A DNA stretch of 64,000 bases from Candidatus Tiamatella incendiivivens (GTDB taxonomy: Archaea; Thermoproteota; Thermoprotei_A; Sulfolobales; Acidilobaceae), in the NCBI GenBank assembly GCA_015522635.1, contig WALW01000010.1, forward strand, positions 14,640 through 78,639, given 5' to 3'. Both the position numbers and the translations under genes were made by a program. The notes beneath the pieces are model-generated. The model did no database searches. It had not been told where the DNA came from and saw nothing but the letters and a program-made list of their open reading frames with translations. Positions 1-64,000 of the stretch are shown one piece after another; the stretch's first letter is position 1; every line of letters begins with the position of its first letter.

Positions 1-1025
1 ATAGGCCGAGTCTTATGCTTGTATTGAAGGCGTGTAAGCTGGCTGGACTTGAGCCTCCGAAACCAGAGTATTTAGGTCTTCCAAGGTCAAGTCTTCGCAT
101 GAGATTACCTAAAGTATTGGACGAGGATTTCGCTGAGTTCTTGGGCCTCCTCCTATCTGGCGGTGATATAACCGGCAGGGGCATTAGATTCTATAACTCC
201 GATCCTATTCTTAGGCAAAGGTTTAGTCAGCTAGTGGAGAGGCTCTTTGGCATTAAAGGTAGGGAGGAAAGGTATAATACTGTTTTAACTGTGGTTGTGA
301 ACTCTAGGTTGTTAGTAACCTTGCTGGGAAGACTGGGCACCCCTAGTAGGTTGAGGGCTAGAAATGTAATGCTACCTAAACCCGTCTTAGCTTCACCTAC
401 TCCGGTGATAGCAGCCTTCCTTCGAGGCTACTACCTCGGCGGCGGTGCTTTCAGCGAAAACGAGGTTGAATTCATAACAGCTTCAAAGAGGATGGCATCA
501 GGTCTTTCATATCTTCTGGCACGCTTGGGGGTATTCTATAGTTTTGTTGTAAAGAATGTTAGGGGAGAGGAGTATTATAGAGTTATAATAATGGGTAGAG
601 ATGAGCTTGAGAGGTTCTATGATACTATAAAGCCTAGTGAACAACTAAGCCTTGCAAAACTAGAGAAGATAAAGTCTTATCTAGTAGCAGAGGATCAAGG
701 TGGAAAGCCTAGAGACGTTGTATACAATGGGTCTCAGCTGCTTACCAGGACAGCAGCGGATTATAGAAGCAGACTCGAGAAGATTATAGGCGAACTCTCA
801 GATTATACTGTTCAAAATGATAGGATAGGTGTAGCTAAAATAGCACTTATGACTCAAGTAGCGGGGTCAGAGTCATCGGGTAGTCTTTCCATAGCTTTCG
901 AAGATGTCGCTGTCGATACTGTGAGGAAAATAGAATGGTTAGAAGGTGATTTTGTAGTATATGATGTTACAGTCCCTATTACTCATAACTTCGTCGGCGG
1001 GGATGTCCCTTCAATACTACATAAT
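1..1025 (+). mobile_element. Intein, C-terminal ~340 codons (N-terminal splice junction lies upstream of window), with LAGLIDADG homing-endonuclease domain
   Basis: LAGLIDADG-like blocks [16 protein letters not shown] and [15 protein letters not shown]. Terminal splicing block [23 protein letters not shown] has Asn codon 1023-1025, followed by +1 Thr (1026-1028). Confidence 0.85.
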
Positions 1026-2081
1026 ACTGTCACACTCCACTCCTTTGCACAGTGGAGTGCAGCTAAGGTGGTCATATACATAGGTTGCGGTGAGAGAGGT
1101 AATGAGATGACTGAGGTTCTGGAGAGGTTCCCACAGTATATTGATCCTTGGACGGGGAAGCCCCTCATGGAGAGGACTATTCTAATAGCTAACACAAGCA
1201 ATATGCCTGTAGCAGCGAGGGAAGCCAGTATTTATGTAGGTATAACACTTGCAGAGTACTATCGCGACATGGGTTATGATACTCTCATCGTCGCAGACTC
1301 TACTAGTAGATGGGCGGAGGCCCTCCGTGAAATAGCTGGCAGATTGGAGGAAATGCCTGCAGAAGAGGGATACCCGAGCTATCTAGCTAGTAGGCTTGCA
1401 GAGTTCTACGAGCGTGCAGGTAGGGCGGTAGTGACAGGGTCTCCTGAGAGAATTGGTAGTGTGACAGTTGTAGGCGCTGTATCACCTCCGGGAGGAGACT
1501 TTACGGAACCAGTTACTAGTCACACGAAGAGGTTCATAAGAGTATTCTGGGCGCTTGATGCTAGATTGGCGTACAGTAGGCACTACCCTGCTATTAACTG
1601 GATAGATAGTTATTCAGCATACATTGACTTGGTTGCCAAGTGGTGGCATGAGAATGTTAATGAGGAATGGAAGGGGTATCGTGAAGAGGCTATGGATATT
1701 TTGTTGAGGGAGGATGAGTTGAGGGAGATAGTTAGGCTAGTAGGGCCTGAGAGCCTCAGTGAGCACGATAAATTAATACTTGAGACGGCTAGATTGCTGA
1801 AGGACGGGTTCCTTAAGCAGAACGCTTTCGACGAAATTGACGCATTCTCTCCGCCTGAGAAACAGTTCTTACTACTTAAGATGATTATTAACTTCCATAG
1901 GGAAGCGGATAGACTTGTAGAGAAAGGCATTACTGTTTCAAGGATAAAGGAAGTCGCCCAAGATGTGGTTGTTGAAATGTCGAAGGCTAGATTCACAATA
2001 CCCAACGATAAACCGGAGCTCGTTGAAGACCTGGAGAAGAAGGCTGTTGAGAAGCTTAAGAGTCTAGAGGTGACTGGGTGA
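1..2081 (+). CDS. atpA: A/V-type ATP synthase catalytic subunit A, 5' end outside window, interrupted by an intein
   Basis: Frame of ORF 15..2081 stays open back to base 3. After the intein end (SILHN|T) the extein reads [50 protein letters not shown], all typical subunit A motifs. atpB follows directly. Confidence 0.9.
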
Positions 2082-2084
2082 GAG

Positions 2085-3488
2085 GTGAAGGAAATGGCAG
2101 CCATAGGAGTAAGGGAGTACCATAGGATAAAGGAAATAAAAGGCCCACTACTAGTTGTTGAAGGAGTATCAAGGGTAGCGTACGACGAAATCGTAGAAGT
2201 AGAACTGGCTTCCGGAGAGAGGAGGAGAGGCCGTGTCCTAGATGTTTCACATGGAATAGCTGTTGTTCAAGTCTTCGAGGGAACGACTGGAATAACGAGT
2301 ACAGGGACTAAAGTTAGATTCCTCGGTAGGCCTCTCGAGATCCCGGTAAGCGAAGATATGCTGGGGAGAATATTCAATGGTCTAGGGGAACCTATAGACG
2401 GTCGCCCGCCTATACTAGCTGAGGAGAAGAGGGATATTAACGGAGAACCTCTTAATCCATCCCAGAGAGCTTACCCGGAAGATTTTATACAGACAGGTGT
2501 AAGTGCAATAGATGGCATGAACACTCTTGTCAGAGGGCAGAAGCTACCTATATTCTCGGGAAGCGGTTTACCTCACAATATCCTTGCGGCACAAATAGCT
2601 AGGCAGTCAACTGTAAGAGGAGAACAGGAAGAGTTCGCAGTAGTCTTCTCAGCTATTGGAATAAAATATGATGATGCATTATTCTTTAAAAACTTCTTCG
2701 AGGAGACAGGTGCATTAAACAGAGTTGCAATGTTCATGAACCTAGCCGACGAACCTGCTATGATCAGGCTTGTAACACCTCGTGCTGCATTAACATTAGC
2801 TGAATACTTAGCATACGAGAGAGACATGCACGTCCTCGTCATATTAACGGACATGACCAACTACGCTGAAGCTCTCCGTGAAATTAGTTCTGCTAGGGAA
2901 GAGGTGCCTGGAAGACAGGGATATCCTGGTTACATGTATAGTGATCTTGCCAGTATTTATGAGAGAGCTGGAAGAGTGCACGGCAAGAAAGGCAGTATAA
3001 CGCAAATGCCCATTCTAACAATGCCCAACGATGACATCACACACCCTATACCAGACCTCACTGGATATATTACGGAAGGCCAGATAGTGCTTGATAGAAA
3101 CCTACATAATAGGGGGATATATCCGCCGATAAACGTTCTAATGAGCTTATCAAGGTTGATGAAGGAGGGGATAGGCGCCGATAAAACAAGAGAAGACCAT
3201 AGTGACATAAGCAACCAGCTATATGCGGCTTACTCTAGGGCAGTAGAACTGAGGAGTCTTGCAACTGTTGTAGGAGAGGAAAGTCTTAGCAATGTAGATA
3301 GATTGTACCTCAAATACGCTGATCTATTCGAACATAAATTCCTTGCCCAGGATCCAAGGGAGAACAGGAGCATAGAGCAAACGCTTGATCTGGCTTGGGA
3401 AATATTATCTATATTGCCTGAAGCTGAGTTAACCAACATTAGAGACAAGCATATCAAGAAGTACCATCCTGCATATAAGTCAAAATAA
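2085..3488 (+). CDS. atpB: A/V-type ATP synthase subunit B
   Basis: 467 aa with conserved B-subunit blocks ([59 protein letters not shown]). GAGGTGA at 2082-2088 precedes ATG 2094, which may be the true start. Confidence 0.95.
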
Positions 3489-3509
3489 CCCCCTTTATAA
3501 CTAACATCT

Positions 3510-3704
3510 TTATTCCTCTTTGAATAATACCCAGTAACCTGCGAACAATACGATAGCTAGGAGAGTAGCTGACAGCCACATAGATATTTTAATGGTAAGT
3601 AAATCCCATCCTTTCCTAGGCGGTTTAAATAATATCCAGGTGTATAACAAGTATAATACTACTGTAACTAGCAATCCTATCCTTAGTTTGCCCATATTAC
3701 TCAC
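3510..3704 (-). CDS. Small hypothetical membrane protein (2 predicted TM helices)
   Basis: 64-aa ORF in the atpB-atpD gap with two hydrophobic stretches (IGLLVTVVLYLLYTWILF, WLSATLLAIVLFAGYWVLF). No recognisable family. Confidence 0.35.
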   Translation of the reverse strand: MSNMGKLRIGLLVTVVLYLLYTWILFKPPRKGWDLLTIKISMWLSATLLAIVLFAGYWVLFKEE

Positions 3705-3796
3705 ACTATTCTAGATGGGATTTATTGTAAAATATATAATTTAGATTATCCAGCTAGATCCAACGGGAGTCCGGTAACAAGAATAGGTGTGGCAAT

Positions 3797-4441
3797 ATGG
3801 CTTTGGATGCTAGGAAAGTTTTGCCGACGAAGATTAACCTCATACGGTTAAAGAGAGAGGAGAAGGTTATAAGGAAAGTAAGGATGGTTATGGAGGAGAA
3901 AAGAGAGGTTCTACTCCTATATATTAGGCAGGCTATTTCTGACTACGAGAAATACTACAATGATGTGGCGAAATCGCTTACCGAGTTCTATGACAATTTT
4001 TACCTTGGTGTTGCTGACGAGGGGTTCTCGTCTGTTCAGAGAATGGCTGGAAACGTTAAGCCGGATCTTATGGTTAAGAAGTTTGAGAAAGTCCTTTTTG
4101 CCGTCAAGGTTCCTAGCTACGAGATTGACGAATCAACATACCCCAATCTCAGGTATTCCCCTGGTACGAGTCCTTATTTAGTGGATTCGCTGGAAATGAT
4201 GAAGTCAATTATGCCTAACTTGATGAAGCTGGCTGAGCTGGAAGAAGCTCTTAGGCTGTTGATTAAGGAATTGAAGGAAACCCAGAGGCTTATAAACGCG
4301 ATAGATTACGTTATACTTCCAAGCTATGAGAAGGTTACTAAGTTCATTAACATGGTTCTAGAGGAGCGTATGAGAGAGGAGTTCATTAGGCTCAAACTGT
4401 TGAAAAGGAAGTTGGAGAGGAGAGAAGAGGCTGCTTCTTAG
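3797..4441 (+). CDS. atpD: A/V-type ATP synthase subunit D
   Basis: 214 aa. The N-terminus LPTKINLIRLKREEK and a coiled-coil-rich body are typical of V/A-ATPase D subunits, and the gene lies in atp context. Confidence 0.85.
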   Translation: MALDARKVLPTKINLIRLKREEKVIRKVRMVMEEKREVLLLYIRQAISDYEKYYNDVAKSLTEFYDNFYLGVADEGFSSVQRMAGNVKPDLMVKKFEKVLFAVKVPSYEIDESTYPNLRYSPGTSPYLVDSLEMMKSIMPNLMKLAELEEALRLLIKELKETQRLINAIDYVILPSYEKVTKFINMVLEERMREEFIRLKLLKRKLERREEAAS

Positions 4442-4620
4442 AATACTTTCTTACTCTGCTAAGCCTTCTCCTCCCTTATAGTTCAAGTATTCCGCTATCG
4501 AATAGTGTTGCCTCATTAAAAACCTGTTAATGTAAAGTTTTATACAATCTTCAATGATTTTATAGAAAATATTTATATATATCAAATGGCTACACTAAAT
4601 ATATTCTGAGGTGGTAGGAA

Positions 4621-6813
4621 ATGGCTCAATCAGACAAGGAAGTCAGATTAAGGGTTAGAGAAGCCGATCAAAGAGACGTGGGTAGGAAGATTGCTAGAAT
4701 AGGTAGAAATGTAATGAAATTACTAGGACTAGAAACAGGCGATTTCATAGAGATAGAAGGACCCAAAGCAATAGCTGTCGCTACTGTTTGGCCTCTGCAT
4801 GGCGGTGAGACGCAGAAGGATATAATCAGGATAGACGGTTACATAAGAAGTGCTACAGGAGCAAGCATCGGAGACTATGTTAACGTTAAGAAAGCCGAAA
4901 ACGTAGAGCCCGCGAAGAAAATAGTTCTCGCTCCGCTAGAACCTATAAGATTCGGAAGGGACTTTGTTGACTACGTTAAGAATATACTTAAAATGAAGCC
5001 AGTGGGACGCGGTGAGACTATAGTAATCCCGGTCTTCGAGGGATTGCCCTTAGTAGTAGTATCGACACAGCCAAGCCACTATGTCTATATTACCGATGAT
5101 ACCGAGGTTGCTATTAGAGAAAAACCGTTGAAAGAAGCAGAACTTGAGAAAGCAAGGGGAGTTCCGAAGGTCACTTGGGAAGATATAGGTGACCTGGAGG
5201 AGGCTAAGGAGAAGATAAGGGAGATCGTGGAGTTACCAATGAAACACCCGGAGCTATTCAAGCATCTGGGTATAGAACCGCCTAAGGGTGTACTACTTTA
5301 CGGCCCGCCTGGGACAGGTAAAACATTATTAGCAAAGGCTCTTGCAAACGAGATAGGAGCATACTTTGTAATGATTAATGGACCCGAGATTATGAGTAAG
5401 TTCTATGGAGAAAGTGAACAGAGGCTTAGGGAGATATTCAAGGAGGCGGAGGAGAATGCTCCGAGCATAATATTCATCGATGAGATAGATGCGATAGCGC
5501 CTAAAAGAGAGGAAGTGACAGGTGAGGTCGAGAAGAGGGTAGTATCTCAGCTTCTCACGCTTATGGATGGTATGAAGGAAAGAGGGAAGGTCATAGTTAT
5601 CGGTGCCACAAATAGGCCAGATGCTTTAGACCCTGCCCTTAGAAGGCCGGGTAGGTTCGACAGGGAAATAGAGATAAGACCTCCAGACAAGAGGGCTAGA
5701 ATGCTAATATTGCAAGTTCACACTAGAAACATGCCGCTCTACGATGATGTAAATTTAGAGAAGCTAGCAGAACTGACTCACGGCTACACAGGCGCTGATC
5801 TTGCAGCTCTCGCCAAAGAAGCTGCCATGAGTGCTTTACGGAGGTTCATAAGGGAGGGCAAGGTAGACTTATACCAGGCAAAAGAGCTTCCGGCTAACAT
5901 GCTGAAGAACATTACGGTTACAATGACGGATTTCCTCGAAGCTATGAAGCTGATAAGGCCTACCCTAATCAGGGAGATATACATAGAGGTTCCCCAAGTT
6001 AAATGGGATGATATCGGTGGATTAGACGAGGTAAAGCAAGAAGTCAGGGAAGCTGTAGAATGGCCTATTAAATACGGCGAAATATTCGAGAAGATGGGTA
6101 TAAGGCCGCCGAAAGGTGTAATGCTATTTGGCCCTCCTGGAACGGGAAAGACTTTACTAGCCAAGGCTGCTGCCACTGAGAGCGGTGCAAACTTCATTGC
6201 AGTCCGTGGCCCTGAAATACTCAGTAAATGGGTTGGTGAAAGCGAGAAGGCTATTAGGAAAATATTTGAGAGGGCAAGGCAAGCCGCTCCAACGATAGTG
6301 TTCTTCGACGAGGTAGACTCGATAGCTCCAGCTAGAGGATTAAGGCATGACAGCGGAGTAACAGACAGAATAGTTAACCAGATACTAACAGAGATGGATG
6401 GAATTGTGCCGTTAAACAAGGTAGTAGTGATGGGAGCGACCAATAGGCCTGATATAATGGATCCAGCTCTGCTGAGGCCTGGAAGATTTGATAGGGTAAT
6501 ATATGTACCGCCGCCGGATAAGGAGGCTAGGAAGGAGATATTCGAAATACACACTAGGAGCATGCCTCTAGGAAAGGACGTTGACTTCGACAAGCTTGCA
6601 GAGATGACGGAAGGATATACGGGAGCTGATATAGAAGCGGTTTGCCGCGAAGCAGCTATGATAAAGTTAAGGGAGAAGCTTGAATTAGGACCAGTGGAGA
6701 TGAAGCATTTCGAAGAGGCGTTAAAGAAGATACCGCCGAGCATAACTAGAGAAGACATAGAGAAGTATATGAAACTCGCGAAGGAATATAAGAGAATGAC
6801 TCTAGGAGGCTAA
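4621..6813 (+). CDS. cdc48: CDC48/VCP-type AAA+ ATPase
   Basis: 730 aa with an N-terminal CDC48 domain and two AAA modules ([13 protein letters not shown] twice; Walker B IIFIDEID and IVFFDEVD; [10 protein letters not shown] twice). GAGGTGG lies upstream of the ATG. Confidence 0.95.
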
Positions 6814-7070
6814 GCTTCCTTCATTCCTTTTTCATAGATAACCTTGCCTTCACGATCCTTTATGTAGACTATCCTATGTAACGGTATAACAGTCCACTCG
6901 TCATCCAAACTCAACGCCCAGTTATCAGCTGAAACGATACGCTCTAGAGGGATCTCCTTAATCATGGAGCCAGAAACATCCCTTGTTCTATGGATATAGC
7001 CTATAACAATTCCATTAGGCCTCTCATGTAAGAGCCATCTCAACTTATCATACAAAACGCTTCTCCCCAA
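6810..7070 (-). CDS. DUF504/UPF0248-like small protein
   Basis: 86 aa with the IPLHRIV motif near the C-terminus, characteristic of this archaeal family as I remember it. It overlaps the cdc48 stop by 4 nt, convergent. Confidence 0.55.
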
Positions 7071-7212
7071 AGCAACACACCACTATCGATACTGTGGGGA
7101 GGGGTAGAGCCTCTCGGTCATACCTCGTACAATACGGGCTGATCCCGGGATTGTCGCGTCCCTCCCCAGGATTTATTGTGGTATTCTAGATGTATAGATT
7201 TTTGTATGAAGA

Positions 7213-7321
7213 TGGTAGCCGGGCGGGGATTCGAACCCCGGTCACGGGGGTTCTCCCAGCAGGCCCCGGTACAAGCCTGCTGTCCAAAGCCCCGCATCCT
7301 TGGCCGCTAGACGACCCGGCT
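7213..7321 (-). tRNA. tRNA-Gln (anticodon UUG) with ~33-nt intron next to the anticodon loop; CCA encoded
   Basis: Reverse complement reads AGCCGGG-TC-GTCTAGCGGCCAAGGAT-G-CGGGG-CTTTGG[ACAGCAGGCTTGTACCGGGGCCTGCTGGGAGAA]C-CCCCG-TGAC-CGGGGTTCGAATCCCCG-CCCGGCT-A-CCA. Acceptor, anticodon and T stems pair, the T-loop is TTCGAAT, and the intron holds an 8-bp helix CAGCAGGC/GCCTGCTG. Confidence 0.85.
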
Positions 7322-7418
7322 CTCCACCGGCCGGTGGCTTCCCATATTATTAGTATTTCATATTAACCTATGTAGGATATATTTATTCTTCGGATTCTAA
7401 GAGGGGTGTTATCCTGGA

Positions 7419-7997
7419 TTGACGTCGAAAAACGGTCTCATAGTAATTATAATTCTCTTCATAGTAATTCTCGGTGGTGCTGTATACTATCTTCAGCAAA
7501 GTAATAACGGTGCAGGTGGAGAAACTTCTACAACAACTCAGGTAACTCAGACTCAGGGGAATCTTTCTTGTAAGGGTGATCAAATAATGCTTGATGATGG
7601 GGTATACATTTATACTTCTAAAGGTATAACGAAGACGAGTCTGGGCAAAATAGCAGAGTTAAAGGATAAGCCGATAATAATGTTATTCTATAATAATCAA
7701 TGCCCTCATTGTAGGGATTTCGACCCTACCTGGTGTCAACTAGTCGAAACTTCCTCCCTTTCATCAAGGTATTATATGGTTAAGGTAGTATGCGACTGGT
7801 TCACAACGGCATGTACGAGCCAGGATGCTCAGCTGCTCTTCACCAATATGGGTGTAAGGGTGTCACCTACTATGGTTATAGCTAAGGCTAGTGGGAAGAG
7901 TATTACCGGTATCCGAATGCTAGTTCCAGGTGATCCTGTTGGTTTTACATATAAGGATTTGCTGGATTACCTCTCGAATTATACTCCGAGCAGATAA
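7419..7997 (+). CDS. Membrane-anchored thioredoxin-fold protein (CxxC)
   Basis: N-terminal TM helix (LIVIIILFIVILGGAVYY), then a Thr/Gln-rich linker. The redox motif is in FYNNQCPHCRDFDPTW. The start is TTG. Confidence 0.6.
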   Translation: MTSKNGLIVIIILFIVILGGAVYYLQQSNNGAGGETSTTTQVTQTQGNLSCKGDQIMLDDGVYIYTSKGITKTSLGKIAELKDKPIIMLFYNNQCPHCRDFDPTWCQLVETSSLSSRYYMVKVVCDWFTTACTSQDAQLLFTNMGVRVSPTMVIAKASGKSITGIRMLVPGDPVGFTYKDLLDYLSNYTPSR

Positions 7998-8095
7998 TGA
8001 TGATGGAAAAGTTTAAATAGCACAACTCCTATTCCTTCTTCCCGTATATAAGGTTTTCTCTATTATTTAATGGAGGAAGCCTTATATATGGATGG

Positions 8096-9091
8096 GTGAA
8101 TGCGGTGGCGAGGAAAGAACGTAGGGAGGAGAAACGTAATAGTCATCATGATTGCCCCCCTGATCAGATATACTTTGACCCGGTGAGAGGGGAGAAGATC
8201 TGTTTGCTTACGGGAGAGGTTATCGAGGAGCAGATAATTGATACAGGCCCGGATTGGAGAGCTTATAATCAAGAGGAAAGCGAGAGGAGAAGCAGGGTAG
8301 GAGTTCCTCTAACTTATACAATGCATGACCTAGGAGTTTCAGCTATAGTGGATTATAAGAATAGGGATGCTGCGGGGAGAAGGCTAACAGGTAGGAAAAG
8401 GCTTGATGCTATTAAAATAAGGAAATGGCAGAGTAGAAGCAAAGTACAGACAAGCATTGACAGGAATCTCCAGCAAGCAATGCAGGAATTGGATAAACTG
8501 GCAAAACAACTAGGTGTGCCAAGACACGTCCAAGAAGAAGCAGCTAAGATATACCATATGGCTGTGAATAAAGGATTGGTACGGGGTAGGAGCATAGAGA
8601 GCGTTATAGCTGCAAGCTTATATGCAGCATGTAGGATTCACAGACTACCCCATATGCTAGATGAGATAGCTCAGAAAGTTAGGGGTAGTAGGAGGGAGAT
8701 CGCTAGATGTTATAGGCTAATAGTCCGAGACTTAAGCCTTCGTGTGCCGGTAATAGATTCCAAGACCTTTGTTGCGAGAATAGCCGGAGCACTCGGTCTA
8801 CCGGATGAGGCCATAGTTCAGGCGAGCAAATTCCTTGAAATAGCAAAGAAAAGAGGACTAACAGCAGGTAAAGACCCTGGTGGATTGGCAGCCGCTGCTG
8901 TTTATTTAGCAGCACTCATGCTGGGAATAAAGAAGACCCAGAAAGAGGTCGCTAAAATAGCTGGAGTTACGGAAGTAACTGTTAGGAACAGATATAAGGA
9001 ATTGGCACACGAGTTGCATATTTCTATAGATCTTGAAGACGATTCCAGTAAAAAGAAGAAAGCTGAAGCGAGTGCTTCAAAAACAAATTAA
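8096..9091 (+). CDS. tfb: Transcription initiation factor B (TFB/TFIIB)
   Basis: 331 aa with B-reader/linker DTGPDWRAY and two cyclin-like repeats (GRSIESVIAASLYAACR; GKDPGGLAAAAVYLAA). GTG start. A BRE/TATA-like AAAGTTTAAATA lies near 8010. Confidence 0.9.
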   Translation: MNAVARKERREEKRNSHHDCPPDQIYFDPVRGEKICLLTGEVIEEQIIDTGPDWRAYNQEESERRSRVGVPLTYTMHDLGVSAIVDYKNRDAAGRRLTGRKRLDAIKIRKWQSRSKVQTSIDRNLQQAMQELDKLAKQLGVPRHVQEEAAKIYHMAVNKGLVRGRSIESVIAASLYAACRIHRLPHMLDEIAQKVRGSRREIARCYRLIVRDLSLRVPVIDSKTFVARIAGALGLPDEAIVQASKFLEIAKKRGLTAGKDPGGLAAAAVYLAALMLGIKKTQKEVAKIAGVTEVTVRNRYKELAHELHISIDLEDDSSKKKKAEASASKTN

Positions 9092-9110
9092 TTTTTCATG
9101 GTAAAAGGAT

Positions 9111-10031
9111 TTAGGCGCTTTTCTTCGCTTTTATCCTTTCCATCAGCACAGGCAGGAATTGGTACAGATCGGCAACAACGCCGTAATCAGCGTTCTTGAA
9201 TATTGGAGCGCTTTTATCCTTGTTTATGGCAACCACTATTTTAGCGTCAATTATACCTGCAAGATGCTGTGGAGCTCCGCTTATACCTATTGCGAAGTAG
9301 ACTTTCGGAGCTACCTTCTTACCGCTGAGGCCTACCCAGTGTTCTTCACTTAACCACTGTAGATCAGCTGCTACTGGCCTGCTACAGCCTATTTGAGCGC
9401 CGAGAAGATCGGCTAGTTCGAAGGCTAGTTTCAAGTCTTCCTTGCTCCTAAATCCTCTGCCTGCGCTTACAATTACCTCCGCCTCCTCTAGGTTAACTCC
9501 ACCCTTCTCCTTAGGCTTTCTTTCAATTACTTTTACCTTGCCTTCTTCCTCGACGGCAACATCTTCTATTTCAACAGCTTGGTCTCCCAGTGTTGCTGGT
9601 TTGAATTTCCTAGGCGGTAGGCTCACAATACTGGGCAGTGGGAGCGATATCTTGGCTACTGCTCTACCGCTTAGTATGCCTCTCTCGATAGTTATCTTAG
9701 CTTCTTCAACTGAGAAGGTTAATGCATCTACTACGAATGGGATATTCTTCTTGGCCGCCAACCTTGAGATAGCGTCTCTAATGTTCTTTGCAGTTATAGT
9801 AATCACTAGGTCAGGGTTCACCTTGTCGTAGACTTTTTCAAATGCCTTAGCGAGTGGTTCCGGCTTGTCTGTTTTGATGCTAAAGGCTTTCTTAGCGCCT
9901 TTGGATACTTCGGGTAATATATTGATTGCACTACCTGCCCCGGCTACATATACTTCTCCGCCTAGGGTTGAAGCTGCACCGATGGCTTCGGGTATATCTT
10001 TTTCATTAATCGCGAATACGAGAATCTTCAT
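9111..10031 (-). CDS. etfA: Electron transfer flavoprotein alpha subunit
   Basis: C-terminal FAD-binding block VSAGRG...IGCSRPV...GLSGKKVAPKVYFAIGISGAPQHLAG. I prefer ATG at 10031 (MKILVFA), preceded by GGTGAGGAGG, over the longer ORF start at 10070. Confidence 0.85.
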   Translation of the reverse strand: MKILVFAINEKDIPEAIGAASTLGGEVYVAGAGSAINILPEVSKGAKKAFSIKTDKPEPLAKAFEKVYDKVNPDLVITITAKNIRDAISRLAAKKNIPFVVDALTFSVEEAKITIERGILSGRAVAKISLPLPSIVSLPPRKFKPATLGDQAVEIEDVAVEEEGKVKVIERKPKEKGGVNLEEAEVIVSAGRGFRSKEDLKLAFELADLLGAQIGCSRPVAADLQWLSEEHWVGLSGKKVAPKVYFAIGISGAPQHLAGIIDAKIVVAINKDKSAPIFKNADYGVVADLYQFLPVLMERIKAKKSA

Positions 10032-10047
10032 CTTCCTCCTCACCTCA

Positions 10048-10851
10048 TTAAAGCTTGATTGCTCCCTCATTAACGAGGGCTTCTAGGAGCTTGTCTGCTA
10101 TCTCCTCGGGGTTGTCGCCCTCTATTATCGTCTGCTTCCTTTGTACTGCTAGTACTCTAGCTTCTAGGATGCTTGATATGCTTGATATATCTAGCCCTAA
10201 GTCACCTAACGTGTATTTTGTCAACGGTTTCTTGAACGCTCTTCTTATTTGTATCAGGGTAGGGAGCCTTGGAGTGTTTATTTCTCTTGTAACGCTTACA
10301 ACTGCAGGTAGGTTGGCTTCGACTTTTTCCATGAAATCTTCTAGGTCTCTTTCAGCGGTTATTTTGTCACCGCTTATCTCTATTTTCTTTGCAAAGCTTA
10401 TGTAAGGTAATCCCAGTAGCGCTGCTAGTCTTCCAGGTACCTGTCCGGTGAACCCGTCTACAGTGGCTTCACCGGCAAGTATGAGCTTCGGGTTTATTCC
10501 TAGCTTGTCTAGGAGGGCTTTTAGTGTAGTAGCTGTGGTAGTGGGGTCTCCTGGGATTAGCTTGTCATCTGCTAGTATATGGGCTTCATCCACTCCCATT
10601 GCAAGAGCTTCTCTTAGACTGCTCTCAGCGTCTTTCATTCTCTTAGCAACAGGCCCCCATGTTAGTACCGCTATTCCAATGATCTTGTCTGCACCAATAG
10701 TTGACTTGATATCACTGGCTACTTGTACTGCGTTTCTATCGATGTCACTGAGTTTTAGAGGTATGGAGTCTACGAGGAGGGTTCCCTGGACGTCTGCTTT
10801 TATCATCCCCGGATTCAGGGCTGGTTTCAATAATACTACAATTTCCGCCAA
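10048..10851 (-). CDS. etfB: Electron transfer flavoprotein beta subunit
   Basis: 267 aa with an ETF-beta-like layout (IVVLLKPALNP, ILAGEATVDGFTGQVPGRLAALLGLPY), immediately upstream of etfA on the same strand. Confidence 0.85.
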   Translation of the reverse strand: MAEIVVLLKPALNPGMIKADVQGTLLVDSIPLKLSDIDRNAVQVASDIKSTIGADKIIGIAVLTWGPVAKRMKDAESSLREALAMGVDEAHILADDKLIPGDPTTTATTLKALLDKLGINPKLILAGEATVDGFTGQVPGRLAALLGLPYISFAKKIEISGDKITAERDLEDFMEKVEANLPAVVSVTREINTPRLPTLIQIRRAFKKPLTKYTLGDLGLDISSISSILEARVLAVQRKQTIIEGDNPEEIADKLLEALVNEGAIKL

Positions 10852-11002
10852 TGACTACACCTCTCTACTTTATATAGCTATAGCCGTGGAATAGGGTGGT
10901 TCCCACTGGTTTATAATGCTTGTTTACATTTTGTAGTCTAGAAATAGGAGATTCAGTGAATTACAAGTGATTGGTGAAGAATATGAGGGGAATGTTGTTT
11001 GT

Positions 11003-12751
11003 TTAGCTTTCTGCATTACTCATTTTACGGAGCTCTTCGTCTCTTAGCATTCTTCTCAGAATTTTACCTACAGCAGTTTTAGGGAGGTCATCTCTGAATT
11101 CCACCACTTTAGGAACCTTGTAGTCCGCAAGGCCCTTCTTAGCGAACTCTATAATTTCTCCGGGCTTTACCTTGCCTTTACACTCGTCTTTGAGTACTAC
11201 GAAAGCCTTTACATATTCGAACCATTCTTTGTGCGGTGCTCCTATGACTGCTGCTTCTTTCACACAAGGATGCCTATATAAGACTTCCTCTACCTCTCGC
11301 GGGAAGATACTATACCCCTTGTATTTTATGAGGTCCTTCTTCCTGTCTACAATATAGAAGTAGCCTTCATCATCCATCTTCGCTATATCTCCTGTTCTAA
11401 CCCACTTGTATTCACAGCATTCAAAGAAGGCAGAATCATTTTCTTCAGGCATATCTTTATAACCGAGCATTACTTGTGGCCCGGCTATGACAAGTTCCCC
11501 CTCCTTGCCTGGAGGCAGGATTTCGGGTTCTTCTATATCTGCAACGGCTGCTATTGCATTAGGGACAGGTAATCCTATACTACCATGCTTTGCCTTACCC
11601 ATTATCGGGTTGACGTGTGTAACAGGGCTTGTCTCCGTTAAACCATAGCCTTCCCGTAATTTGGCTCCCGTCAGCTCCTCAAACTTCTCTGCAACCGCGA
11701 CTGGTAAAGGTGCCGCTCCACTGATACAGGCTTCGAGGCTGCCTAGATTAAACTCCTTTACCATAGGATGATTAACTATAACTTGATACATCAATGGAAC
11801 TCCATGGAATAAATTAGGCTTATGCTTATCTATTCCCTTCATTACCTCTATAACATCCCACTTAGGATAGACCAAAATGGTTGCAGCCCTAAGCATCGCC
11901 GAGTTCAACACGGCGCTCTGTCCATATATATGGAACCATGGGAGAACCCCCATCATAATGTCTCTAGCCTTGTTTCCCCTCTTATACCATGAGTCTACTT
12001 GGTAAGCGTTAGATACCAAGTTGAAGTGTGAGAGCATAGCGGGCTTCGGTAAACCAGTTGTTCCGCCGGTGAACATTAATGCTGCGATGTCTTTTTTCGG
12101 GTCAACTTCTGAGAGTTTTTCAATGGGCTTAAATCCTTTGAAAACGTCTTTCAGGAAGGCTATTCCATTTTCTCTCCGTATTTTCGGTATTTCCTTCCTC
12201 ATCTTTACCCTGTAAAGAAAACCACCTAGCCCAGGTAGGAAATCATCTAATCCTGTATATATTATAGTTTCTACATTAATGCCTGCGGTATCTATTTTGT
12301 TCTTAAAAATGTCCAGGGCTACCATTACTCTAGCTTTTGTTTTCCTCGCCTGATGCTCTATTTCTCTTGGTGTGTAAAGCACATTCATCGGTGAAACAGT
12401 TGCCCCGGCAATTAGTGTGCCATAGTAAGCGATAGCGAACTGAGGCGAGTTAGGCAACATTAAGAGTACAACATCCCCCTTCTCGACACGTTTATTTTCT
12501 AGGAAAGACGCGAATCTCTTTGCTTTATCAAAGAGTTCACTGTAACTTAAGTCTCTCCTAAGAAGGGAGCTGGTTTTTCCACCGTAGAAAATCATTGCCC
12601 TATGGCTTGGATATTTTTGGGCGGAATCTACTAGGAACTGGTAAAGCGGTATTTCCGGGATCTCTATCTCCGGCGGAACATCTGGATCGTAATTCTTTAT
12701 CCAGGGTTTCTCAAGGTAACCCTTTGCAGCTTTCTCACTCAATACATGCAC
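11003..12751 (-). CDS. AMP-forming acyl-CoA synthetase (long/medium-chain fatty acid-CoA ligase)
   Basis: 582 aa with the AMP-binding signature MFTGGTTGLPKPAMLSH, then GYGLTETSP, TGDIAKMDDEGYFYIVDRKKDLIK and PKTAVGKILRR. Confidence 0.9.
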   Translation of the reverse strand: MHVLSEKAAKGYLEKPWIKNYDPDVPPEIEIPEIPLYQFLVDSAQKYPSHRAMIFYGGKTSSLLRRDLSYSELFDKAKRFASFLENKRVEKGDVVLLMLPNSPQFAIAYYGTLIAGATVSPMNVLYTPREIEHQARKTKARVMVALDIFKNKIDTAGINVETIIYTGLDDFLPGLGGFLYRVKMRKEIPKIRRENGIAFLKDVFKGFKPIEKLSEVDPKKDIAALMFTGGTTGLPKPAMLSHFNLVSNAYQVDSWYKRGNKARDIMMGVLPWFHIYGQSAVLNSAMLRAATILVYPKWDVIEVMKGIDKHKPNLFHGVPLMYQVIVNHPMVKEFNLGSLEACISGAAPLPVAVAEKFEELTGAKLREGYGLTETSPVTHVNPIMGKAKHGSIGLPVPNAIAAVADIEEPEILPPGKEGELVIAGPQVMLGYKDMPEENDSAFFECCEYKWVRTGDIAKMDDEGYFYIVDRKKDLIKYKGYSIFPREVEEVLYRHPCVKEAAVIGAPHKEWFEYVKAFVVLKDECKGKVKPGEIIEFAKKGLADYKVPKVVEFRDDLPKTAVGKILRRMLRDEELRKMSNAES

Positions 12752-12857
12752 CTCTCGCTTGATATTATAAAGCCTAGAATCGTTTTGTATGTCATAGGAG
12801 TATAAATGGAATAACCGTTATAAACTGGGGTTGGAATAGAGTTATCCTGGATGCCTT

Positions 12858-12933
12858 GCCGCCGTAGCTCAGCTGGGAGAGCGCCCGGCTGAAGACCGGG
12901 CGGTCCGGGGTTCAACTCCCCGCGGCGGCACCA
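12858..12933 (+). tRNA. tRNA-Phe (anticodon GAA), CCA encoded
   Basis: GCCGCCG-TA-GCTCAGCTGGGAGAGC-G-CCCGG-CTGAAGA-CCGGG-CGGTC-CGGGGTTCAACTCCCCG-CGGCGGC-A-CCA folds as a canonical cloverleaf. TTATAAA lies ~35 nt upstream. Confidence 0.9.
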
Positions 12934-13460
12934 TTTCCAGCGCTGTCTTCTACAAATCCGATTAAAAGCAATTTATCTATAGATTCTATGTACAGAATAC
13001 TCCGGCATTTTCTATAGGTACTCAAGTATTTACGTACTATAGAAATCACTGTTTTCTCCAGGTGTTTCAAAGATCCTCTCAAGGATATCAACAAGTTAAC
13101 GCAATCTCCGTTTAGGATAGCCTTCACAAACTTCTCTATAAACTTGGGGATTTCGTCAGGCTCTTCTAACAGATAGCAGTCTGAGACTGGTATGACTTTA
13201 TCAATGCTTGTCAGAATTTCATTTTCTACTAACCTATAGGCTCTAGATGGATCAACCTTTGTATAAACTAGGAGAACTCCTCTGTAAGGGGTTCTTTCTA
13301 TGCTTACGTTAATGTCATATGGAAACAGGATGTCGCCTACTTCTTGCTCTGCCCAATACTCTTTTCCAGCTTGGTGGTGGATAATGAGTGCTGGGCAGCG
13401 TAGGGGCATATTTCTCTCAGGGGGCACTCCTTGCATTTCGGATTCCTCGCAGTACACCAT
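12912..13460 (-). CDS. Hypothetical protein (possibly THUMP-like); start uncertain (M9 at 13436 or M18 at 13409)
   Basis: 182-aa ORF with non-repetitive composition. Its 3' end overlaps tRNA-Phe on the opposite strand and its 5' end overlaps the nth 3' end. The family assignment is only a weak impression. Confidence 0.35.
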   Translation of the reverse strand: MVYCEESEMQGVPPERNMPLRCPALIIHHQAGKEYWAEQEVGDILFPYDINVSIERTPYRGVLLVYTKVDPSRAYRLVENEILTSIDKVIPVSDCYLLEEPDEIPKFIEKFVKAILNGDCVNLLISLRGSLKHLEKTVISIVRKYLSTYRKCRSILYIESIDKLLLIGFVEDSAGNGAAAGS

Positions 13461-14110
13461 TTCCTACCTAAGGCTATAACAAGTTTATGTGCTCTTACTA
13501 GATCCTCTCCTTCGAAGAACTCGGTGAGTGCCCTGCTTATTTTCTTGTAGTTATTAGACTTTGTTAAACACCATCGCTGGGATATTCTTTTTGCGTGGGT
13601 ATCAACAGCGAAGACTTTTTCCCTTCTCATTTGGGACAGGAAAACATCCAGCGTCTTCTTGCCTATTCCAGGCATCTTTTTAAGTATCCTCCTCAGCTCC
13701 TCCGGTGGCAGTTCTACTAGTATTTTTTCGCCCCCTAGTTCTTGGATACATTTGGCTACTTCAACTATCCATTTTGATTTTTGACTGGATAATCCCGCAG
13801 GGCGTATAGGCAGCTCGATCAGCTCAGGTCCTAGCTCGATCACTCGTTTTGGCGTGATATTTCCTCTGAGGAGTTTGTGAAGCCTTGTATATGCATATAT
13901 TGCAGCTTTGTCTGTTGTATTTTGGCTTAATATTACAGCTACTAATAGGGCGAACGGGTTTCCATTGAGTTTTTTGGATACTAGGCTGACAAATTCGTCT
14001 TCTCTTATCTCAAGTCCTGATTTACCTAAGAGTTCAATGACTTTATGCCCAGTGAAACCTTCGGGTTTAAAGCATTCTTTATTGTTGTCACTAATACTTT
14101 TCAAAGCCAT
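13337..14110 (-). CDS. nth: Endonuclease III / HhH-GPD DNA glycosylase
   Basis: ILSQNTTD, HhH PGIGKKTLDVFL, VDTHAKRI, and a C-terminal 4Fe-4S loop CTARNPKCKECPLREIC (C-x6-C-x2-C-x5-C). Confidence 0.85.
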   Translation of the reverse strand: MALKSISDNNKECFKPEGFTGHKVIELLGKSGLEIREDEFVSLVSKKLNGNPFALLVAVILSQNTTDKAAIYAYTRLHKLLRGNITPKRVIELGPELIELPIRPAGLSSQKSKWIVEVAKCIQELGGEKILVELPPEELRRILKKMPGIGKKTLDVFLSQMRREKVFAVDTHAKRISQRWCLTKSNNYKKISRALTEFFEGEDLVRAHKLVIALGRKWCTARNPKCKECPLREICPYAAQHSLSTTKLEKSIGQSKK

Positions 14111-14159
14111 CCTCCTATAATCTAGCCTTTTCTCTTATTTCTACTGTTGTATAAATATA

Positions 14160-14723
14160 CTATTTAACCTGTGAGCAATTTAGCATATCGATTATATATC
14201 TTGCTATAATACCTGAAACCCTTCTGTCCTTCATGTATTTCCTTAGGCAAGGCATTTCCTCTAGGAGTTTATCAGTGTATTCGTAGTTTAATTTCCTCTG
14301 GCCAGATGCTAGGAGTCTTAGATAGAACTCGGCTTTGGGTGTTATTTCACGGATGCAGTTCCTTAATGAGATATAGTCTGTGAATACCGTTTCCACAGAT
14401 TCTTCCATGAAGACTTTCAGCTCAATAGGATCTACAGTGAACATGTCATCTAGGAATACTAGTTCGACACCCAATTGTTCCGCTAGTTCTAGTACTTCAT
14501 CGTTGGAATAGCTTCTAGCAACTAAGAGTGGTTTACAACCGGTTATTCTCGAGTTGACGTATGCTTGCCTGACACCGTTAATATCGGCATAGCCGGATTT
14601 TACTTCTACAGCCCAGCAACCTCCTTTCCCATCCCTCGCCAGTATGTCTACTTCCCCTATTTCCCTACCGTTTCTCTCTATTCTTAGATTCGTGTCTTCT
14701 ATAGTGTAGCCTTTCGACTCCAA
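14160..14723 (-). CDS. PD-(D/E)xK nuclease-fold protein (YraN/Hjc-like core) with C-terminal helical extension
   Basis: GEVDILARDGKGGCWAVEVKSG matches the D...E-x-K nuclease core. The TTG start is only putative (see findings). Confidence 0.5.
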   Translation of the reverse strand: MESKGYTIEDTNLRIERNGREIGEVDILARDGKGGCWAVEVKSGYADINGVRQAYVNSRITGCKPLLVARSYSNDEVLELAEQLGVELVFLDDMFTVDPIELKVFMEESVETVFTDYISLRNCIREITPKAEFYLRLLASGQRKLNYEYTDKLLEEMPCLRKYMKDRRVSGIIARYIIDMLNCSQVK

Positions 14724-14890
14724 TAGTTTTACGGCTGTCCTGATGCTGGCTTTTTCCCTTCTATGATGGGATATGTTCTGGGGCAGCTACTATCACCTGT
14801 TTACATGGGATATGATATGACAATGCTTATATATTAACCAAAACAAATGGAGATAGGTACAAAAATGAATGAAGGTATAATGCCTTCGAG

Positions 14891-15169
14891 GTGAATGAAT
14901 TGAAGTTTTGCCCGAAGTGCGGCTCAGTAATGGTGGTTGTCAGGAAAGAAGGGAAGCTGTATTACCAGTGTACTAGATGTGGTTACATGGAGCCTGTGAA
15001 GAAGGGTGAGTCTATGAAGATTGTTGAGAGGGCTGATAAGAAAAAGAAGGTTGTTTCAACAAAGTCAGTAGCTGAGAACACGGCTATAATGAGGAGTAGA
15101 GAAGAGATTCAACAAGAGATAGAGGAGTATTATGAGCAGGTGCTTGACCAGTTAGCTGATGAATACTGA
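14891..15169 (+). CDS. Zn-ribbon protein resembling only the N-terminal domain of RpoM/TFS (RPB9 family), with acidic C-terminal tail
   Basis: KFCPKCGSVM...YQCTRCGY forms a 4-Cys ribbon. GGTGA at 14890-14894 precedes TTG 14900, which would give the classical MKFCPKCG N-terminus. There is no second TFIIS-type ribbon. Confidence 0.6.
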   Translation: MNELKFCPKCGSVMVVVRKEGKLYYQCTRCGYMEPVKKGESMKIVERADKKKKVVSTKSVAENTAIMRSREEIQQEIEEYYEQVLDQLADEY

Positions 15170-15186
15170 AAAACCCCCGTTACTAT

Positions 15187-15876
15187 TTATAGTTTACTAA
15201 GTTCCTTGCTTGCTTCTTCTATGTCTTTATGGGTATCTATGCTTTTCCAGAAGATTCCCTCATACCTTACTGTGGCCAGGGCACCTTCATACGCTAATTC
15301 GGGGAAGCCGCGTCTTTCAACATCTCCCAGCTCTGGGAGGTAGTCGAATACGTTGGGTGTCATAACATATACTCCTCCATTAATCCAGTAGTCAGGTATG
15401 TATGGTTTCTCTATGAACTTCTTTATTAGATCGCCTTCAATGTCGAGTATTCCATACGGGCTTCTAAGCGGGACGGCTGCTAGTGCTGCATATACTTTCT
15501 TTTCTCTCACCTTGTTCATGAGAGGTTTAGGGTCTAGGTTTGTTATGATGTCACCGTTTAGTACGAGGAATAGTTCTTCCGATTTCAGGATGTGTTCAGC
15601 GTTTTTTAAAGCGCCAGCTGTACCTCTGGGTTCCTCCTCTATTACATAGGTAGCTCTTATTCCAAGCCTGTTCCCACTACCTATTCTCTCAATTATTTTT
15701 TCCTTCTGATATCCGACGAGTAAAACTATGTTTGTAACTCCGTGATTCCTAAGCCATTCAATTTGGTGTTCGAGTATGGGTTTGCCTGCTACTTCTACTA
15801 ATGGTTTAGGTATGGTTTCCGTTATCGGTCTGAGCCGTTTACCGTATCCTCCGGCTAGAATAGCCGCCATAACCAT
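15187..15876 (-). CDS. Sugar-phosphate nucleotidyltransferase (NDP-sugar pyrophosphorylase)
   Basis: N-terminal signature AAILAGGYGKRLRPITETIPKPLVEVAGKPILEHQIEWL in a 229-aa single-domain protein. Confidence 0.8.
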   Translation of the reverse strand: MVMAAILAGGYGKRLRPITETIPKPLVEVAGKPILEHQIEWLRNHGVTNIVLLVGYQKEKIIERIGSGNRLGIRATYVIEEEPRGTAGALKNAEHILKSEELFLVLNGDIITNLDPKPLMNKVREKKVYAALAAVPLRSPYGILDIEGDLIKKFIEKPYIPDYWINGGVYVMTPNVFDYLPELGDVERRGFPELAYEGALATVRYEGIFWKSIDTHKDIEEASKELSKL

Positions 15877-16037
15877 GGCTGTTTCACCGTTTCTATATTA
15901 TTAGTTTCAATTATATCATAATAAGTATTGGATAGGTCTCTTAGTGAAGTTATATTGTCCCGTTATATGTAAATAATACTAGCCTTTATTACTTTCAGTC
16001 AGCTGGGAAACTTTCATATAATAGGGTGGTGTAATTA

Positions 16038-17246
16038 TTGAGGCTCTTTAAGGACTACATGGTCTTCACAGAATCATACATACCGCCAAACCTTGTGAAT
16101 AGGGAGGAGAAGCTCAGCAGGTTAGTTGACTTCTATAGGTACATGACTGAGTCTCCCGGAGAATTCTCTCGAATAGCTGTAATATATGGTACAGTGCGAG
16201 GCAGATCAGGTATAGGAAAAACTACTCTGGCAAAATTAACTGCTAAAAGAATATCGGAGTTAGCTGCTAGGAACGGGTATAGGATAAGACCAGTGTATGT
16301 CAACGTTTATTCTATGACTGGTGTGAATCAGATACTAACTTCTATAATAAACCAACTGGGCATTAAAGGAATCAAACCCAGGGGCAGTAGTCCCATTGAA
16401 CTAATGAAGGCCATTCTAGACGATACGTTGAGCAAGGATTACTATGTAATGCTGACAATAGATGAGATACAGTCTATACTCAAAAGAAGAGGCTTCAATG
16501 AAGAGCAATTGATATACTTATTCTTTAGATACACGGAAATCTTTGAAGGTGTAGTGGATGCGTATAGGATTTATCCCCTACTAGTTGTTTTCGACATGAT
16601 CGAATGGGGTAAAATGCCTGGGCAACTCAGGTCAATGGTTGGCTTAGAAGTAGGCTTACAGCCTTACAAATCATATGAGCTGTATGACATATTATATGAT
16701 AGAATTGAGAGAGGCTTAGTGGACCCTGTTATGTTCCCTCCAGCACTAGTAGAGATGATCACAGACTACTTGGGATACGATAAAAGCGGGGAAGGTAACG
16801 CTAGGACAGCGATTAACGTCGCACGCCAGGCTGTTGAAGCAACCGAAACCAAAGGAGACGACTTGATTAGAGAGGAATATGTTAGAGAAGCCTTGTCCAT
16901 GGTGGGGACATTCAAGATCTCGGAATACAGTGTGGAGAGCTTGGGATTGCACCAGAAAATACTGCTCTACGCTCTCTCACTCCTAAGCCTCAAGACGGAG
17001 GGTGACTGGATTACTATGGGCGTATTAGAAGAGGAGTACAAAACAGTATGTGAATGGTTGAATGAGAAGCCAAGGGTTCACAGCCAGTTATTCGAGTATA
17101 TCAAGGAACTATCATTCAAAGGCCTACTACAAACAAGCCTTTCGGGGAAAGGCATGAGGGGGAGGACAACGCTTATCAGGATATCACCAGATATCCCTGT
17201 TAGTCCTCTTAAGATGCTACTAGAAAAAGAGTTACACCTGGTTTGA
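16038..17246 (+). CDS. Orc1/Cdc6-type AAA+ initiator protein (somewhat divergent)
   Basis: ESYIPPNLVNREEKLSRL, Walker A GRSGIGKTT, Walker B MLTIDEIQ, sensor-2-like GNARTAINVARQA, and a C-terminal winged helix ending GKGMRGRTTLIRI. Confidence 0.8.
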   Translation: MRLFKDYMVFTESYIPPNLVNREEKLSRLVDFYRYMTESPGEFSRIAVIYGTVRGRSGIGKTTLAKLTAKRISELAARNGYRIRPVYVNVYSMTGVNQILTSIINQLGIKGIKPRGSSPIELMKAILDDTLSKDYYVMLTIDEIQSILKRRGFNEEQLIYLFFRYTEIFEGVVDAYRIYPLLVVFDMIEWGKMPGQLRSMVGLEVGLQPYKSYELYDILYDRIERGLVDPVMFPPALVEMITDYLGYDKSGEGNARTAINVARQAVEATETKGDDLIREEYVREALSMVGTFKISEYSVESLGLHQKILLYALSLLSLKTEGDWITMGVLEEEYKTVCEWLNEKPRVHSQLFEYIKELSFKGLLQTSLSGKGMRGRTTLIRISPDIPVSPLKMLLEKELHLV

Positions 17247-17503
17247 TAATAATGGGCATCGAAGACGTTCTCTCGAGCAGGGGAAGGATAAGGATTATTA
17301 AGATACTATTGAAGTATGGGGCGACAAACATAAACACGTTGATTAGGGAATCAGGGTTAACCCACAAACTCGTATCGAAATACATCTCTGAATTAAAGGA
17401 GGAAAACCTCATCGCAGAGAGGAGGTACGGACGGCTCAGGGTTATCGAAATTAACTATCAAAACCCGAAGATTTCCATGCTTAAAATGCTCCTCGAGGAA
17501 TAA
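17243..17503 (+). CDS. Small winged-helix (ArsR-like) DNA-binding protein
   Basis: 86 aa. RIRIIKILLKYGATNINTLIRESGLTHKLVSKYISELKEENLI looks like an HTH followed by a wing. ATGA overlap with the orc1/cdc6 stop. Confidence 0.55.
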   Translation: MIIMGIEDVLSSRGRIRIIKILLKYGATNINTLIRESGLTHKLVSKYISELKEENLIAERRYGRLRVIEINYQNPKISMLKMLLEE

Positions 17504-17525
17504 ACTATAACCGGTGTAAGAAGTC

Positions 17526-17984
17526 TTGAGTAAAACAAATGGAATGATAGATGTTACAGAGAAACCCGAAGTCTACAGGGAGGCTACTGCTTCCGGAGTA
17601 ATCAGGCTGAAGCCTGCTACAGTCTCCAAAATACTTAAGGGGGAAATAGAAAAGGGAGACGTGCTCACTACAGCGAGAGTAGCAGGCCTACTAGCAGTTA
17701 AGAATACTCCTCAGATCATCCCGCATTGCCATCCCATACCCTATACAGGAATAACTGTAATGTTCAACGTGGTAGGAGAGGATAGGATTAAAGCTACAGT
17801 TAGAGTGAGAACAACATGGAAAACGGGTGTTGAAATGGATGCATTAACCGGCGTCATGGCTTCTCTACTCACTATATGGGACATGGTAAAGAAATACGAG
17901 AAAGACGAGTCAGGTAACTACCCCGAGACTTTCATAGAACAGGTCAGGGTGGAGGAGAAAGTCAAATCTAGAATAAAGGCTTGA
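17526..17984 (+). CDS. moaC: Cyclic pyranopterin monophosphate synthase accessory protein MoaC
   Basis: MIDVTEKPEVYREA, TARVAGLLAVKNTPQIIPHCHPIP, TGVEMDALTGV. The likely true start is ATG 17544. Confidence 0.85.
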   Translation: MSKTNGMIDVTEKPEVYREATASGVIRLKPATVSKILKGEIEKGDVLTTARVAGLLAVKNTPQIIPHCHPIPYTGITVMFNVVGEDRIKATVRVRTTWKTGVEMDALTGVMASLLTIWDMVKKYEKDESGNYPETFIEQVRVEEKVKSRIKA

Positions 17985-19368
17985 ATTTAGCATCCTTACC
18001 TGATTTCCTTTTCTTACTAGATCTTCTCCTACTCGTAGAAGCCTTCTCTGTCGTTAAAGTTTGCACGGCCTCCTTACTAGCTTCCTTGCTATATCTCAGT
18101 GACTCCATTACCTCCTTAATCTCACGGCTACGGCTTCCAGCTAGGAAGTCAACCATCTTATCCTCTAACTCCAAGCCTAAAGCAAGCCTAGCAGGTATAC
18201 TAGGGTCTTGACTATACCTAAATATTACGGTAAGATAGGGCAGGACTTCAGACTTAACCCTCCTCCTGGACTCAAGAACCCGGTGACCTATCAGCCTAGC
18301 CAGGTTTTCCCTCCTCTCTCTAGCTTCCTTACTCCTACCCATCAACTTTATCTTATCAGGGTATCCAAACCTGTCTTTTTTAAGCGGTCCATACTTTCTT
18401 GCGAAAGCGACACCCGGGCCTATATAGTCGAATACGTATGAGAGGAGTTCCCAGAATACTTTGAACTTGGCTCGAGAAAGCATGATGTCAGCCCTTGATA
18501 GAGAGTCAAACCCTCTATAAAGATCTCGCGGATCACCGAATTTACGCGACATGTTATCATTAATCCAAGCCATAACGGTCTCATAATCCTCTTCACTGCT
18601 CGTAACAGCGTTCTTCGCTACCCAAGCGTATCTAGCATAGAATATTCTCATCAATGTCTTGAAGATGTCTATACTCTTGTATCTCTCCCTAACAAGTGCA
18701 GCTACAAGATCTAATGTAGCTTTCCCATACCCTTCTCCAACGTTTTGCAGGTCATTTATAGCTGCTCTCAGATCTCCTCCAGCCTTATCAGCTATATATG
18801 ATAATGCCTGATCTTCACACTCTAATTTCTCTATACTACAGATCTTTTTCAGAATCCTGATTATATCCCTCTTACCGAGTGGTTTGAACTGTATCAATAG
18901 GACTTTATCACGAAGCGGTCTAAGCTTATCCTGCCAAGGATTATTTGCAGTCATAACTATGGGGTTCCTAGTATATTCGATAATCCTGTTTATAGCTTCA
19001 ACCCCACCGTAATCCTCTCTACCGGCTATACCATCAACCTCATCTAGGAGTATAATATACCCCTTCTTGAACAGGCTTCTCCTAGTTGCTGCTGCCCCCA
19101 CTATTCTTTCCACATCCTGTTTCCTCCTGAAATCACTAGCATTCAGCTCGACTACTTCGAAATCATAACTCCTAGCTAGTGCTTCAACGAGACTGGTTTT
19201 ACCGACACCGGGCGGTCCCCATAGGAGCACTCCTCTCTTGGGCGGTATACGGCCTTCAGCCCATTCATCGATCCATGGGATAAGAACTTTCTTAGCCTGG
19301 TCTTGGTTAATTACCTCTTCAACCCTACGCGGGCGATACTTGATGATCCAGGGAATTCTTTTAGCCAC
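17968..19368 (-). CDS. rfcL: Replication factor C large subunit
   Basis: IPWIIKYRPRRVEEV, P-loop LLWGPPGVGKTS, Walker B ILLDEVDG, and a basic C-terminal tail. It lies directly downstream of rfcS. Confidence 0.9.
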   Translation of the reverse strand: MAKRIPWIIKYRPRRVEEVINQDQAKKVLIPWIDEWAEGRIPPKRGVLLWGPPGVGKTSLVEALARSYDFEVVELNASDFRRKQDVERIVGAAATRRSLFKKGYIILLDEVDGIAGREDYGGVEAINRIIEYTRNPIVMTANNPWQDKLRPLRDKVLLIQFKPLGKRDIIRILKKICSIEKLECEDQALSYIADKAGGDLRAAINDLQNVGEGYGKATLDLVAALVRERYKSIDIFKTLMRIFYARYAWVAKNAVTSSEEDYETVMAWINDNMSRKFGDPRDLYRGFDSLSRADIMLSRAKFKVFWELLSYVFDYIGPGVAFARKYGPLKKDRFGYPDKIKLMGRSKEARERRENLARLIGHRVLESRRRVKSEVLPYLTVIFRYSQDPSIPARLALGLELEDKMVDFLAGSRSREIKEVMESLRYSKEASKEAVQTLTTEKASTSRRRSSKKRKSGKDAKFKPLF

Positions 19369-19374
19369 CGCTTA

Positions 19375-22062
19375 TTACTCCCCCAATTTACGCCCTAGCA
19401 TAGACAACCATGCTATGAATGCTGTGAGCTGAATATCGTCATCTGATCCCTCGACTACCCTGAAATGAATCTCTCCCAGATAGTCAGCTATTAGTATCCT
19501 GTATTCCTCAGGTACCTGTATTTTATTTCCAAACAACTCCCGGTGAATTTGCTTCAAGACGTCAGTACCTGCCAACCCGTATTCTATCATAAGCTTCCTA
19601 AGCTTCGACCTGGCAAGGTCGAAGTCTCCCTTCAGAGCTGTTTGAACCATCTCTCTTATTTCAACAGGATGGGCAAGGCCAACTACTTTGTAAACCATTG
19701 AAACCGTTACCTTCCCAAGAGAAGCAGCTGCTTGAAGCACATTTATAGCCTTCCTCATGTCCCCCTCTGATATGTCGAATATACTTTCTAATGCATCTTC
19801 ATCATACTCTATACCCTCATTCTCCAATATATATGCAAGCCTGGAAACCACATCTTCCTTGCTAAGCGGTGTAAACCTGAACAACGCGCAGCGACTCTGA
19901 ATAGGGTCAATAATCCTGGAAGGATAGTTCGCTATGAGTATAAACCTAGTCGAAACCGTATAAAGCTCCATAAGCCTTCTCAGAGCCTGTTGTGCATCAC
20001 TAGTCATATTATCAGCTTCATCCAATAAAACTATCCTAAACGGTATCCCTGGCGGTGTCCTACTCCTCGCAAACTCCTTAACCTTGCTTCTAATAATATC
20101 AATTCCCCTCTCATCCGATGCATTCAACTCCAAGAAATAAGTCCTATAATCTTCCCCATATAGATCATGGGCAAGCGCATGTGCCGCTGTTGTATTATGC
20201 AATATTACTGGTCCATAACCTCCAATGAAATTCCCTAGCTCTGGCACAGTTAAATCATACACTACGGTTTCTTCTTCGACGGTTTTAATTGATTTAATAT
20301 CATCCCAGAATACATCGAGCTGTAAAATATTATTAGTATCATAGAGTGCTTCTGCTATTTCTTTGTACAGTATAAGAAGCCCATCGTAAACAACTTGTCT
20401 TAGTTGGTCTAATTTCCTAATCCTATCTGCTCTGATGTTATCTTTTAACATGGTTTTTACCGATGAACCAAACGGATAGAGCCGTCTCCCTACATACTCA
20501 TAGCTTAGATATTTTCGAATGGAGCCGTCTAAAACGGCCCTGTACTTATTCAACGAATTGACAGAGTCAAGATTATTGATCAGCTTAATTACTGTATTTA
20601 AACGCGGTATCCCTTGCTCATTCTTATACTCAAACACTCTGAATCTTCTTCCCATTGAAACTTTTAGTGTGTCGAGTTCTCCTATGATTTGATTCGTCAG
20701 GGGTTCAAGCGGATTTCTTAGTACCTCTAGCCTCTGCTCTATATCCATTAATAATCTTTGAAGATCTGGGATGATTTTTGCTGCTAAATTATTGAATGTT
20801 TCTACTCCAATTCTTTCTTCTTCTAGGAGCAGCCTCTTTTCTGCTTTTGTAAGATCCCTTGATAGATGCTTACTTAGTTTCGGTATAACTCTCCTCAAGC
20901 TATGTGGGATGTAAACAGTATCAACACCATCCATGGTTTCACGGTTTTTCAAGAGACTCATTATAACTGGCTTCTTCTTTGGATGTATAAGACCTATGTT
21001 GTTTATAAAAGTGTTTAACTGTTTTTCTCCAGGTACGATTATATTGTAATATACGTTATTTTCGGTTCTTTCTTCTTCAAGCCTTGCAATTACACCTAAT
21101 ATATTAAATGCATACAGCAGATCTAATGCCACAGCTTTACTCGAAGTGTTAATAATAACACCGGTTTTATCAATAGTTCCACCTGCATCCGTATAAGCAC
21201 GTAAAAATGCCGCAAGTGTTTTCTTTGATTTCCACACAAATGGAGGAATCCCGGCTCCCCCGGCTTTTCTTCCACGAACATCGCTCTTCCCCGTAATATC
21301 TTCCACAATATTTCTCTTATTCACCCTAATTCTAAGGGTTCTTCCTATCGGAAATTCCTCCCTCGCATCTGTTCCATAGATTAACTGGAACAATAATTTT
21401 ACTCTTGAGCGCAGGGTGTGGCCGCTATTATGGAAAGTAACATATGAGCTATTATCCATTGTATTTATATATACGTCACCGTTAGCCAATATGTAACCTG
21501 TTAATTCTGCTAAAAGTACTTCCTTTTCTTCTATGATGCTTTCACTTATATTGATAGTCCTAGGAACCGCTATCTTCATATCTTTATCGATCCCGGGAGG
21601 TAGCTTCCAATCTATCCTACCATACCTATTCATCACCAAGAGAGGGTGTCTCAGTGTAACTTCTATTTTTCTTCCACTTGAAAGCTCTATTTTCACTATA
21701 AAGTTTGTTTTTCCTCTATAGATATGAGATGTTTTAGCTGGAATTATCCTCCCATTCTTACTGAGAGAATAGATAGACACATTTGCCTCTTCAAAGACCT
21801 CTTCCCCCTTAACTTTCCTGGATTGTATTATTTCCTCAATTATTTCTCCTATCTTTCTCGGCCCATTATTTGTTAGTACTGGGGTATTATAGGTAACGCA
21901 TTTACCTGTACCAGGCGGGCCAGCGAATAAAAGGTGCGGCATGTTTTTTTCTCCTATAAATTTCTGCATTCTAATAACTATTTCCTTCTGGTTTATGATG
22001 TTTTTCAGCGTCTTGGGACGGTATTTTTCGACCCACAGTAACTCGTATATTTCACTGCTCAA
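19375..22062 (-). CDS. rfcS: Replication factor C small subunit, interrupted by an intein
   Basis: Extein LWVEKYRPKTLKNI...LLFAGPPGTGK | TTAAHALAHDLYG...VLLDEADNMT...SRCALFRF. The joined exteins total 326 aa. Confidence 0.92.
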   Translation of the reverse strand: MSSEIYELLWVEKYRPKTLKNIINQKEIVIRMQKFIGEKNMPHLLFAGPPGTGKCVTYNTPVLTNNGPRKIGEIIEEIIQSRKVKGEEVFEEANVSIYSLSKNGRIIPAKTSHIYRGKTNFIVKIELSSGRKIEVTLRHPLLVMNRYGRIDWKLPPGIDKDMKIAVPRTINISESIIEEKEVLLAELTGYILANGDVYINTMDNSSYVTFHNSGHTLRSRVKLLFQLIYGTDAREEFPIGRTLRIRVNKRNIVEDITGKSDVRGRKAGGAGIPPFVWKSKKTLAAFLRAYTDAGGTIDKTGVIINTSSKAVALDLLYAFNILGVIARLEEERTENNVYYNIIVPGEKQLNTFINNIGLIHPKKKPVIMSLLKNRETMDGVDTVYIPHSLRRVIPKLSKHLSRDLTKAEKRLLLEEERIGVETFNNLAAKIIPDLQRLLMDIEQRLEVLRNPLEPLTNQIIGELDTLKVSMGRRFRVFEYKNEQGIPRLNTVIKLINNLDSVNSLNKYRAVLDGSIRKYLSYEYVGRRLYPFGSSVKTMLKDNIRADRIRKLDQLRQVVYDGLLILYKEIAEALYDTNNILQLDVFWDDIKSIKTVEEETVVYDLTVPELGNFIGGYGPVILHNTTAAHALAHDLYGEDYRTYFLELNASDERGIDIIRSKVKEFARSRTPPGIPFRIVLLDEADNMTSDAQQALRRLMELYTVSTRFILIANYPSRIIDPIQSRCALFRFTPLSKEDVVSRLAYILENEGIEYDEDALESIFDISEGDMRKAINVLQAAASLGKVTVSMVYKVVGLAHPVEIREMVQTALKGDFDLARSKLRKLMIEYGLAGTDVLKQIHRELFGNKIQVPEEYRILIADYLGEIHFRVVEGSDDDIQLTAFIAWLSMLGRKLGE
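20194..21900 (-). mobile_element. Intein (569 aa) with LAGLIDADG homing-endonuclease domain in the rfcS P-loop
   Basis: Starts with Cys (codon 21898-21900) right after GPPGTGK and ends ..NFIGGYGPVILHN (Asn codon 20194-20196) before +1 Thr. Endonuclease blocks are LAELTGYILANGDVY and LAAFLRAYTDAGGTI. Confidence 0.9.
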
Positions 22063-22191
22063 CGCTTAAGCACCTTTTTGAAGCGTGGTTTATCCTATTT
22101 GTTCATATTTGACTGTTGCGATATAAAACCCTGCGAACTAATGGTTTTGATGGAAACCCTATTATCACAGTTTACACAATATTAATGATAG

Positions 22192-22779
22192 ATGTTGGGG
22201 GATTATTGGAGTTGTGGTTCCATGACTGATATTCGTGACAGGCTTAAACTGCTTGAAGGGGATTACGAGTTGGAGCCTGTTAGAGTTCTAGTACTGAGGG
22301 AGGCGGAAATACCGGCGCCTTCCGGGGTTACTGTAGTCCAGAGAGGCGAAGAACTAGATCTTCCCAGGTGGCAAGCAAGGAAGCTTCGGGATAGCGGTAT
22401 AGTCGAGATAAAGGAAGCCGAGATCGGTTCTGAGGAGATCGCTCGAGTTCATTTTACAGAAGTCAACTCTAGAGGCGCGATTCAGTTAGCCCAGCTTCCC
22501 CCTAGGTTCTACTTGAAGGTTAGAGAATACATTGAGAACTTGAATAGAGCTATAAAAGAAAACCCTAGTCCCTCATTATTCAATGATAGAGCGAATACAG
22601 AGAAGCTTCTCGCGGATATTGTAGACAGGAGGCTTAACAAGATAGTGAGACTTGTTGTTGCAGGCGGTGACGATAGTGTGTTAGATAAGATGACTCCTGA
22701 GGAAAAGATATTGTATAAAACGCTTCTTGAAACTTTGAAGACTTGGCGTGAAGGAATCATAGGTTATCTAGGAAGGTGA
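22192..22779 (+). CDS. GINS subunit (Gins23-like), likely start ATG 22222
   Basis: RGEELDLPRWQARKLRDSGIVEI is the typical GINS E-x-LP-x-W-x-A-x-x-L motif. It sits immediately upstream of mcm, the gins23-mcm arrangement known from Sulfolobus. Confidence 0.65.
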   Translation: MLGDYWSCGSMTDIRDRLKLLEGDYELEPVRVLVLREAEIPAPSGVTVVQRGEELDLPRWQARKLRDSGIVEIKEAEIGSEEIARVHFTEVNSRGAIQLAQLPPRFYLKVREYIENLNRAIKENPSPSLFNDRANTEKLLADIVDRRLNKIVRLVVAGGDDSVLDKMTPEEKILYKTLLETLKTWREGIIGYLGR

Positions 22780-22786
22780 TTAGGCT

Positions 22787-24892
22787 TTGACTATAGAGGT
22801 TGAGTTGGCTGGGAGAGAGGCGTATATAGACTTCCTGAGGAACTTCAGGGATAGAAGCGGTGCTCTGAAATATATGGAGAGAATAAGGAGAATGATTAAC
22901 CTCAGGCAGAAAAGCCTTATCATAGACTATCTAGACCTCTATACATACAAACTAGACCTTGCAATGGAATTAGTCGAGAATCCGCAGAAGAGCTTAAAGG
23001 ATGTTGCTGCAGCTATACGGGAAATAGTGTTAGTAGAGGATCCTGAATACGCTGAGAAGGCGGGTGAATTCTATCCTAGAATAAGGGGCCTACCGGAAAC
23101 AACTCCAATTAGAAGCATCAAAGCCGATTACATTGGTAGACTAGTTCAAGTGGAGGGAATCGTGACGAGAGTCACGCCGATAAAAGAGAAAATGATCAAA
23201 GCTGCATACAGGCACGTGATCCAGGACCCTAATTGTGATGGGGAACTCTTCTACTATCCGGAGGAAGGCGAGATAGAGGACAGACTGGAAAGACCGCTCA
23301 TATGCCCTAGATGCGGCAGGTCCGGCGGGAAATTCGATCTGGTCAGGGAGAGATCAGTCTTTGTTGACTGGCAGAAAATAAGTGTCCAAGAAAAACCGGA
23401 GGAAACTCCAGGGGGACAGCTTCCAAGAAGCATTCAAGTAAGGCTAACTCGTGATCTAGTCGATATAGCCAGGCCGGGGGATAGAGTCACAATCGTAGGA
23501 ACCGTACGCTTAAGCCATGACACGCAGTCTAAACCCTATTTCACACCCTTCATAGAAGCAATATCCGTGAGTGTATCGCAGAAAATGCTGGAAGAGGTAG
23601 TGATAACTAGGGAAGACGAGGAGAAAATAAGGGAACTAGCGAGTGACCCATGGATAGTTCAGAAGATCGTTCTAAGCATAGCACCTAGCTTATACGGAAT
23701 GTGGAGTGAGAAAGAATCCATAGCATACCTCCTATTCGGTGGGGTACCAAAATTCACTCCAGATGGGACAAGGATTAGAGGCGATATACACGTACTACTT
23801 GTAGGAGATCCTGGTACAGGTAAATCGCAAATCCTGCAAAGCGCAGTCAAGCTAGCCCCTAGAGGAATATATACTAGCGGTAAAGGATCGACGGCAGCTG
23901 GATTGACGGCTGCAGTTCTAAGAGACACGACAACAGGGGAATGGTATCTAGAGGCAGGAGCGCTTGTAATAGCGGATGGAGGAATAGCTGCTATAGACGA
24001 GATAGATAAAATGAGGGAAGAGGATAGGAGTGCGATACATGAAGCAATGGAGCAACAGACGGTTAGCATAGCAAAAGCCGGTATAGTCGCTAGCCTGAAT
24101 AGTAGGACGAGCGTGTTAGCAGCCGGCAACCCTAAGTTCGGAAGATACGATGAGACATTGTCGATACCGGAAAACCTCAACTTACCGCCTCCTATAGTTT
24201 CCAGGTTTGATCTAATTTGGCTTCTAAAGGATAAACCCAACGAGAAGAAAGACAGGGCACTTGCAGAGTATGTACTAAATGTTCACAGTGATGTTGACAA
24301 GTTTTCACCTCCAGTAAACCCTGACCTACTCAAGAAATACATAAGCTATGCAAGGCGCTATGTCAAGCCTAGGATATCGAGGGAGGCAGCTAAGCTCATA
24401 GAGGAGTTCTATGTTAATATGAGGAAGAAAGCCCTGGAATTCGAGAAAACAGGTGAAATGGGTGGAACACCGCCTATACCCATAACAACCAGGCAGCTCG
24501 AAGCTCTTATCAGGCTTACTGAGGCTCATGCAAGGCTGAAACTGAAGCAAGTAGCCGACGATGAAGACGCGGCGGCTGCTATCAGGCTTATGGACGAGTT
24601 CCTTCACAACATCAATCTTGATGTTGAGACAGGTTTACCTGATATTGATTCTTTGACGACTGGTAGGACGAGGAGGAAGAGGGAGATTATTAAGATGGTT
24701 ACAAGGATAATAAAGGAGCTGAGTTCAGCTAGCGAGAAGAAGTGTGCTTTAATTGATGATATTTACCAGAGGGCTAGGACTAGGGATATAGGTGACGAGG
24801 AGGTGAGAGAAGTTCTAAGACTCCTGAGCTCGGAGGGCTCAGTGTTCTTCAAGACTGAGGGAGGTAAGAGGTGTTATAGCCTCGTAGAATAG
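22787..24892 (+). CDS. mcm: MCM replicative helicase
   Basis: 701 aa with Zn motif CPRCGRSG, Walker A LLVGDPGTGKSQ, Walker B AAIDEIDKM, arginine finger SRFDLIW, and a C-terminal wHTH. Confidence 0.95.
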   Translation: MTIEVELAGREAYIDFLRNFRDRSGALKYMERIRRMINLRQKSLIIDYLDLYTYKLDLAMELVENPQKSLKDVAAAIREIVLVEDPEYAEKAGEFYPRIRGLPETTPIRSIKADYIGRLVQVEGIVTRVTPIKEKMIKAAYRHVIQDPNCDGELFYYPEEGEIEDRLERPLICPRCGRSGGKFDLVRERSVFVDWQKISVQEKPEETPGGQLPRSIQVRLTRDLVDIARPGDRVTIVGTVRLSHDTQSKPYFTPFIEAISVSVSQKMLEEVVITREDEEKIRELASDPWIVQKIVLSIAPSLYGMWSEKESIAYLLFGGVPKFTPDGTRIRGDIHVLLVGDPGTGKSQILQSAVKLAPRGIYTSGKGSTAAGLTAAVLRDTTTGEWYLEAGALVIADGGIAAIDEIDKMREEDRSAIHEAMEQQTVSIAKAGIVASLNSRTSVLAAGNPKFGRYDETLSIPENLNLPPPIVSRFDLIWLLKDKPNEKKDRALAEYVLNVHSDVDKFSPPVNPDLLKKYISYARRYVKPRISREAAKLIEEFYVNMRKKALEFEKTGEMGGTPPIPITTRQLEALIRLTEAHARLKLKQVADDEDAAAAIRLMDEFLHNINLDVETGLPDIDSLTTGRTRRKREIIKMVTRIIKELSSASEKKCALIDDIYQRARTRDIGDEEVREVLRLLSSEGSVFFKTEGGKRCYSLVE

Positions 24893-24922
24893 TTATAACA
24901 TGGTCTCTGTATACTTTTAGGA

Positions 24923-27106
24923 GTGCTAATGGAATTGAAGATAAACGGTAAGCCGCGGAAGCTATTAGAATGCCTGGGAATACGAGAACTATATCCGCCT
25001 CAGATAGAGGCGGTTGAGAAAGGCCTGCTCGAGGGTAAGAACCTTCTAGTCACAACTCCTACGGCTAGCGGTAAAACTCTAGTGGCAGCACTAGGCATAG
25101 CCTCACAAGTCAATGGAGGAGTATCTAAAGCTTTCTACACTGTTCCCCTGAGAAGTATTGCCTTCGAGAAGAAGATGTTCTTCGAAGCGGTAGGCAGATG
25201 TCTTGGTTATAGAGTGGAGACCATCGTAGGAGACCTCGAAGTACCTGAATGGAAGCTCAAGAAAGCTGATATAGTCGTGTCCACCTATGAGAAGATGGAT
25301 AGTATCATAAGGAAAAACCCGGACTTCCTAACGGAAATAGGCGTCGGCGTCATAGACGAACTCCACTATATATCAGACCCGAAGAGAGGGCCTATTGTAG
25401 AACTAATAGTATCAGCACTAAAGTATAAGGCGCCCCAGATACAGCTTATAGGATTATCTGCCACGGTCTCTAATGCAGAGGAAATAGCTGACTGGATCAA
25501 TGCAAGGCTAGTAAAGACGAACTGGAGGCCAGTTCCCCTAAGAGAAGGAGTGTATAGGGACGGGTTCATATACTATGCTAACGGTAAAACCGAGCCAGTA
25601 TCTCAGAGAACGGGGAATCCGACAATAGATCTCGTCTTGCAAGTATCAAGTAAAGGGGGCCAAAGCATAGTCTTCGTCCAGAGCCGCAGGAAAGCAGTAA
25701 GCCTAGCCAAGAAAATAACATCAAAACACAAGCATCTAAACTACGATCATAAAAACTCGTTAGAAGCTGCGGAGAGAATAAAGAAAACGTCTGAGAGAAC
25801 AGAGCTAAGTGAGATACTATCCTCACTAGTATCCAAGGGAGTATCATTCCACCATGCAGGGCTCTCCAACCAGCAGAGAACCGCAATAGAGGATGCCTTC
25901 AGAAGGCAGGGAATAAACGTCATAGTGGCAACACCGACGCTTGCCGCCGGTGTAAATCTGCCTGCGAGATATGTAGTTGTAGATGAATACGTAAGGTATG
26001 AGGAAGGCTTCAGGACACCGATAAGCGTATCTGAGTACAAGCAATTAGCTGGTAGAGCAGGCCGCCCCGGATATGACGAAGTTGGTACAGCAGTTATCGT
26101 AGCCAGACCATCAGACGATCCTGAGGAGTTAATTGACTATTACATCAAAAGACAGCCTGAGCCTTTGCACAGTAAATTAGCGAATAAAAGGGTTCTCAGA
26201 ATAATATTGTTAGCCTCAATAGCATCTGGGTTAGCTAGGAGGAACAAGGATATAGATAAGCTGGTAATGAACACTCTATACGCAGCCCAGACACAGAGTA
26301 GGACGATCATAAGCTTCATACTAAAAGAATCTATCAAAGATCTAGCCAAATGGAATATGATTGTAGAAGAGAGAGGTATTTACCAGCCAACCCGTCTAGG
26401 CCTCTTAACCAGTCTACTCTACCTTGATCCTATGTCTTCTAAATTCATAACGGAATACTTGAGGAAAAGGCCTCTCAAGAGTGTTTTCGGTATACTGCAC
26501 CTGGTATCAATGACAGAAGACGCTCAGCTGGTTAGGCTGCAGAGAAGAGATATAGAAGCACTATACAAGCTTATAGATGAAAGGTATTCAGAGCTTATAG
26601 TGGCACCCGAGAAATTCATAGATGATGAAGCTAGGTATCTTCAGGCTGTGAAAACTGCTGCACTCCTTGAGGACTGGGTTAACGAAACTCCTCTCAAAGA
26701 CATTGAGTCCAAATATAATGTCGGCCCTGGCGATGTCTCATCTATCGTTGAGACAAGTGTTTGGCTAGTATACTCGGTCTCCAGGATAGTGGCACTCTTC
26801 CCGGAGACCCAGGATTTACAAGGGTTTGCTAAGAGGCTGGAGGAAAGGCTTAAGTATGGTGTCAAAGAAGAGGTCCTCGAGCTGACTAGGATAAGGGGAG
26901 TAGGTAGAGTGAGAGCCAGATTGCTCTATAAATACGGGTATAAGACTGTTGCTGATCTAAAGAAGGCTGAATTGGAGGATTTAGTTAAGATACCTACAAT
27001 AGGCTATATAGTAGCCCGCGAGATCCTCGAGCAACTAGGTGTCCATGTGGAGGGGTCAGAGGAGAAAGAGAAAATTGAAAGGCATGGGATACTTTCATTC
27101 ACCTAG
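24923..27106 (+). CDS. hel308: Hel308/Hjm (Ski2-like) DNA helicase
   Basis: PPQIEAV, TPTASGKT, DELH, LSATVSN, HHAGL, AGRAGRPGYD, and a C-terminal HhH (RIRGVGRVRARLL). The true start is probably ATG 24929. Confidence 0.9.
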   Translation: MLMELKINGKPRKLLECLGIRELYPPQIEAVEKGLLEGKNLLVTTPTASGKTLVAALGIASQVNGGVSKAFYTVPLRSIAFEKKMFFEAVGRCLGYRVETIVGDLEVPEWKLKKADIVVSTYEKMDSIIRKNPDFLTEIGVGVIDELHYISDPKRGPIVELIVSALKYKAPQIQLIGLSATVSNAEEIADWINARLVKTNWRPVPLREGVYRDGFIYYANGKTEPVSQRTGNPTIDLVLQVSSKGGQSIVFVQSRRKAVSLAKKITSKHKHLNYDHKNSLEAAERIKKTSERTELSEILSSLVSKGVSFHHAGLSNQQRTAIEDAFRRQGINVIVATPTLAAGVNLPARYVVVDEYVRYEEGFRTPISVSEYKQLAGRAGRPGYDEVGTAVIVARPSDDPEELIDYYIKRQPEPLHSKLANKRVLRIILLASIASGLARRNKDIDKLVMNTLYAAQTQSRTIISFILKESIKDLAKWNMIVEERGIYQPTRLGLLTSLLYLDPMSSKFITEYLRKRPLKSVFGILHLVSMTEDAQLVRLQRRDIEALYKLIDERYSELIVAPEKFIDDEARYLQAVKTAALLEDWVNETPLKDIESKYNVGPGDVSSIVETSVWLVYSVSRIVALFPETQDLQGFAKRLEERLKYGVKEEVLELTRIRGVGRVRARLLYKYGYKTVADLKKAELEDLVKIPTIGYIVAREILEQLGVHVEGSEEKEKIERHGILSFT

Positions 27107-28032
27107 ACTTCGAGGAATACGGGCTCCTCGTCGGTTGAAACCATACCTTTATACTTGTCAAGATTTTTCCTAACGAATAATGGTAAACTCCTCATCCATA
27201 GTAGGGACTGGAAATCAAGCGTCTCAAGCCCACCTTTAATTCTCTTCACTCTATTATTAAAAGTCTCCTCATCGAGTGATGACAGTCTATACTTCATGCC
27301 TGTAAGATTGAACCCCCACATACTGTCAAACCCCCTCATATACGTCATATATGGTTCAACCCGATCGAACACCGATTCTAGGGTGGATTTTATTATCCCC
27401 ATAGCGCGAGGAGTCGACGTTGGGCTGGTGCTCTGCGTAACGAATATACCGTCACTAGAAAGAAGCTCCTTCAGCTTCATATAGAACTCTCTAGTATAAA
27501 GCTTAACAGCAGGGCCGGCCTCGAGAGGGTCAACCAAATCACCTATAATAACGTCGAACTCTTCCTTACTAGCGTTCTCAAACACGTATCTTCTAGCATC
27601 TTCGATTAACAGTTCAAGCCTCTCATCCTCAAACGATCCCTGATGCCACTCCGGGAGTAGTTTCTTAGCAAGCTCAATTAACTCGTTGTCAATATCGACC
27701 ATAACCACTCTTTCAACCGTGTTGTATTTAAGAGCTTCTCTAGCAGTAGCACCCTCTCCGCCTCCCAGGATTAAAACCCTTCTAGGGTTCGGGTGGAGCA
27801 GCATAGGTGGGTGGACGAGAGCTTCATGGTAAACCTTCTCATCGAGAAGGGTGGACTGAATCTTACCGTCCAAGATAAGCGATTTACCGTAAACTCCTAA
27901 ATCCATAACCTCAACCCGCTGGTGCTTCGTTGACCCGGTATAGTACACTTTGAACACCTTAGTCAGATGGCCATCATCCAGGGTATCCCATTCAACATGC
28001 CAGTTCCAGTAATACATCCCTGTATCTTTCAA
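27103..28032 (-). CDS. speE: Spermidine synthase / polyamine aminopropyltransferase
   Basis: LDGKIQSTLLDEKVYHEALVHP, LILGGGEGATAREALKY, VMVDIDNELIELAKK, IIGDLVDP. Confidence 0.85.
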   Translation of the reverse strand: MKDTGMYYWNWHVEWDTLDDGHLTKVFKVYYTGSTKHQRVEVMDLGVYGKSLILDGKIQSTLLDEKVYHEALVHPPMLLHPNPRRVLILGGGEGATAREALKYNTVERVVMVDIDNELIELAKKLLPEWHQGSFEDERLELLIEDARRYVFENASKEEFDVIIGDLVDPLEAGPAVKLYTREFYMKLKELLSSDGIFVTQSTSPTSTPRAMGIIKSTLESVFDRVEPYMTYMRGFDSMWGFNLTGMKYRLSSLDEETFNNRVKRIKGGLETLDFQSLLWMRSLPLFVRKNLDKYKGMVSTDEEPVFLEV

Positions 28033-28205
28033 GATATACCACCTCTATTCAACCCTTGAAGATTGTGTTTAATAAGAATAAAGGGTTGACGTTGTTACTA
28101 CCGTTGCTCTGCTAAGAAAGGGAAAGATGTTTTTAATGTAATTGTCATATACAAACCACCGTAGTTTTGTGCTGACATTGAAAGGGTTGGGAGAGGCATG
28201 GCAAA

Positions 28206-30254
28206 ATGGCTGGAACTAATATTGTATGGATACATCACTTCTGGCATACGGAGGATCTAGAGCCAATAGTATATATTTTGGCCACATTAGCAGTAATTGG
28301 AATCCTATACGGTTTCTATAAGCACTACAAGCTCTGGACTTACGGAGGCCAGAAAATACCGTTTAACCAGCTGGGTAAAAGGACTTGGAATCTCGTTAAA
28401 TATGCTCTTTTACAGTATAAGGTGATAATGAAGCCTTGGGCTGGGACTATACATCTTCTCATATACCTAGGTATGGCATGGCTTCTGATAGCAACCTTGT
28501 TGAGAGCAGTAGACCTCCATGTGGTTAATATACTAACTGGAGATGTTTACAAAACCTATAAGCTACTCAACAACCTAGCAGGCCTATCAGTTATAGTGGG
28601 AAGCATTCTCGCTATAATAAGAAGGGCAAGCGGCCAAGACAACTTGCCGCAGGATAAAGTATACTATGTAATACACTTATCCTTCCTAACAATAGCGACG
28701 ACAGGCCTCTTCTTAACAGGTATGAATGATGCTGGCTATAGAATTGCGGAGGGAGCTTCGAGCCCTTACTTTGACCCGGTAGGATACCTTATTGGGAAGT
28801 GGATGCTAGGCGTGAGTACATCGACACTAATTCTCGCGTATAGAATAACTTGGGTTACACATCTAACTATCGTAATGGCTACTTTAGCAACGCTTCCCTG
28901 GACTAATCTATGGCATATACTCGCTGGAAGTGCAAACGTTGCCTATACTAGGGAGAGTATGGTTGATTTCGTGGAGATCGAGGATATAGAGAAGAAAGTT
29001 GATGAAGGAGAAACGTTTGGAATAGTCAAGCTGGCGGATACAAGCTGGAAGCAGAGAATGGATTATGACGCTTGTACAAGCTGTATGAGATGTACTAACG
29101 CCTGTCCAGCTTTTAACGGTGGTAAACCGCTCTCGCCGAGGGACTTGTTAATCACTATGAGAAACCTTATGCTAGAAGGTAAGTGGGATGACAAAGTAAT
29201 CGGGGATGATGAAGGTAAAATACATCCAGATACCGTATGGAGTTGTGTTACATGTGGTGCGTGTATCTATCAGTGCCCCGTATTGAACAACCATGTTGAT
29301 ACGATCCTTAACCTCAGGAGAGGACTAGTCAGTGAGTATAGCATACTGGAAAGCGAGGAGGCCGAGAAGGCTATACCTGAGGATGCTAGGAACGCCCTCT
29401 ACAATATGATGCAAATGGGTAATCCCTTCGGATTTAACCCTGCTGACAGGGAGGACTGGATTAACGAGCTAGCAGGGAAATTTGGAGATGATATTATAGC
29501 ACAGCCGGATGAAGAATATGACTACCTATACTGGATAGGATGTGTGACGAGCTATGATCCTAGGATCAGGCCTGTAGCTGAGAGCTTGATAAAGATCCTG
29601 AAGAAAGTGGGGTATAAGGTTGGTGTCATAACGGATGAGGCATGCTGCGGGGAGCCGGCGAGGAGAATGGGGGACGAATTCCTTTTCAGCGAAACAGCTA
29701 AACAGAACCAGGAGATACTAGGTCAATACAAATTCAAGAAACTACTGGTCTCATGCCCACATGGATACCACGTATTCAAGAATGAATACAGGAAATACGG
29801 TATAAACCTAGAAGTTGAGCATCACTCAATACTACTTGCCCGCCTAATAAAGGAAGGGAAGATCAAGCCAAGCAAAGAAGTTAGAATAGCATTAACATAT
29901 CACGATCCCTGCTATCTTGGAAGATGGAACGGCCACTTCGACGAACCTAGAGCGGTGATAAAGAGCATACCAGGCGTAGAGCTGAAGGAAATGCCTAGAA
30001 ACCGTGAAAACAGCTTCTGCTGCGGTGGCGGAGGAGGTCAGATGTTTTACGAGATCAAACAAGGAGAGAGGCTGGCTACTATAAGAGCAAAGGAGGCGAG
30101 TGAGACCGGTGCTAAGGTAGTGGCTGTAGCTTGCCCATACTGTAATACAATGTTCAGAGCGGAAGTAGATCAGTTCGGCATGGAGGTCAAGGACATAGCT
30201 GAAATACTGGCAGAATCACTTGAGGATGCTGGGGGAGAATCCGGCAGCCAATAA
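28206..30254 (+). CDS. Fused membrane cytochrome-b-like (NarI/DsrM-type) domain + 2x[4Fe-4S] ferredoxin + HdrD/DsrK-type CCG-domain oxidoreductase
   Basis: The N-terminal ~250 aa hold 5-6 TM helices with His in four of them (TIHLLIY, YVIHLSF, WVTHLTI, LWHILAG). Then come CTSCMRCTNACP and CVTCGACIYQCP, followed by CCG motifs EACCGEP and SFCCGGGGG. Confidence 0.75.
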   Translation: MAGTNIVWIHHFWHTEDLEPIVYILATLAVIGILYGFYKHYKLWTYGGQKIPFNQLGKRTWNLVKYALLQYKVIMKPWAGTIHLLIYLGMAWLLIATLLRAVDLHVVNILTGDVYKTYKLLNNLAGLSVIVGSILAIIRRASGQDNLPQDKVYYVIHLSFLTIATTGLFLTGMNDAGYRIAEGASSPYFDPVGYLIGKWMLGVSTSTLILAYRITWVTHLTIVMATLATLPWTNLWHILAGSANVAYTRESMVDFVEIEDIEKKVDEGETFGIVKLADTSWKQRMDYDACTSCMRCTNACPAFNGGKPLSPRDLLITMRNLMLEGKWDDKVIGDDEGKIHPDTVWSCVTCGACIYQCPVLNNHVDTILNLRRGLVSEYSILESEEAEKAIPEDARNALYNMMQMGNPFGFNPADREDWINELAGKFGDDIIAQPDEEYDYLYWIGCVTSYDPRIRPVAESLIKILKKVGYKVGVITDEACCGEPARRMGDEFLFSETAKQNQEILGQYKFKKLLVSCPHGYHVFKNEYRKYGINLEVEHHSILLARLIKEGKIKPSKEVRIALTYHDPCYLGRWNGHFDEPRAVIKSIPGVELKEMPRNRENSFCCGGGGGQMFYEIKQGERLATIRAKEASETGAKVVAVACPYCNTMFRAEVDQFGMEVKDIAEILAESLEDAGGESGSQ

Positions 30255-30344
30255 TGAAACCCTAATTTTTAACTTCGCATACATCTTTCCAGGTCTTTAA
30301 CCTATAAACTAGAATGTACATTCATATTATTTGGTGACCACTTA

Positions 30345-31277
30345 TTGGATGATCTCCTAGTTAAGCCTGGAACACACCTTATGAGAGACCTGGGAGACAA
30401 AAGGGTATCGAACAAGCTGGATTCACTAGAGAATTCTAATATAGTATTGGTTGGAGTTCCTTGGGACTGGAATGTAACTGGGAGACCTGGATCAAGGTTC
30501 TCCCCTCAAACCGTAAGGAAATACTTGTACTCGCTAACAACGTTCCACCCCATATTAGGAGACTTCGACTGTGAAATATATGACGCTGGGGATATTCGCA
30601 TAGCTTCTGGGGATTGGAGTACTAGTAGGGAAAGAATAACTAGTGTAATGAAGAAACTATTCACATACAATGATAAAACTATGGTTATCATAGGTGGGGA
30701 TCATAGTATAACAGGAGCAGTACTACGCGGATTACTAGAATCAGGTAAAGTCGGTTTACTATTCTTCGACGCCCACTACGATATGAGAAAGCTAGAGGAA
30801 GGATACAGTAGTGGTACATGGCTCAGGGAATTATACGGGAAGTATGGCTCGAATAACTTGAAAACAGCCCTAGTAGGTGTCCTAGAATACAGTAATCCAC
30901 CCTACCTTGCCGAGCTAGCTGTTAAATACGGTGTGAAAACAACCAGTCTCAATGATATCCTTCGAGACGGGATGAAGCCGGCATTCAAAGCAGTCGACTG
31001 GTTAGCCGATGAAAAACTAGACTACTATTATATAAGCGTAGATATGGATCATCTGGATCAGGCATACGCTCCCGGGGTTAATGCACCGTCACCTATAGGA
31101 ATGAACCCCAGGGAAACGCTAGCCATCCTCGAATATGCTGTTAAGAAATTGAATCCGAGAGGAATAGACTTCACTGAAGTATCCCCTCTTGTCGACTTAA
31201 ACGATATAACTAGCAGGTTGACTGCTAGTTTAGTAATGCATGCTATGCATTTCATCTGCAGAGGTAGTATAGGTTGA
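30345..31277 (+). CDS. hutG: Arginase-family hydrolase, by context formimidoylglutamase
   Basis: Mn-binding blocks GGDHSIT, FDAHYD, SVDMDHLD. ATGA-type overlap with hutI. Confidence 0.65.
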   Translation: MDDLLVKPGTHLMRDLGDKRVSNKLDSLENSNIVLVGVPWDWNVTGRPGSRFSPQTVRKYLYSLTTFHPILGDFDCEIYDAGDIRIASGDWSTSRERITSVMKKLFTYNDKTMVIIGGDHSITGAVLRGLLESGKVGLLFFDAHYDMRKLEEGYSSGTWLRELYGKYGSNNLKTALVGVLEYSNPPYLAELAVKYGVKTTSLNDILRDGMKPAFKAVDWLADEKLDYYYISVDMDHLDQAYAPGVNAPSPIGMNPRETLAILEYAVKKLNPRGIDFTEVSPLVDLNDITSRLTASLVMHAMHFICRGSIG

Positions 31278-32521
31278 AGGAGAAGGTAGACCTTGTCATA
31301 TATAACGTAGGGGAACTAGTAACATTCAATAATACCGTTCCTGGAGATGTATCTGAGGAGAATGCTGGGATACTAAGGGACGCGTCTATAGCGGTGAAAA
31401 ACGGGGTAATATGGGATGTGGGTGATACTGATGAGCTGCTTGGAAAATACGTGGGAGAACTAGTAGATGCTCAAGGCAACCTTGTTACTCCAGGGTTAAT
31501 AGATACACATACCCACATGGTTTTCGCTGGAAGCCGGGAGGACGAATTTGAGTATAAAATAATGGGTTTGAGCTATGAGGAAATCCTAGGAAAGGGAGGC
31601 GGTATTTATAGGACTGTTAACGCTACCCACCAAGCCACAGTAGACGAGCTTGTCTTGAGGGGGCTAGAGATTCTAGGTGAAATGATTCAGCATGGATCAA
31701 CAGTAGTTGAGATCAAGGGAGGATACGGTCTTGACTTGGATGGGGAAATTAAAATAATGGAAGCTGCTAATATAATTTCCACAAAAACTCCTGCGGGAAT
31801 AATTCCGACAATGCAAGCCCATGTAATTCCATGTGAATATAAGAATGACCGGAAAGCATACATAGATTACTATGTAAACAAAATGCTAGTAGAGGCGTCG
31901 GAAAGAAAACTGGCTGTGTACTCTGACGTCTTCTGCGACAAAGGAGCATTCACACCCAGTGAAACCAAGTATATACTAGAGGAGAGCCTCAAACTAGGAT
32001 TCAAACTAAGGATCCATGCAGACCAGCTCGCATATATAGGCTGTAGCAAGATAGCAGGGGATCTTCCCGTAGATGCCATGGATCACTTAGACTATATGCC
32101 ACCAGAGAATGCTAGGATATTAGCTCATAAGGGTGTTGCAGCCGGATTGACCCCTACGTCTGAACTAGCTATGTTCTCAACGGGGCATCCGCCGGTTGAG
32201 GAGTTAAGGAAATTGAAAGTCCCTATCGCGTTGGGAACGGATTATAACCCTAATAACATGACACCTAACATCCAACTGGTAATGGATTTAGCGACATACA
32301 AGTACAGATTAACTCCCTTAGAAGCCCTAGCCGGTGCTACGGTAAATGCTGCATACAGTCTGAGGATCCATGATTCCAGAGGCAGGATTAGGAAAGGATA
32401 TAGAGCAGATATCGTGATCTGGAGGATTCCAAGTCACAGGTGGATAGGGTATCTGTGGGGAGTGAATAAGGTTGAAAAAGTCTATGTATCTGGAAAAGAG
32501 GTATGGAGGAGGAATTATTGA
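31274..32521 (+). CDS. hutI: Imidazolonepropionase
   Basis: [49 protein letters not shown]. Confidence 0.85.
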
Positions 32522-34236
32522 CTTTTCTTCTTATCCATATATTCTATGTAAGGTAGCTTTACACCCTTCTCGCGGGCTATCCTTATAGACTTCTCGTAAC
32601 CCGCGTTTGCATGTCTCATTATACCGCTCCCAGGGTCAGTAGTGAATACTCTCCCGGCACGGATGTCCATTTCTTCACTTCCATCAAGCACAACGCTTAA
32701 TCCTGCGTGAATACTGTAACCTACGCCGACTCCGCCACCATGGTGTACTGCAACCCAGGTTGCTCCCGCTACAGCATTCAGCAGAGCATTGAGGAGAGGC
32801 CAATCCGCTATAGCATCACTACCATCCTTCATTCCCTCCGTCTCTCTATACGGGCTTGCGACACTACCACTATCCAAGTGGTCTCTACCTACCCATACCG
32901 GCCCTGAGAGCTCTCCACGTCTTACCATGTTATTAACTATTTTAGCCCACCTGCCCCTCTCACCATATCCAAGCCAGCATACTCGGGCGGGTAGTCCTTG
33001 GAATTTAACGTATTTACGGGCTTTCCCAATCCACCTAGTTAGCTCTTTATTATAGCTGAACTCGCTGAGTATCATGTCATCTATCTTGTATATATCATTG
33101 GGGTCTCCGACGAGGCTCGTCCACCTGAATGGGCCTCTTCCTTCCTCGAATAACGGTCTAATATATGCTACAACGAAGCCAGGGTACTCGAATGCATCCT
33201 TGAACCCTGCATCGTACGCTCTTTTCCTTATATTGTTCCCATACTCGAATGCAATACTTCCACGCCTCTTCATCTCAACAATCGCTTCCACTTGCTTCTC
33301 CATGCTCTCCATACTCATCTCAGTATACTTCTCCGGGTTCTCTTCCCTCAGCACTGCTGCTTCCCCAACAGTGAGGCCTTCCGGTACGTATGCGAGAGGA
33401 TCGTGTGCAGGGGTCTGGTCAGTAACTATATCTGGTATGATGGCATTCTTAACAAGCTGATAGTAAACTGTCGCAGCGTTCCCTAGCAAGCCTATGCTGA
33501 GAGGCTCCCTTTTCTCCTTCGCTTTAAACGCCATATCTAGTGCTTTGTCTAGGCTATCCGTCCAAGTATTAAGCTGGCTCAGCTTTAACCTTCTCTCAAT
33601 CATTCTTTTATCGACTTCGACATCAATCACGACACCACCATTCATAGTTACTGCTAACGGTTGAGCACCGCCCATTTCCCCTAATCCTGCTGTTAAAACT
33701 AACTTGCCTTCCAGGGTTCCATCATAATGGGACTTGGCTACTGTAGCGAACGTCTCGTATGTTCCTTGAAGTATTCCCTGCGTTCCTATATAGTTCCAGC
33801 TGCCAGCAGTCATTTGCCCATACATTATAAGGCCTTTTGCCTCCAACTCTCTGAAGTACTCCCAAGTAGCCCATTTAGGTACAAGGTTACTGTTAGCTAT
33901 GAGTACTCTTGGCGAATGCCTGTGCGTCCTGAATATTCCTGCTGCACGGCCGCTTTGGACGAGCAGAGTCTCATCATCTTCCAAGGATAGAAGGGCTTCA
34001 ACTATTGCCTCGAAATCACCCCAGCTTCTAACTGCCCTCCCAGTCCCACCGTATACTATAAGGTTCTTAGTGTCCTTAGCGACCATAGGGTCTAGTACAT
34101 TGAATAACATACGGAGAGCTCCTTCTATCTGCCAACTGGCAGTGTGGAGTTCAGGTCCAGTGATTATATTTACTGTCCTGGCTTCAGGGTCATAGAATCC
34201 TTGTGAGATGAGGTCTTCTAATGTTGAGTGTGGCAA
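32515..34236 (-). CDS. hutU: Urocanate hydratase
   Basis: 573 aa with [54 protein letters not shown] start. Confidence 0.9.
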
Positions 34237-34242
34237 GAATTA

Positions 34243-34266
34243 TCACCAATAATAGATTATCGGTGA
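34243..34266. promoter_or_regulatory. 11-2-11 near-perfect palindrome TCACCAATAAT-AG-ATTATCGGTGA just upstream of the hutU start
   Basis: Read directly: one mismatch between the arms. It lies 7-30 nt upstream of the hutU TTG, between an AAAATATAAT TATA-like element and the start codon. Confidence 0.35.
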
Positions 34267-34304
34267 CTTGGAGAATTATATTTTTGTGAAAGGTAGTTGG
34301 GGAA

Positions 34305-35240
34305 TTATTTCCGGTTTTCTTTAAGTGAGAGGCAGACTGTGTCACCGGCTAACTCGTCTAGTATATATAGCAGGTCTTCTGTTTTAGCTTTGAGGTCAGG
34401 GTATCTCTCTGCATTTTCAGCCATGAGGTTGTTTACCTTCCTCCTTATCCCTTGGTATAAATGTATTCTTTTAAGGCTCTCTGACAAGTAGCTTCCTACT
34501 GCTTCCCTGAACGCTATGATAGTTTTACTAATTATAGACCACGCCGTTTCGTCTCCCTGGTATCTAGCTGCTATCCAGGCTAGACCTGACATAATTCTCG
34601 GGAGAACGCCGAGTATTGATGAAGCGGAGTGCCTGGACATTCTGTCTCCCTCTCTTACAGATGTTTGCGAGCATGTTTTGTTTATTGATAATCTATAGAA
34701 GTTGTGGAGCCTGTCTAGGGTTCCGAGTGTTTCCTCTATTCTATTATTGTCTACTCTACCCGTTTCATACGAGTCTCTTATCGTCTCGACTAGGTTCTGG
34801 TATTCTACGAATATTCTCCTAAGATATTTCTGCGGATCTGTTCCATCGTCTCTGAATCCTATTACGACGGTATTATACTCTTCCCGCACGCCTGCTACAT
34901 AAGATAGTTTTTCAGCGATTCCAATTATATCCTCCGGCTTCTGATAGCTGGCGGCATACTCTATTCTTATAGAATTATACCCATTCAAATACGCGCACTT
35001 AATCATCCTTTCCAAACCAAGCTCTTTAACGTTCTTGGTATACTTTGTAGTTACCTGCTCCTTAATACAAGGCTTCCTACTGCTTCCAGGTAATATCTTC
35101 AAGTGGCCTCCTTCATCCACCATGTATATAGGATCCCCAGGCTTCAGATTGTTCTTCCTAGCCCAGTTTTTGGGAAGCGTAACGACCAAGCTACTGCTAC
35201 CCAGTCTCTGTATTTTCCTCGTTTCAACCACGAGTGTCAA
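34305..35240 (-). CDS. AbrB/SpoVT-domain + PhoU-like regulator
   Basis: The N-terminus RKIQRLGSSSLVVTLPKNWARKNNLKPGDPIYM looks like a SpoVT/AbrB swapped-hairpin, followed by ~250 aa of helical PhoU-like repeats. This architecture is common in archaea. Confidence 0.55.
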   Translation of the reverse strand: MTLVVETRKIQRLGSSSLVVTLPKNWARKNNLKPGDPIYMVDEGGHLKILPGSSRKPCIKEQVTTKYTKNVKELGLERMIKCAYLNGYNSIRIEYAASYQKPEDIIGIAEKLSYVAGVREEYNTVVIGFRDDGTDPQKYLRRIFVEYQNLVETIRDSYETGRVDNNRIEETLGTLDRLHNFYRLSINKTCSQTSVREGDRMSRHSASSILGVLPRIMSGLAWIAARYQGDETAWSIISKTIIAFREAVGSYLSESLKRIHLYQGIRRKVNNLMAENAERYPDLKAKTEDLLYILDELAGDTVCLSLKENRK

Positions 35241-35311
35241 GGCTTATTCCCAAGTTACCATTGTAGCTCTACAAATAAAAGTTTAACTCATGTTAAATAT
35301 CTAATAGAGAA

Positions 35312-36208
35312 CTAAAAACTCTCCCATCCACCCGAGCCTTCGAAACCAGATAATACAACACCTGGCTCTCCCTTCCCGGCAAGACCCACAACCCTACAAG
35401 CCCACATACCAGAAGCGAACCCGCTACAGTAACCGAGAAAATCATCTACACAATCATTAGAAACCAATAGAAACAAGTTGTAATCCTCCCCAACACTAAG
35501 CTTTCTCCAATCACCATCAGCAACAGACAAAGCTTCCTCGTCAAACCACAAATCGCTAACAACTAATCCAACCCCAGAACCCTCAGCTAGAAACCTCAGC
35601 GAATATAGGAAACCATCACTATTATCAATAACAGCCCTCACACACTTATGGGAAACTACGTAAGGAATCCAACTAGGAATAACTGGTCTCACACTCCACC
35701 CCATCACACTTGGAAAATCCTCAACGGACAAGCCTTCCTTATAGATATAATATGCAGCACTACCCAATCCAATAGAACCAAGCTGAATAACGGCGTCTCC
35801 AGGAGAACCTCCACTCCTATCTAAGAGCCTTCCAGCTAAACTTTTTCCTACAGCAAAAACATCTATCCAAGCATCACAACTGCACCTATTGGTATCCCCG
35901 CCAACAAGTTTACCTCCATAGAAACCAACTGCTTCCCTAATCCCACGAGTTAATTCCTCGGCATTCTCCCGTGATCCCACACCTATAGAGGCAAGATAGA
36001 AGACTGGAAGACCACCAGAGGAATATACATCCGATATAGCCGACGTAACAGCCTTCCACCCTAGATCCTCTAAGGACATCCAAGGATACAATGCTTCCTC
36101 AGCAGAGTAACCGTCGACTTTGAACATCCAGCCAGACTCGTAGTAGGCGTCTGCATCTGGAATACTCAACTCTCTTAACAACCTGTATATGAACTCATGC
36201 TCACTCAA
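35312..36208 (-). CDS. thiL: AIR-synthase-related protein, ThiL-like (thiamine-monophosphate kinase)
   Basis: DLGWKAVTSAISDVYSSGGLP and YGGKLVGGDTN match the PurM/ThiL fold signatures, and the 298-aa size fits. Confidence 0.55.
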   Translation of the reverse strand: MSEHEFIYRLLRELSIPDADAYYESGWMFKVDGYSAEEALYPWMSLEDLGWKAVTSAISDVYSSGGLPVFYLASIGVGSRENAEELTRGIREAVGFYGGKLVGGDTNRCSCDAWIDVFAVGKSLAGRLLDRSGGSPGDAVIQLGSIGLGSAAYYIYKEGLSVEDFPSVMGWSVRPVIPSWIPYVVSHKCVRAVIDNSDGFLYSLRFLAEGSGVGLVVSDLWFDEEALSVADGDWRKLSVGEDYNLFLLVSNDCVDDFLGYCSGFASGMWACRVVGLAGKGEPGVVLSGFEGSGGWESF

Positions 36209-36373
36209 TCTTTACCCCAGAGAAAATATCTGGCCGGCTGTAAACTATAAACACCTAACACATCCCGAGGAATCAGATTACTTATATACCCTTCGATCCA
36301 CGCGGAGGAAAGAGCCCAAAAGTACTCCATCCAAATAAGAATCGCGGACCTATATGGGTCCAGCATATAAGAT

Positions 36374-36964
36374 GTGAAACACATGAAGAACAAGAAAATG
36401 GGAGCAATCGTTCCATTGTTACTACTTGCAGTCTTGGCTGTAGGTATGTTCGGTGGAGCAATGGCTCTCTGGTGGGAAAGACTCAACGTCGATGTAACCG
36501 TTAACACAGGATCATTAGACGCTCAATTAAGCGTTGAAGGCTCTGGTGATAACGAAATAGCCTTAGCTCAAGCAGCAGGTGAAGATGACCCAACAGTCAA
36601 AAATGTATCATACATAACTTGTACACTGGCTGAAGATGGTAATAGCATAGACATTGTAGTAGAAAACGCTTACCCTAGTATAACATACTACTGTGACATA
36701 AACCTAGAGAATACTGGTACAATACCCTTCAAGGTATACGGAACACCTACGATTGAAGGCAACATAACTAGTGTCTTAGCAAATGATAGTGGATTAGTGA
36801 ATGGTACGATCTATGATGGATTACAGATGCACCCTGGTGACATAGTATACGACACAATAGTTATACACTTAACAAACGATGCTCTAGAGAACTCAGTCTA
36901 CACTGGACATATGAACATAACCGTCGAACAGTGGAACGAATACCCTGCAACACCCCCTAGCTAA
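36374..36964 (+). CDS. Secreted TasA/camelysin-like protein with SipW-cognate-type signal peptide (paralogue 1)
   Basis: The N-terminus has a basic n-region, h-region LLLLAVLAVGMFGG, then AMALWWERLNVDVTVNTGSLD. Internal INLENTGTIPFK, C-terminal NITVEQWNEY, and 5 N-x-S/T sequons. The start could instead be ATG 36383 or 36398. Confidence 0.7.
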   Translation: MKHMKNKKMGAIVPLLLLAVLAVGMFGGAMALWWERLNVDVTVNTGSLDAQLSVEGSGDNEIALAQAAGEDDPTVKNVSYITCTLAEDGNSIDIVVENAYPSITYYCDINLENTGTIPFKVYGTPTIEGNITSVLANDSGLVNGTIYDGLQMHPGDIVYDTIVIHLTNDALENSVYTGHMNITVEQWNEYPATPPS

Positions 36965-37037
36965 TGCTAGGACATTGAGGTGAACTATTAATACTATGAG
37001 CCTGGGAAACCTGGGCTCTATTCCAAATATGGATTAG

Positions 37038-37772
37038 GTGAAAAATGAAATGAATAAAAATGAGAGAAAAGCCGCTCTACCACTAGGCTTACCGCTACTA
37101 CTAGCGCTTATACTAGCATCGATCGGCGGAGCATCAGCATTATGGTATAAAACCATGACGACAGATGTAACCGTTCATACAGGCGAGCTCGACTGGGAAT
37201 TCAGGAACAATACAGTATTCGACTCAGATCCTTGTGCGGATCCACTAGGAAATAATATGACCTGGCCTGACTCTAACGCGTTTCCTCCAAACTATAATGT
37301 AGTTATAGCTCCGGAGGGTAAGGATGTTGGATGTACAGGAATCCACTTAGCAGACATGGATGGCGACGGCGACTATGATACATTGAATGTGACACTAAAT
37401 AATGTGTACCCTTACTATGCAACTGAAGTAGACTTTAGAGTATGGAATATAGGGACTATACCGCTGAAAATATGGAGAATACAAGTCATACTAGACAACG
37501 GTACGATATACGAGTTCACTGAAGAGAACCCTAACCAGGTAGAAAATGAAGGACTATACTTAGATCTAAACAATGATACAAAACCTGACGTGCTCTTCCT
37601 ATGGGGAGACAATTTCGGGAACCAGCTTGAAACTGGGCAAAATGCAGATATCAGTCTACACATAGTAGTACTACAAACGGCCCCTCAGGGTGCAACACTG
37701 CACTTCATGATAGGATTAGACGCGGTTCAATGGAACGAATATAATGAAGTAGTCCCTCAATCGGGAACATAA
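37038..37772 (+). CDS. Secreted TasA/camelysin-like protein with SipW-cognate-type signal peptide (paralogue 2)
   Basis: LLLALILASIGGASALWYKTMTTDVTVHTGELD, FRVWNIGTIPLK, LDAVQWNEY. These are the same three motifs as in 36374..36964, with a larger insert. Confidence 0.7.
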   Translation: MKNEMNKNERKAALPLGLPLLLALILASIGGASALWYKTMTTDVTVHTGELDWEFRNNTVFDSDPCADPLGNNMTWPDSNAFPPNYNVVIAPEGKDVGCTGIHLADMDGDGDYDTLNVTLNNVYPYYATEVDFRVWNIGTIPLKIWRIQVILDNGTIYEFTEENPNQVENEGLYLDLNNDTKPDVLFLWGDNFGNQLETGQNADISLHIVVLQTAPQGATLHFMIGLDAVQWNEYNEVVPQSGT

Positions 37773-37789
37773 TCCGAAGAGGGATTAAA

Positions 37790-38398
37790 ATGAACCCTTT
37801 TTTAAAATCAATACCGGTTTATTCGCTTAAACTAGGCTTTCTTTTTGTTATTGTTATTCTAACATTAACTGTTATACCGGGAGCTTCAAGTCTTTGGTAT
37901 GAGAAGTTACACACTAACATAACAGTGAAAACAGGGGATTGGAGTCATCCAAGATCGAAGGGATATTGGTGCCATGCACTATCCTCGAGCCTCTGCGGAT
38001 GCCACGGTAATCATGGCAATAATAATGCATTTCCAACGTATTCGCAGCTTACAAATTATTTACGGGATATAGGAAATAGATCCAATGTATTTACATTCAA
38101 TGGAACTGACTTTGAGAACGTAAAAACTGCTATTCATATACTTCAGTGCTGTAATACAGGATGTAATGCCTGGAACCATAATTCAATGGAGAATAAGTTG
38201 AAAGCACAGCTTCTAGCAGTTTGGCTGAACGTAGTATCGGGCTATGGTGATGGCTACAAGCTAGATCTAGGCAACACTACAGTGCTGACTGGAGAAGAGA
38301 TAATAAATATGTCAGAGACCGCTCTTCTGAATAATAATACACCGAGTTATGAGTCATTGAAGAACATCTGTGAGGAATACAATACTAGGTGGGAATAA
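37790..38398 (+). CDS. Cys/His-rich secreted protein with the same signal-peptide type
   Basis: VIVILTLTVIPGASSLWYEKLHTNITVKTGDWS, then WCHALSSSLCGCHGNHGNNN and QCCNTGCNAWNH. It lacks the N-x-G-T and QWNEY motifs. Confidence 0.55.
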   Translation: MNPFLKSIPVYSLKLGFLFVIVILTLTVIPGASSLWYEKLHTNITVKTGDWSHPRSKGYWCHALSSSLCGCHGNHGNNNAFPTYSQLTNYLRDIGNRSNVFTFNGTDFENVKTAIHILQCCNTGCNAWNHNSMENKLKAQLLAVWLNVVSGYGDGYKLDLGNTTVLTGEEIINMSETALLNNNTPSYESLKNICEEYNTRWE

Positions 38399-39567
38399 CA
38401 TTGAGGAAACCCTTAGCCTTCAATTCCACTCCTTTCAATATTTTTCAGAATTCCAAGTTTAATTATAGTTCATCACTCCTTATACTGGGAGTACTATTCT
38501 ATCCCCTGCAAGCTTTCATAATCCCGCAATCCCTACCCATATGGCTAATTCAACCCGTGAATGCGTTGGTATGGTTCACGCTAGGGATCCTATCTATATT
38601 ATACCTTAGACAGTTGAAAATAACGTATACCACTTCATATACAATCATATCACTGATTAGTGGAGTAGTATACATGCTAATCTATTTCACCCTGGGATCT
38701 TTTATGGGAAGCATAGGCAGAAACCCTCTCGCACTAACACCCGTATCAATAGCTATTAACACAGTTTGGGCTATAAGCATAGGATTTGGAGCTGAGTCGT
38801 TTAGAGCAGTCCTTTTAGCATTAACTAAGAGGAAGTCACTCATGATAGGACTAACGTCTCTAATGTTCACTGCAGTAATGATACCATTAATGTCCATCCC
38901 CGAAAACATGATGACGGAAAATGCGGTGAAAATGGTTGGAGGAAAATTCCCAATATTTGCCATATTCTTGATAGCAGGGATCTTCAATTACATGGGAGGA
39001 CTCAATTCGGGTCTCGGATTTCTAACAGCCGCAATGCTAGGTAAAACCCTAATACCTGTGTTGCCTAATTTGAACTGGATAGAAGCTTCATTTACAGCTA
39101 TAATAGCTGTAATTACAGTCTACATAGTTGCCTCGAGGAGCTTTCCTTCAGTGGCAAGTGATATGGAGCGCTCCGATTACGGTAAGCTGATTCTAGGGCT
39201 TGTTTTCGTCGGCCTGATATGGCTTAGTAATGGTTTACTTGGATATCAAGTCGTTGTAGTAACGAGCGGTAGCATGAGGCCTGGGATCGATGTAGGTGAC
39301 CTAGCGATAGTTAAGCTATCTCAAAGCGACTATTCTGCTGGAGATGTTATCCTCTTTAGAATGAATAATGGATATGTGTTACATAGAATACATGATGTAA
39401 GTAAGGTAGATGGAGCAACGTATATTCATACAATAGGAGATGCTAACGGAGAAGTTGATCCGTGGGAAGTGAGTTCGAACCAAGTTGTTGGCAATATGAT
39501 TTTCAAGGTACCAAAGCTTGGCTGGCTAACTATATGGTTTAAGAATTTAGCTTCGAGGTTTGCCTAA
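38389..39567 (+). CDS. Polytopic membrane domain (~8 TM) fused to a Sec11/SipW-type signal peptidase I domain
   Basis: The C-terminal ~125 aa read VVTSGSMRPGIDVGDLAIV (Ser box), GYVLHRIH (His box), GDANGEVDPW. The N-terminal ~260 aa are hydrophobic, with no recognisable catalytic motif and no His at all. It overlaps the upstream gene by 10 nt. Confidence 0.75.
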   Translation: MGITLRKPLAFNSTPFNIFQNSKFNYSSSLLILGVLFYPLQAFIIPQSLPIWLIQPVNALVWFTLGILSILYLRQLKITYTTSYTIISLISGVVYMLIYFTLGSFMGSIGRNPLALTPVSIAINTVWAISIGFGAESFRAVLLALTKRKSLMIGLTSLMFTAVMIPLMSIPENMMTENAVKMVGGKFPIFAIFLIAGIFNYMGGLNSGLGFLTAAMLGKTLIPVLPNLNWIEASFTAIIAVITVYIVASRSFPSVASDMERSDYGKLILGLVFVGLIWLSNGLLGYQVVVVTSGSMRPGIDVGDLAIVKLSQSDYSAGDVILFRMNNGYVLHRIHDVSKVDGATYIHTIGDANGEVDPWEVSSNQVVGNMIFKVPKLGWLTIWFKNLASRFA

Positions 39568-39648
39568 CACGTAATAATAATGCTATAAATATATTTATAA
39601 TGGTTAAATGATAAGTTTTATTAACCATATATTCGGAGGAGCGCATAA

Positions 39649-41034
39649 TTGAATAAATATATTCGAAATTCGATTCTAGGCATTGTCCTAGTAATTACAA
39701 TCACCTCGTTACTCATGATATCTCAAGGTACAAATGCACAACAAGAAGCACAAACAGTAAGAGTAGACGTAGGAACATATCCAATAGATCTACCTGTAAT
39801 TGTTGATGGGGTAATATACACTCCCAGTAAGACAGGTAGACCAGTCTTCTACTGGGACATAGGTAGCGTACACACAATTAGAATAGTGGAACCTGTGTAC
39901 TACGCTGCACCTGGTGCCCGTGTAGTATTTAAAGGATGGAACACCGGTGACACAGGAAAACAACTAACGATAAACGTAACTAGAACAATCTCAATCATAG
40001 GCTTATACCAGCGCCAATACTTCATCGAGGTAACCTCAACATACGGCAACCCTACAGGCTCAGGGTGGTATTCTGAGGGAGCAAGAGTCAATATGAGTGT
40101 GGAAAAGATATTTCCACTAGATCTAGGAGTCAGAGCTGTATTCAAACAATGGACAGGTGGAATAACACCTGAAAATCCTACCAACTTTGTATATGCATTC
40201 GCACCAACTACTATTAAAGCACAATGGACCATAGAATACTATGTAAACCTAACCTCCAACGTGAATGCTAGTCTATCTGGTTCAGGATGGTATGAGAAAG
40301 GGAAGGTTATCAGAATAAATGCTCAAGACAAAGTTAACAAGGACGATAATACGCAATACAGATTTTCTGACTGGAAAGTAGTTAAGGGGAACATAGTTCT
40401 CGATTCGCCTAATAAAAGACAGCAGCTCATATCAGTAAACGAGCCTGTAATGCTGGAAGCCGAATATGACACATACTATTTAGTTAAAGTGCTTTCACCG
40501 TATGGAGCACCACAGCCCCCCGAATACTATAAGAAAGGATCACAAATTCTAATCAACCTAGAGTCTCCAGCTGAGATCAATTCTGGTGTAAGGAAGATCT
40601 TCGTGAAATGGAATACTGGAAGTAAAGCATTACCGTTGAAGATAACTGTAGATAAACCGTTGACATTGGCAGCTATATGGAAGACACAGTACAAGCTAGT
40701 TATTGATTCTAAAGTACCAGCTGTATCAGGTGATGGATGGTATGATGAGAACAGTAAGGCCAAGATCACAGCATACGAGAGTGCCCCATCGAAATTCGGT
40801 TCTAAATACTTGTTCAAGGGGTGGCAGGGAGATTATAAGAGCCTATCAACAACAGGAACTGTTCTAATGGATTCACCCAAGCATATTGTAGCAGTTTGGG
40901 AGAAAAGCTATGCAGGAACCTATGTAAGTATAATAATAGCGGTAGCAGTGATACTGGGATTCTACTATGGATACAAGAGATTTCTATTGCCACGGATTAC
41001 TAAGCATAACGAGGAAATTGAGCCGGTAGAATAG
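39649..41034 (+). CDS. Surface protein: signal peptide, five tandem ~75-90-aa repeats (divergent InlB B-repeat-like), C-terminal TM anchor
   Basis: Repeat landmarks are Y-x-[VL]-x-V...GSGWY-x-x-G...F-K-x-W-x-G: YGNPTGSGWYSEGARV/FKQWTGG, SGSGWYEKGKVI/FSDWKVV, PEYYKKGSQI/FVKWNTG, SGDGWYDENSKA/FKGWQGD. The anchor is YVSIIIAVAVILGFYYGYKRF. Confidence 0.7.
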   Translation: MNKYIRNSILGIVLVITITSLLMISQGTNAQQEAQTVRVDVGTYPIDLPVIVDGVIYTPSKTGRPVFYWDIGSVHTIRIVEPVYYAAPGARVVFKGWNTGDTGKQLTINVTRTISIIGLYQRQYFIEVTSTYGNPTGSGWYSEGARVNMSVEKIFPLDLGVRAVFKQWTGGITPENPTNFVYAFAPTTIKAQWTIEYYVNLTSNVNASLSGSGWYEKGKVIRINAQDKVNKDDNTQYRFSDWKVVKGNIVLDSPNKRQQLISVNEPVMLEAEYDTYYLVKVLSPYGAPQPPEYYKKGSQILINLESPAEINSGVRKIFVKWNTGSKALPLKITVDKPLTLAAIWKTQYKLVIDSKVPAVSGDGWYDENSKAKITAYESAPSKFGSKYLFKGWQGDYKSLSTTGTVLMDSPKHIVAVWEKSYAGTYVSIIIAVAVILGFYYGYKRFLLPRITKHNEEIEPVE

Positions 41035-41038
41035 TGAA

Positions 41039-41395
41039 TCATGTACTCATATCTCCTAGCATCCTTGAACCAATTGTGTATCCTTTTTCTGTGAGCCTAT
41101 AAAGCTTTAGATTGTTTCTAACATAAGCTACTTCTATGAAGCCAGCTGCAACCAATCCTTCAAGGTATTTGATAACATTTTTATGATTCATGTTCACATT
41201 TCTAGCTATCCTTCTCACTGTAAATAAATCAGTTTTTCTATGGTTGTTCATGAATTCTATTATTCTAAGGTAAGGGGTACCCTTGAATAACTCTATTACT
41301 GCAAGTAAGCATGATAATACATGCGTCTCCTTACGGCGCGCGTTTTCAGGAGCCGCTGTCTCATTACATGTAACGTTTAAGTCTATAGTGTTCAA
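41039..41395 (-). CDS. Winged-helix transcriptional regulator (ArsR/MarR-like)
   Basis: 118 aa. RIIEFMNNHRKTDLFTVRRIARNVNMNHKNVIKYLEGLVAAGFIEV followed by a wing YRLTEKG. Convergent with the pilus-like locus. Confidence 0.5.
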   Translation of the reverse strand: MNTIDLNVTCNETAAPENARRKETHVLSCLLAVIELFKGTPYLRIIEFMNNHRKTDLFTVRRIARNVNMNHKNVIKYLEGLVAAGFIEVAYVRNNLKLYRLTEKGYTIGSRMLGDMST

Positions 41396-41824
41396 AATTA
41401 TTACCCCTATGATCGTATATACACGCTAGGACTAAATAAATCATATATAAAATATGTTAATATACATAAACAACTTATATATTGTTAATATATAAAAATT
41501 ATTCATCTATTGAGAACTTGGGAGAAAAGTTTAAAACGAACAGTCAATTAAAAGAATTCTATCAATGCTAGCACAATCATTCCTTCATCCAAACTTGTAC
41601 TCTCAAGATCTTGCTTAAGAAAAATTACAAGAATATTGGGAATACGAACTAAATACATTGTATTACTAATCATATCGCTCATCTATTGAAAACACAGACA
41701 TACATCAATAAACTAGAGGGGGATGACAGAGTCACAAGTTAACAACAGTATTACATTAACTAATATCTTACAGGTAGGTTAAAGAAAGAATACAATAATG
41801 GAGACTGAAATATATAGAAACGAA

Positions 41825-43027
41825 CTAGGATGATTTTACTTCAGGCTTCAATATAATGTAGAGATAATAGATTGCTGATCCAATAAGGAAGGTCATAAAC
41901 CCTGTCGTTAACATCATCACTCCCCGCAGTGTTGCCAGTTGGTTAACGTTTTCTAGAGATAACACTTGAGCTAATACAGGAACCAAGTTCTTAGGAACTA
42001 TCGCTAAGACCCTGGGATCCGTTAGATCCGCAATGAAATATGGGTATTGGCTAAATGCATTTAGATACTCGCCTATTAAAACAGTAAACAGTGCAATCCC
42101 TCCGCCAAATAACATCCACTTACTGATTCCAGCATCCAATGATCCTTTTCTAATAGCGTTATATGCTCCGATGATGATCACGAACTGAATTGCTACAAGG
42201 ATCACCTTGAATATAAATAGCCAGCTCATGTCATAGTGTACTATTCCATCTCCTACCTTCCATCCTAGATTAGCGAAAATGTTGTTAAACTTGTATGCAA
42301 CATTTTGAAGTGAAAACGCGTACCATAGCCCTAGGAACGCCATTATTATTAGGCCAAGTAATACATATGGTACTGTTTTCTTAACGAATAATAGAGAAAC
42401 TCTCTTCATTTCTTCATCGCTTGATTTTACGTATCTATAAGCATATGCTGATGCCAACGCAAATGTCCCAGCAGTAAGAGCTCCTATAATACTCTTCAGA
42501 TATAATGGTGGTAACGTGGGATTAGCGAGAGCCTTCATTAAATCGAGCCTAGGTACACCGTCTTCGAAGTATAATCCTTGTGGAGTGTTAAGGAAGGCGA
42601 AAACAGCTCTAAAACCGAGAGGTATCAGTAAAAACGTCAATGCCATAAAGAACCCTATACTCAAATGAGTACTAGGAGCCCACCTATCCCAGCCATAGTA
42701 GAATGCTGCTATAGTGAAGAAATTGAGAACTATAGACAATATTGCTATGGCAAATGGTGACATTGCTATATTACCGGCCAGTCCTATGAAACCAGGATAA
42801 AAACTCAGTAGGAACACGGTGAAAGCAGTAGCAAATACTCCGGCTAGAGCATAAGTTGCCGCAAGCATCCTAGTTAATTCTCTTGCAACACGCTCTAACC
42901 CCTTATCATCCTCCTTAAGCGACCTCCACCTAAGATACGGTGCAAGTATTCCAAGTGTTATGCCCATGTTGACAAGGACGATGTGGAACCCGAAGACAAA
43001 GGCCAGCCAGAATACAGACTCCATCAC
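41825..43027 (-). CDS. Cytochrome bd-family oxidase second subunit, CydA-like paralogue (CydA')
   Basis: 400 aa. FHIVLVNMGITLG and YYGWDRW mirror the HWAILQYVLGLP and YYGWNRF blocks of the upstream subunit. No GR-x-PW C-terminal motif. 4-nt overlap with cydA. Confidence 0.65.
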   Translation of the reverse strand: MMESVFWLAFVFGFHIVLVNMGITLGILAPYLRWRSLKEDDKGLERVARELTRMLAATYALAGVFATAFTVFLLSFYPGFIGLAGNIAMSPFAIAILSIVLNFFTIAAFYYGWDRWAPSTHLSIGFFMALTFLLIPLGFRAVFAFLNTPQGLYFEDGVPRLDLMKALANPTLPPLYLKSIIGALTAGTFALASAYAYRYVKSSDEEMKRVSLLFVKKTVPYVLLGLIIMAFLGLWYAFSLQNVAYKFNNIFANLGWKVGDGIVHYDMSWLFIFKVILVAIQFVIIIGAYNAIRKGSLDAGISKWMLFGGGIALFTVLIGEYLNAFSQYPYFIADLTDPRVLAIVPKNLVPVLAQVLSLENVNQLATLRGVMMLTTGFMTFLIGSAIYYLYIILKPEVKSS

Positions 43028-44697
43028 TTGGCCAGCACCTCCTTACTACTAGGTACCCACAGTATTCTCCACACTGCATATACTAGTATTGTTAACATTG
43101 CAACGAAGTAAAGCGCTACTAACACCACCTCCCATACGGGGGCAGGGTTAAATGTATGGGCTACATCAGGTGTCATAATACCATATATAGTCCATGGTTT
43201 TCTACCGATCTCTCTGACTGCCCAACCAAGATATGATACTAGTTGGACTACAATTATACCTACTAGTCCAAGCTTATATAACCACCTAGATGTCCTTGTC
43301 TCTTTATTTCTCCACGCATAATAAGCTATTCCGAGTCCATAGAATCCTAATAGTATTGCTAGAAATATCTTAGTATAATAGAGGTAGTGAACTAGTATAG
43401 GCGGTTTGCATGTATGGATTGCTGGATTCGTGGCTGCCTTGAATTGGCAATAATTGGGATCAATAGTATCATAGTTTGGCATGTGAGCATTCGTAGAACC
43501 GTAAGCTAGGAACTCCATGAACTTGTCCAGATGGAATGTACGGGTTATACTAAAGTGCTGAGTTGTCACTCCTTCTATAGCAGAGAGTTTCTCTGGATTG
43601 TAGTGTGCAATAACTGACCCCATTTCGTGGCCGAATACGAAGCCTTGGAGTGCTATGGCTATTACAGCAAAATATGCTGAATACTTCAGAAACTTCTTAG
43701 CATATTTCTTGTATTCCCCGTTTTCTATTTTGCCTGTAAGCCTGAACGCGTAGACTCCCATAACAGTGAAGCTAGACGTGGTTAACGCAGCTCCTATAGC
43801 ATGCATAATGCTTGCTGCATACACTGGGGACTCGAACGTGACCTTATAGACTCCTTCACGGTCAATCGTGTTGGTGAGTATCTTATCTACTATTACCTTT
43901 ACAGGAGTATTTAGCAAATTATTCAATTGATCCTGACTCATATGAGATACTGTTGTCTTGTTTACAACTATCATTAGGATACTATCCTTGACTCTCACAC
44001 CATGCCAGGATTCCCACGCCAGTCTTTGAACTATTCTTACAGGCATTTGAACCACGATGCTGTCCTGCGTTGCTCCAGAAACGGTCATGCCTAATTTCAT
44101 TAGTGTCGTTATATTCAATAATGGTACCATGTCGTCGGGGACGTAGAGGTCTAGCTTCGGGTATCCCTGTGAATATAACCATTGACCGGTAGCCGGGTCA
44201 TATGCTGGGTGTATACCAGTTGGAGCCACCATATACGCATTAACACTCACTATCTGCGTCCCAGAGAACCATGCACCGCTGAATGCTAAGAGAGCTACTA
44301 TAACTAGTGCCCATGGTTTAAACCTATTCCACCCGTAGTAGAGCATGTAAACGAATATTACTTCCATCATGAAGGCGAAGATTTCAACATATAAAGGGAA
44401 GTAGATATATCTTCCAGCAGCCTCTGTTAGGTTGGGCCATAATAGTAGTAACCCGAACTCTGCCCCTGTACCTGTAGCTGCTCCAACTGCAAATACTAGT
44501 ATGAATCCTTTCGTTAGTGTTAGCGCTATCTTCTTCCATGTTTCATCTTTCTTTATCGCGTATATTACTAGTGATATGAATGCCATGAACGGTAGTCCGA
44601 GGACGTACTGGAGAATTGCCCAGTGGACTTCAATCCCTATCATTGATAAGACTCTATCGGAAGCTGCAGGATAGCTTAGCCATTGGCCTATAACCAC
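43024..44697 (-). CDS. cydA: Cytochrome bd-type quinol oxidase subunit I
   Basis: 557 aa with His in TM1 (VHWAIL), GAEFG, EVIFVYMLYYGWNRF, SIMHAIGAAL, GHEMG, REIGRKPWTIYG. Recognised by comparison with E. coli CydA as remembered. Confidence 0.8.
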   Translation of the reverse strand: MVIGQWLSYPAASDRVLSMIGIEVHWAILQYVLGLPFMAFISLVIYAIKKDETWKKIALTLTKGFILVFAVGAATGTGAEFGLLLLWPNLTEAAGRYIYFPLYVEIFAFMMEVIFVYMLYYGWNRFKPWALVIVALLAFSGAWFSGTQIVSVNAYMVAPTGIHPAYDPATGQWLYSQGYPKLDLYVPDDMVPLLNITTLMKLGMTVSGATQDSIVVQMPVRIVQRLAWESWHGVRVKDSILMIVVNKTTVSHMSQDQLNNLLNTPVKVIVDKILTNTIDREGVYKVTFESPVYAASIMHAIGAALTTSSFTVMGVYAFRLTGKIENGEYKKYAKKFLKYSAYFAVIAIALQGFVFGHEMGSVIAHYNPEKLSAIEGVTTQHFSITRTFHLDKFMEFLAYGSTNAHMPNYDTIDPNYCQFKAATNPAIHTCKPPILVHYLYYTKIFLAILLGFYGLGIAYYAWRNKETRTSRWLYKLGLVGIIVVQLVSYLGWAVREIGRKPWTIYGIMTPDVAHTFNPAPVWEVVLVALYFVAMLTILVYAVWRILWVPSSKEVLAK

Positions 44698-44849
44698 GAG
44701 TTACACCTCTCCTTTATAACTCTTGGTATAGAAAGCTCTGTTTATAATATATGGCATGGCGGTTATATATAAAAATTGTTATATGGTAAAATTATTTTAT
44801 TTTAATATAAACTCTGAAATAATGTTATTAGTTAATACAATATATAAAG

Positions 44850-45623
44850 TTAAAAATTCTTACAAACAACAGTAAAACCTCTAAGCAGCCAAGAATCATT
44901 CATGTACTTGCACTTGGAAAGCTCCTCAGCTTCTAACAATACATCTTCTCTTAAATCATACGTCATACCACAATAATTAAACACGGAATCAATCACGTCA
45001 AGTATCCTAATCCTAGGGTTAACCCAAGCTAAATTACCTGGGTTATACTTAACAGGATCAACTCGCCCTCCCTTACTAGGATCCCCTGGAAAAACTAGAA
45101 CCTCTCTCATGAGATCTATGTCAGAGGATACAAGCATGGTCCCATGAAATAACCATCCAAGCCTATCAGAATATGAAGCTGCACCAGAGACCTTATACCT
45201 CTCCACAATAACATCATTACCGTTTCTGATACCAGCTGAAAAGCCGAGATCACTGAGAACGCTAGTTAGGAGTGATAGGCCCTCATTCATTATACTCGAA
45301 ACACTAGTAAACCCCGATGCACTATGGTAAATAGAGAAGTTCATGTTGCCAAAATCATGGAAAACCGTTCCACCCCCCGAGATCCTCCTGGTAACAGGAA
45401 TGCCATGTTCCTTAACTGCCTCCAGATTTACATCCTTCTCAATATTAGAGAATCTTCCTAGGACAATAACAGGAGGGTCAATCCATATTCTGAGCAAAGG
45501 TGAAGGCAGAATACCTTTCTTCACAGAATAAACTAATACCTCCTCTAATGCAATATTAGTTAAAGGACTCCTGCTGACGCTTTCCCTATCTACTATACAT
45601 GAGTACAAGGTATTCTTTGTCAT
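44850..45623 (-). CDS. Lipoate-protein ligase/octanoyltransferase family protein (LplA/LipM/LipL-like), paralogue 2
   Basis: VIVLGRFSNIEKDVN, RRISGGGTVFHDFGNMNFS, ERYKVSGAA (catalytic Lys block). 257 aa comprising the catalytic domain only. Confidence 0.7.
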   Translation of the reverse strand: MTKNTLYSCIVDRESVSRSPLTNIALEEVLVYSVKKGILPSPLLRIWIDPPVIVLGRFSNIEKDVNLEAVKEHGIPVTRRISGGGTVFHDFGNMNFSIYHSASGFTSVSSIMNEGLSLLTSVLSDLGFSAGIRNGNDVIVERYKVSGAASYSDRLGWLFHGTMLVSSDIDLMREVLVFPGDPSKGGRVDPVKYNPGNLAWVNPRIRILDVIDSVFNYCGMTYDLREDVLLEAEELSKCKYMNDSWLLRGFTVVCKNF

Positions 45624-46393
45624 GGCCTGAAGAATCCTCTCTCAACTAGCAGCATAGCCTCTTCTATCTCAATGGGCTCATATGAAGCTGGCACAGCGGG
45701 TAGGCCCATTAGATTGGAGAACGATGTAATAATCGAGTTAATGAGATCTGGTATCCCAGCCCTGTATCCTAGGTCAAGTATACCTCCAACGAGACTGTTG
45801 ACCTCCTCTAAAGATGACCCTGTCTTGATCAATTTAACCCAGTTAAGCGGGTTGAAATGGAGCATTATTGAGCCATGCTGTAGTAATCCATTCTTACTCC
45901 TATACTGAGCGCTTCCCGATATTTTCCTCCCATCTAAAACTATATCTGCAAACCCTTTCTTTAGAAGGCAGATATTCTCCTCCCTATTCATACCCAAGAA
46001 ACCTTGCGGAGACGCTGGAATGCCTAGGGAGACCAGTGCTTCTATTAATGCTTCCGCTATCATGGACGATGACTCTTCCACGCTTGTCTGGTAGAGGTTT
46101 GACGATGGAGGTACTAAAAGGGAATACGTTATCTCCCCATATGTTTCGTGAATAAGAGCAGCCCCTCCTGTCGGGCGCTTAACTACTATATATCCTAGTT
46201 TATTCGCTTCACTTAAATCTACAACAGCATCTACTTCTTGCCTTCTGCCTATTGATATCCCGCTAGGGAGCCACTGATAGATCCTTAATACTGCTTCTCC
46301 CCTACGAGGCCTTGTCCTTAGGAGAGTGTAATCTAGAGCCATGTTCACTAAAGGATGCCTAGGCCCATCTATTATAATAGTCAAACTCTTCAA
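45620..46393 (-). CDS. Lipoate-protein ligase/octanoyltransferase family protein, paralogue 1
   Basis: LRIYQWLPSGISIGRRQ, KRPTGGAALIHETYGEITYS, DGRKISGSAQ. 257 aa, with 4-nt overlaps to both neighbours. Confidence 0.75.
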   Translation of the reverse strand: MKSLTIIIDGPRHPLVNMALDYTLLRTRPRRGEAVLRIYQWLPSGISIGRRQEVDAVVDLSEANKLGYIVVKRPTGGAALIHETYGEITYSLLVPPSSNLYQTSVEESSSMIAEALIEALVSLGIPASPQGFLGMNREENICLLKKGFADIVLDGRKISGSAQYRSKNGLLQHGSIMLHFNPLNWVKLIKTGSSLEEVNSLVGGILDLGYRAGIPDLINSIITSFSNLMGLPAVPASYEPIEIEEAMLLVERGFFRP

Positions 46394-47265
46394 CTAGGGT
46401 TCCTCGCCTTAAAATAGGCTTCTCTAGCTTTATACGATGTCCTTGCAAGCGGATGTGATAAAACATACTTGAACCCGAGCTTATAACCTAGCTTCTCTAT
46501 TTCCTTGAACTCCTCCAGTTTATAGTACCTCCTAACTGGAACCTGTGCCTCACTAGGCCTCAAATACTGGGATACAACTAACACGTCAACACCGGCGTTC
46601 CTTAGATCCTTCATGGCTTCAACTATCTCACTCCACTCCTCTCCGAAGCCGAGGAGGAGGCTCGACTTTGTGACTAAATTCCTCCTATACCTTTTAGCGT
46701 ACCTTAAAACCATAAGGCTCCTCTCATAGGAGGCCCTCGGGTCTCTTACAGTTCTACTAAGCCTTTTAACAGTCTCAATATTGTGAGCCAAAACATTAGG
46801 CTCTACATCCAATACTTTCTCCAGTAAACCCAGGTTCCCGCCAAAATCAGGTATCAAAACCTCTATTTTCGCTTCAGGAAGGAGTTTCCTAACCCACAAG
46901 ATCGTATCCGCGTATTGGGACGCACCACCATCAGGCAGATCGTCTCTTGTAACACTAGTTACAACAATATAATCCAACCCCATCTCCTTCGCAGCTTCTG
47001 CAACCCTCCTAGGTTCAGCAGGATCCGGGGGCAATGGCTTACCTTTCCGTACATAGCAGAATCTGCAGGATCTAGTACATATATCACCAAGTATTAGAAA
47101 TGTCGCTGTCCCTGATCCCCAGCATTGAGTGATATTGGGGCATAGGCTTTGCTCGCATACTGTTTGCACATCGTGTTTCTCCAGTATTCTAGCGACACGT
47201 ATATACTCAGGTGTAATTGTCATGTGAACCCTGTATTTGCCAGGGTTATCTGCTTCTCCGACCAA
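46390..47265 (-). CDS. lipA: Lipoyl synthase
   Basis: Auxiliary cluster CEQSLCPNITQC and radical-SAM cluster CTRSCRFC, plus VTSVTRDDLPDGG. Confidence 0.9.
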   Translation of the reverse strand: MVGEADNPGKYRVHMTITPEYIRVARILEKHDVQTVCEQSLCPNITQCWGSGTATFLILGDICTRSCRFCYVRKGKPLPPDPAEPRRVAEAAKEMGLDYIVVTSVTRDDLPDGGASQYADTILWVRKLLPEAKIEVLIPDFGGNLGLLEKVLDVEPNVLAHNIETVKRLSRTVRDPRASYERSLMVLRYAKRYRRNLVTKSSLLLGFGEEWSEIVEAMKDLRNAGVDVLVVSQYLRPSEAQVPVRRYYKLEEFKEIEKLGYKLGFKYVLSHPLARTSYKAREAYFKARNPS

Positions 47266-47269
47266 GACT

Positions 47270-47518
47270 TCACTCCTCTCTAATGCTCATAAGGATGGTG
47301 TCAGGCCTGATTTTATCTCCCTTAGAAACATACACTTTATTTACAATTCCATTTATAGGAGAATCGATGGCTATTACAGCCTTCTCTATCTCTACATCTA
47401 TAAGTGTGTCACCCTGCTCTACCCTGTCCCCCTCCTTCTTGTAGACCTCGACTACAATGCCAGTCCAGTCACTCCTCCTAGGCCATAGCTCTCTTGGAAC
47501 AATAATGTTTGCAGCCAT
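47270..47518 (-). CDS. Stand-alone lipoyl-attachment domain protein (82 aa)
   Basis: GIVVEVYKKEGDRVEQGDTLIDVEIEKAVIAIDSPINGIVNKVYVSKGDKI has the lipoyl-domain pattern, with the target Lys in EIEKA. Confidence 0.7.
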   Translation of the reverse strand: MAANIIVPRELWPRRSDWTGIVVEVYKKEGDRVEQGDTLIDVEIEKAVIAIDSPINGIVNKVYVSKGDKIRPDTILMSIREE

Positions 47519-47574
47519 CCTTCTCCCTCCAGCATTAGACTTGTAGATGTGTATATGTTATTATAATATTCTCT

Positions 47575-48795
47575 CTAGATCCTCCTCCACGCTAGGAGGG
47601 CTAATACAAACCCTATGGCCGAGAAGTAGACTAGATAGTGTGGTGAGTAGTGAAGGATTACAAGTCCACCTGTGATATCCCCCGTTATAGCTCCGAGATT
47701 AACGGCTACAGGCTGGTAACGTATCTTATTTGGGTCACTCTTCATTGCAAGGGCTGCTGATTCGACATCGAACAATCCCATAAGCATATACACTGTAGTG
47801 TATATGGAGATGAATGCGAGGGGAGCATAGATACTCTTACCCAATAGCAACGCGATTGCTATACCAGCAAAAGATGCAAGCGTCATTACAGTTTTACCGT
47901 TTCCAGCTTTATCAGCTACATAAGCCATTATAGTATATCCAGCCAAACCTAGTGCTACTGCAGTGAAAACCGTTTGGGATCCAACTGTTCTAGCTGCTAT
48001 CGGAGGTATCTGAACCATCATGCTGTCGAGACCCATTTTGAAAATGAGAGATGATATCAGAATACCTCCAAGGCTCACACCTCCATCTAGAGCGTAGCTT
48101 ATAACTCTACCATAATGCATGGGAGAAGCTTTTATTGCTCCAGCAGCCATCGCAACACCATTAGCCATTCTGGTAAGCCTATCCATCATTACATCAAGCT
48201 GGAATAAGGTTCGTTGAGGGATTAGAGGGGCCCGGGGAATAACCAGCACTCCGATACCTCCAACGGTTAACAGGAGGTAGAAGAGCATCCTAGTAAATAG
48301 TGTTCCCTCACTGGCGAGCCGGGCACTTGCGATAACCATAATTACCATGACAAGCCCTGAAGTCGACCTGAATCTAGACAGACCGCTACTCCACTGATCG
48401 GGGGGTATAATATCTGAGACTAAATTATAAATTGAGACTAGGAAGATTGCTACATTAACATTGTACAAGACGTACATCGCCATAAGTAACGCTACACTAT
48501 CTACGGCGAATAGGCCTTTAAGTATAAGGGCGCTGATAATAGGGGTCGCGATCAGCGCGGTTTTGAATAACTTAATAGACTCTACTTTCGGCATTATCAG
48601 TAGAAGGCCTAGGATGAAACCTACGCTTTGCATAGACCCCACTAACCCAATAACTATAGGGTTATATCCCATATGCTGTGATACATATACTAGTACGTAT
48701 GTTATCATGAACTGCCATATAGCTAGGAATACCCCAGCAAGTAGACCTAAAGCTACTATCATTTCCTTAAACTCACCTTCCCCGGGTGTTACCAA
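47575..48795 (-). CDS. Polytopic membrane transporter (MFS-like)
   Basis: 406 aa with ~12 hydrophobic segments and no soluble domain. The family call comes from topology only. Confidence 0.45.
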   Translation of the reverse strand: MVTPGEGEFKEMIVALGLLAGVFLAIWQFMITYVLVYVSQHMGYNPIVIGLVGSMQSVGFILGLLLIMPKVESIKLFKTALIATPIISALILKGLFAVDSVALLMAMYVLYNVNVAIFLVSIYNLVSDIIPPDQWSSGLSRFRSTSGLVMVIMVIASARLASEGTLFTRMLFYLLLTVGGIGVLVIPRAPLIPQRTLFQLDVMMDRLTRMANGVAMAAGAIKASPMHYGRVISYALDGGVSLGGILISSLIFKMGLDSMMVQIPPIAARTVGSQTVFTAVALGLAGYTIMAYVADKAGNGKTVMTLASFAGIAIALLLGKSIYAPLAFISIYTTVYMLMGLFDVESAALAMKSDPNKIRYQPVAVNLGAITGDITGGLVILHYSPHYLVYFSAIGFVLALLAWRRI

Positions 48796-48915
48796 TAGGG
48801 GGTTTCACAGCAGACTTGCTTATAAGGGGGCCTACATGGTTTTACAAATAGATTATAAGATCTCTCTTCTACCATGTAGTATATAACTAGGTAAGGAATG
48901 GTGGAGGGATGAATA

Positions 48916-50052
48916 ATGTTCTACGGATTATTCTGGTTCATATACGACCCAATAGGGTTTCTTGTAACAATTCTAGCATCCACGCTAGCCTACGGTGCCT
49001 TCATAACTCTAATAGGACCGCGAATGGTAGCTGGAAGACCTAGAAGTATGGCCCAATTATCGCTTCATATGACTATAACCGCACTCCTAGTCGTACTAGG
49101 AGGATTAAGCCTCATCTACTTGACTGTATATGCCTTAGAAGAATGGGGCGGGATAGCTTGGACCATGAGCCTTCAAGGGCTACTCATACTCTACTTCGGT
49201 GTGGTTGTATTCTTTGGGCTGATACAGTATGCGCTAAGCCCGGTCATTATAAGAATATATTATAAATTGAGAGAGCCGGCTACGTCAAAAGAACTTCGTG
49301 CAGCTAGAATAGTGGAGGATCTGTCTAGGAGGGCTGGTATAGACCCCCCTAAAGTATGGATAGCTGACGTTAACGTACCCAACGCATTTGCCTTCTCCTC
49401 GTTTACGTCTCGCAATGTAGCTGTCACTTCCCCACTCCTAGATCTCCTAAGCGGGGAGGAGCTCAGCGGGGTTCTGGGCCACGAACTTGGCCATCTAAAG
49501 CACAAGGATGTACAGGTAATACTAGTATTATCACTTATACCGGTAGCCCTATATTACCTTGGAAGAGGCTTAATGTTCATGAGAGCTGGTGACAGGGAGA
49601 ATAGTGGCACAACACTTGCACTAGGAGCAGCGCTAGTAGCCTTCGGAGTAATCTTCAGCTTCATAGTAAGGCACTTTAATAGGCTAAGGGAATACTTCGC
49701 CGATGCCCACTCGGCAATGCTTCACGTCAGCCAGAAACCCTTGCAAAGAGCTCTGGCAAAGATACACGTCGCCTTTGAGAACATGAAAAGCGGCGTCGGA
49801 GCTGAGGCTGCCTACTCTGCCACTGAGACTCCTGCTAAAATGCTATTAATATACGCATTGGTGGATCCTTTCATAGACTGGTTCTACGAACCCTATCGCC
49901 CGAAGCAGGTAAGCATTGCTAATATCGACGATGTTGTCGAGGAGCTTAAGAACACTAAGGTCTCAGCTATGGAGGAGCTCTTAGCAACGCACCCGCCTAT
50001 ACCTAAAAGACTACAATTCCTCGATGACTTAGCTATGCGTCACTTCACCTAA
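48916..50052 (+). CDS. htpX: HtpX-like M48 zinc metalloprotease (membrane)
   Basis: HELGHLKH zinc motif, downstream REYFADAHSA, and four TM segments. Confidence 0.75.
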   Translation: MFYGLFWFIYDPIGFLVTILASTLAYGAFITLIGPRMVAGRPRSMAQLSLHMTITALLVVLGGLSLIYLTVYALEEWGGIAWTMSLQGLLILYFGVVVFFGLIQYALSPVIIRIYYKLREPATSKELRAARIVEDLSRRAGIDPPKVWIADVNVPNAFAFSSFTSRNVAVTSPLLDLLSGEELSGVLGHELGHLKHKDVQVILVLSLIPVALYYLGRGLMFMRAGDRENSGTTLALGAALVAFGVIFSFIVRHFNRLREYFADAHSAMLHVSQKPLQRALAKIHVAFENMKSGVGAEAAYSATETPAKMLLIYALVDPFIDWFYEPYRPKQVSIANIDDVVEELKNTKVSAMEELLATHPPIPKRLQFLDDLAMRHFT

Positions 50053-50739
50053 AACGAGCTCCTCGATTATTTCCTTGAATCCTCCCCCACTAGGACTACT
50101 AGCCACGTAAGACGCGACAACCTTAGCCTCCTCATCCGCGTTAGAAGGCACAGCAGAACTCCCCGCTGCTACAAGCATCTCAATATCATTCTTAGAATCA
50201 CCAACAGCAAGCACTTCACTCCTCCTCAACCCTAAAGTCTTAGCAAGCCCGACCAAAGCCTTACCCTTACCTCCTCCAGGCGGCTGTAGATGAATAGCGA
50301 ATCCGCTGTAAAGTATCCTTCCATCCCAGCCAGAATCCTCCACGATCCTCCTAGCCATCTTATAATACTTCTCACCGGAACCATCAAGTGGAACCGGGAA
50401 AGCTATATCATGGTCTCTATACCTATTCTGCCAGCTACCCTCTAATCCCAGCTCCCTTATCTTCTCCAATATCCACTCTGGAGGCCTACCTTTGCAGAGC
50501 CTTGCAATATTCCCATTATAGTATATAATACAACCGTTCTCCGCTATTACTGGGCCCAGAGCCCCAGTGTACCTAGACAAACCCATTATAACTGGGAGAC
50601 TATTCCCCGAGGAGAGGGCGATAATCACACCTCGCTCCCTGGCTTCCCTTATAGCTTCCAGAGCCCCGCAGTCCAAGGGGAACTCTGTTCTACCCACTGT
50701 TATCGTTCCATCCACATCCGAAACAACTAGCTTAATCAT
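50029..50739 (-). CDS. HAD-superfamily phosphatase (Cof/phosphoglycolate phosphatase-like)
   Basis: Motif I VVSDVDGTIT, motif III/IV KGKAL...VGDSKNDIEM. Confidence 0.7.
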   Translation of the reverse strand: MIKLVVSDVDGTITVGRTEFPLDCGALEAIREARERGVIIALSSGNSLPVIMGLSRYTGALGPVIAENGCIIYYNGNIARLCKGRPPEWILEKIRELGLEGSWQNRYRDHDIAFPVPLDGSGEKYYKMARRIVEDSGWDGRILYSGFAIHLQPPGGGKGKALVGLAKTLGLRRSEVLAVGDSKNDIEMLVAAGSSAVPSNADEEAKVVASYVASSPSGGGFKEIIEELVLGEVTHS

Positions 50740-51308
50740 CCTAGCCTCCTCTCGTAAATAGTCTCATATATAGGCCCCTTCCTAGTCAAAATACTCTTCT
50801 TCAACCTCACAGAAGAGACCATCATCTCCCCGAACTCAGTATCCCTATAGGATATCATGACCTTAACGAGCTTCTCAAGGTTCCTGGTACCCTTCACTCT
50901 AGCAATAGTTACATGGGGATGGAACTGTGCTCTCTCAGGCTTGAAACCAGCCCTTCTAACCCCCCTTTCCACTATCCGGTTGATCCCGATAAGCTCATCC
51001 GAGCCTTCCGTGACACCGATCCATATAACTCTAGGCCTATAAGGATTAGGGAAGCCTCCCAAGCCGACGAGTTTAGTCTTAAACTCCCCTATATCAATAG
51101 GCTCTAAAGCCTCCCTAACTATATCATCAACTCTGGATTCAGGTACTTCACCGATAAACCTTATCGTTATATGCATGTTCTCCGTTTCAACAGGCTTCAT
51201 AGGTACACCGGTACTTGATATGGAGTCACGGATTCTCTCAAGCCTCCCTAGGATAAGGGGGTCATCTATATCTACTGCAATGAATACCCTAACCATTTTA
51301 GACACCAA
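50736..51308 (-). CDS. thpR: RNA 2',3'-cyclic phosphodiesterase (2H phosphoesterase, ThpR/LigT)
   Basis: Two H-x-T-x motifs (HITIRF and HVTIARV) in a 190-aa protein. Confidence 0.8.
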   Translation of the reverse strand: MVSKMVRVFIAVDIDDPLILGRLERIRDSISSTGVPMKPVETENMHITIRFIGEVPESRVDDIVREALEPIDIGEFKTKLVGLGGFPNPYRPRVIWIGVTEGSDELIGINRIVERGVRRAGFKPERAQFHPHVTIARVKGTRNLEKLVKVMISYRDTEFGEMMVSSVRLKKSILTRKGPIYETIYERRLG

Positions 51309-51418
51309 ATCAACTCCATTTTAACCAGATAATGAGGGACTAAGGGATTTAAGTGTGAAACAATAATAGTAGTTGAAACTATATATCCCTCGGAACATTA
51401 AATCCATGGGATTCACGG

Positions 51419-52156
51419 GTGCCGGATATGGAGGCTATCGAAGAAAGGCGGTATAATGCTTTAATAGTGCTTACAGGACTGTTCATAGCCAGCCTTACAG
51501 CCTCGAATTTCCTTGCTTCAAAGATATTCGCAATAAATATACTAGGATTAACGGTAGCTGCTCCAGCAGCCGTCTTAGCATACGCGTTGACATTCACATT
51601 CACAGACATAATAAGTGAGATCCACGGTAGGAAAGCTGCAAACCTAGTTGTGAGAATAGGATTCGCCAGCCAGCTAATAGTACTAACATACATTTGGTTT
51701 GCACTGAAACTTCCCACCGCCCCATTCTCACCAGTAAACGAGGAATCCTATAGTAGCGTCATCTTCAGCGGGTACACTATTATAACAGCGAGCCTGACCG
51801 CCTACCTAGTAAGCCAGCACCATGACGTCTGGGCATTCCATATGTGGAGAATTAAGACTAAGGGAAGAATGCTATGGCTTAGGAACAACGCTTCAACACT
51901 CGTAAGCCAGCTACTTGACACGGTTATATTCATATCACTAGCCTTCAACGTCCTCCCTGCAGTAATTGGAGGCAACCCGTTGCCATGGGATGTGATCGGT
52001 ACAATTATACTAGGCCAGTATATTGTGAAGCTGGTAATAGCACTCCTAGACACACCTATAGTATACCTGGGTGTAATGATGACTAGGAACTACATTAACA
52101 TACCATCGGAATCTCTAACTCCTCAAACAGGAGGATTGTTAAAGGTGGAAGAATAA
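51419..52156 (+). CDS. YhhQ/DUF165-family queuosine-precursor (preQ0) transporter
   Basis: 245 aa with 6 TM. LAYALTFTFTDIISEIHGRKAA and NASTLVSQLLDTVIF are blocks typical of the YhhQ family. Confidence 0.65.
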   Translation: MPDMEAIEERRYNALIVLTGLFIASLTASNFLASKIFAINILGLTVAAPAAVLAYALTFTFTDIISEIHGRKAANLVVRIGFASQLIVLTYIWFALKLPTAPFSPVNEESYSSVIFSGYTIITASLTAYLVSQHHDVWAFHMWRIKTKGRMLWLRNNASTLVSQLLDTVIFISLAFNVLPAVIGGNPLPWDVIGTIILGQYIVKLVIALLDTPIVYLGVMMTRNYINIPSESLTPQTGGLLKVEE

Positions 52157-52158
52157 CC

Positions 52159-52908
52159 ATGATAGGAGTATTCAGGGAGAATGACAAGCTAGGTAAAAGA
52201 CTTATCATAATCCTAAGAGGATTCCCCTGCTCCTACGGTAAATGTACCTTCTGCCCCTTCATAGTAGAGCAGTCTCTCAACACTAATAAAGTAGTATTCG
52301 AAAACAGGGAAATCATAAGCCAAGCACTTAAAGAGAAAGAAGAGTATAAACCTGAGAGAATAGCAGTATTCAACGGAGGAAGCTTCCACGAGCTACCATA
52401 TGACACTATTGAAAAGCTGGCCCCCCTAGCCAAGGATATGGTCTTCGAAATCGAGGAGAGGAGCGAGTTCATCACACTTGAATCTGTAAAAGCTCTACTA
52501 GACTACTACCATCCAGACCTCCTAGTTATGAGAATAGGCTTCGAGACGTTCCTTGAAGATATACGTGAGGGAGTCCTAAATAAGGGAATGCCTGACAGCG
52601 AGTTAAAGCGAGTAGTTCAGGTGAGGATTGAGGCGCAAAACAAGGGATGGCCTATTGAGATATGGAGCTATCTCCTCTTCGGAATGAAGGGAATCCCAGA
52701 GGAGAGTGTAAGTGAGAGTCTAAGGGCTTTCAAGAAAATATTCGATGGCGTTATAGCCGTAAGGTACAGGAAATACCTTCCAAACCACCCTGAACCTACA
52801 CCCATCTCGGATAAGCTCCGAGAACTATTAAACAAAGAAGCAGACCTCGTTGACTGGGGTGGAGAAGAGTGGATGATAGGGGAAAGGAAGGGATATGCCC
52901 CGGAGTAG
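52159..52908 (+). CDS. Radical-SAM-like Fe-S protein, RaSEA-like by context
   Basis: N-terminal tri-Cys GFPCSYGKCTFCPF (C-x4-C-x2-C), then FNGGSF and RIGFETF blocks of a TIM-barrel radical-SAM type. It is adjacent to an ArcS-motif gene. Confidence 0.5.
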   Translation: MIGVFRENDKLGKRLIIILRGFPCSYGKCTFCPFIVEQSLNTNKVVFENREIISQALKEKEEYKPERIAVFNGGSFHELPYDTIEKLAPLAKDMVFEIEERSEFITLESVKALLDYYHPDLLVMRIGFETFLEDIREGVLNKGMPDSELKRVVQVRIEAQNKGWPIEIWSYLLFGMKGIPEESVSESLRAFKKIFDGVIAVRYRKYLPNHPEPTPISDKLRELLNKEADLVDWGGEEWMIGERKGYAPE

Positions 52909-53579
52909 TCTGGAGCGGCGGCGAATACGATTGGATACCGCCTAGAGGCGAAAGACTCTACCTTAGAGGTGTCGGATGGAAATTTCTAGCCGAATGGCCC
53001 TTCAATGAAGCCCACCGTAAATTACTCGTCAATTACAGGCCCTCAAGGAAATACCGGGCAGGCCTCTTTATACCATGCTCCTATGGAAAACCCTACAGCC
53101 AAAGCTACATTCACTACTTCATCAGGAAAACAATTGCCAACTACATTAGGAAAGGCATCCTACACGAAGTCATACTCACCAATGCGGGCGTGGTGCCCCG
53201 GGAACTAGACGAACACTGGCCATACACAGCATACGACTGGAATCCAACCAAGGAAACAACAGAGATAAAAAAGTGCTACAAAAACATACTTAAGCAAAGA
53301 ATAAGGGATTACCTGGGGAAATTCGGGGAATACTATGAAAGCTACATTGCATATCTAAGATGGGATAGTGACAGTTGGATGGCTCTAAAAGAAGCGTCTA
53401 AGGAACTAGGCTATACCGTACCCAACCTCGCCGCCGAAAATGTTCCTCTAATAGAGTTAGATGAACTCGACCTAGGCTTGGGATACAAGTTGGACCCGGA
53501 TCTAATACTAATTACACCCACAAGCCTCAAAAACCTCGTAAATGGGCTTGAATCGATTATAGGAGAGGTAGTAAAATGA
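52869..53579 (+). CDS. Short ArcS-like protein (DUF5591-type domain only)
   Basis: IPCSYGKPYSQSYIH (53073-53114) matches exactly the archaeosine synthase signature PC-x3-KPY-x2-S-x2-H. At 236 aa it has no TGT-like or PUA domain. Confidence 0.6.
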   Translation: MDDRGKEGICPGVVWSGGEYDWIPPRGERLYLRGVGWKFLAEWPFNEAHRKLLVNYRPSRKYRAGLFIPCSYGKPYSQSYIHYFIRKTIANYIRKGILHEVILTNAGVVPRELDEHWPYTAYDWNPTKETTEIKKCYKNILKQRIRDYLGKFGEYYESYIAYLRWDSDSWMALKEASKELGYTVPNLAAENVPLIELDELDLGLGYKLDPDLILITPTSLKNLVNGLESIIGEVVK

Positions 53580-54178
53580 CTAGAATACTGGTACTAGTCA
53601 CCGGACTACCAGGTAGTGGGAAAAGCATAGTTAGTGAAGTGGCACGCGAGAAAGGAATACCAACAGTAGTTATGGGCGATGTTGTCAGGGAAGAAGCAGT
53701 AAAAAGAGGAGTAAAACTCCTCCCGGAGAACCTATCTATAATAGCCAATGATTTAAGGGAAAAATATGGGAAAGCAGCAATTGCATTGTTTACAACGGAT
53801 AAGATAAGGAGGAACCATGCATCCTCGGCAGTAGTAGTTGTAGACGGTGTAAGGAGCTTAGATGAAGTAGCTGTTTTCGAGGAACTAGGCAATGTATGCA
53901 TTATAGCAGTACACGCCAGTCCCACCAGAAGATTTGAGAGAATAAGGCAGAGGGGTAGGCCTGGTGATCCTAACGACTGGGCCCAGTTCTTAGGCAGAGA
54001 CCTGGTTGAACTGTCGTGGGGGATAGGAAACGTTATAGCCCTCGCTGACTACATCGTCGTAAACGAGTCATCAAAGGATGACACAAGGATGCAATCCGAG
54101 AGAGTGATAATGGAGGTACTGGATAATGGAGGTAGAGGTTGCAGCAGAGGCAGAGGTAAGGCCTACGGAAGACGCTGA
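53576..54178 (+). CDS. UPF0200-type P-loop nucleotide kinase-like protein
   Basis: ILVLVTGLPGSGKSIVSEVAREKGIPTVVMGDVVREEA has a P-loop plus the family-typical MGDVVR. ATGA overlap with the upstream gene. Confidence 0.6.
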   Translation: MTRILVLVTGLPGSGKSIVSEVAREKGIPTVVMGDVVREEAVKRGVKLLPENLSIIANDLREKYGKAAIALFTTDKIRRNHASSAVVVVDGVRSLDEVAVFEELGNVCIIAVHASPTRRFERIRQRGRPGDPNDWAQFLGRDLVELSWGIGNVIALADYIVVNESSKDDTRMQSERVIMEVLDNGGRGCSRGRGKAYGRR

Positions 54179-54548
54179 GAGAGTCAGGGAAGCTCTCGAC
54201 AATATTTTCGACGGTCAAGCGAGTATAGAGGGGGGCATGGTTAAACTAGCATGTAAAAGCCTTAGTTGCCTCTCAAAACTCCATTTGAAACTTAGGCAGC
54301 AGAGGATACTTGATACGGCACGAAGTGTGTTAAGGAAAAGCACTTATGGTGAGTACATAGAGTTTATGCTAAACAAACAGGCAGCCTATGCTGGTAAAGT
54401 TAGCTTTGTAACAGACCCTAATGAAAGTCCTATGGGTCCTATAAGGGTGCTCATAAAGCATCCAGATCCAGGGGAGGTAATAGACTGGCTGGCTCCTAGG
54501 ACAAGCCATGGCAAGCCTTTATGGGAGAGGAAAATGCCCTCCTCCTAG
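54126..54548 (+). CDS. UPF0201-type (DUF54, putative RNA-binding) protein
   Basis: 140 aa. The N-terminus VEVAAEAEVRPTEDAERVREAL is typical of the family that usually neighbours UPF0200 genes. Confidence 0.5.
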   Translation: MEVEVAAEAEVRPTEDAERVREALDNIFDGQASIEGGMVKLACKSLSCLSKLHLKLRQQRILDTARSVLRKSTYGEYIEFMLNKQAAYAGKVSFVTDPNESPMGPIRVLIKHPDPGEVIDWLAPRTSHGKPLWERKMPSS

Positions 54549-54631
54549 CGGAATCCAGGTAATTTAAGCTTATTATTCTCCTATAGATATAATCATCACC
54601 CGACAATATATTCTATCGGAGGTAATAGAAC

Positions 54632-56125
54632 ATGGTTTCTCGTAAGAAAATTATCAGAGAAATTATAGGGAAATACAGAACAATCTGGTCCCTAGGAGTA
54701 TCCGGGAGCCTCATGGGATGGGATCAGGAAACATATATGCCTCCAAGAGGAGTCAAGGAGCGAAGCATAGCAGGTAGCAACATTGCAGTCCTCAGACACC
54801 AGCTAATATTAAAGCCTGACTTCGTCGAACTAGTTGAAAAGGCTTCGAGGAAGCGAAATCTAAACGACGTCGAGAAAGGGATCGTGAGAGTTCTGAAGAG
54901 GGGCATAGACCAAGCTAGGAAGATCCCGCCGGAGCATATAGCCGAAGTCTCGAAAACTACTACATTAGCCCTAGAGTTCTGGAAGAAGGCAAAGGCGAAT
55001 GGTGACTACGAGATATTCAAACCCTACCTGGCTAAGATAGTTGAGCTGACGAGGAAGACAGCAGACTACCTGGGATATGAGAAGCACCCATTAGACGCTC
55101 TCCTCGACCTCTACGAGGAAGGACTAACTACAAGTGATGTTGACTCTATGTTCAATAAGCTAGAGCCTGGTTTGAAAAAGGTCTATGATAAGATCATGGA
55201 TGAGTACACTGTGCCTGATAAGCATCCTCTCGAGGAGGTTCGGTATAGAGCTGAATCAATGAAGAAGCTTAACAATAAAGCTTTAACCATCCTAGGATAC
55301 CCTTGGGATAGAGCACGCCTAGATATTTCCGCGCATCCTTTTACGATAGGCATAGGAATAAACGACGTTAGAATAACAACGAGATATGAAGGATTAGACT
55401 TTAAGAGAAGCCTCCTTAGTACAATACACGAGTTCGGGCACGCCCTATACGAGCTGGGTGTAGACCAGAGATTCATTGCAACACCCGTTGCAGGAGGAGT
55501 TAGCCTAGGAGTACATGAGAGCCAGTCGAGATTCTGGGAGAACCAGATAGGCCGTAGTAAGGAGTTCGTCGAGTCTTTCTATCCCTATATGAAGAGGTAC
55601 CTGGTATTCCTCAGAAACTATACTCCCGAAGACGTTTACCTGTACTTCAACACTGTAAGACCTAGCCTGATAAGAACAGAGGCCGACGAAGTGACCTATA
55701 ATTTCCATATAATGCTAAGATATAGGCTCGAGAAGATGATGATAGAAGGATCTCTCGGTATTGAGGAACTCCCGCAGGTATGGAACGAGGAGATGGAGAG
55801 ACTCCTGGGTGTAGAACCCAAGAGTCATAGTGAAGGGGTACTACAAGACATACACTGGAGCATGGGTAGCATTGGGTATTTCCCGACATACAGTATTGGA
55901 ACACTATTATCAGCCCAGATCATGAGGAAGATAAGAGGGGAAATACCGGACGTCGATGAGGATGTCAGGAGGCTAAAGTTCGGGAGAATTAGGAGATGGC
56001 TCCGTGAGAACATACATAGACATGGAAGCGTCTATCCGCCAAAAGATCTTATTAGAAGAGCTCTTGGCATGGACTTGGAACCCGAGGTATACGTAGCATA
56101 CCTTGAACAGAAGTACCTTAGGTAG
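54632..56125 (+). CDS. M32 carboxypeptidase (Taq-type)
   Basis: HEFGHALYE, HESQSRFWEN, DIHWSMGSIGYFPTYSIG. Confidence 0.9.
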   Translation: MVSRKKIIREIIGKYRTIWSLGVSGSLMGWDQETYMPPRGVKERSIAGSNIAVLRHQLILKPDFVELVEKASRKRNLNDVEKGIVRVLKRGIDQARKIPPEHIAEVSKTTTLALEFWKKAKANGDYEIFKPYLAKIVELTRKTADYLGYEKHPLDALLDLYEEGLTTSDVDSMFNKLEPGLKKVYDKIMDEYTVPDKHPLEEVRYRAESMKKLNNKALTILGYPWDRARLDISAHPFTIGIGINDVRITTRYEGLDFKRSLLSTIHEFGHALYELGVDQRFIATPVAGGVSLGVHESQSRFWENQIGRSKEFVESFYPYMKRYLVFLRNYTPEDVYLYFNTVRPSLIRTEADEVTYNFHIMLRYRLEKMMIEGSLGIEELPQVWNEEMERLLGVEPKSHSEGVLQDIHWSMGSIGYFPTYSIGTLLSAQIMRKIRGEIPDVDEDVRRLKFGRIRRWLRENIHRHGSVYPPKDLIRRALGMDLEPEVYVAYLEQKYLR

Positions 56126-56136
56126 ACTAGGATAGG

Positions 56137-56967
56137 TTGGGGCAGGTTTTTTTGGCGAATCCCTCAGAAACCAGGCTAACCACTGTTTTTCTTACTCGGA
56201 AAATTCTTTGCGCCATACCATTCATTCTAATCTACATCTACTATGAGTACTCAAGAGCAGTGATAGTACACTTCGACAAAACAGTCACCTATAGATTCCT
56301 AATCTCCTTCGAGGAGAAACTATTCCATCAGCCGCTTACAATAATATTCCTCTCCCACCGAAATATAATAGCAGACTACACATCCATTGTAATATACGCC
56401 CTGCATCCCGTTTACCTAGTCCTATACGCTCTTGTTTTACTGTTTTTCCCGCGTGATAGTAGAGAATACACTAGGTTCACCCTAGAGTTCACACTCGCCA
56501 GCGCTATAGGGGTCACAGTATTCTACCTAGTTCCAGTTGCCCCGCCTTGGATAGCTATACCTGGAGTTACCCGACTCCCCAACCCGTTAGTAATGGCGGT
56601 ATCAGCAATATTACACAGGCAATACTATGACCCCAATCCATACGCTGCCCTCCCAAGTCTACATGTCGGGCTAACAGTGATATTCGTTGCGAGCATATAC
56701 AGGCTTACTAGGTCTAGGAAATCACTATATATAGGTGGAGTATTCTCCGGGCTAATGGCGTTCTCTGTACTTTATACTGGTAACCACTATCTCATCGATA
56801 TCATAGCAGGCTACTTAGTAGGATTATTCACCGTCTGGGGTGTAGGGCAGATATACAGGAAGTATGGTGAATGGTTGAATAGAGTGTCAGAAAAGTGTGG
56901 CGGTAGTATTGGTAGAGTATCATTCAAGCTCTGGAAACCCAAATCGAATGTGACGACAGCGCTTTGA
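56137..56967 (+). CDS. PAP2-superfamily membrane protein
   Basis: Polytopic, with PSLHVG and GNHYLIDIIAG (PAP2 C2/C3-like His/Asp motifs). TTG start. Confidence 0.5.
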   Translation: MGQVFLANPSETRLTTVFLTRKILCAIPFILIYIYYEYSRAVIVHFDKTVTYRFLISFEEKLFHQPLTIIFLSHRNIIADYTSIVIYALHPVYLVLYALVLLFFPRDSREYTRFTLEFTLASAIGVTVFYLVPVAPPWIAIPGVTRLPNPLVMAVSAILHRQYYDPNPYAALPSLHVGLTVIFVASIYRLTRSRKSLYIGGVFSGLMAFSVLYTGNHYLIDIIAGYLVGLFTVWGVGQIYRKYGEWLNRVSEKCGGSIGRVSFKLWKPKSNVTTAL

Positions 56968-57734
56968 GTTCTATACACCTCAAATCTAACCGTGACGTTC
57001 ACCTCATCGGTAGACTCGAATGATACGGTGACACGGCTGGGGTATCCTAGCAGGCTTGATTCACCTGCTGGATATAATGCCGTCTGGAAAGGTATGACGA
57101 AAAGCTCTTCCTCAACGTTAGTGACAACATCCTCCCATGCAAGCCTATCGTGAAGTATCATAAGCTTGACATCCACATACGATACATTAGAGCTACCCCG
57201 GAAGTAGATGACTCCGAAATAGCTTCCAGACTCGTTGGAGACGAACTGATAGTCATTGATCTCCACAGGTATAAGCCCGCTACTCCTATACGAGTGATGG
57301 GTCTCATTCAACACTAACTCGGGTTCCACGGAAATGGGAGGTAATGGCTGTATACTACCCTCCCAAACCATCCGGGAAACACCATCACTACCGTAAAGAG
57401 TATATCTACCAGTATCATCTAATATGAACTCGAAATTCACACTCGAGTACTCTTTGAGAATCAAGCTAGGGTAAAGAATCACTTTACCAGAGTACGACCC
57501 TATACTCAGAGTTATGTTGCTTATAGGTATTATAGATGCTCCCTGGTTAACCATATTTCCAGCACATATAATAGAGGAATCGTTCGTTGGAGAGCAGAAA
57601 CCGTAAACCTCGAACACAGGATTCTCAGTACCGCTATTTCCTTCCCTGCCAGTAAAGTAAACAGCGGCAGCTACCGTTACAAGTGTAGTTAACAGTAAAG
57701 CGGTAATATAGAGTCTCCAACCCGTCGAACCCAC
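56811..57734 (-). CDS. Hypothetical N-terminally anchored extracellular protein
   Basis: N-terminal TM helix (LYITALLLTTLVTVAAAVYF), then a beta-rich, sequon-rich body. The last ~52 codons overlap the convergent PAP2 gene. Confidence 0.4.
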   Translation of the reverse strand: MGSTGWRLYITALLLTTLVTVAAAVYFTGREGNSGTENPVFEVYGFCSPTNDSSIICAGNMVNQGASIIPISNITLSIGSYSGKVILYPSLILKEYSSVNFEFILDDTGRYTLYGSDGVSRMVWEGSIQPLPPISVEPELVLNETHHSYRSSGLIPVEINDYQFVSNESGSYFGVIYFRGSSNVSYVDVKLMILHDRLAWEDVVTNVEEELFVIPFQTALYPAGESSLLGYPSRVTVSFESTDEVNVTVRFEVYRTQSAVVTFDLGFQSLNDTLPILPPHFSDTLFNHSPYFLYICPTPQTVNNPTK

Positions 57735-57863
57735 CTTCCAAACTCACCCCAATATAGTGGGAGAAACGCTATCTCCACATACCATTATTCCAGGAGGGAT
57801 GTTAAGATAGATAACCTTTATTATACCCTACTCTAGAGAACTGATCTACTCCCGGGTAAAACT

Positions 57864-58520
57864 GTGGGGGATCACAGAATCCGGGTAATTAACGAAGTTT
57901 ATCCTAGCTATCTTTTATCAATCCTACGCGGTAAAAACACTCCATTAAACGTCTTCCGTGACACCATGAAGGAACTAGGGAGGGTCCTGGCCATTGAAAT
58001 AATGAACAATAGTGAATATAGCATTGAGCAAGTAGAGACGCCATTAGGAGTGGCGGAATACAAAAACCCGAAGCACTATGAGGACATTGTATTAGTCGGC
58101 ATCCTCAGGGCAGCACTACCTCTAGTGGAGGGCATGATAGATGTCTATAAGAAAGCCAGAGTAGGATTCATTGGGGCGAAACGAGTAGAAGATTCCAGCA
58201 GGGAGGGAAGGGAATTCGACGTGGTAATGAATTACTATAACATTCCACCTATAGATAAGGGATCACTAGTAATTATTGCGGACCCTATGCTAGCAACTGC
58301 TTCCACAATGATAAGAGTATTGAACCTCTTAAAACCTAAAATCAGTGAGGAGACCGAGGTTATTGTAGCTAGTGTGATAGCAGCGGAATACGGGTTAGAG
58401 AGGCTGATGACCAGGCATCCATACATAAAACTATACACTGTAGCCATAGACTCTATTTTAAATGATAAAGGATATATTGTGCCTGGCTTGGGAGACGCTG
58501 GCGACAGGAGTTTCGGGTAA
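57864..58520 (+). CDS. upp: Uracil phosphoribosyltransferase
   Basis: PRPP loop VIIADPMLATASTM and C-terminal GYIVPGLGDAGDRSFG. Confidence 0.85.
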   Translation: MGDHRIRVINEVYPSYLLSILRGKNTPLNVFRDTMKELGRVLAIEIMNNSEYSIEQVETPLGVAEYKNPKHYEDIVLVGILRAALPLVEGMIDVYKKARVGFIGAKRVEDSSREGREFDVVMNYYNIPPIDKGSLVIIADPMLATASTMIRVLNLLKPKISEETEVIVASVIAAEYGLERLMTRHPYIKLYTVAIDSILNDKGYIVPGLGDAGDRSFG

Positions 58521-58605
58521 ACAGATAATTATCTATCTACATTATGAAAACTAGAAACCTAAAACCGTCACATCTGCTAGTAAGTTGAATAATACTATTC
58601 GTATA

Positions 58606-59049
58606 CTAGTACCTGGCAATGCCTGCATGTACTCTCAAAGCCACAATAGTATTCGTACTAACAACACCTTCAAGGCTTCTAACGTGATCTATGATCTTGT
58701 TTATATCATCTATTGATGAAGCCTTAACTATGGCTAGTATATCATATTCTCCAGTAACCTCGTAAACCCTGTCTACCAAGTCTAAACCTAGAATCCTTTC
58801 TGCTATTACAGGAGTAGGCGTAGGGGGCGCAGTCTTCACGAAAACTATAGCTATACTTTCTCCGGGAACTTTGTAGTCTATAGTAAATCTTAGTATGATG
58901 CCTTTATCTAAAAGCCTCTTTATCCTTTTCCTTACAGCTGCCTCACTAATACCCAATTCTCCGGCTATCCTATTATAAGGGGCTCTCCCATCTTTTCTTA
59001 ATATATCTATTAGCCTGTAATCCTTCCCGTCCATTCTAAATTCACGCAA
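58606..59049 (-). CDS. lrp: Lrp/AsnC-family transcriptional regulator
   Basis: DYRLIDILRKDGRAPYNRIAGELGISEAAVRKRIKRL HTH followed by a RAM domain. Confidence 0.85.
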   Translation of the reverse strand: MREFRMDGKDYRLIDILRKDGRAPYNRIAGELGISEAAVRKRIKRLLDKGIILRFTIDYKVPGESIAIVFVKTAPPTPTPVIAERILGLDLVDRVYEVTGEYDILAIVKASSIDDINKIIDHVRSLEGVVSTNTIVALRVHAGIARY

Positions 59050-59230
59050 GATTATTCTACCAGGTTGTTTCTCTACTAATCTACGATGTTATTTAACTAA
59101 TAATATAGTGTATTCAGTATCACGGGAGTTCTATGTCTCTAAAACAGATTACCTGAGAAGCATAAGATGCGCGTTACAATAAATCCTTTTAATATACTCA
59201 TTCAAAGTAAACAGTGATTTCTCGAAGACG

Positions 59231-59773
59231 GTGATAGCTGTGATTTTAAGCGATAAAACTATAAGAGAGCTAGTCTCCAGCAGCCGCCTAATAATAGACC
59301 CGGTCAGTAGTGATACTGTTAGGGAGAACGGTGTAGACCTAAGGCTGGGAGGTATGTTCTGCCGTATGAAACGGGTTTGGAAGGTATTAGACATTAGAGA
59401 GGGAGGACTCCCCGAAGACTACTATGAATGCGGGAAATATGATTCATTCATAGTGTATCCACATGAACATATACTCCTCCACACCAGGGAATACGTTGGT
59501 TTACCGAATGATGTGGCAGGACTAGTTAACCTCCGCTCAACATTCGCTAGGCTCGGATTGTTCATACCTGCCACCGTAGTTGACGCTGGGTTCCAAGGAG
59601 AACTGACAATCGAGGTGGTTGGAGGCGAGTATCCTGTGCGCTTGTACCCGGATGAGAGGTTCATCCATCTAGTTTTAGTCAAACTCGATAGGCCTGCGGA
59701 GAAACCGTATAAAGGCAGATACCAAGGTCAAAGGGGGGTACGGCTCCCTAAGGTCTTCGAAACTGGTACATGA
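59231..59773 (+). CDS. dcd: dCTP deaminase (dUTPase superfamily)
   Basis: ILSDKTIREL, ENGVDLRLG, RSTFARLGL, VDAGFQGELTIE. Confidence 0.85.
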   Translation: MIAVILSDKTIRELVSSSRLIIDPVSSDTVRENGVDLRLGGMFCRMKRVWKVLDIREGGLPEDYYECGKYDSFIVYPHEHILLHTREYVGLPNDVAGLVNLRSTFARLGLFIPATVVDAGFQGELTIEVVGGEYPVRLYPDERFIHLVLVKLDRPAEKPYKGRYQGQRGVRLPKVFETGT

Positions 59774-59840
59774 AGTTACACTCTGTACTTTAACATTTTA
59801 TTCCACGATTTAACAATTTATTCATAATCGGTGGTATACT

Positions 59841-61373
59841 ATGATATTCACACGACCACCAATCCTTGAAGTAGTAAGAGAACTAGGAGAAACCGAAACT
59901 CTCGGCGTAATGATCTATAAAAAGGAAGGCAAGTTAACTGTTCCAGAGGAAGCAAGAGGATATCTAAGCTCTATACTTGGAGAAGACTACTTGAATATAA
60001 TGGAGAGATCAAGCTATAAAGGAGAAACCGGTGAAACTTTCATTTTCCACCGGAGCGAGAAACCCTATAAAGTCATATTCACTAGCGTAGGCAGTGTTGA
60101 GAAGCAAGATAAACTGCTATCCATGTATGAATCGCTGAGATCTGCTATAGGGGCACTCATCTCCCAAGTAGTTGATAAAGACGAGGAGGTTCGCATAATT
60201 TACACGAACCCGTTCAACATAGATTACTGTACTGCATTGAGAGAAGCATTATTCGCAGCTGGCTCTGCATCCTATGTGCTCGAAGCCTTCAAGACAGAGC
60301 CCAAGAGAAAGCTTACATCAATCAAACTAGTATACATGAATGGGAAATGCGGCAATAAGGGAAGTATCTTGGAGGAGGCAAAGATCCTCGTCGAAGGGGT
60401 CTATCTGGCGAGGGACTTCGCGAGTGCGCCGAGTAACAAGATGACTCCCGAGCACGTAGGGAAGTATGCTAAGGAATTGGAAGGCATGCTTGAGAACGTT
60501 CATGTCAGGGTAATAGGCTTTGAGGAGGCTAAGAAACTAGGAATGGGAGGCCTTGTAAGTGTTGGAAAAGGAGCGGAAGTGAAGCCAAGGCTAGTTATAC
60601 TTGAATACAAGGGAGGAGAGGAAGGCCCCTATGCGATAGTCGGCAAAACACTATGCTTTGATAGCGGTGGAATATGCATAAAACCTAGCCATGGAATGGA
60701 GACAATGAGGCATGATAAAGCGGGAGGAGCAGCAGCCCTAGGAGCATTCTATTCTGCAGCGAAAATGAAGCTTCCAGTACACCTATATGCACTGCTACCA
60801 GCAGCAATGAATATGCCTGACGGCGGGGCATACAACCCGGGAGACATCGTAGAAATGTATGATGGAACCAAGGTTGAGATAATAAACACAGATGCAGAGG
60901 GACGAATGGTATTAGCAGATGCCATAGCATACGCTAGAAAAGACCTCAAAGCCAAAGAGATATTAGAATACTCTACACTGACAGGGTCAATAGTAGTAGC
61001 ATTAGCACACTTATACGCTGGACTGTTCAACTGGAACAAGAATGGAGAAGAACACCTCTATAAAGCAATGGATGTAACTGGAGAAAAAGTATGGAAGATG
61101 CCTACAGACGATATATACAAGAAAGCACTGAAAAGCGATTACGCAGACCTAAAACACGTAGGGGACAGGTGGGGAGGATCAATAACCGCAGCCGTATTCC
61201 TCCAGCACTTTGCGAAAGACACCCCCTACACACACATAGACATAGCAGGAACAGCAATACCCATGGGAGGAGGGGAGAAATACCTCCCACCATACATACC
61301 CAAAGCCATATCCCCCGGATACGGGGTAAGACTATACTACGAATACCTCAAGAACAGGATAAGCAGACAATAA
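59841..61373 (+). CDS. pepA: M17 leucyl aminopeptidase
   Basis: GKTLCFDSGGICIKP, MRHDKAGGAA, NTDAEGRMVLADAIAYA. Confidence 0.9.
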   Translation: MIFTRPPILEVVRELGETETLGVMIYKKEGKLTVPEEARGYLSSILGEDYLNIMERSSYKGETGETFIFHRSEKPYKVIFTSVGSVEKQDKLLSMYESLRSAIGALISQVVDKDEEVRIIYTNPFNIDYCTALREALFAAGSASYVLEAFKTEPKRKLTSIKLVYMNGKCGNKGSILEEAKILVEGVYLARDFASAPSNKMTPEHVGKYAKELEGMLENVHVRVIGFEEAKKLGMGGLVSVGKGAEVKPRLVILEYKGGEEGPYAIVGKTLCFDSGGICIKPSHGMETMRHDKAGGAAALGAFYSAAKMKLPVHLYALLPAAMNMPDGGAYNPGDIVEMYDGTKVEIINTDAEGRMVLADAIAYARKDLKAKEILEYSTLTGSIVVALAHLYAGLFNWNKNGEEHLYKAMDVTGEKVWKMPTDDIYKKALKSDYADLKHVGDRWGGSITAAVFLQHFAKDTPYTHIDIAGTAIPMGGGEKYLPPYIPKAISPGYGVRLYYEYLKNRISRQ

Positions 61374-61387
61374 CGGTAGATAACTTT

Positions 61388-62037
61388 TTGACTCCGATTA
61401 AACACTTTTTCCTATCCGCAACACAAGCATTACTCCTACCGATCAAAGTCCTAACAAACCCATGGGAAGCATACGGTAAACTAAGATACACAGTGAAACA
61501 GGCGCCACCAGCAGCCACGGCTATAGCAAACATCTACGCATACAGAGGCTTCTCTATAATAAGTGCAATGCTCATACTAATGGCCGGATTCATCTACCCC
61601 ATGTATAACATGGCCACACTACGAATAACCCAAGCATTCGGAGGTTTCATACACTCTATAATAGTAACATTCCTATACCCAATGCTAATAGCGATAGCGC
61701 TAGGACTCATAGATACGATCCTCATAATCATACCTGCAAAAAAATCCTCGATAAAAACATGCCAGACTACCTTGGCATACTCTTAATAAGAACAAGTAGC
61801 CTCATAGGATACGCTGTAAAGCCGGCAATAATAGCCCTCATATATGGGCCAACAGCAGTAACAATCATAGGAATATACGAGCTGAACTTAACAGGCCACA
61901 TGGCCTGGATCTCAGTAACAGTAACGGCAATAACATATGTTCTAACAGTGATTGGATTAGTGAAAAGCGGTGGACTAGGGAAACCAACGGCACTGATCTC
62001 TGCGCGGGTGCCGATAATAGCTCATTTATTGGCTTGA
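61388..62037 (+). pseudogene. Yip1-like polytopic membrane protein split by a -1 frame change at an A7 run (about 61738-61744)
   Basis: The hydrophobic reading frame from TTG 61388 runs to the A7 run and then stops at 61786. The hydrophobic continuation (ORF 61759..62037) is in the -1 frame and stays open across the run (..PAKK|ILDKNMPDYLGILLI..). Confidence 0.45.
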
Positions 62038-62074
62038 TACTATGTATTCGCTGGTTGGTAGGAAAATTATTTAG

Positions 62075-62105
62075 GTTCTGGGTGTGGATCATAGTTCTGG
62101 GTGTG
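62075..62105. repeat. Tandem direct repeat GTTCTGGGTGTG x2 separated by 7 nt
   Basis: Perfect 12-mers at 62075-62086 and 62094-62105, read directly. The second copy ends 4 nt before the ATT codon at 62110. Confidence 0.9.
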
Positions 62106-62109
62106 AACT

Positions 62110-63183
62110 ATTCTATTCGATCCTAGGCCGAAATGCGATAGGAGCGAACTATATGATAGAACATCAGAGCTAGAACAGCTCCATAACATCATTGATAACA
62201 ATACACCATTAACCCTACTAACCGGTATACGGCGTATAGGTAAAACCAGTCTACTATGCGTCTTTATAAACGAAATCAGTATACCCTACCTCCTCATAGA
62301 TGCCCGGAACCTCCCAGCCAACTATGGACTAAGGGATCTCTACGGCTTGATATCCGAATCCATGTCTAACAAAAAATTCCTAGACAAAATGAAAGATATC
62401 CTAGAAGTAGTTAGCGGAATTAAAGTAACAGGAATTGAAGTAGAATTATCATGGAGAGGCAGAGAATCAATATCGCTGGGAACCCTATTCGACTACATGA
62501 ACAAGAGGAAAATACTGATAGCTATCGACGAGGCACAAGCTCTGAGAGGGCCTAGAGGGGAGCTCTTCCTAAAAGCACTCGCCCACGCATACGATTACGA
62601 TAGGAACATAATGTTTATACTGGCAGGGTCCGAAGTAGGACTCCTCTACGACTACCTAGATATAGAGAACCCCGATTCGCCTCTATATGGAAGATACATA
62701 AACTCAATCACACTTGGAAGATTCACAGAAGAACAATCAATTGATTTCATGAGAAAAGGCTTAATGGAAGCAGGTATAACTCCAACCATTGAATACATTA
62801 AATCGATAGTAGAGGTTTTCGATGGTATTCCAGGATGGCTAACCATAGCAGGCAACTATATAGTAACCCAGAAGAAACTAGTAGATATAAGTCACATCGA
62901 GGAATACGCTATAAACATAGCTACACGGGAAATCATGAAACTAAGGAAAACCCACGGATCAAGGCTTATGAGAACACTCAAACTACTAGCACAAGGCCAT
63001 AACACATGGACACATTTGAAAAAAGCATTGGAGGAGAATGAAGGAAAAACTATATCTAAAAGCAGTCTAAGCCGAATAATAAGGACACTAGAAAAACTAA
63101 GCATCATAGAAAACTATGAATTCCTAGACTCCATATACAAAAAAGCATCAGAGAGAATCACAGTCAAGAGCCATGGAGACTAG
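62110..63183 (+). CDS. Archaeal ATPase family protein (Arch_ATPase + DUF234-like C-terminal wHTH); no canonical start codon
   Basis: The frame is open from 62107 (after TGA 62104-62106): T-I-LFDPRPKCDRSELYDRTSELEQL, Walker A LLTGIRRIGKTSLL, Walker B ILIAIDEAQ. The ORF track only picks TTG 62347, downstream of the P-loop. Confidence 0.7.
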   Translation: MLFDPRPKCDRSELYDRTSELEQLHNIIDNNTPLTLLTGIRRIGKTSLLCVFINEISIPYLLIDARNLPANYGLRDLYGLISESMSNKKFLDKMKDILEVVSGIKVTGIEVELSWRGRESISLGTLFDYMNKRKILIAIDEAQALRGPRGELFLKALAHAYDYDRNIMFILAGSEVGLLYDYLDIENPDSPLYGRYINSITLGRFTEEQSIDFMRKGLMEAGITPTIEYIKSIVEVFDGIPGWLTIAGNYIVTQKKLVDISHIEEYAINIATREIMKLRKTHGSRLMRTLKLLAQGHNTWTHLKKALEENEGKTISKSSLSRIIRTLEKLSIIENYEFLDSIYKKASERITVKSHGD

Positions 63184-63494
63184 GAATCCTTCTTTTCCCT
63201 CAACTCCCTAATCTCTCTCCTAAGCCTATAGATCTCGTCCTCCAATCTATCATCAGATCTATGCATTCTCGATATCCTGTCAACTAGGTAGACAACTACG
63301 GCAACTACAACTATAATCGCAAGGAACCAGAATAGGACGCCAACTCCCATCCAGCCCCAGCCACCGCAGCAGCCACCCATCATGCCTTCATGATCGCCTG
63401 CTGCGCCGGCGTCAAACGACAAGGCGTTATGGAAAGTTCCTATAATTATTGATGCTGTATTCATTTTTATCACAATTTGAAGTGTAGGATTCAA
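63180..63494 (-). CDS. Small membrane protein with Gly/Cys/Trp-rich segment and charged coiled-coil tail
   Basis: MMGGCCGGWGWMGVGVLFWFLAIIVVVAVVVYL, then RLEDEIYRLRREIRELREKK. The start may be an internal Met. Confidence 0.3.
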   Translation of the reverse strand: MNPTLQIVIKMNTASIIIGTFHNALSFDAGAAGDHEGMMGGCCGGWGWMGVGVLFWFLAIIVVVAVVVYLVDRISRMHRSDDRLEDEIYRLRREIRELREKKDS

Positions 63495-63521
63495 CTATTA
63501 ATAAGTAGACGTATGTGTTTC

Positions 63522-64000
63522 TCAGGGGACTATCCTGGTTCCACTCCCGGCTAAAGCTGTTGTGATGGGATTTTCCACAGTACCATCCGCTATAATGGCT
63601 TCCCCAACTCCTTTACTAACGGCCTCAGCAGCCATTACCACTTTCCTATTCATACCGGGCCCTATCTTAATGTATAAATCTTCCACATCTCCTGTCCTTA
63701 TAACACGTATGACTCCATCCTCTAATAGGACGCCTGGAACATCTGATAGAAAGATTAGTTTTTCAGCTTCAAGGGAGGTAGCTATTAAAGCCGAAGCTTG
63801 ATCCCCGTTAACATTCAACAATTCACCCTCTAATCCTAGGGCAATCGGGCTTACTACCAGAACAGTGCTTATCCCAAGTAATGAACATAAAATACTGCAC
63901 TGCACATTGCGAATTTTACCAGTATATCCACCAGGTATCACTTGCATTCTTCCCCTCTCATTCAGTATTATAATCCTCTTCTTCCTCTCGGCAGCGAGTA
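63522..64000 (-). CDS. Amino-acid kinase family protein (acetylglutamate / LysW-aminoadipate kinase), 5' end outside window
   Basis: LNVNGDQASALIATSLEAEKLIFLSDVPGVL and GMNRKVVMAAEAVSKGVGEAIIADG. The frame stays open to base 64000. Confidence 0.75.
   Translation of the reverse strand, partial: LAAERKKRIIILNERGRMQVIPGGYTGKIRNVQCSILCSLLGISTVLVVSPIALGLEGELLNVNGDQASALIATSLEAEKLIFLSDVPGVLLEDGVIRVIRTGDVEDLYIKIGPGMNRKVVMAAEAVSKGVGEAIIADGTVENPITTALAGSGTRIVP

What the first reader, a model, noticed from the sequence alone, without database searches (positions are those of the whole stretch)
36374..41395. TasA/camelysin-like fibre (bundling-pilus-like) locus with its own signal peptidase
Five co-directional, tightly packed genes. 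Three consecutive ORFs begin with the same unusual N-terminus: a basic n-region, a hydrophobic core, then G-[GA]-[AS]-x-[AS]-LW-[WY]-[EK]-x-[LM]-x3-[VI]TV-x-TG. The three instances are ALWWERLNVDVTVNTGSLD, ALWYKTMTTDVTVHTGELD and SLWYEKLHTNITVKTGDWS. This is the layout of SipW-cognate signal peptides (B. subtilis TasA, as I recall it: ..WAAFNDIKSKDATFASGTLDL). The first two proteins also share two further TasA landmarks. One is the strand F-x-[FV]-x-N-x-G-[ST]-[LI]-x-x-K (INLENTGTIPFK and FRVWNIGTIPLK versus TasA FQFENNGSLAIK). The other is a C-terminal QWN strand (VEQWNEY and AVQWNEY versus TasA EATQWNG). Gene 4 carries a Sec11/SipW-type peptidase domain, gene 5 is a repeat-rich anchored surface protein, and a wHTH regulator lies convergent. 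TasA-like archaeal bundling pili have, to my knowledge, been described structurally only for Pyrobaculum. This locus differs in having two TasA-like paralogues plus a Cys/His-rich third substrate, a fused peptidase and a B-repeat anchor protein, so it may be an uncharacterised variant of an extracellular fibre/biofilm system.
Basis: partly seen in the sequence, partly recalled or inferred. Interest (0 to 1): 0.85.

Follow-up and report, generated by a model that had tools for sequence, protein, structure and literature searches.

The report
AbpX-type archaeal fibre gene cluster
This is a real six-gene cluster in an uncultured hot-spring archaeon that most likely builds a TasA-like extracellular protein fibre with its own signal peptidase, but this kind of cluster (the "abpX locus") was already described in 2025–2026, so it is a new example rather than a new system.

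Summary
In detail: five co-directional genes (36374-41034) plus a convergent wHTH gene, with every quoted motif present. g1 and g2 are homologues of Pyrodictium abyssi AbpX, a solved TasA-superfamily fibre subunit (PDB 9SJ2; family profile E=3.6e-10). The shared "unusual N-terminus" is a Sec signal peptide ending in A-x-A, followed by the mature donor strand (L-W-[WY]-[EK]...TV.TG.LD). In AbpX that strand inserts into the next subunit.

- **g3:** the same signal peptide and donor strand, then a helical domain in place of the beta core. It is probably a groove-filling cap or nucleator.
- **g4:** a Sec11/SipW-type Ser/His peptidase behind at least 8 membrane segments. In 42 of 45 genomes surveyed this fusion lies beside AbpX-like genes.
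- **g5:** a membrane-anchored protein with five B-repeats, in the position that DUF5305 holds in most other loci.

The novelty claim is not: a 2025 Nat Commun paper and a January 2026 preprint describe AbpX and archaeal abpX loci (major subunit, minor subunit, tip, 10-TM peptidase, accessory protein, regulators), including in Desulfurococcales.

Local twists are g5 replacing DUF5305 and the un-annotated g3 helical module, which also occurs in over 100 families of secreted proteins. Foldseek gave no significant match for g1 (TasA fibre E=0.06). No assembly was modelled or tested here.

The parts
36374..36964 (+). g1: AbpX-like subunit, probably the major fibre subunit. Signal peptide is residues 1-31 (…GGAMA|), donor strand residues 32-49 (LWWERLNVDVTVNTGSLD, nt 36467-36520), beta core about residues 50-186. 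The likely true start is the ATG at 36383.
   Evidence: PDB 9SJ2 AbpX: E=5.9e-5 with the single sequence and 3.6e-10 with the family profile. Mature pI is 4.05 with 14.5% Asp/Glu. In the AF2 model the core has pLDDT about 90 and the donor strand is below 50. W2, E4 and D18 of AbpX are conserved. 29 homologues were found, mostly from Desulfurococcales MAGs.
36998..37018 (+). GC-rich hairpin (GAGCCUGGG-AAA-CCUGGGCUC) in the g1-g2 spacer. It may be a transcript stabiliser or attenuator that sets the major:minor subunit ratio.
   Evidence: The spacer folds at -19.6 kcal/mol, z=-2.4. Hairpins at the same position, with different sequence, occur in the L001 and L015 spacers (z=-3.1 and -2.5). The function is inferred only.
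37038..37772 (+). g2: AbpX-like paralogue, probably a minor subunit. Signal peptide is residues 1-34 (…GGASA|), donor strand LWYKTMTTDVTVHTGELD (nt 37140-37193, Lys at mature position 4). The beta core carries acidic insert loops DMDGDGDYD and DLNNDTKPD.
   Evidence: BLASTP against g1 E=2e-12. AbpX E=2.3e-3. Family HMM E=1.4e-58. Mature pI 4.05 with 15.2% Asp/Glu. FG-GAP_3-like loop, sub-threshold at E=6e-4. Orthologues hold the same position in L001, L015, L050 and L003.
37790..38398 (+). g3: donor-strand-only protein. Signal peptide is residues 1-34 (…PGASS|), donor strand LWYEKLHTNITVKTGDW (nt 37892-37942), then a helical module at residues 54-202 (PRSKGYW…KLKAQLLAVWLN…EEYNTRWE) with no beta core. 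It is a probable groove-filling cap, nucleator or adaptor (the preprint's 'tip' protein).
   Evidence: The AbpX HMM matches only residues 18-50, and the module HMM matches residues 54-202. The AF2 model is helical from residue 57, with pLDDT about 90 over residues 80-200. There is no Foldseek, PDB, Pfam or NCBIfam match. The module is conserved in Desulfurococcales/Pyrodictiaceae, Bathyarchaeia and Chloroflexi loci and in 116 representative clusters.
38389..39567 (+). g4: dedicated signal peptidase I. A polytopic N-terminal domain (residues 1-291, at least 8 hydrophobic segments) is fused to a Sec11/SipW-type catalytic domain (residues 292-392; Ser295, His332, Asp351, Asp357). It overlaps g3 by 10 nt.
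   Evidence: TIGR02228 E=3.8e-19, above its cut-off. Peptidase_S24 E=2.6e-5. SEC11C E=3.4e-4. The catalytic residues, and E136, R139, P223-x-L-P226 and W230, are invariant in 40 homologues. 42 of 45 genome loci with this fusion have AbpX-like genes beside it.
39649..41034 (+). g5: bitopic surface protein with an N-terminal signal/TM segment (residues 4-28), five B-repeat units of about 71-79 aa each, a C-terminal TM segment (residues 420-442) and a short basic tail. It is a candidate membrane anchor or assembly platform, in the position that DUF5305 holds in other abpX loci. A TATA-like AT-rich stretch and a GGAGG lie upstream.
   Evidence: Flg_new_2 E=1.3e-7. Repeat motif F.xW.xG at residues 94, 165, 239, 318 and 389. 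It lies directly after the peptidase in the window and in L001/L026, L002, L004, L015 and L050. A g5-like gene lies inside a Bathyarchaeia AbpX cluster, L052. It is not DUF5305. Upstream sequence.
41039..41395 (-). g6: small winged-helix protein, convergent with g5 and 4 bp from it. It is a candidate locus regulator.
   Evidence: HTH_45 E=4.4e-7, above its cut-off. Homologues lie convergent at the same position in L001/L026, L002, L015 (E about 1e-16), L050/L051 and L052.

Best explanation
The locus is an AbpX-type (TasA-superfamily) extracellular fibre system of an uncultured Desulfurococcales archaeon.

**Proposed mechanism.**
1. g1, g2 and g3 are exported by Sec. Each stays tethered by its signal peptide until the locus-encoded polytopic Sec11-type peptidase g4 cuts after the small-residue site (AMA, ASA, ASS). 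*Shown:* the motifs and the genomic linkage. *Inferred:* that g4 is the enzyme that cuts them.
2. Cleavage frees an N-terminal amphipathic strand, L1-W2-[WY]3-[EK]4…, ending in TG.LD.
3. As in the solved AbpX fibril, the strand of one subunit inserts into the open groove of the next subunit's beta core (donor-strand complementation). No chaperone is needed, and the process is possibly helped by Ca2+ held by Glu4, Asp18 and an acidic loop. *Inferred* from homology; the Ca ligands are only partly conserved.
4. g1 is the bulk subunit. It comes first in the operon, is followed by a hairpin and is closest to AbpX. g2 is a minor subunit.
5. g3 has a donor strand but no groove, so it can only fill the one empty groove at a fibre end. 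This makes it act like TapA, as a nucleator or cap, and places its helical module at that end. *Inferred.*
6. g5, a membrane-anchored protein with five B-repeats, takes the place of the DUF5305 peptidase-accessory protein and may tether or organise assembly at the membrane. This is the weakest inference.
7. g6 regulates the operon.

The expected product is an acidic, glycosylated fibre that contributes to a biofilm matrix or to cell-cell cohesion.
For: - **Homology to a solved donor-strand fibre subunit:** g1 against PDB 9SJ2 AbpX gives E=5.9e-5, and the family profile that includes g2 gives E=3.6e-10 over positions 31-172.
- **Residue-level match to the AbpX donor strand:** W2, E4 and D18 are conserved in g1. 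Their structural roles are given in the preprint.
- **Composition:** mature g1 and g2 have pI 4.05 and about 15% Asp/Glu, matching the preprint's AbpX-family signature.
- **Model:** the AF2 monomer has a confident beta core and a disordered donor strand, as the preprint reports for AbpX monomers.
- **Peptidase:** the archaeal SPase I model scores above its cut-off, SEC11 is matched, and Ser/His/Asp are invariant. 42 of 45 loci with this fusion, across archaea and bacteria, have AbpX-like genes adjacent.
- **Synteny:** the five genes plus the wHTH gene are kept together in Pyrodictium sp. DIMAG01, a Pyrodictiaceae MAG and other Desulfurococcales MAGs.
- **g3 architecture:** the HMM coordinates show strand plus module with no core, and the model is helical.
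- **Published locus description:** major subunit, minor subunit, tip, 10-TM SPase I, accessory protein and transcription factors, with 5-6-gene loci listed for Zestosphaera, Ignisphaera and Desulfurococcus. The peer-reviewed paper notes the adjacency of SPase I and paralogues.
Against: - Nothing was expressed, and no oligomer could be modelled here.
- Foldseek of the g1 model against the PDB gave no hit at E<=1e-3. TasA fibre 8AUR scored E=0.062, TMq 0.37, and AbpX did not appear in the list, possibly because the fold library stops in April 2026.
- Pfam PF12389 (TasA/camelysin) does not hit g1 or g2. Only 5 of 19 family members give sub-threshold hits.
- The AbpX loop ligands D46, D48 and E52 are not positionally conserved, and g2 has Lys at position 4. 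Ca2+ dependence is therefore uncertain.
- My hydropathy count gives about 8 membrane segments for g4, not the 10 the preprint reports.
- g5 has no demonstrated link to the peptidase or the fibre beyond gene position.
- The P. abyssi reference locus has none of g2, g3 or g5.
Confidence: 0.8

Rival explanations
1. g1 and g2 are secreted or envelope-associated monomeric beta-sandwich proteins, for example cell-surface binding proteins or camelysin-like enzymes. In this reading they do not polymerise, and the shared N-terminus is only a recognition tag for the dedicated peptidase.
For: No fold match reached significance. The Ca ligands are only partly conserved. Nothing here shows assembly.
Against: The conserved N-terminal segment lies after the A-x-A site. 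It has the alternating hydrophobic pattern and the W2/E4/D18 residues of the structurally proven AbpX donor strand. The monomer model leaves that strand disordered and the core incomplete. g3 carries the strand without any core, which makes sense only if the strand docks into another protein. There is no protease motif or Pfam protease hit.
Confidence: 0.08
2. g4 is the cell's general signal peptidase that happens to lie here, and g5 and g6 are unrelated neighbours. In that case only g1-g3 form the functional unit.
For: g5 has its own AT-rich upstream region and a GGAGG. It belongs to a very broad repeat-protein family (177 hits with many architectures). It is absent from most abpX loci. No second signal peptidase was searched for outside the window.
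Against: The polytopic fusion is next to AbpX-like genes in 42 of 45 loci across several phyla. g3 and g4 overlap by 10 nt. g5 together with the convergent wHTH gene follows the peptidase in every Desulfurococcales/Pyrodictiaceae locus seen, and recurs inside a Bathyarchaeia AbpX cluster. The preprint also calls this peptidase dedicated.
Confidence: 0.1
3. g3 is not a cap or nucleator. It is a cargo: a secreted helical effector or adhesin that uses the donor strand merely to be displayed anywhere along the fibre, or on g5.
For: The same helical module sits at the C-terminus of many unrelated secreted multidomain proteins (PKD, FG-GAP, glycosidase domains) and behind full AbpX cores in Bathyarchaeia. 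It therefore behaves as a portable functional domain.
Against: A strand-only protein can occupy only a free groove. In a donor-strand polymer free grooves exist only at one end, so 'anywhere along the fibre' is geometrically excluded unless g2 or g5 offers extra grooves. No groove-bearing domain was detected in g5.
Confidence: 0.2

Closest known systems
Pyrodictium abyssi AbpX and the archaeal abpX loci (Sleutel et al., Nat Commun 2025, PMC12518558; bioRxiv 10.64898/2026.01.04.697558; PDB 9SJ2, 9RHP)
   Same: g1 and g2 are sequence homologues. They share the mature N-terminus x-W-x-E…TG.LD, a pI of about 4 and about 15% acidic residues. The locus layout is the published one: major subunit, AbpX-like minor subunit, 'tip', multi-TM signal peptidase I, accessory gene and transcription factor, with Desulfurococcales examples listed.
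   Different: The P. abyssi locus itself is minimal, with AbpX and the peptidase only. Here the accessory position holds a five-B-repeat bitopic protein rather than DUF5305. The AbpX Ca-loop ligands D46, D48 and E52 are not positionally conserved, and g2 has Lys at position 4. I could not check whether the preprint's Zestosphaera 'SPI-accessory' protein is a g5 orthologue.
Bacillus subtilis tapA-sipW-tasA operon
   Same: The logic is the same: a fibre subunit polymerising by N-terminal donor-strand exchange, a second secreted protein that contributes only a strand (TapA, compare g3), and a dedicated Sec11-type Ser/His peptidase.
   Different: Pfam PF12389 does not hit g1 or g2. The SipW equivalog model scores 58.8 bits against a cut-off of 190. 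SipW lacks the polytopic domain of g4. TapA's domain is a beta-sandwich, whereas g3's is helical. The TasA structural match is weak (E=0.062).
Pyrobaculum calidifontis bundling pilus AbpA/AbpB
   Same: An archaeal TasA-superfamily donor-strand pilus, with an accessory secreted protein and a wHTH gene in the operon.
   Different: AbpA has no dedicated peptidase nearby and is more distant from TasA. AbpA did not appear in my PDB sequence or fold searches with g1.
Tafi pili of haloarchaea (PNAS 2025, PMC12337348)
   Same: A TasA-superfamily strand-donation pilus, with tip, anchor, regulator and DUF5305 genes in its loci according to the preprint.
   Different: Tafi subunits are exported by Tat, as the paper's title states, whereas g1-g3 have Sec-type signal peptides. 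The family cluster is different, and DUF5305 is absent here. I did not compare the sequences directly.
Chaperone-usher pili of Gram-negative bacteria
   Same: Subunits are joined by an N-terminal strand inserted into the neighbour's incomplete beta fold, and specialised end subunits are present.
   Different: There is no chaperone or usher gene, and the fold family is different. This is a mechanistic analogy only.

Membership tests
AbpX clade of the TasA superfamily (g1, g2) | Significant sequence similarity to P. abyssi AbpX | tested here: met
   g1 E=5.9e-5 and g2 E=2.3e-3 against 9SJ2. The family profile gives E=3.6e-10 over 142 positions.
AbpX clade of the TasA superfamily (g1, g2) | [quoted passage not shown] | tested here: met
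   g1: AMA|L-W-W-E. g3: ASS|L-W-Y-E. g2: ASA|L-W-Y-K, aromatic but Lys at position 4. A31 and W33 are invariant in 19 family members. The cleavage itself is inferred.
AbpX clade of the TasA superfamily (g1, g2) | Low pI (about 4) and about 15% Asp/Glu in the mature protein | tested here: met
   g1: pI 4.05, 14.5%. g2: pI 4.05, 15.2%. Criterion taken.
AbpX clade of the TasA superfamily (g1, g2) | Jelly-roll core resembling the TasA/AbpX structures | tested here: inconclusive
   The AF2 core is beta-rich with pLDDT about 90. However, Foldseek against the PDB gives no hit at E<=1e-3, with TasA fibre 8AUR at E=0.062 and TMq 0.37, and AbpX is not in the list.
AbpX clade of the TasA superfamily (g1, g2) | Ca2+-binding residues of AbpX (E4, D18, D46, D48, E52, E142) | tested here: inconclusive
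   E4 and D18 are conserved in g1. E142 aligns with g1 E172 only in the alignment. The D46/D48/E52 loop is not positionally conserved, although acidic loops sit at the same place (AEDGN in g1, DMDGDGDYD in g2).
AbpX clade of the TasA superfamily (g1, g2) | Polymerisation by donor-strand complementation | not testable with these tools
   No multimer modelling or experiment was available. The monomer model leaves the strand disordered, which is compatible with this feature but is not a test.
Archaeal abpX locus (as defined in bioRxiv 2026.01.04.697558) | Dedicated multi-TM signal peptidase I adjacent to the abpX genes | tested here: met
   g4 has at least 8 hydrophobic segments plus a Sec11-type domain. 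42 of 45 loci with this fusion have AbpX-like neighbours. My segment count is 8, not the published 10.
Archaeal abpX locus (as defined in bioRxiv 2026.01.04.697558) | AbpX-like minor subunit and a donor-strand-bearing 'tip' protein | tested here: met
   g2. g3 has strand plus helical module.
Archaeal abpX locus (as defined in bioRxiv 2026.01.04.697558) | DUF5305 (PF17231) peptidase-accessory protein | tested here: not met
   There is no PF17231 hit for g5 at E<=1, while the positional counterparts in L009 and L005 score 6.9e-37 and 1.2e-33. A DUF5305-like HMM finds it in 31 of 45 loci but nowhere in the 64-kb window. The preprint says this gene is frequent, not universal.
TasA/camelysin family proper (Pfam PF12389, Peptidase_M73) | Match to the PF12389 profile | tested here: not met
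   There is no hit for g1 or g2 at E<=1. 5 of 19 family members give sub-threshold hits, the best at E=0.0014.
Sec11/SipW-type (ER/archaeal) signal peptidase I (g4 C-terminal domain) | Profile match, and a Ser/His (not Ser/Lys) catalytic set with the conserved Asp residues | tested here: met
   TIGR02228 scores 69.1 bits against a cut-off of 51.85. SEC11C and SEC11A are hit. S295 (SGSMRP), H332 (HR), D351 (GDAN) and D357 are invariant in 40 sequences. The SipW equivalog model NF046067 is below its cut-off (58.8 against 190), so g4 is not SipW itself.
InlB B-repeat / Flg_new_2 proteins (g5) | Match to PF18998 and a repeated unit | tested here: met
   E=1.3e-7, 32 bits against a cut-off of 23.6. 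Five F.xW.xG units are spaced 71-79 aa apart.

The most novel reading that the evidence does not exclude
Desulfurococcales and Pyrodictiaceae may carry a distinct sub-type of the AbpX system, with two distinguishing parts.

1. The DUF5305 peptidase-accessory protein is replaced by a membrane-anchored five-B-repeat protein (g5) that serves as the cell-side anchor or assembly platform.
2. The fibre is nucleated or capped by a protein reduced to a bare donor strand plus a helical domain (G[YF]WKHQ…QLLAxWLN…KDICDxxNN).

That domain matched nothing in the Pfam, NCBIfam or PDB searches run here. It also ends more than 100 families of secreted multidomain proteins in bacteria and archaea, so it could be a general matrix- or envelope-docking module.
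Probability: 0.3. Interest if true: 0.5.

Novelty: new member of a known kind. Interest (0 to 1): 0.3.

Why it matters
Fibres of the TasA superfamily are emerging as a matrix scaffold shared by bacterial and archaeal biofilms. This locus adds a complete, well-conserved example from uncultured hot-spring Desulfurococcales. It also supports, using 45 genome loci retrieved here with the g4 family, the published claim that a polytopic Sec11-type peptidase travels with AbpX genes across both domains.

The parts that go slightly beyond the literature I could read are these:
- an un-annotated helical module on the strand-only protein, which recurs widely in secreted proteins;
- the replacement of DUF5305 by a B-repeat anchor protein;
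- a positionally conserved hairpin after the major-subunit gene.

None of these changes the picture of how such fibres work. They are leads for whoever studies anchoring and nucleation, which the AbpX authors state are unresolved for P. abyssi.

Tried and rejected
1. **Foldseek of the g1 model against the PDB.** No significant hit. TasA fibre 8AUR ranked ninth at E=0.062, and AbpX entries were not listed. I therefore rest family assignment on sequence profiles, not on fold.
2. **Foldseek of the g3 model.** Best E=1.0. A broader module profile against PDB sequences gave best E=0.11, to a staphylococcal Emb/Ebh helical repeat. NCBIfam gave nothing. No function could be assigned to the module.
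3. **Pfam PF12389 as a direct TasA test.** It fails for g1 and g2.
4. **g5 as the preprint's DUF5305 accessory.** Rejected. g5 also has no PDB sequence hit, and a self-BLAST found no repeats; only the motif scan did.
5. **The idea that the module sits at opposite fibre ends in Desulfurococcales (strand-only) and Bathyarchaeia (core-only).** Dropped. The Bathyarchaeia proteins keep a Cys-rich strand, C-[WTQL]-N-G-G-I-x-I-x-C-x-C, in the same register.
6. **Linkage to the type-IV-pilus-like ATPase/T2SSF cluster seen next to the locus in L001.** It is not conserved in L002, the window or L050.
7. **The sigma-70 promoter and terminator scan.** It showed no enrichment and does not apply to archaea.
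8. **Exact-sequence look-ups.** Those for g1 with the GTG start and for the Aeropyrum g5 homologue found nothing.
9. **The polytopic domain of g4 as a CPBP/Abi-type protease.** I considered this because of the invariant E-x-x-R. There are no conserved His motifs and no Pfam hit, so it was not pursued.

Full report
**1. Observation**

They are tightly packed, with gaps of 73, 17, -10, 81 and 4 bp.

All quoted peptide strings are present. The similarity among the three N-termini is far above chance:
- g1 against g2 gives E=2e-12 over the signal peptide, strand and core.
- g2 against g3 gives E=5e-8 over the N-terminus only.
- A family HMM hits only these three ORFs in the whole window.

They occur in the same order in mature TasA: residues 1-19, 43-54 and 202-208 of PDB 8AUR.

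**2. Source**

g1 is 100% identical to a hypothetical protein of a Desulfurococcales archaeon MAG, annotated from the ATG at 36383. Near-identical contigs show the same synteny on both sides: urocanase, an AbrB-like gene and an AIRS gene upstream, and wHTH, cytochrome bd and LplA genes downstream.

**3. What g1 and g2 are**

Neither protein hits Pfam's TasA/camelysin model. Against PDB sequences, however, g1 hits 'AbpX' of Pyrodictium abyssi (9SJ2) at E=5.9e-5 and g2 hits it at 2.3e-3. A 19-sequence family profile raises this to E=3.6e-10 over nearly the whole mature protein.

AbpX is a recently solved fibre subunit. A January 2026 preprint shows a cryo-EM fibril in which the N-terminal strand (W2-I12) of one subunit completes the jelly roll of the next. 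W2 acts as an aromatic clamp, and E4, D18, D46, D48, E52 and E142 bind three Ca2+ ions. The preprint and a 2025 Nat Commun paper both place AbpX in the TasA superfamily.

The conserved N-terminus of the window proteins maps residue for residue onto the mature AbpX N-terminus:
- g1: AMA|L1-W2-W3-E4…G15-S16-L17-D18
- AbpX: Q1-W2-S3-E4…G15-S16-L17-D18

Mature g1 and g2 have pI 4.05 and 14.5-15.2% Asp/Glu, which is the family signature given in the preprint.

The AlphaFold2 model of g1 has a confident beta core (residues 50-186, pLDDT about 90) and a disordered donor strand. The preprint reports the same behaviour for AbpX monomers.

Foldseek against the PDB returned nothing at E<=1e-3. The TasA fibre ranked ninth (E=0.062, probability 0.82, TMq 0.37), and AbpX entries were not listed. 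Family assignment therefore rests on sequence.

The Ca2+ site is only partly conserved. E4 and D18 are kept in g1, but g2 has K4. The D46/D48/E52 loop is replaced by other acidic loops.

**4. g3**

g3 shares the signal peptide and donor strand, but the AbpX HMM stops at residue 50. The rest of the protein is a confidently modelled helical domain. That domain has no neighbour by Foldseek, PDB sequence profile, Pfam or NCBIfam.

Its cysteines and histidines are not conserved in the family. The donor strand, a PRSKGYW motif and KLxAQLLAxWLN…EYN are conserved.

The module occurs in three contexts:
- In Bathyarchaeia abpX loci it follows a full AbpX-like core. Those proteins appear to retain a Cys-rich donor-like strand.
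- In a Chloroflexi locus it follows a donor strand and a PT linker (hhalign probability 90%, E=1.6e-6).
- An exhaustive profile search found it in 116 representative clusters. Many are 400-1500-aa secreted proteins with PKD, FG-GAP, DUF11 or glycosidase domains, and the module sits near their C-terminus.

A protein with a strand but no groove can only plug the single open groove at one fibre end. I therefore read g3 as a TapA-like nucleator or cap, which is what the preprint calls a 'tip'. This is an inference.

**5. g4**

The C-terminal 100 residues are an archaeal/ER-type signal peptidase I:
- TIGR02228 scores above its cut-off.
- SEC11C and SEC11A are hit.
- S295, H332, D351 and D357 are invariant in 40 homologues.

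About eight family-conserved hydrophobic segments precede the catalytic domain. With the N-terminus inside the cell, an even number of segments places the catalytic domain outside. The polytopic domain has its own invariant residues: E136, R139, P223-x-L-P226 and W230. The preprint reports ten TM helices for this peptidase class.

A genome-wide scan with a g4 alignment returned 45 loci. They came from Bathyarchaeia, Pyrodictiaceae, Archaeoglobales, Hadarchaeota, Bacillota, Chloroflexota and Bipolaricaulota. In 42 of them, one to four AbpX-like ORFs lie beside the peptidase. This is strong support for a dedicated enzyme.

**6. g5 and g6**

g5 has an N-terminal signal/TM segment, five B-repeat units and a C-terminal TM segment with a short tail.

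In 31 of the 45 loci the gene near the peptidase is DUF5305-like. Pfam confirms this in examples: 6.9e-37 and 1.2e-33 in bacterial loci, and a sub-threshold 2.3e-5 in L022, which is titled 'uncultured archaeon'.

g5 is not DUF5305, and no DUF5305-like ORF exists in the window. Instead, g5 follows the peptidase in every Desulfurococcales/Pyrodictiaceae locus seen. A g5-like gene with a convergent HTH_45 gene also sits inside a Bathyarchaeia AbpX cluster. Its role as an anchor or assembly platform is inferred from position and topology only.

The g6 wHTH gene is conserved in the same convergent position.

**7. Comparison with what is known, and novelty**

The preprint's Fig. 5B, Fig. S16 and Table S3 describe archaeal abpX loci made of AbpX, an AbpX-like minor subunit, a tip protein of variable fold, a multi-TM SPase I, an accessory protein and occasional transcription factors. 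They list 5-6-gene loci for Zestosphaera, Ignisphaera and Desulfurococcus. The Nat Commun paper already noted that archaeal AbpX homologues are often adjacent to SPase I and to further paralogues.

The window is therefore a new member of a known kind.

What may go beyond the papers I could read:
- g5 in place of DUF5305;
- the breadth of the g3 helical module;
- a hairpin after the major-subunit gene, conserved in position but not in sequence.

I could not check whether the preprint's Zestosphaera 'SPI-accessory' protein is a g5 orthologue.

**8. Verdict**

The core interpretation is correct, but the motif was mislabelled and the novelty overstated.

I am about 0.8 confident that this is an AbpX-type donor-strand fibre system with a dedicated peptidase. 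My confidence is considerably lower for the specific roles assigned to g3, g5 and Ca2+.

Noticed in passing
window 37949-38395 (g3 residues 54-202); also L003 10550-11428, L030 8077-8732, P0177, P0183 and others: The helical module has motifs [RS]xG[YF]WKHQ, QLLAxWLNxVSG and KDICDxxNN. It has no Pfam, NCBIfam or PDB counterpart. It occurs in 116 representative protein clusters, often at the C-terminus of long secreted proteins carrying PKD, FG-GAP, DUF11 or glycosidase domains, one of which also has a T9SS sorting tail.
   Followed up: partly
window 36998-37018; L001 about 8611-8633; L015 about 5386-5403: A GC-rich hairpin with a 3-nt loop lies in the spacer after the first (major subunit) gene in three orthologous loci (z=-2.4, -3.1, -2.5). 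It is conserved in position but not in sequence. It could set the major:minor subunit ratio.
   Followed up: partly
window 38389-39261 (g4 residues 1-291): The polytopic domain of the peptidase has residues invariant in 40 homologues from archaea and bacteria (G110, E136, R139, P223-x-L225-P226, W230). This suggests a function beyond membrane anchoring, such as substrate or donor-strand handling.
   Followed up: partly
window 37335-37361 and 37557-37583 (g2 residues about 100-108 and 174-182); L001 8692-9411; L003 8572-9165: The minor-subunit paralogue carries DxDxDG-type acidic loops, with a sub-threshold FG-GAP_3 hit at E=6e-4. They are DMDGDGDYD and DLNNDTKPD here, DTDSDGDMD and DLDGDGLYD in L001, and DLDGDGKPD in L003. 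These may be extra Ca2+ sites absent from g1.
   Followed up: no
L003 10550-11428; L006 8608-9495; L008 8845-9771; L017, L018, L021, L025: The Bathyarchaeia proteins that combine an AbpX core with the module start, after the signal peptide, with a Cys-rich strand C-[WTQL]-N-G-G-I-x-I-N-C-Y-C-x-C-D. This looks like a disulfide-capable variant of the donor strand.
   Followed up: partly
L042 7594-8691; L036 7906-8228 (Chloroflexota): Directly after the peptidase lie proteins with a canonical donor strand (TLWAEVLTVSGEIETGEF), then a Pro/Thr-rich linker and an unrelated domain. These are further strand-only adaptors with different cargo.
   Followed up: no
L001 2866-7819 (Pyrodictium sp. DIMAG01): The AbpX cluster is divergent from a T2SSE ATPase, two T2SSF genes and a KaiC-like ATPase (type-IV-pilus/archaellum-like machinery). 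This adjacency is absent in L002, the window and L050, so it is probably coincidental.
   Followed up: partly
window 32515-36208 and 41825-45623: The flanking genes are urocanate hydratase, a 311-aa protein with an AbrB/MazE-type N-terminal domain, an AIRS-domain protein, two cytochrome bd oxidase subunits and lipoate-protein ligase genes. The same flanks occur in a related MAG (L050). An AbrB-like gene next to a TasA-like operon recalls AbrB repression of tapA-sipW-tasA in Bacillus (from my own knowledge), but the adjacency is not conserved in L001 or L002.
   Followed up: no
window 36374-36400: g1 can start at GTG 36374, ATG 36383 or ATG 36398. Public annotation and the orthologues (MKNKKMG…, MENRKIG…) favour 36383.
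   Followed up: partly

Follow-up and report, generated by a model that had tools for sequence, protein, structure and literature searches.

A signal peptidase I fused to a membrane domain of predicted CAAX-protease-like fold in an archaeal AbpX-type fibre cassette

The window, i.e. the whole 64-kb stretch of DNA that was analysed, contains a conserved six-gene cassette to which the gene for an unusual signal peptidase I (SPase I) belongs (Table 1). Upstream of this gene are three genes for putative fibre-subunit precursors, and downstream are a two-TM protein and a convergent regulator.

Table 1. Features of the fibre cassette and of the fusion protein (positions in the window)
Feature	Position	Strand	Basis
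ORF1, AbpX-like (TasA-superfamily) major fibre subunit precursor	36374..36964	+	phmmer to AbpX
ORF2, AbpX-like minor subunit precursor, leader ...GGASA + LWYKTMTTDVTVHTGELD	37038..37772	+	weaker AbpX match
ORF3, leader ...PGASS + LWYEKLHTNITVKTG, then Cys/His-rich non-jelly-roll domain	37790..38398	+	N-terminal motif
Fusion protein, 392 aa, GTG start	38389..39567	+	
N-domain of fusion protein, residues 1-262	38389..39174	+	AF2, Foldseek, profile search
Extracellular TM3-TM4 loop, residues 107-117, GSIGRNPLALT	38707..38739	+	conservation, AF2
E136-S-F-R139 in TM4, putative CPBP motif 1 (EExxxR) remnant	38794..38805	+	conservation, hhalign
Extracellular TM7-TM8 loop, residues 222-229, PVLPNLNW	39052..39075	+	conservation, AF2
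SPase I module, residues 263-392, stop codon included	39175..39567	+	TIGR02228, Foldseek
Ser box, S295	39265-39285	+	SPase I module
His box, H332	39376-39393	+	SPase I module
GDANGEVD box	39436-39459	+	SPase I module
461-aa protein, candidate membrane anchor/accessory factor	39649..41034	+	Pfam Flg_new_2
Winged-helix regulator, 118 aa, convergent, travels with cassette	41039..41395	-	Pfam HTH_45

All three upstream precursors bear a small-x-small leader, predicted to be cut before LW(W/Y), together with a donor-strand motif. The predicted leader of ORF1 ends in ...GGAMA and its mature N-terminus, LWWERLNVDVTVNTGSLD, constitutes the donor strand; the predicted mature proteins begin with L-W-W-E (ORF1, cut after AMA), L-W-Y-K (ORF2) and L-W-Y-E (ORF3). 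By phmmer, ORF1 matches the solved P. abyssi AbpX (PDB 9sj2) at E 5.9e-5, with the alignment starting from mature residue 2, and ORF2 matches the same protein at E 0.0023, in both the donor strand and the core strand (NxYP...GTIP). AbpX subunits are recognised by two residues of the donor strand, an aromatic one at mature position 2 and an acidic one at position 4 (bioRxiv 10.64898/2026.01.04.697558). The locus combines such a subunit, ORF1 with its 9sj2 match and L-W-W-E start, with an adjacent polytopic SPase I, and is of the AbpX type. The true start of ORF1 is probably an ATG a few codons past the listed GTG. A search of ORF3 against PDB sequences gave no match; since "predicted tip proteins" have been described for AbpX loci (bioRxiv 10.64898/2026.01.04.697558), we regard it, by analogy, as a candidate tip or initiator with a TapA-like role. 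Orthologues of ORF1 and ORF2 occupy equal positions in two other loci (L001 and L003), where the N-terminal motif of ORF3 is conserved as well.

The 461-aa downstream protein is composed of an N-terminal signal/anchor, repeated GSGWY-type beta modules that resemble InlB B-repeats (Flg_new_2, E 1.3e-7) and a C-terminal TM helix. Its orthologues lie after the SPase gene in three loci (L003, L004 and L005), and at all three a small wHTH gene is found at the place matching that of the winged-helix regulator (HTH_45, E 4.4e-7). AbpX loci are reported to carry minor-subunit and tip-like genes, a transcription factor and, in most cases, a DUF5305 accessory gene (bioRxiv 10.64898/2026.01.04.697558), whereas here the InlB-B-repeat-like two-TM protein is present instead. 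The possibility that the latter is a divergent DUF5305 protein was ruled out, with no DUF5305 match and an hhalign probability of 0.2%; PDB sequences contain no relatives of it.

The SPase gene itself encodes, as the earlier note had proposed, a signal peptidase fused to a membrane domain, with an N-domain of 262 residues running in frame into the SPase I module. The database version of the protein (P0001) has 388 aa and starts at TTG 38401, 2 nt past the TAA of the upstream gene (38396-38398); a Shine-Dalgarno-like GGTGG motif is located at 38388-38392, 9 nt 5' of this TTG. Therefore, the 10-nt overlap with ORF3 described in the earlier note is uncertain, because it rests on GTG 38389 as the start: it stands if that codon is used and disappears if TTG 38401 is used. 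The fusion is one continuous ORF in eight homologues of 374-395 aa (38-100% identity), and it is also unbroken in most of the 150 best matches of an exhaustive N-domain profile search.

The C-terminal module appears to be a working signal peptidase I of the archaeal/Sec11/SipW type. TIGR02228 (archaeal signal peptidase I) matches residues 272-381 with 69.1 bits against a cutoff of 51.85, and Pfam Peptidase_S24 matches the same residues with 24.4 bits (cutoff 23.3), which places the core within the last ~125-130 residues, as had been noted before. The motifs named at that time are all present, i.e. SGSMRPG (293-299), VLHRIH (330-335) and GDANGEVD (350-357), and in the N-domain AESFRAV (135-141). 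S295 (SGSM), H332 (LHR) and D351/D357 (GDANxxxD) are invariant in the eight homologues; with the Ser, His and Asp boxes intact, the module is predicted to be active. In the AF2 model, a TM anchor (263-280) directly precedes a beta-rich catalytic domain of SEC11 fold (286-374), which is followed by a C-terminal amphipathic helix, and Foldseek aligns the module with human SEC11C/A (7p2q_A/7p2p_A; E 1e-4, TMt 0.64). The SipW equivalog NF046067 is also hit (E 5e-16), with 58.8 bits and thus far below its cutoff of 190; therefore, the fusion SPase seems to be SipW-like in role and not a SipW orthologue.

Hydropathy and AF2 agree on eight TM helices in the ~260-aa N-domain, followed by the SPase anchor helix and the short C-terminal helix, with a positive-inside charge distribution, in line with an extracytoplasmic catalytic domain. 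The first His of the protein is H332, so that residues 1-331 contain none, and Cys is absent from the N-domain; the earlier description of a polytopic, His-free domain of about eight helices thus holds. No conserved His is seen in the family alignments either (30 diverse members; 150 best matches). An archaeosortase/exosortase-like identity was dropped because the domain has neither Cys nor His. Searches of Pfam (up to E = 10), NCBIfam and PDB sequences, with the N-domain as a single sequence and as a profile, gave no match. Since Pfam and NCBIfam have no model for it, the N-domain deserves a family model of its own.

Two extracellular loops and TM4 hold highly conserved residues in this family. 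Few segments of the N-domain are as well conserved as the TM3-TM4 loop, with the family consensus GFGRSPY; residues 108-111 form a short strand in the AF2 model, and G110 and P113 are kept in at least 90% of the 150 sequences. In the TM7-TM8 loop (consensus SPILPNLxW), which has a predicted strand at 224-227, all 150 sequences keep P223, and 90% or more of them also L225 and P226. E136 and R139, in TM4, which is also the site of motif 1 in CPBP proteins, are invariant in the 30 diverse N-domains and present in at least 90% of the 150 sequences, and N124 reaches the latter level as well.

The AF2 model of the fusion protein, calculated from a 150-sequence alignment, has a pLDDT of 90.7 and a pTM of 0.84, and supersedes an earlier run with 8 sequences (pLDDT 56). 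In Foldseek, only two TM-protein structures are matched with a probability of 1.0, SpdC (6u0o_A; 263 columns, TMt 0.58, E 4e-3) and MmRce1 (4cad; 251 columns, TMt 0.55, E 1e-2), while other TM proteins score ~0.1. A BFVD fold search returned mainly SPase and LexA folds and was uninformative on the TM domain. As far as the model goes, the N-domain fold resembles that of a catalytically dead CAAX-type protease.

At the level of sequence profiles, the case for homology to the CPBP family is weak. PF02517 (Rce1-like) gave no match at E up to 10 with the N-domain or with 30 diverse family members, whereas all members of a control set of true CPBPs match it. In hhalign, with genuine CPBP comparators taken from viral contigs by motif scanning, the signal against PF02517 proteins is weak and barely exceeds that of reversed controls (P 0.017-0.043, vs 0.15-0.23 for the controls); the alignment nevertheless puts E136/R139 on the EELxFRG segment of these proteins in motif 1 + 2 register, at weak statistics. 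The spacing also differs, since the N-domain has a single Glu in an ExxR arrangement (A-E136-S-F-R139) in place of the EExxxR of CPBP motif 1. The faint likeness of AESFRAV to EExxxR pointed out in the earlier note is sustained at the level of the fold, with SpdC and Rce1 as the matches and with the pair E136/R139 invariant in the family.

Active CAAX proteases require the His motifs FxxxH and HxxxN/D (PMC12260438), i.e. CPBP motifs 2 and 3, both of which are absent here. Therefore, the N-domain would be CPBP-like in fold and not a CPBP protease. SpdC, SpbR and LnsB are CPBP-like proteins with degenerate motifs that are likewise non-catalytic (PMC12260438; 10.1101/2020.05.21.109470), and the N-domain has degenerate motifs of the same kind. 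The invariant E136/R139 pair could nonetheless have retained a chemical function instead of a purely structural role.

The exhaustive N-domain profile search returned 365 clusters (50% identity) from Thermoproteota, Hadesarchaea and bacteria. Most are fused to SPase I, with all three SPase motifs in 108 of the 150 best matches among the 365, and sensor domains are found in a few members of the family. A scan of the genome collection with the full-length alignment, keyed on the SPase motif, yielded mostly unrelated actinobacterial SPases. In every locus with enough flank, the fusion is linked to AbpX/TasA-like genes, as the earlier note had suggested for TasA-like genes and as the AbpX matches of ORF1 and ORF2 indicate for the window. 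Next to the bacterial homologues lie small proteins whose leaders are TasA-like (L008) or AbpX-like (L060), and a DUF5305 gene follows these homologues; the L008 neighbour has no match among PDB sequences, its TasA-likeness being that of its N-terminal motif alone. At one bacterial locus (L060/L061), the N-domain gene ends with an in-frame TAA in the cytoplasmic linker and an adjacent SPase gene follows. This naturally split version shows that the modules can also occur as distinct partners encoded side by side.

The fusion architecture is already known, because a January 2026 preprint notes that the SPases linked to AbpX have "ten TM helices" (bioRxiv 10.64898/2026.01.04.697558); the novelty assumed for it in the earlier note is reduced to that extent. 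The SPase of the P. abyssi AbpX locus (WP_338249487.1) and its relatives are likewise of the TIGR02228 type, with many TM helices, and lie beside AbpX-like genes. The preprint counts the helices without saying what the TM domain is. What is new here is a confident AF2 model in which the predicted TM domain matches only structures of the CAAX-protease fold.

Two further signal peptidases are comparable. SipW of Bacillus subtilis (tapA-sipW-tasA) is likewise a Ser-His SPase I of the Sec11/archaeal type, devoted to a fibre of the TasA family and to the accessory protein of this fibre from the same operon, and the P2' residue of its substrates is aromatic, as in the fibre precursors described above. 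However, SipW is small and lacks the 260-aa 8-TM domain. In the eukaryotic signal peptidase complex (SEC11 + SPCS1-3; 7p2p/7p2q), which is the best structural match of the catalytic domain, a Sec11-type enzyme is also located amid extra TM helices, but these come from separate, unrelated subunits, unlike the one fused CPBP-like domain predicted here.

For the N-domain, close parallels are found in Staphylococcus aureus. SpdC holds SagB via TM3 and the TM3-TM4 loop, and this loop contacts the SagB catalytic domain (10.1101/2020.05.21.109470). The 8-TM fold is common to SpdC, Rce1 and, by prediction, the N-domain (~250-263 columns, TM ~0.55-0.58), and the loop by which SpdC contacts its partner corresponds to one that is highly conserved here. 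Compared with CPBP/Rce1 proteins, the N-domain has a motif-1-like Glu/Arg pair in TM4, and differs in the spacing, the missing His motifs and the missing PF02517 match as described above. SpbR, likewise of the degenerate CAAX-like kind, binds the SPase I SpsB at both the TM helix and the extracellular domain of this peptidase, and inhibits its cleavage in vivo and in vitro (PMC12260438). That coupling is non-covalent, whereas it is covalent here and takes the form of an adjacent gene pair in L060. In addition, SpbR is a separate protein and an inhibitor, its partner is a bacterial Ser-Lys SPase, it has no tie to fibre subunits, and its sequence similarity to the N-domain is undetectable. The pairing of a SpdC/SpbR/LnsB-type module with a single-pass extracytoplasmic enzyme is nevertheless present in this family, covalently in most members and as adjacent genes in L060/L061.

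We tentatively conclude, with a probability of about 0.6, that the protein is a leader peptidase dedicated to its AbpX-type fibre cassette, with a built-in, non-proteolytic CPBP-like membrane platform. The three upstream precursors would be exported, presumably via Sec, and their leaders would be cut after the small-x-small site, just ahead of L-W-(W/Y), with which the donor strand starts. The enzyme that most likely cleaves the ORF1-3 leaders is the C-terminal Sec11/SipW-type Ser-His peptidase, held at the outer membrane face by its own TM anchor. The N-domain, as a degenerate CAAX-protease-fold module that has lost both catalytic histidines, probably cuts nothing. By analogy with SpdC (with SagB) and SpbR (with SpsB), it may scaffold or regulate the peptidase by packing against its TM anchor, and the two highly conserved extracellular loops may serve to position, or to gate, the catalytic domain and the substrates.

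It is also conceivable, although unlikely, that the N-domain acts mainly as a SpbR-like inhibitor or gate, which limits cleavage by time or substrate and recruits no substrate. Among CAAX-like partners of SPase I enzymes, only SpbR has been characterised, and it is indeed an inhibitor. However, an inhibitor that is permanently fused would fit poorly with the strict co-inheritance with the substrates, and the fusion protein has no regulatory input domain, although a few members of the family have sensor domains. We consider it distinctly unlikely that the N-domain is an active variant of the CPBP intramembrane proteases, which would bring two protease activities into one protein, for example S26 leader cleavage combined with signal-peptide clearance or with a second step of fibre-subunit processing. 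The invariance of E136/R139, the conservation of N124 and the match to Rce1, a glutamate-dependent intramembrane protease, are compatible with such an activity, but both of the required His motifs are missing, no His is conserved in the family, and the degenerate relatives SpdC, SpbR and LnsB are non-catalytic.

The protein could alternatively be the general (housekeeping) SPase I of the lineage, situated in the fibre locus by chance, with a TM domain that serves general secretion; the earlier note had raised the same doubt for a fusion without linkage to TasA-like genes. Many archaea have one Sec11-type SPase only, the 64-kb window encodes no second SPase I, and no stand-alone SPase from assembly GCA_027076125.1 was found in a word-indexed C-domain search in which 17 candidates were scored. 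We judge this improbable nonetheless. The cassette recurs with differing flanks while the gene stays after the three AbpX-like genes, and the fused type adjoins TasA/AbpX-like leaders also in bacteria, whose housekeeping SPases are normally of the LepB type. Moreover, the authors of the preprint treat the SPase of AbpX loci as dedicated (bioRxiv 10.64898/2026.01.04.697558). The chance that a sequencing frameshift or an assembly error near 39150 has artificially joined two genes, as the earlier note had cautioned for a frameshift, is negligible and we rule it out. One related bacterial locus does keep the modules as separate ORFs, but that split is made by an in-frame TAA with no frameshift, and an unbroken ORF is present in the window, in at least eight independent homologues and in most of the best 150 matches.

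Returning to the dedicated peptidase with a membrane platform, the fusion can be read as a "Rosetta stone", in which a CAAX-protease-like module and signal peptidase I occur in one polypeptide in two domains of life. It lends support to the idea, now taking shape, that CAAX-like proteins of the degenerate kind serve generally to scaffold or regulate single-pass enzymes of the envelope. In many biofilms of bacteria and archaea, fibres of the TasA/AbpX type form the main protein scaffold, and the protein offers a testable candidate for the way in which leader cleavage becomes specific to fibre subunits, which have an aromatic residue at P2'. We further suppose, at somewhat less than even odds, that the N-domain family as a whole consists of degenerate CAAX-fold modules, nearly all of them fused to a Sec11/SipW-type SPase, and that SpbR-SpsB is one case of an ancient cross-domain partnership. 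If this is true, the SpbR-SpsB pairing would be no staphylococcal oddity, and the fused form would be specialised for donor-strand fibres of the TasA/AbpX type, possibly holding the leader and the donor strand until strand exchange.

The C-terminal part of the fusion protein is a signal peptidase I (SPase). The archaeal signal peptidase I model TIGR02228 scores 69.1 bits for residues 272-381 (cutoff 51.85 bits), and the SipW model and Pfam S24/S26 match the same residues more weakly. The Sec11/SipW-type core described in the earlier note is thus borne out with all of its boxes, SGSMRPG (residues 293-299), VLHRIH (330-335) and GDANGEVD (350-357), within which S295, H332, D351 and D357 do not vary among homologues. 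Judged by sequence conservation, the fusion in one ORF is also real, since the same architecture is retained in eight clusters of Desulfurococcales MAGs (374-395 aa, 38-100% identity). The claimed 10-nt overlap with ORF3 stands only with the GTG start; it disappears with the TTG of the 388-aa database version, two bases past the ORF3 stop. The Shine-Dalgarno-like GGTGG, 9 nt 5' of this TTG, favours the latter start.

Features of the fused peptidase locus, its surroundings and the split homologues
Feature	Position (window unless a locus is named)	Strand	Cassette gene	Description
G+C dip	20001-22000			G+C 0.38
Upstream genes	32515-36208	-		Urocanase (573 aa), 311-aa protein with N-terminal MazE/AbrB-type domain, AIR-synthase-related (ThiL-like) protein
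Antisense ORF	36205-36507	-		100 aa, hydrophobic, low complexity; antisense to ORF1 start and divergent intergenic region; probably not a gene
ORF1	36374-36964	+	1	Small secreted protein
ORF2	37038-37772	+	2	Small secreted protein
ORF3	37790-38398	+	3	Small secreted protein
Low G+C segment	38001-42000			G+C 0.37-0.39 (most of window ~0.43-0.46); SPase gene, downstream gene, regulator
GGTGG	38388-38392	+		Shine-Dalgarno-like
Fusion ORF	38389-39567	+	4	Fused SPase, 392 aa from GTG 38389
Database start	38401	+		TTG
461-aa gene	39649-41034		5	Conserved (~460 aa in the cassette); four to five GSGWY-containing, InlB B-repeat-like beta modules between N- and C-terminal TM segments
wHTH gene			6	Convergent
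Polytopic ORFs	41825-44697	-		Two large ORFs, 557 aa and 400 aa, 4-nt overlap
Split homologues	L060:4001-5212; L061:1197-2408			N-domain ORF (263 aa), then a separate, adjacent ORF for the SPase including its TM anchor

The proposed linkage to TasA-like genes is confirmed by the neighbouring proteins. ORF1 matches the solved Pyrodictium abyssi AbpX, a fibre subunit of the TasA superfamily (PDB 9sj2, E 5.9e-5), in an alignment that begins at mature residue 2, and ORF2 matches it more weakly (E 0.0023); the PDB sequence search returned no relative of ORF3. All three share an N-terminal signature, kept in orthologues at two homologous loci (L001 and L003), in which a hydrophobic leader and small-x-small are followed by L-W-(W/Y)-(E/K)-x-(L/M)-x-(V/T)-(D/N)-(V/I)-x-V-x-(T/S)-G; cut after AMA, mature ORF1 is predicted to start with L-W-W-E. 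The six-gene cassette is found again in loci with different outer flanks. Bacterial homologues are preceded either by four small proteins whose leader is TasA-like ('GYAAFAQQ', locus L008) or by three whose leader is AbpX-like ('YA|SWTKxLxINGTVxTGxL', L060), and DUF5305 often comes after them.

Past its AbpX-type leader and donor strand, ORF3 continues with a domain rich in Cys and His that is apparently not a jelly roll (...WCHALSSSLCGCHGNHGNN..., ...QCCNTGCNAWNH...) and might serve metal or disulfide chemistry; a donor strand with no obvious acceptor domain is the pattern expected of a fibre initiator, cap or tip. In archaeal cassettes the 461-aa gene takes the place of the DUF5305 accessory gene of the bacterial loci, and its own assignment as DUF5305 was ruled out; the protein may anchor the fibre at the cell surface. 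The low G+C of this segment may reflect membrane- or secreted-protein composition, or foreign origin. The L001 cassette is flanked by the same upstream trio as in the window. On the other side, the two polytopic ORFs resemble subunits I and II of a cytochrome bd oxidase, an orthologous neighbour at locus L005 matching Pfam Cyt_bd_oxida_I, which suggests a Desulfurococcales lineage that respires or detoxifies oxygen.

The N-domain, comprising the first ~262 residues, is hydrophobic, lacks Cys and, as stated earlier, contains no His, the first of the fusion protein being H332. Searched by itself, it has no match in Pfam, even at E = 10, or in NCBIfam. The AlphaFold2 model of the fusion protein, built on an alignment of 150 sequences, is confident (pLDDT 90.7, pTM 0.84). 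In it, eight TM helices precede an anchor helix (263-280), after which come the peptidase domain, rich in beta structure, and a short helix at the C-terminus; the charge distribution is compatible with an N-in topology and the peptidase outside. In Foldseek searches of the PDB, the C-domain retrieves human SEC11C/A (7p2q/7p2p). The TM domain retrieves two structures. The first is 6u0o chain A, from the complex of SagB and SpdC (E 4e-3, TMt 0.58 across 263 columns), which from its fold and length is the 8-TM SpdC(1-256); the second is the CAAX protease Rce1 (4cad; E 1e-2, TMt 0.55 across 251 columns). Each has probability 1.0, as against ~0.1 for other polytopic proteins. The AESFRAV segment, said to recall CPBP/CAAX-type proteases faintly, holds up in that its invariant E136 and R139 lie in TM4 at the location of CPBP motif 1, with the spacing ExxR instead of EExxxR. 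When compared by hhalign with a purpose-built control alignment of genuine PF02517 proteins, the N-domain gave one alignment, which has motif 1 and the motif 2 Phe in register (P 0.017-0.043; one-sided reversed controls, 0.15-0.23). Because these statistics are weak, we name the modelled N-domain CPBP-like in fold and not a demonstrated family member; it is probably a very divergent, degenerate CPBP relative.

Degenerate CAAX-like proteins are known to pair with single-pass envelope enzymes without being catalytic themselves (PMC12260438; 10.1101/2020.05.21.109470). [quoted passage not shown] The window gene has these two kinds of module in one chain. The overall earlier reading, a fused peptidase with a membrane platform linked to TasA-like genes, is supported; as to mechanism, we infer that the protein would be a dedicated leader peptidase of AbpX-like subunits, whose CPBP-like platform would position or gate the catalytic domain and substrates. 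A purely inhibitory, SpbR-like role of the N-domain is unlikely, though the best placed of the alternatives. It is slightly less probable that the N-domain has a second, variant proteolytic activity, since CPBP motifs 2 and 3 require histidines (PMC12260438) and these are missing. Least probable of the three is a housekeeping SPase, although no second SPase lies within the 64-kb window.

When a profile of the N-domain alone was searched exhaustively, 365 representative clusters scored E <= 1e-3 and 78 of these E <= 1e-10, with lengths mostly of 350-450 aa; all three SPase motifs occur in 108 of the 150 best matches. Named members belong to Desulfurococcales, Ca. Tiamatella and Hadesarchaea, and other members, including human-gut metagenome contigs, are bacterial judged by context. 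At least 90% conservation among 150 sequences is seen at G103, G110, P113, N124, E136, R139, P188, G204, P223, L225 and P226; E136, R139, P223 and P226 are invariant in a 30-sequence alignment. Conservation peaks in two loops on the extracellular side, at residues 107-117 (consensus GFGRSPY) and 222-229 (SPILPNLxW); this is also the side on which the peptidase acts, and in the model each loop forms one short strand. Odd-sized members have additional fusions, e.g. with DUF5305, LysM or histidine kinase, but their TM domain is likewise outside every Pfam family. Long members include P0022/P0201 (Hadesarchaea, 617-632 aa), P0055 (751 aa) and P0095 (955 aa); added domains in some are DUF5305, LysM, CBM96, Big_1, dockerin and a PAS-GAF-histidine kinase-receiver module. 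In a few family members, e.g. P0028, P0042, P0095 and P0144, a regex recognised no SPase motifs. The CPBP-like module may therefore have other partners too.

Split homologues occur in one bacterial lineage, on DNA of 58% GC, where three AbpX-like genes and an OmpR-type response regulator lie upstream of them. An in-frame TAA parts the modules exactly in the cytoplasmic linker, with an ATG seven codons on, identically in two assemblies from different pipelines (one ENA, one JGI). The two genes could be genuinely separate, or a nonsense mutation could have split one gene recently.

The 2022 ABP paper did not find a dedicated peptidase at Pyrobaculum AbpA loci, and in the preprints on cannulae and on AbpX an SPase I adjoining abpX was identified. 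A January 2026 preprint (bioRxiv 10.64898/2026.01.04.697558) describes ten TM helices in AbpX-associated SPases of archaea and bacteria, and loci in which minor subunits, tip proteins and DUF5305 occur. Architecture and locus type are therefore already on record, and the window gene is a further example. That preprint does not mention CAAX, CPBP or Rce1, and our literature search found no paper connecting CPBP-like domains with SipW-type peptidases. At the level of prediction, the modelled fold of the N-domain, the proposed parallel with SpbR-SpsB and SpdC-SagB, and the family size appear to be new. With the headline architecture itself already published, it is the identity of the membrane domain that leads to a testable model.

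Follow-up and report, generated by a model that had tools for sequence, protein, structure and literature searches.

To our knowledge, most Crenarchaeota are stated in the literature to lack the archaeosine synthase ArcS, and we know of only two substitutes offered so far, GAT-QueC and QueF-like. Archaeosine itself, found at position 15, is held to be quasi-universal in the tRNA of archaea (PMC5485725). The ArcS–RaSEA complex (NF040592 and TIGR01210) is known from Euryarchaeota, namely Thermococcus kodakarensis, in the account of Yokogawa 2019 that is cited in PMC11298593. Free Thermococcus ArcS is inactive without RaSEA, and as substrate it needs just the preQ0 nucleoside or 5'-phosphate (PMC11298593). 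The motif PC-x3-KPY-x2-S-x2-H has been given for ArcS, and stand-alone C1-domain ArcS (ArcS2) has been mentioned for some archaea and viruses; the viral C1-only ArcS2 yields dG+ on DNA (PMC10516641). A second radical-SAM enzyme of 7-deazaguanine metabolism, QueL (PDB 6P78), belongs to bacterial indirect queuine salvage, as PMC7694415 cites it from Yuan 2019.

We analyzed three closely packed genes from a hot-spring archaeon. They lie in a stretch of DNA of 64,000 nt, referred to here as the window. A sequence-only reading of the window had placed three ORFs on the + strand, and all were found there, encoding 245, 249, and 236 aa. The features of the locus are as follows.

51419..52156, + strand: YhhQ/COG1738-type 7-deazaguanine (predicted preQ0) transporter, 245 aa, with PF02592 and TIGR00697 matches.
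52159..52908, + strand: short radical-SAM protein of the RaSEA/QueL superfamily, 249 aa, predicted C–N lyase and predicted partner of mini-ArcS.
52228..52254, + strand: codons of C24-x4-C29-x2-C32 (CSYGKCTFC), predicted [4Fe-4S]/SAM cluster ligands; the triad is invariant in 31 homologues.
52869..53579, + strand: mini-ArcS, a stand-alone DUF5591 (ArcS C1 catalytic core) protein, 236 aa, GTG start.
53073..53114, + strand: codons of PCSYGKPYSQSYIH (mini-ArcS aa 69-82), the ArcS signature PC-x3-KPY-x2-S-x2-H.
52869..52908, + strand: 40-nt same-strand overlap of the radical-SAM and mini-ArcS genes, read from the sequence; candidate translational coupling.

The 40-nt overlap had been claimed as well, and it is real. 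The radical-SAM frame ends at TAG 52906-52908, and GTG 52869 is the only in-frame start before the invariant W15 of mini-ArcS. In a same-genus relative (G391), the two genes overlap by 37 nt. The hexapeptide PCSYGK is common to both proteins, as had been pointed out. ATG 51428 is a possible alternative start of the transporter gene. An Rfam search of 50600-53700 gave nothing credible, neither a preQ1 nor another riboswitch upstream of yhhQ. The current annotation of the two enzymes reads only "DUF5591 domain-containing" and "hypothetical".

Profile searches with DUF5591 and RaSEA models had been proposed, and these profiles were the only specific matches of the two enzymes. For mini-ArcS, PF17884 (DUF5591) scored 55 bits vs a cut-off of 26. 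The models of the archaeosine synthase alpha subunit, NF040592 and NF053620, gave 51 bits (cut-off 440) and 52 bits (cut-off 600), in the C1 region only, and the alignment was confined to ArcS model positions 288-413 of 575. No TGT (PF01702) or PUA domain was matched in Pfam at E ≤ 0.1. Thus, as the sequence-only reading had stated, mini-ArcS has neither the TGT-like N-terminal nor the PUA domain; the TGT-like N-terminal, C2, and PUA parts found in ArcS proteins of about 515-575 aa are all missing. What it retains is C1, with the PF17884 match and PCSYGKPYSQSYIH, an exact fit to the ArcS signature. P69, C70, K74, P75, Y76, S79, and H82 of this motif were invariant in 28 homologues. The AF2 model (pLDDT 85.7) had 2Q07 (AF0587) as its sole significant PDB match. 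The protein has a pI of 7.6 and is not basic, and a recognizable RNA-binding domain is absent. Its family contains 158 homologues with a constant length of about 225-245 aa.

The 249-aa protein had been called RaSEA-like and seen as fitting RaSEA. That call held for the superfamily and for the only profile matched, but not for the family. The equivalog cut-off of TIGR01210 (RaSEA), for a full-length match with the C-terminal region, is 212 bits; this protein gave 53.7 bits with the model, its sole NCBIfam match, over model positions 9-184 of 313. RaSEA's C-terminal third is missing. RaSEA-like proteins of 326-527 aa gave 122-233 bits over nearly the whole TIGR01210 model, only one of them above the cut-off. 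The radical-SAM core of RaSEA is present. It includes the previously noticed tri-Cys motif C-x4-C-x2-C (PCSYGKCTFC), in which C24, C29, and C32 were invariant in 31 homologues, and a SAM-binding motif of the GGS/E type; N72-G73-x-S75-x2-E78 is invariant in the family. The predicted fold is a radical-SAM barrel (pLDDT 93).

The nearest match was a queuine lyase. PDB 6P78 matched the protein in sequence (E = 1e-15) and was the top fold match of its model (Foldseek E 5e-11, TM 0.70/0.76), in a PDB that offered no ArcS or RaSEA structure for comparison and gave matches only to 2Q07 and 6P78. The cluster motif of 6P78, PCIWGKCSFC, has identical spacing. The protein thus has the structural features of QueL, namely a radical-SAM fold of about 250 aa, similar to 6P78, with C-x4-C-x2-C. 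Its pI is 5.3. The family contains 111 homologues with a constant length of about 245 aa, scoring 230 bits inside the family vs ≤92 bits outside. As the protein lies below the RaSEA threshold, lacks the C-terminal third, and is nearest to QueL, it is not an orthodox RaSEA, and "RaSEA-like" applies at the superfamily level only. Both mini-ArcS and the radical-SAM protein belong to tight, constant-length families, indicating that they are not fragments.

We then surveyed 121 genomes of the order and 401 genomes of the phylum. Within the order, there were 22 mini-ArcS and 21 radical-SAM orthologues, and both occurred in 19 of 121 genomes. The two genes were adjacent in 16 of these 19; the radical-SAM gene preceded mini-ArcS in 10 and followed it in 6. 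In one further pair they were about 1 kb apart, and in a QueC-positive genome (G094) they were unlinked. The five single-gene cases either bordered a contig end or came from genomes with a completeness of 61-82%. The radical-SAM gene was found in just 8 of the 401 phylum genomes; outside the order it occurred in three (G007, G029, and G342), and mini-ArcS adjoined it in 3 of 3. Two genomes of a related genus (G177 and G118) encode fusion proteins of 451-452 aa, in which a TIGR01210 match (77 bits) is followed by the ArcS core (69 bits). Adjacency kept in both gene orders, together with fusion in a related genus, supported a functional link of the two genes. No description of the pair or of the fusion was found in the literature searched, which excluded the two founding ArcS-diversity papers and the 2019 RaSEA paper. 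The proposed combination of a stand-alone DUF5591 core with RaSEA was largely borne out; the radical-SAM partner is not an orthodox RaSEA, and C1-only ArcS was already in the literature. Stand-alone DUF5591 proteins of other families keep the motif intact and have no radical-SAM partner, suggesting that the core may function by itself if a different nitrogen donor is used.

The radical-SAM tree was unrooted, because paralogues in the genome were too distant to serve as outgroup (best non-self match E 0.1). In this unrooted tree, the short family formed its own clade (99/98). A split with 100/99 support put this clade on the side of QueL, opposite the RaSEA-like proteins, and it lay outside the QueL-like clade (100/99). 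An AU test did not reject a clade of the short family and the RaSEA-side fusion domains (p = 0.19). The queuosine-salvage context of QueL (bacterial TGT, QueK/QueT) was not seen either, the only TGT of the genome being arcTGT. It is possible, although doubtful, that the short family is an archaeal sister of queuine lyase recruited to the ArcS core, the pair being a synthase without tRNA-binding domains. If so, queuine salvage and archaeosine synthesis would share one ancestral 7-deazaguanine N-dealkylating lyase, and the missing last pathway enzyme of Desulfurococcales-type archaea would be identified. A more radical version of this reading has the pair acting on a salvaged nucleobase or nucleoside before tRNA insertion.

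The source genome is 95.8% complete. The suggested inspection of its archaeosine genes found one arcTGT (476 bits vs a cut-off of 350) and none of QueC, QueE, QueF-like, and GAT-QueC. Profile searches of the genome gave no full-length ArcS and no second DUF5591 or RaSEA-like gene. A full-length ArcS elsewhere, which the sequence-only reading had itself put forward as a sign that the short ORF is a non-functional fragment, was thus looked for and not found; mini-ArcS is the sole DUF5591 gene and is not a fragment beside an intact ArcS. A weak QueC match was a Dph6/TTX_0299-type PP-loop protein, a QueD candidate was a PTPS-like protein (47.7 vs a cut-off of 89), and the QueE search gave generic radical-SAM similarity only. 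Across the order, arcTGT was present in 106 of 106 good genomes. GAT-QueC (465-501 aa) occurred in all 13 genomes of one family (f4), and QueF-like candidates were confined to genomes without the pair. Many ORFs of 500-560 aa with DUF5591 matches were considered as full-length ArcS without RaSEA in Thermoproteota, and this was rejected. Their coordinates are those of arcTGT, the match lies at about aa 375-480, and the PC-x3-KPY motif is absent, indicating that the Pfam DUF5591 model picks up the C1 domain of arcTGT.

The same data bear on two alternatives. In the first, the pair would serve to modify DNA (dG+), as the viral DpdA-ArcS2 modules do; the ArcS2 of these modules is likewise a C1 core only (PMC10516641). 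The genome has no second TGT-family gene, and its single one is a bona fide arcTGT, so the DpdA partner of such modules is absent. The pair also sits among housekeeping genes in conserved synteny, and no mobile-element signs were seen at its locus. We therefore consider a DNA-modification system extremely unlikely. In the second alternative, the 7-deazaguanine product is not archaeosine but, for example, a stable amino-acid adduct or a different amidine; the latter would require another amine donor and another radical-SAM outcome. In its favor, both proteins score far under the equivalog thresholds of ArcS and RaSEA, the radical-SAM proteins form a clade apart, with the score gap of 230 vs ≤92 bits, and dCDG, not dG+, is found in STSV2, a virus with a C1-only ArcS2 (PMC10516641). 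Nevertheless, a different product is quite unlikely, since the ArcS motif is fully conserved, no other archaeosine synthase is present though arcTGT is universal in the order, and archaeosine is quasi-universal in archaeal tRNA (PMC5485725).

The upstream gene had been called a YhhQ/DUF165 transporter, and the profiles agreed. TIGR00697 ("queuosine precursor transporter") scored 168.8 bits vs a cut-off of 50.95 over model positions 4-200 of 201, and a Pfam profile search gave 171.4 bits for Vut_1/PF02592. The protein passes the curated TIGR00697 cut-off over the full model, with preQ0 as its predicted substrate. A YhhQ homologue directly adjoined the pair in G391, G453, G413, G449, G411, G422, G419, and the distant G029. 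YhhQ was found in 18 of the 21 QueC-less genomes with either gene of the pair and in 0 of 3 QueC-positive holders. The presence of YhhQ in holders that lack QueC, frequently within one operon with the pair, pointed to salvage of preQ0, as the transporter had suggested from the start. Small-genome archaea without preQ0 synthesis appear dependent on preQ0 scavenged via YhhQ. The pair is not tied to import, because QueC-positive genomes retain it without YhhQ and unlinked.

This last result weighs against two further alternatives that start from the transporter. The pair might act on imported preQ0 before tRNA is involved, turning the free compound (base, nucleoside, or nucleotide) into archaeosine base or a different derivative, which would then be inserted by arcTGT or used elsewhere. 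Such a route would fit a radical-SAM family on the side of queuine lyase (100/99), whose substrate is a free base, the full-length fold match to 6P78, the lack of an RNA-binding domain in both proteins, and the tight packing with a base transporter; the arcTGTs of ArcS-less Crenarchaeota might also accommodate G+ base (PMC5485725). However, G+ base is not a substrate of canonical arcTGT, and QueF-like acts on tRNA (PMC5485725); Thermococcus ArcS refuses preQ0 base (PMC11298593), the pair persists without YhhQ and unlinked in G094, and shared ancestry with the RaSEA-side fusion domain was compatible with the AU test (p = 0.19). We consider the route unlikely. It is very improbable that the module instead salvages archaeosine, or another amidine or aminomethyl deazaguanine, to preQ0 for arcTGT, a scheme modeled on queuine lyase supplying bacterial TGT. 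The QueL-like fold and the operon with a transporter where preQ0 cannot be made are consistent with it, and archaeal necromass would presumably be G+-rich. Yet the pair is kept in QueC-positive genomes without YhhQ, the amine-adding ArcS core would have no evident role, Thermococcus ArcS is not reversible (PMC11298593), and the final archaeosine step would have no enzyme in these genomes.

Given these domain identities, the linkage and fusion, a genome without other synthases or genes for making preQ0, and the co-occurrence with YhhQ, the three genes probably form a preQ0-salvage and minimal archaeosine-synthase operon, with predicted chemistry and substrate. The pair is most likely a stripped-down, uncharacterized version of the ArcS–RaSEA machinery, coupled to preQ0 import. 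YhhQ would import preQ0, as the organism is unable to make it. ArcTGT, encoded elsewhere, would place preQ0 at G15 of tRNA, the established function of its family. By homology, mini-ArcS, a bare ArcS catalytic core, would act through its Cys70/Lys74 motif on tRNA-borne preQ0, whose nitrile would receive an amine; as in Thermococcus, this is probably lysine. The C–N bond of the adduct would then be cleaved by the radical-SAM protein, probably in complex with the core, with the help of SAM and a [4Fe-4S] cluster bound by C24/C29/C32, giving the formamidine of archaeosine. This cleavage is suggested by RaSEA and queuine lyase, which likewise N-dealkylate 7-substituted 7-deazaguanine. A PUA-less core is plausible because Thermococcus ArcS needs only preQ0 nucleoside or 5'-phosphate (PMC11298593). 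Several observations count against the operon as proposed: the radical-SAM protein is below the RaSEA threshold, lacks the C-terminal region of RaSEA, and falls with queuine lyase, an enzyme of a free base and not of RNA; mini-ArcS is not basic and has no recognizable RNA-binding domain; and some other stand-alone DUF5591 families with an intact motif lack a radical-SAM partner.

The locus and its relatives are a third candidate for Desulfurococcales-type lineages without GAT-QueC and QueF-like. Should the prediction for the pair hold, ArcS could do without its TGT-like and PUA domains. The short radical-SAM family would be an intermediate that links RaSEA and bacterial queuine lyase.

The pair has both catalytic modules of ArcS–RaSEA: an ArcS C1 core that carries PC-x3-KPY-x2-S-x2-H, and a radical-SAM partner from the superfamily of RaSEA. 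As in ArcS–RaSEA, the modules are genetically coupled and placed downstream of arcTGT in the pathway. Mini-ArcS has 236 aa vs about 575 aa for ArcS, without the TGT-like N-terminal, C2, and PUA domains, and the radical-SAM protein has 249 aa vs about 313-380 aa and branches with queuine lyase, not inside RaSEA. Both are four- to eightfold under the equivalog cut-offs. QueL is the best sequence and fold match of the radical-SAM protein and shares its length, fold, C-x4-C-x2-C motif, predicted C–N cleavage on the 7-substituent of 7-deazaguanine, and salvage context with a transporter. Unlike the radical-SAM protein, which forms a separate archaeal clade, always comes with a DUF5591 protein, and occurs in a genome whose TGT is arcTGT and not a bacterial-type one, QueL needs no partner and turns free queuine into preQ1 for bacterial TGT. 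ArcS2 of Vibrio phage nt-1 and Sulfolobus virus STSV2 is likewise a stand-alone C1 domain with the ArcS motif, but it acts with DpdA on DNA and has no radical-SAM partner described (PMC10516641), whereas this locus has no DpdA and a conserved radical-SAM partner. The fusion proteins contain both modules without TGT-like or PUA domains, and beyond its own family, mini-ArcS has its closest relative in their DUF5591 part (E 1e-25 to 1e-29). In contrast to the pair, their modules are fused, their radical-SAM part is on the RaSEA side of the tree, the last residue of the motif is W instead of H, and their genomes have QueC and no YhhQ. GAT-QueC and QueF-like are placed at the pathway step predicted for the pair and are mutually exclusive with it in order-wide distribution, but they have unrelated folds and perform glutamine- or ammonium-dependent amidation without radical SAM (PMC5485725).

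Five genes lie close together on the plus strand of the window (51419-54548), and genes for an RNA 2',3'-cyclic phosphodiesterase and a phosphoglycolate phosphatase are located upstream of them on the opposite strand.

Genes of the locus (window coordinates, strand, product)
51419-52156, +, YhhQ/COG1738 transporter, 245 aa (Vut_1 171 bits; TIGR00697 168.8 bits, cut-off 50.95)
52159-52908, +, radical-SAM protein, 249 aa (TIGR01210 53.7 bits, cut-off 212)
52869-53579, +, mini-ArcS, 236 aa (DUF5591 55 bits, cut-off 26)
53576-54178, +, UPF0200 kinase-like protein
54126-54548, +, UPF0201 RNA-binding-like protein

The sequence-only reading had placed a YhhQ-type transporter upstream of the other genes, and both transporter profiles confirmed it. 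The 40-nt overlap it had claimed between the radical-SAM and mini-ArcS genes was also borne out: the first frame stops at TAG 52906-52908, and GTG 52869 is the sole in-frame start of the second before its invariant Trp15. The UPF0200 gene overlaps the mini-ArcS gene by 4 nt, and the UPF0200 and UPF0201 genes overlap each other by 53 nt (53576-54548). Their position next to the pair was kept in the same genus only (genome G391), and they are probably not in the module.

Mini-ArcS is a one-domain DUF5591 protein. Two ArcS models (cut-offs 440 and 600) matched its C1 region only, with 51-52 bits, and profile search of the protein detected no TGT or PUA domain, as the sequence-only reading had described. 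Its homologues (n = 158, about 225-245 aa) all had DUF5591 alone and, where named, were called 'DUF5591 domain-containing protein' or 'hypothetical protein'. They came from Desulfurococcales, Thermoprotei and Crenarchaeota MAGs, Pyrolobus fumarii, Pyrodictium and a Desulfurococcaceae isolate, and their alignment kept PC[SA]YGKPY[SG][QNH]S[YF]IH. The predicted model (pLDDT 85.7) was a single alpha/beta domain. Its sole significant match in a PDB set without an ArcS structure was a functionally uncharacterised Archaeoglobus protein, 2Q07 (AF0587), whose aligned part likewise contains PC-x3-KPY-x2-S-x2-H. In the phylum-wide search, the Pfam DUF5591 model also matched the C-terminal C1 domain of arcTGT (aa ~375-480) with up to 76 bits (e.g., loci L034-L037). 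Long ORFs with such a match were rejected as ArcS because they are arcTGT; the match is a trap for annotation.

In the sequence-only reading, the radical-SAM protein fitted RaSEA, the known ArcS partner. RaSEA (TIGR01210) was its sole NCBIfam match; it reached 53.7 bits (cut-off 212) and spanned only model positions 9-184 of 313. Its 111 homologues (~245 aa) were named, where names were given, 'hypothetical', 'MiaB family Fe-S' or 'TIGR01210 family', and C24, C29, C32 and a GGS-x2-E block were invariant in their alignment. Both proteins of the pair thus represent real, conserved families. The short radical-SAM family is tight: when 1.84 billion representatives were searched with its profile, four full-length ones scored at least 230 bits and the remaining relatives at most 92 bits. 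Over its full length, the predicted model (pLDDT 93.2) matched the queuine lyase 6P78 best (E = 5e-11, TM 0.70/0.76), with lipoyl synthases behind, in a PDB set containing no RaSEA structure. 6P78 was also the sole significant PDB sequence match (E = 1e-15), and it has the same C-x4-C-x2-C spacing.

Trees were built with the short family, the radical-SAM domains of fusion proteins (see below), the 6P78 fragment and the best profile matches. Three clades were recovered: the short family (support 99/98), QueL-like proteins of 215-255 aa including 6P78 (100/99) and the fusion domains (100/100). The tree was unrooted, since the genome offers no usable outgroup; a 100/99 split separated the short family and QueL-like proteins from the fusion domains and RaSEA-like proteins of 300-380 aa (TIGR01210 122-233 bits). 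An AU test did not reject a group of the short family and fusion domains (p = 0.19). The RaSEA-like reading held at the superfamily level only. The short family can safely be called a third, separate branch within the RaSEA/QueL superfamily that is no closer to RaSEA than to queuine lyase.

Both adjacent proteins contain PCSYGK at their key cysteines (52225-52242 and 53073-53090). The region is largely fixed per family, as PC[SA][WY]G[KR]C in the radical-SAM proteins and PC[SA]YGKPY in the mini-ArcS proteins. The sharing is probably coincidental because the folds are unrelated.

Among 121 genomes of the order, a mini-ArcS orthologue was found in 22, a radical-SAM orthologue in 21 and both in 19. 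The two genes were side by side in 16 of these 19 (radical-SAM first in 10, mini-ArcS first in 6) and ~1 kb apart in one more, G450 (L019, G450:C65:4328-6705). They were unlinked in G094, a complete genome of 1,843,267 bp, and its relative G444. All five single-gene cases are explicable technically: G014 and G419 are cut off by a contig end, the gene in G437 and G443 (61-71% complete) lies at most 400 nt from the contig start, and G465 is 82% complete. Only 8 of 401 genomes of the phylum had the radical-SAM gene, and in all three outside the order considered here (G007, G029 and G342) it adjoined mini-ArcS. A related genus has both modules fused, in proteins of 452 aa (G177, 1,297,538 bp) and 451 aa (G118, confirmed via the ArcS-core half only). 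In the G177 fusion, TIGR01210 matched residues 17-209 (77 bits) and the ArcS core residues 233-396 (69 bits). That the pair occurs in two gene orders and as a fusion argues strongly for joint action of the two proteins.

A second DUF5591 paralogue, 259-267 aa long and with a motif ending in Y, not H, was present in the fusion genus too (L041, G177:C1:809100-811100; L043 in G253). In G118, a stretch of ~35 kb (C1:578000-613000) contains arcTGT and QueC, at 578 and 595 kb, as well as this paralogue and the fusion gene, at 602 and 612 kb.

The source genome (1.45 Mb, 27 contigs, 95.8% complete) was searched for the rest of the pathway. Its one TGT-family gene is a bona fide arcTGT (TIGR00432 476 bits, cut-off 350), and its single DUF5591 gene and single RaSEA-like gene are those of the pair. 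QueE and QueF or QueF-like genes were not found in it. Nor was QueC, since a 24.6-bit match was rejected as a Dph6/TTX_0299-type PP-loop protein. A PTPS-family protein scored under the QueD cut-off. QueC was also missing from one pair-bearing genome of the same genus (98% complete) and one of the same family (99% complete), so an assembly gap is unlikely to explain its absence.

On the basis of E. coli YhhQ, whose transport of preQ0 has been validated, preQ0 salvage has been proposed for archaea (PMC5372724). QueC was absent from 21 of the 24 order genomes with either pair gene, and 18 of these 21 had a YhhQ homologue; the remaining three are 61-82% complete. The three QueC-positive holders (G094, G444 and G465) all lacked YhhQ, as did the QueC-positive fusion genomes. 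YhhQ adjoined the pair in G391, G453, G413, G449, G411, G422 and G419 and lay 2.4 kb from it in G070. YhhQ and the pair were also neighbours in G029, a distant genome with the opposite gene order in the pair.

RaSEA and queuine lyase both take an alkyl group off a nitrogen on the 7-substituent of 7-deazaguanine. In the favoured route, preQ0 would be imported by YhhQ and put in by arcTGT, mini-ArcS would add an amine, and alkyl removal by the radical-SAM lyase, the second step needed, would leave archaeosine (G+). We consider this whole route likely. Thermococcus ArcS transfers lysine only in complex with RaSEA; a preQ0 nucleoside suffices as its substrate, it prefers one with a 5'-phosphate and does not accept the free base, and tRNA specificity in that system comes from arcTGT (PMC11298593). 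These results make it plausible that a bare catalytic core bound to its radical-SAM partner would be a complete enzyme.

The main rival is that the pair acts on the free nucleoside or base prior to insertion. The QueL affinity of the radical-SAM protein, the lack of RNA-binding domains in the pair and the operon shared with the transporter fit this. Against it, canonical arcTGT is specific for its base, and genomes producing their own preQ0 have kept the pair; we regard this rival as unlikely. That the pair yields another end product is somewhat less probable still. Reverse salvage of G+ is very improbable, and DNA modification, for which no DpdA was present, is the most improbable.

ArcTGT was present in all 106 good genomes of the order, and the candidates for the step after it were mutually exclusive. 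GAT-QueC (465-501 aa) occurred in 13 of 13 genomes of family f4, and QueF-like candidates (at least 36 bits) only in genomes without the pair, such as G142 and G464, where the gene adjoins QueC. The fusion was confined to one genus and the pair to other lineages. Some order genomes, e.g., those of genus g3, had none of these four candidates and no YhhQ. Genus g3 belongs to the window's own family; in its genomes (G062, G078, G331, G337, G349 and G385; 99% complete), arcTGT was present, and QueC, YhhQ, DUF5591, short radical-SAM and QueF-like genes were not found.

Full-text searchable literature yielded no description of the short QueL-like partner family, of its obligate pairing or fusion with mini-ArcS, or of a transporter operon with the pair, and absence there is not proof. 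The feature of YhhQ, radical-SAM protein and mini-ArcS is real. Further stand-alone DUF5591 families with an intact PC-x3-KPY-x2-S-x2-H motif lack a radical-SAM partner (L038-L040, L048 and L049): one of 183-196 aa in f4 genomes that also have GAT-QueC (G313, G110 and G156), and one of 214-227 aa in genus g21 (G271 and G235). These partnerless families resemble viral ArcS2. Known already are YhhQ homologues in archaea (PMC5372724) and, in Euryarchaeota, the ArcS-RaSEA complex.
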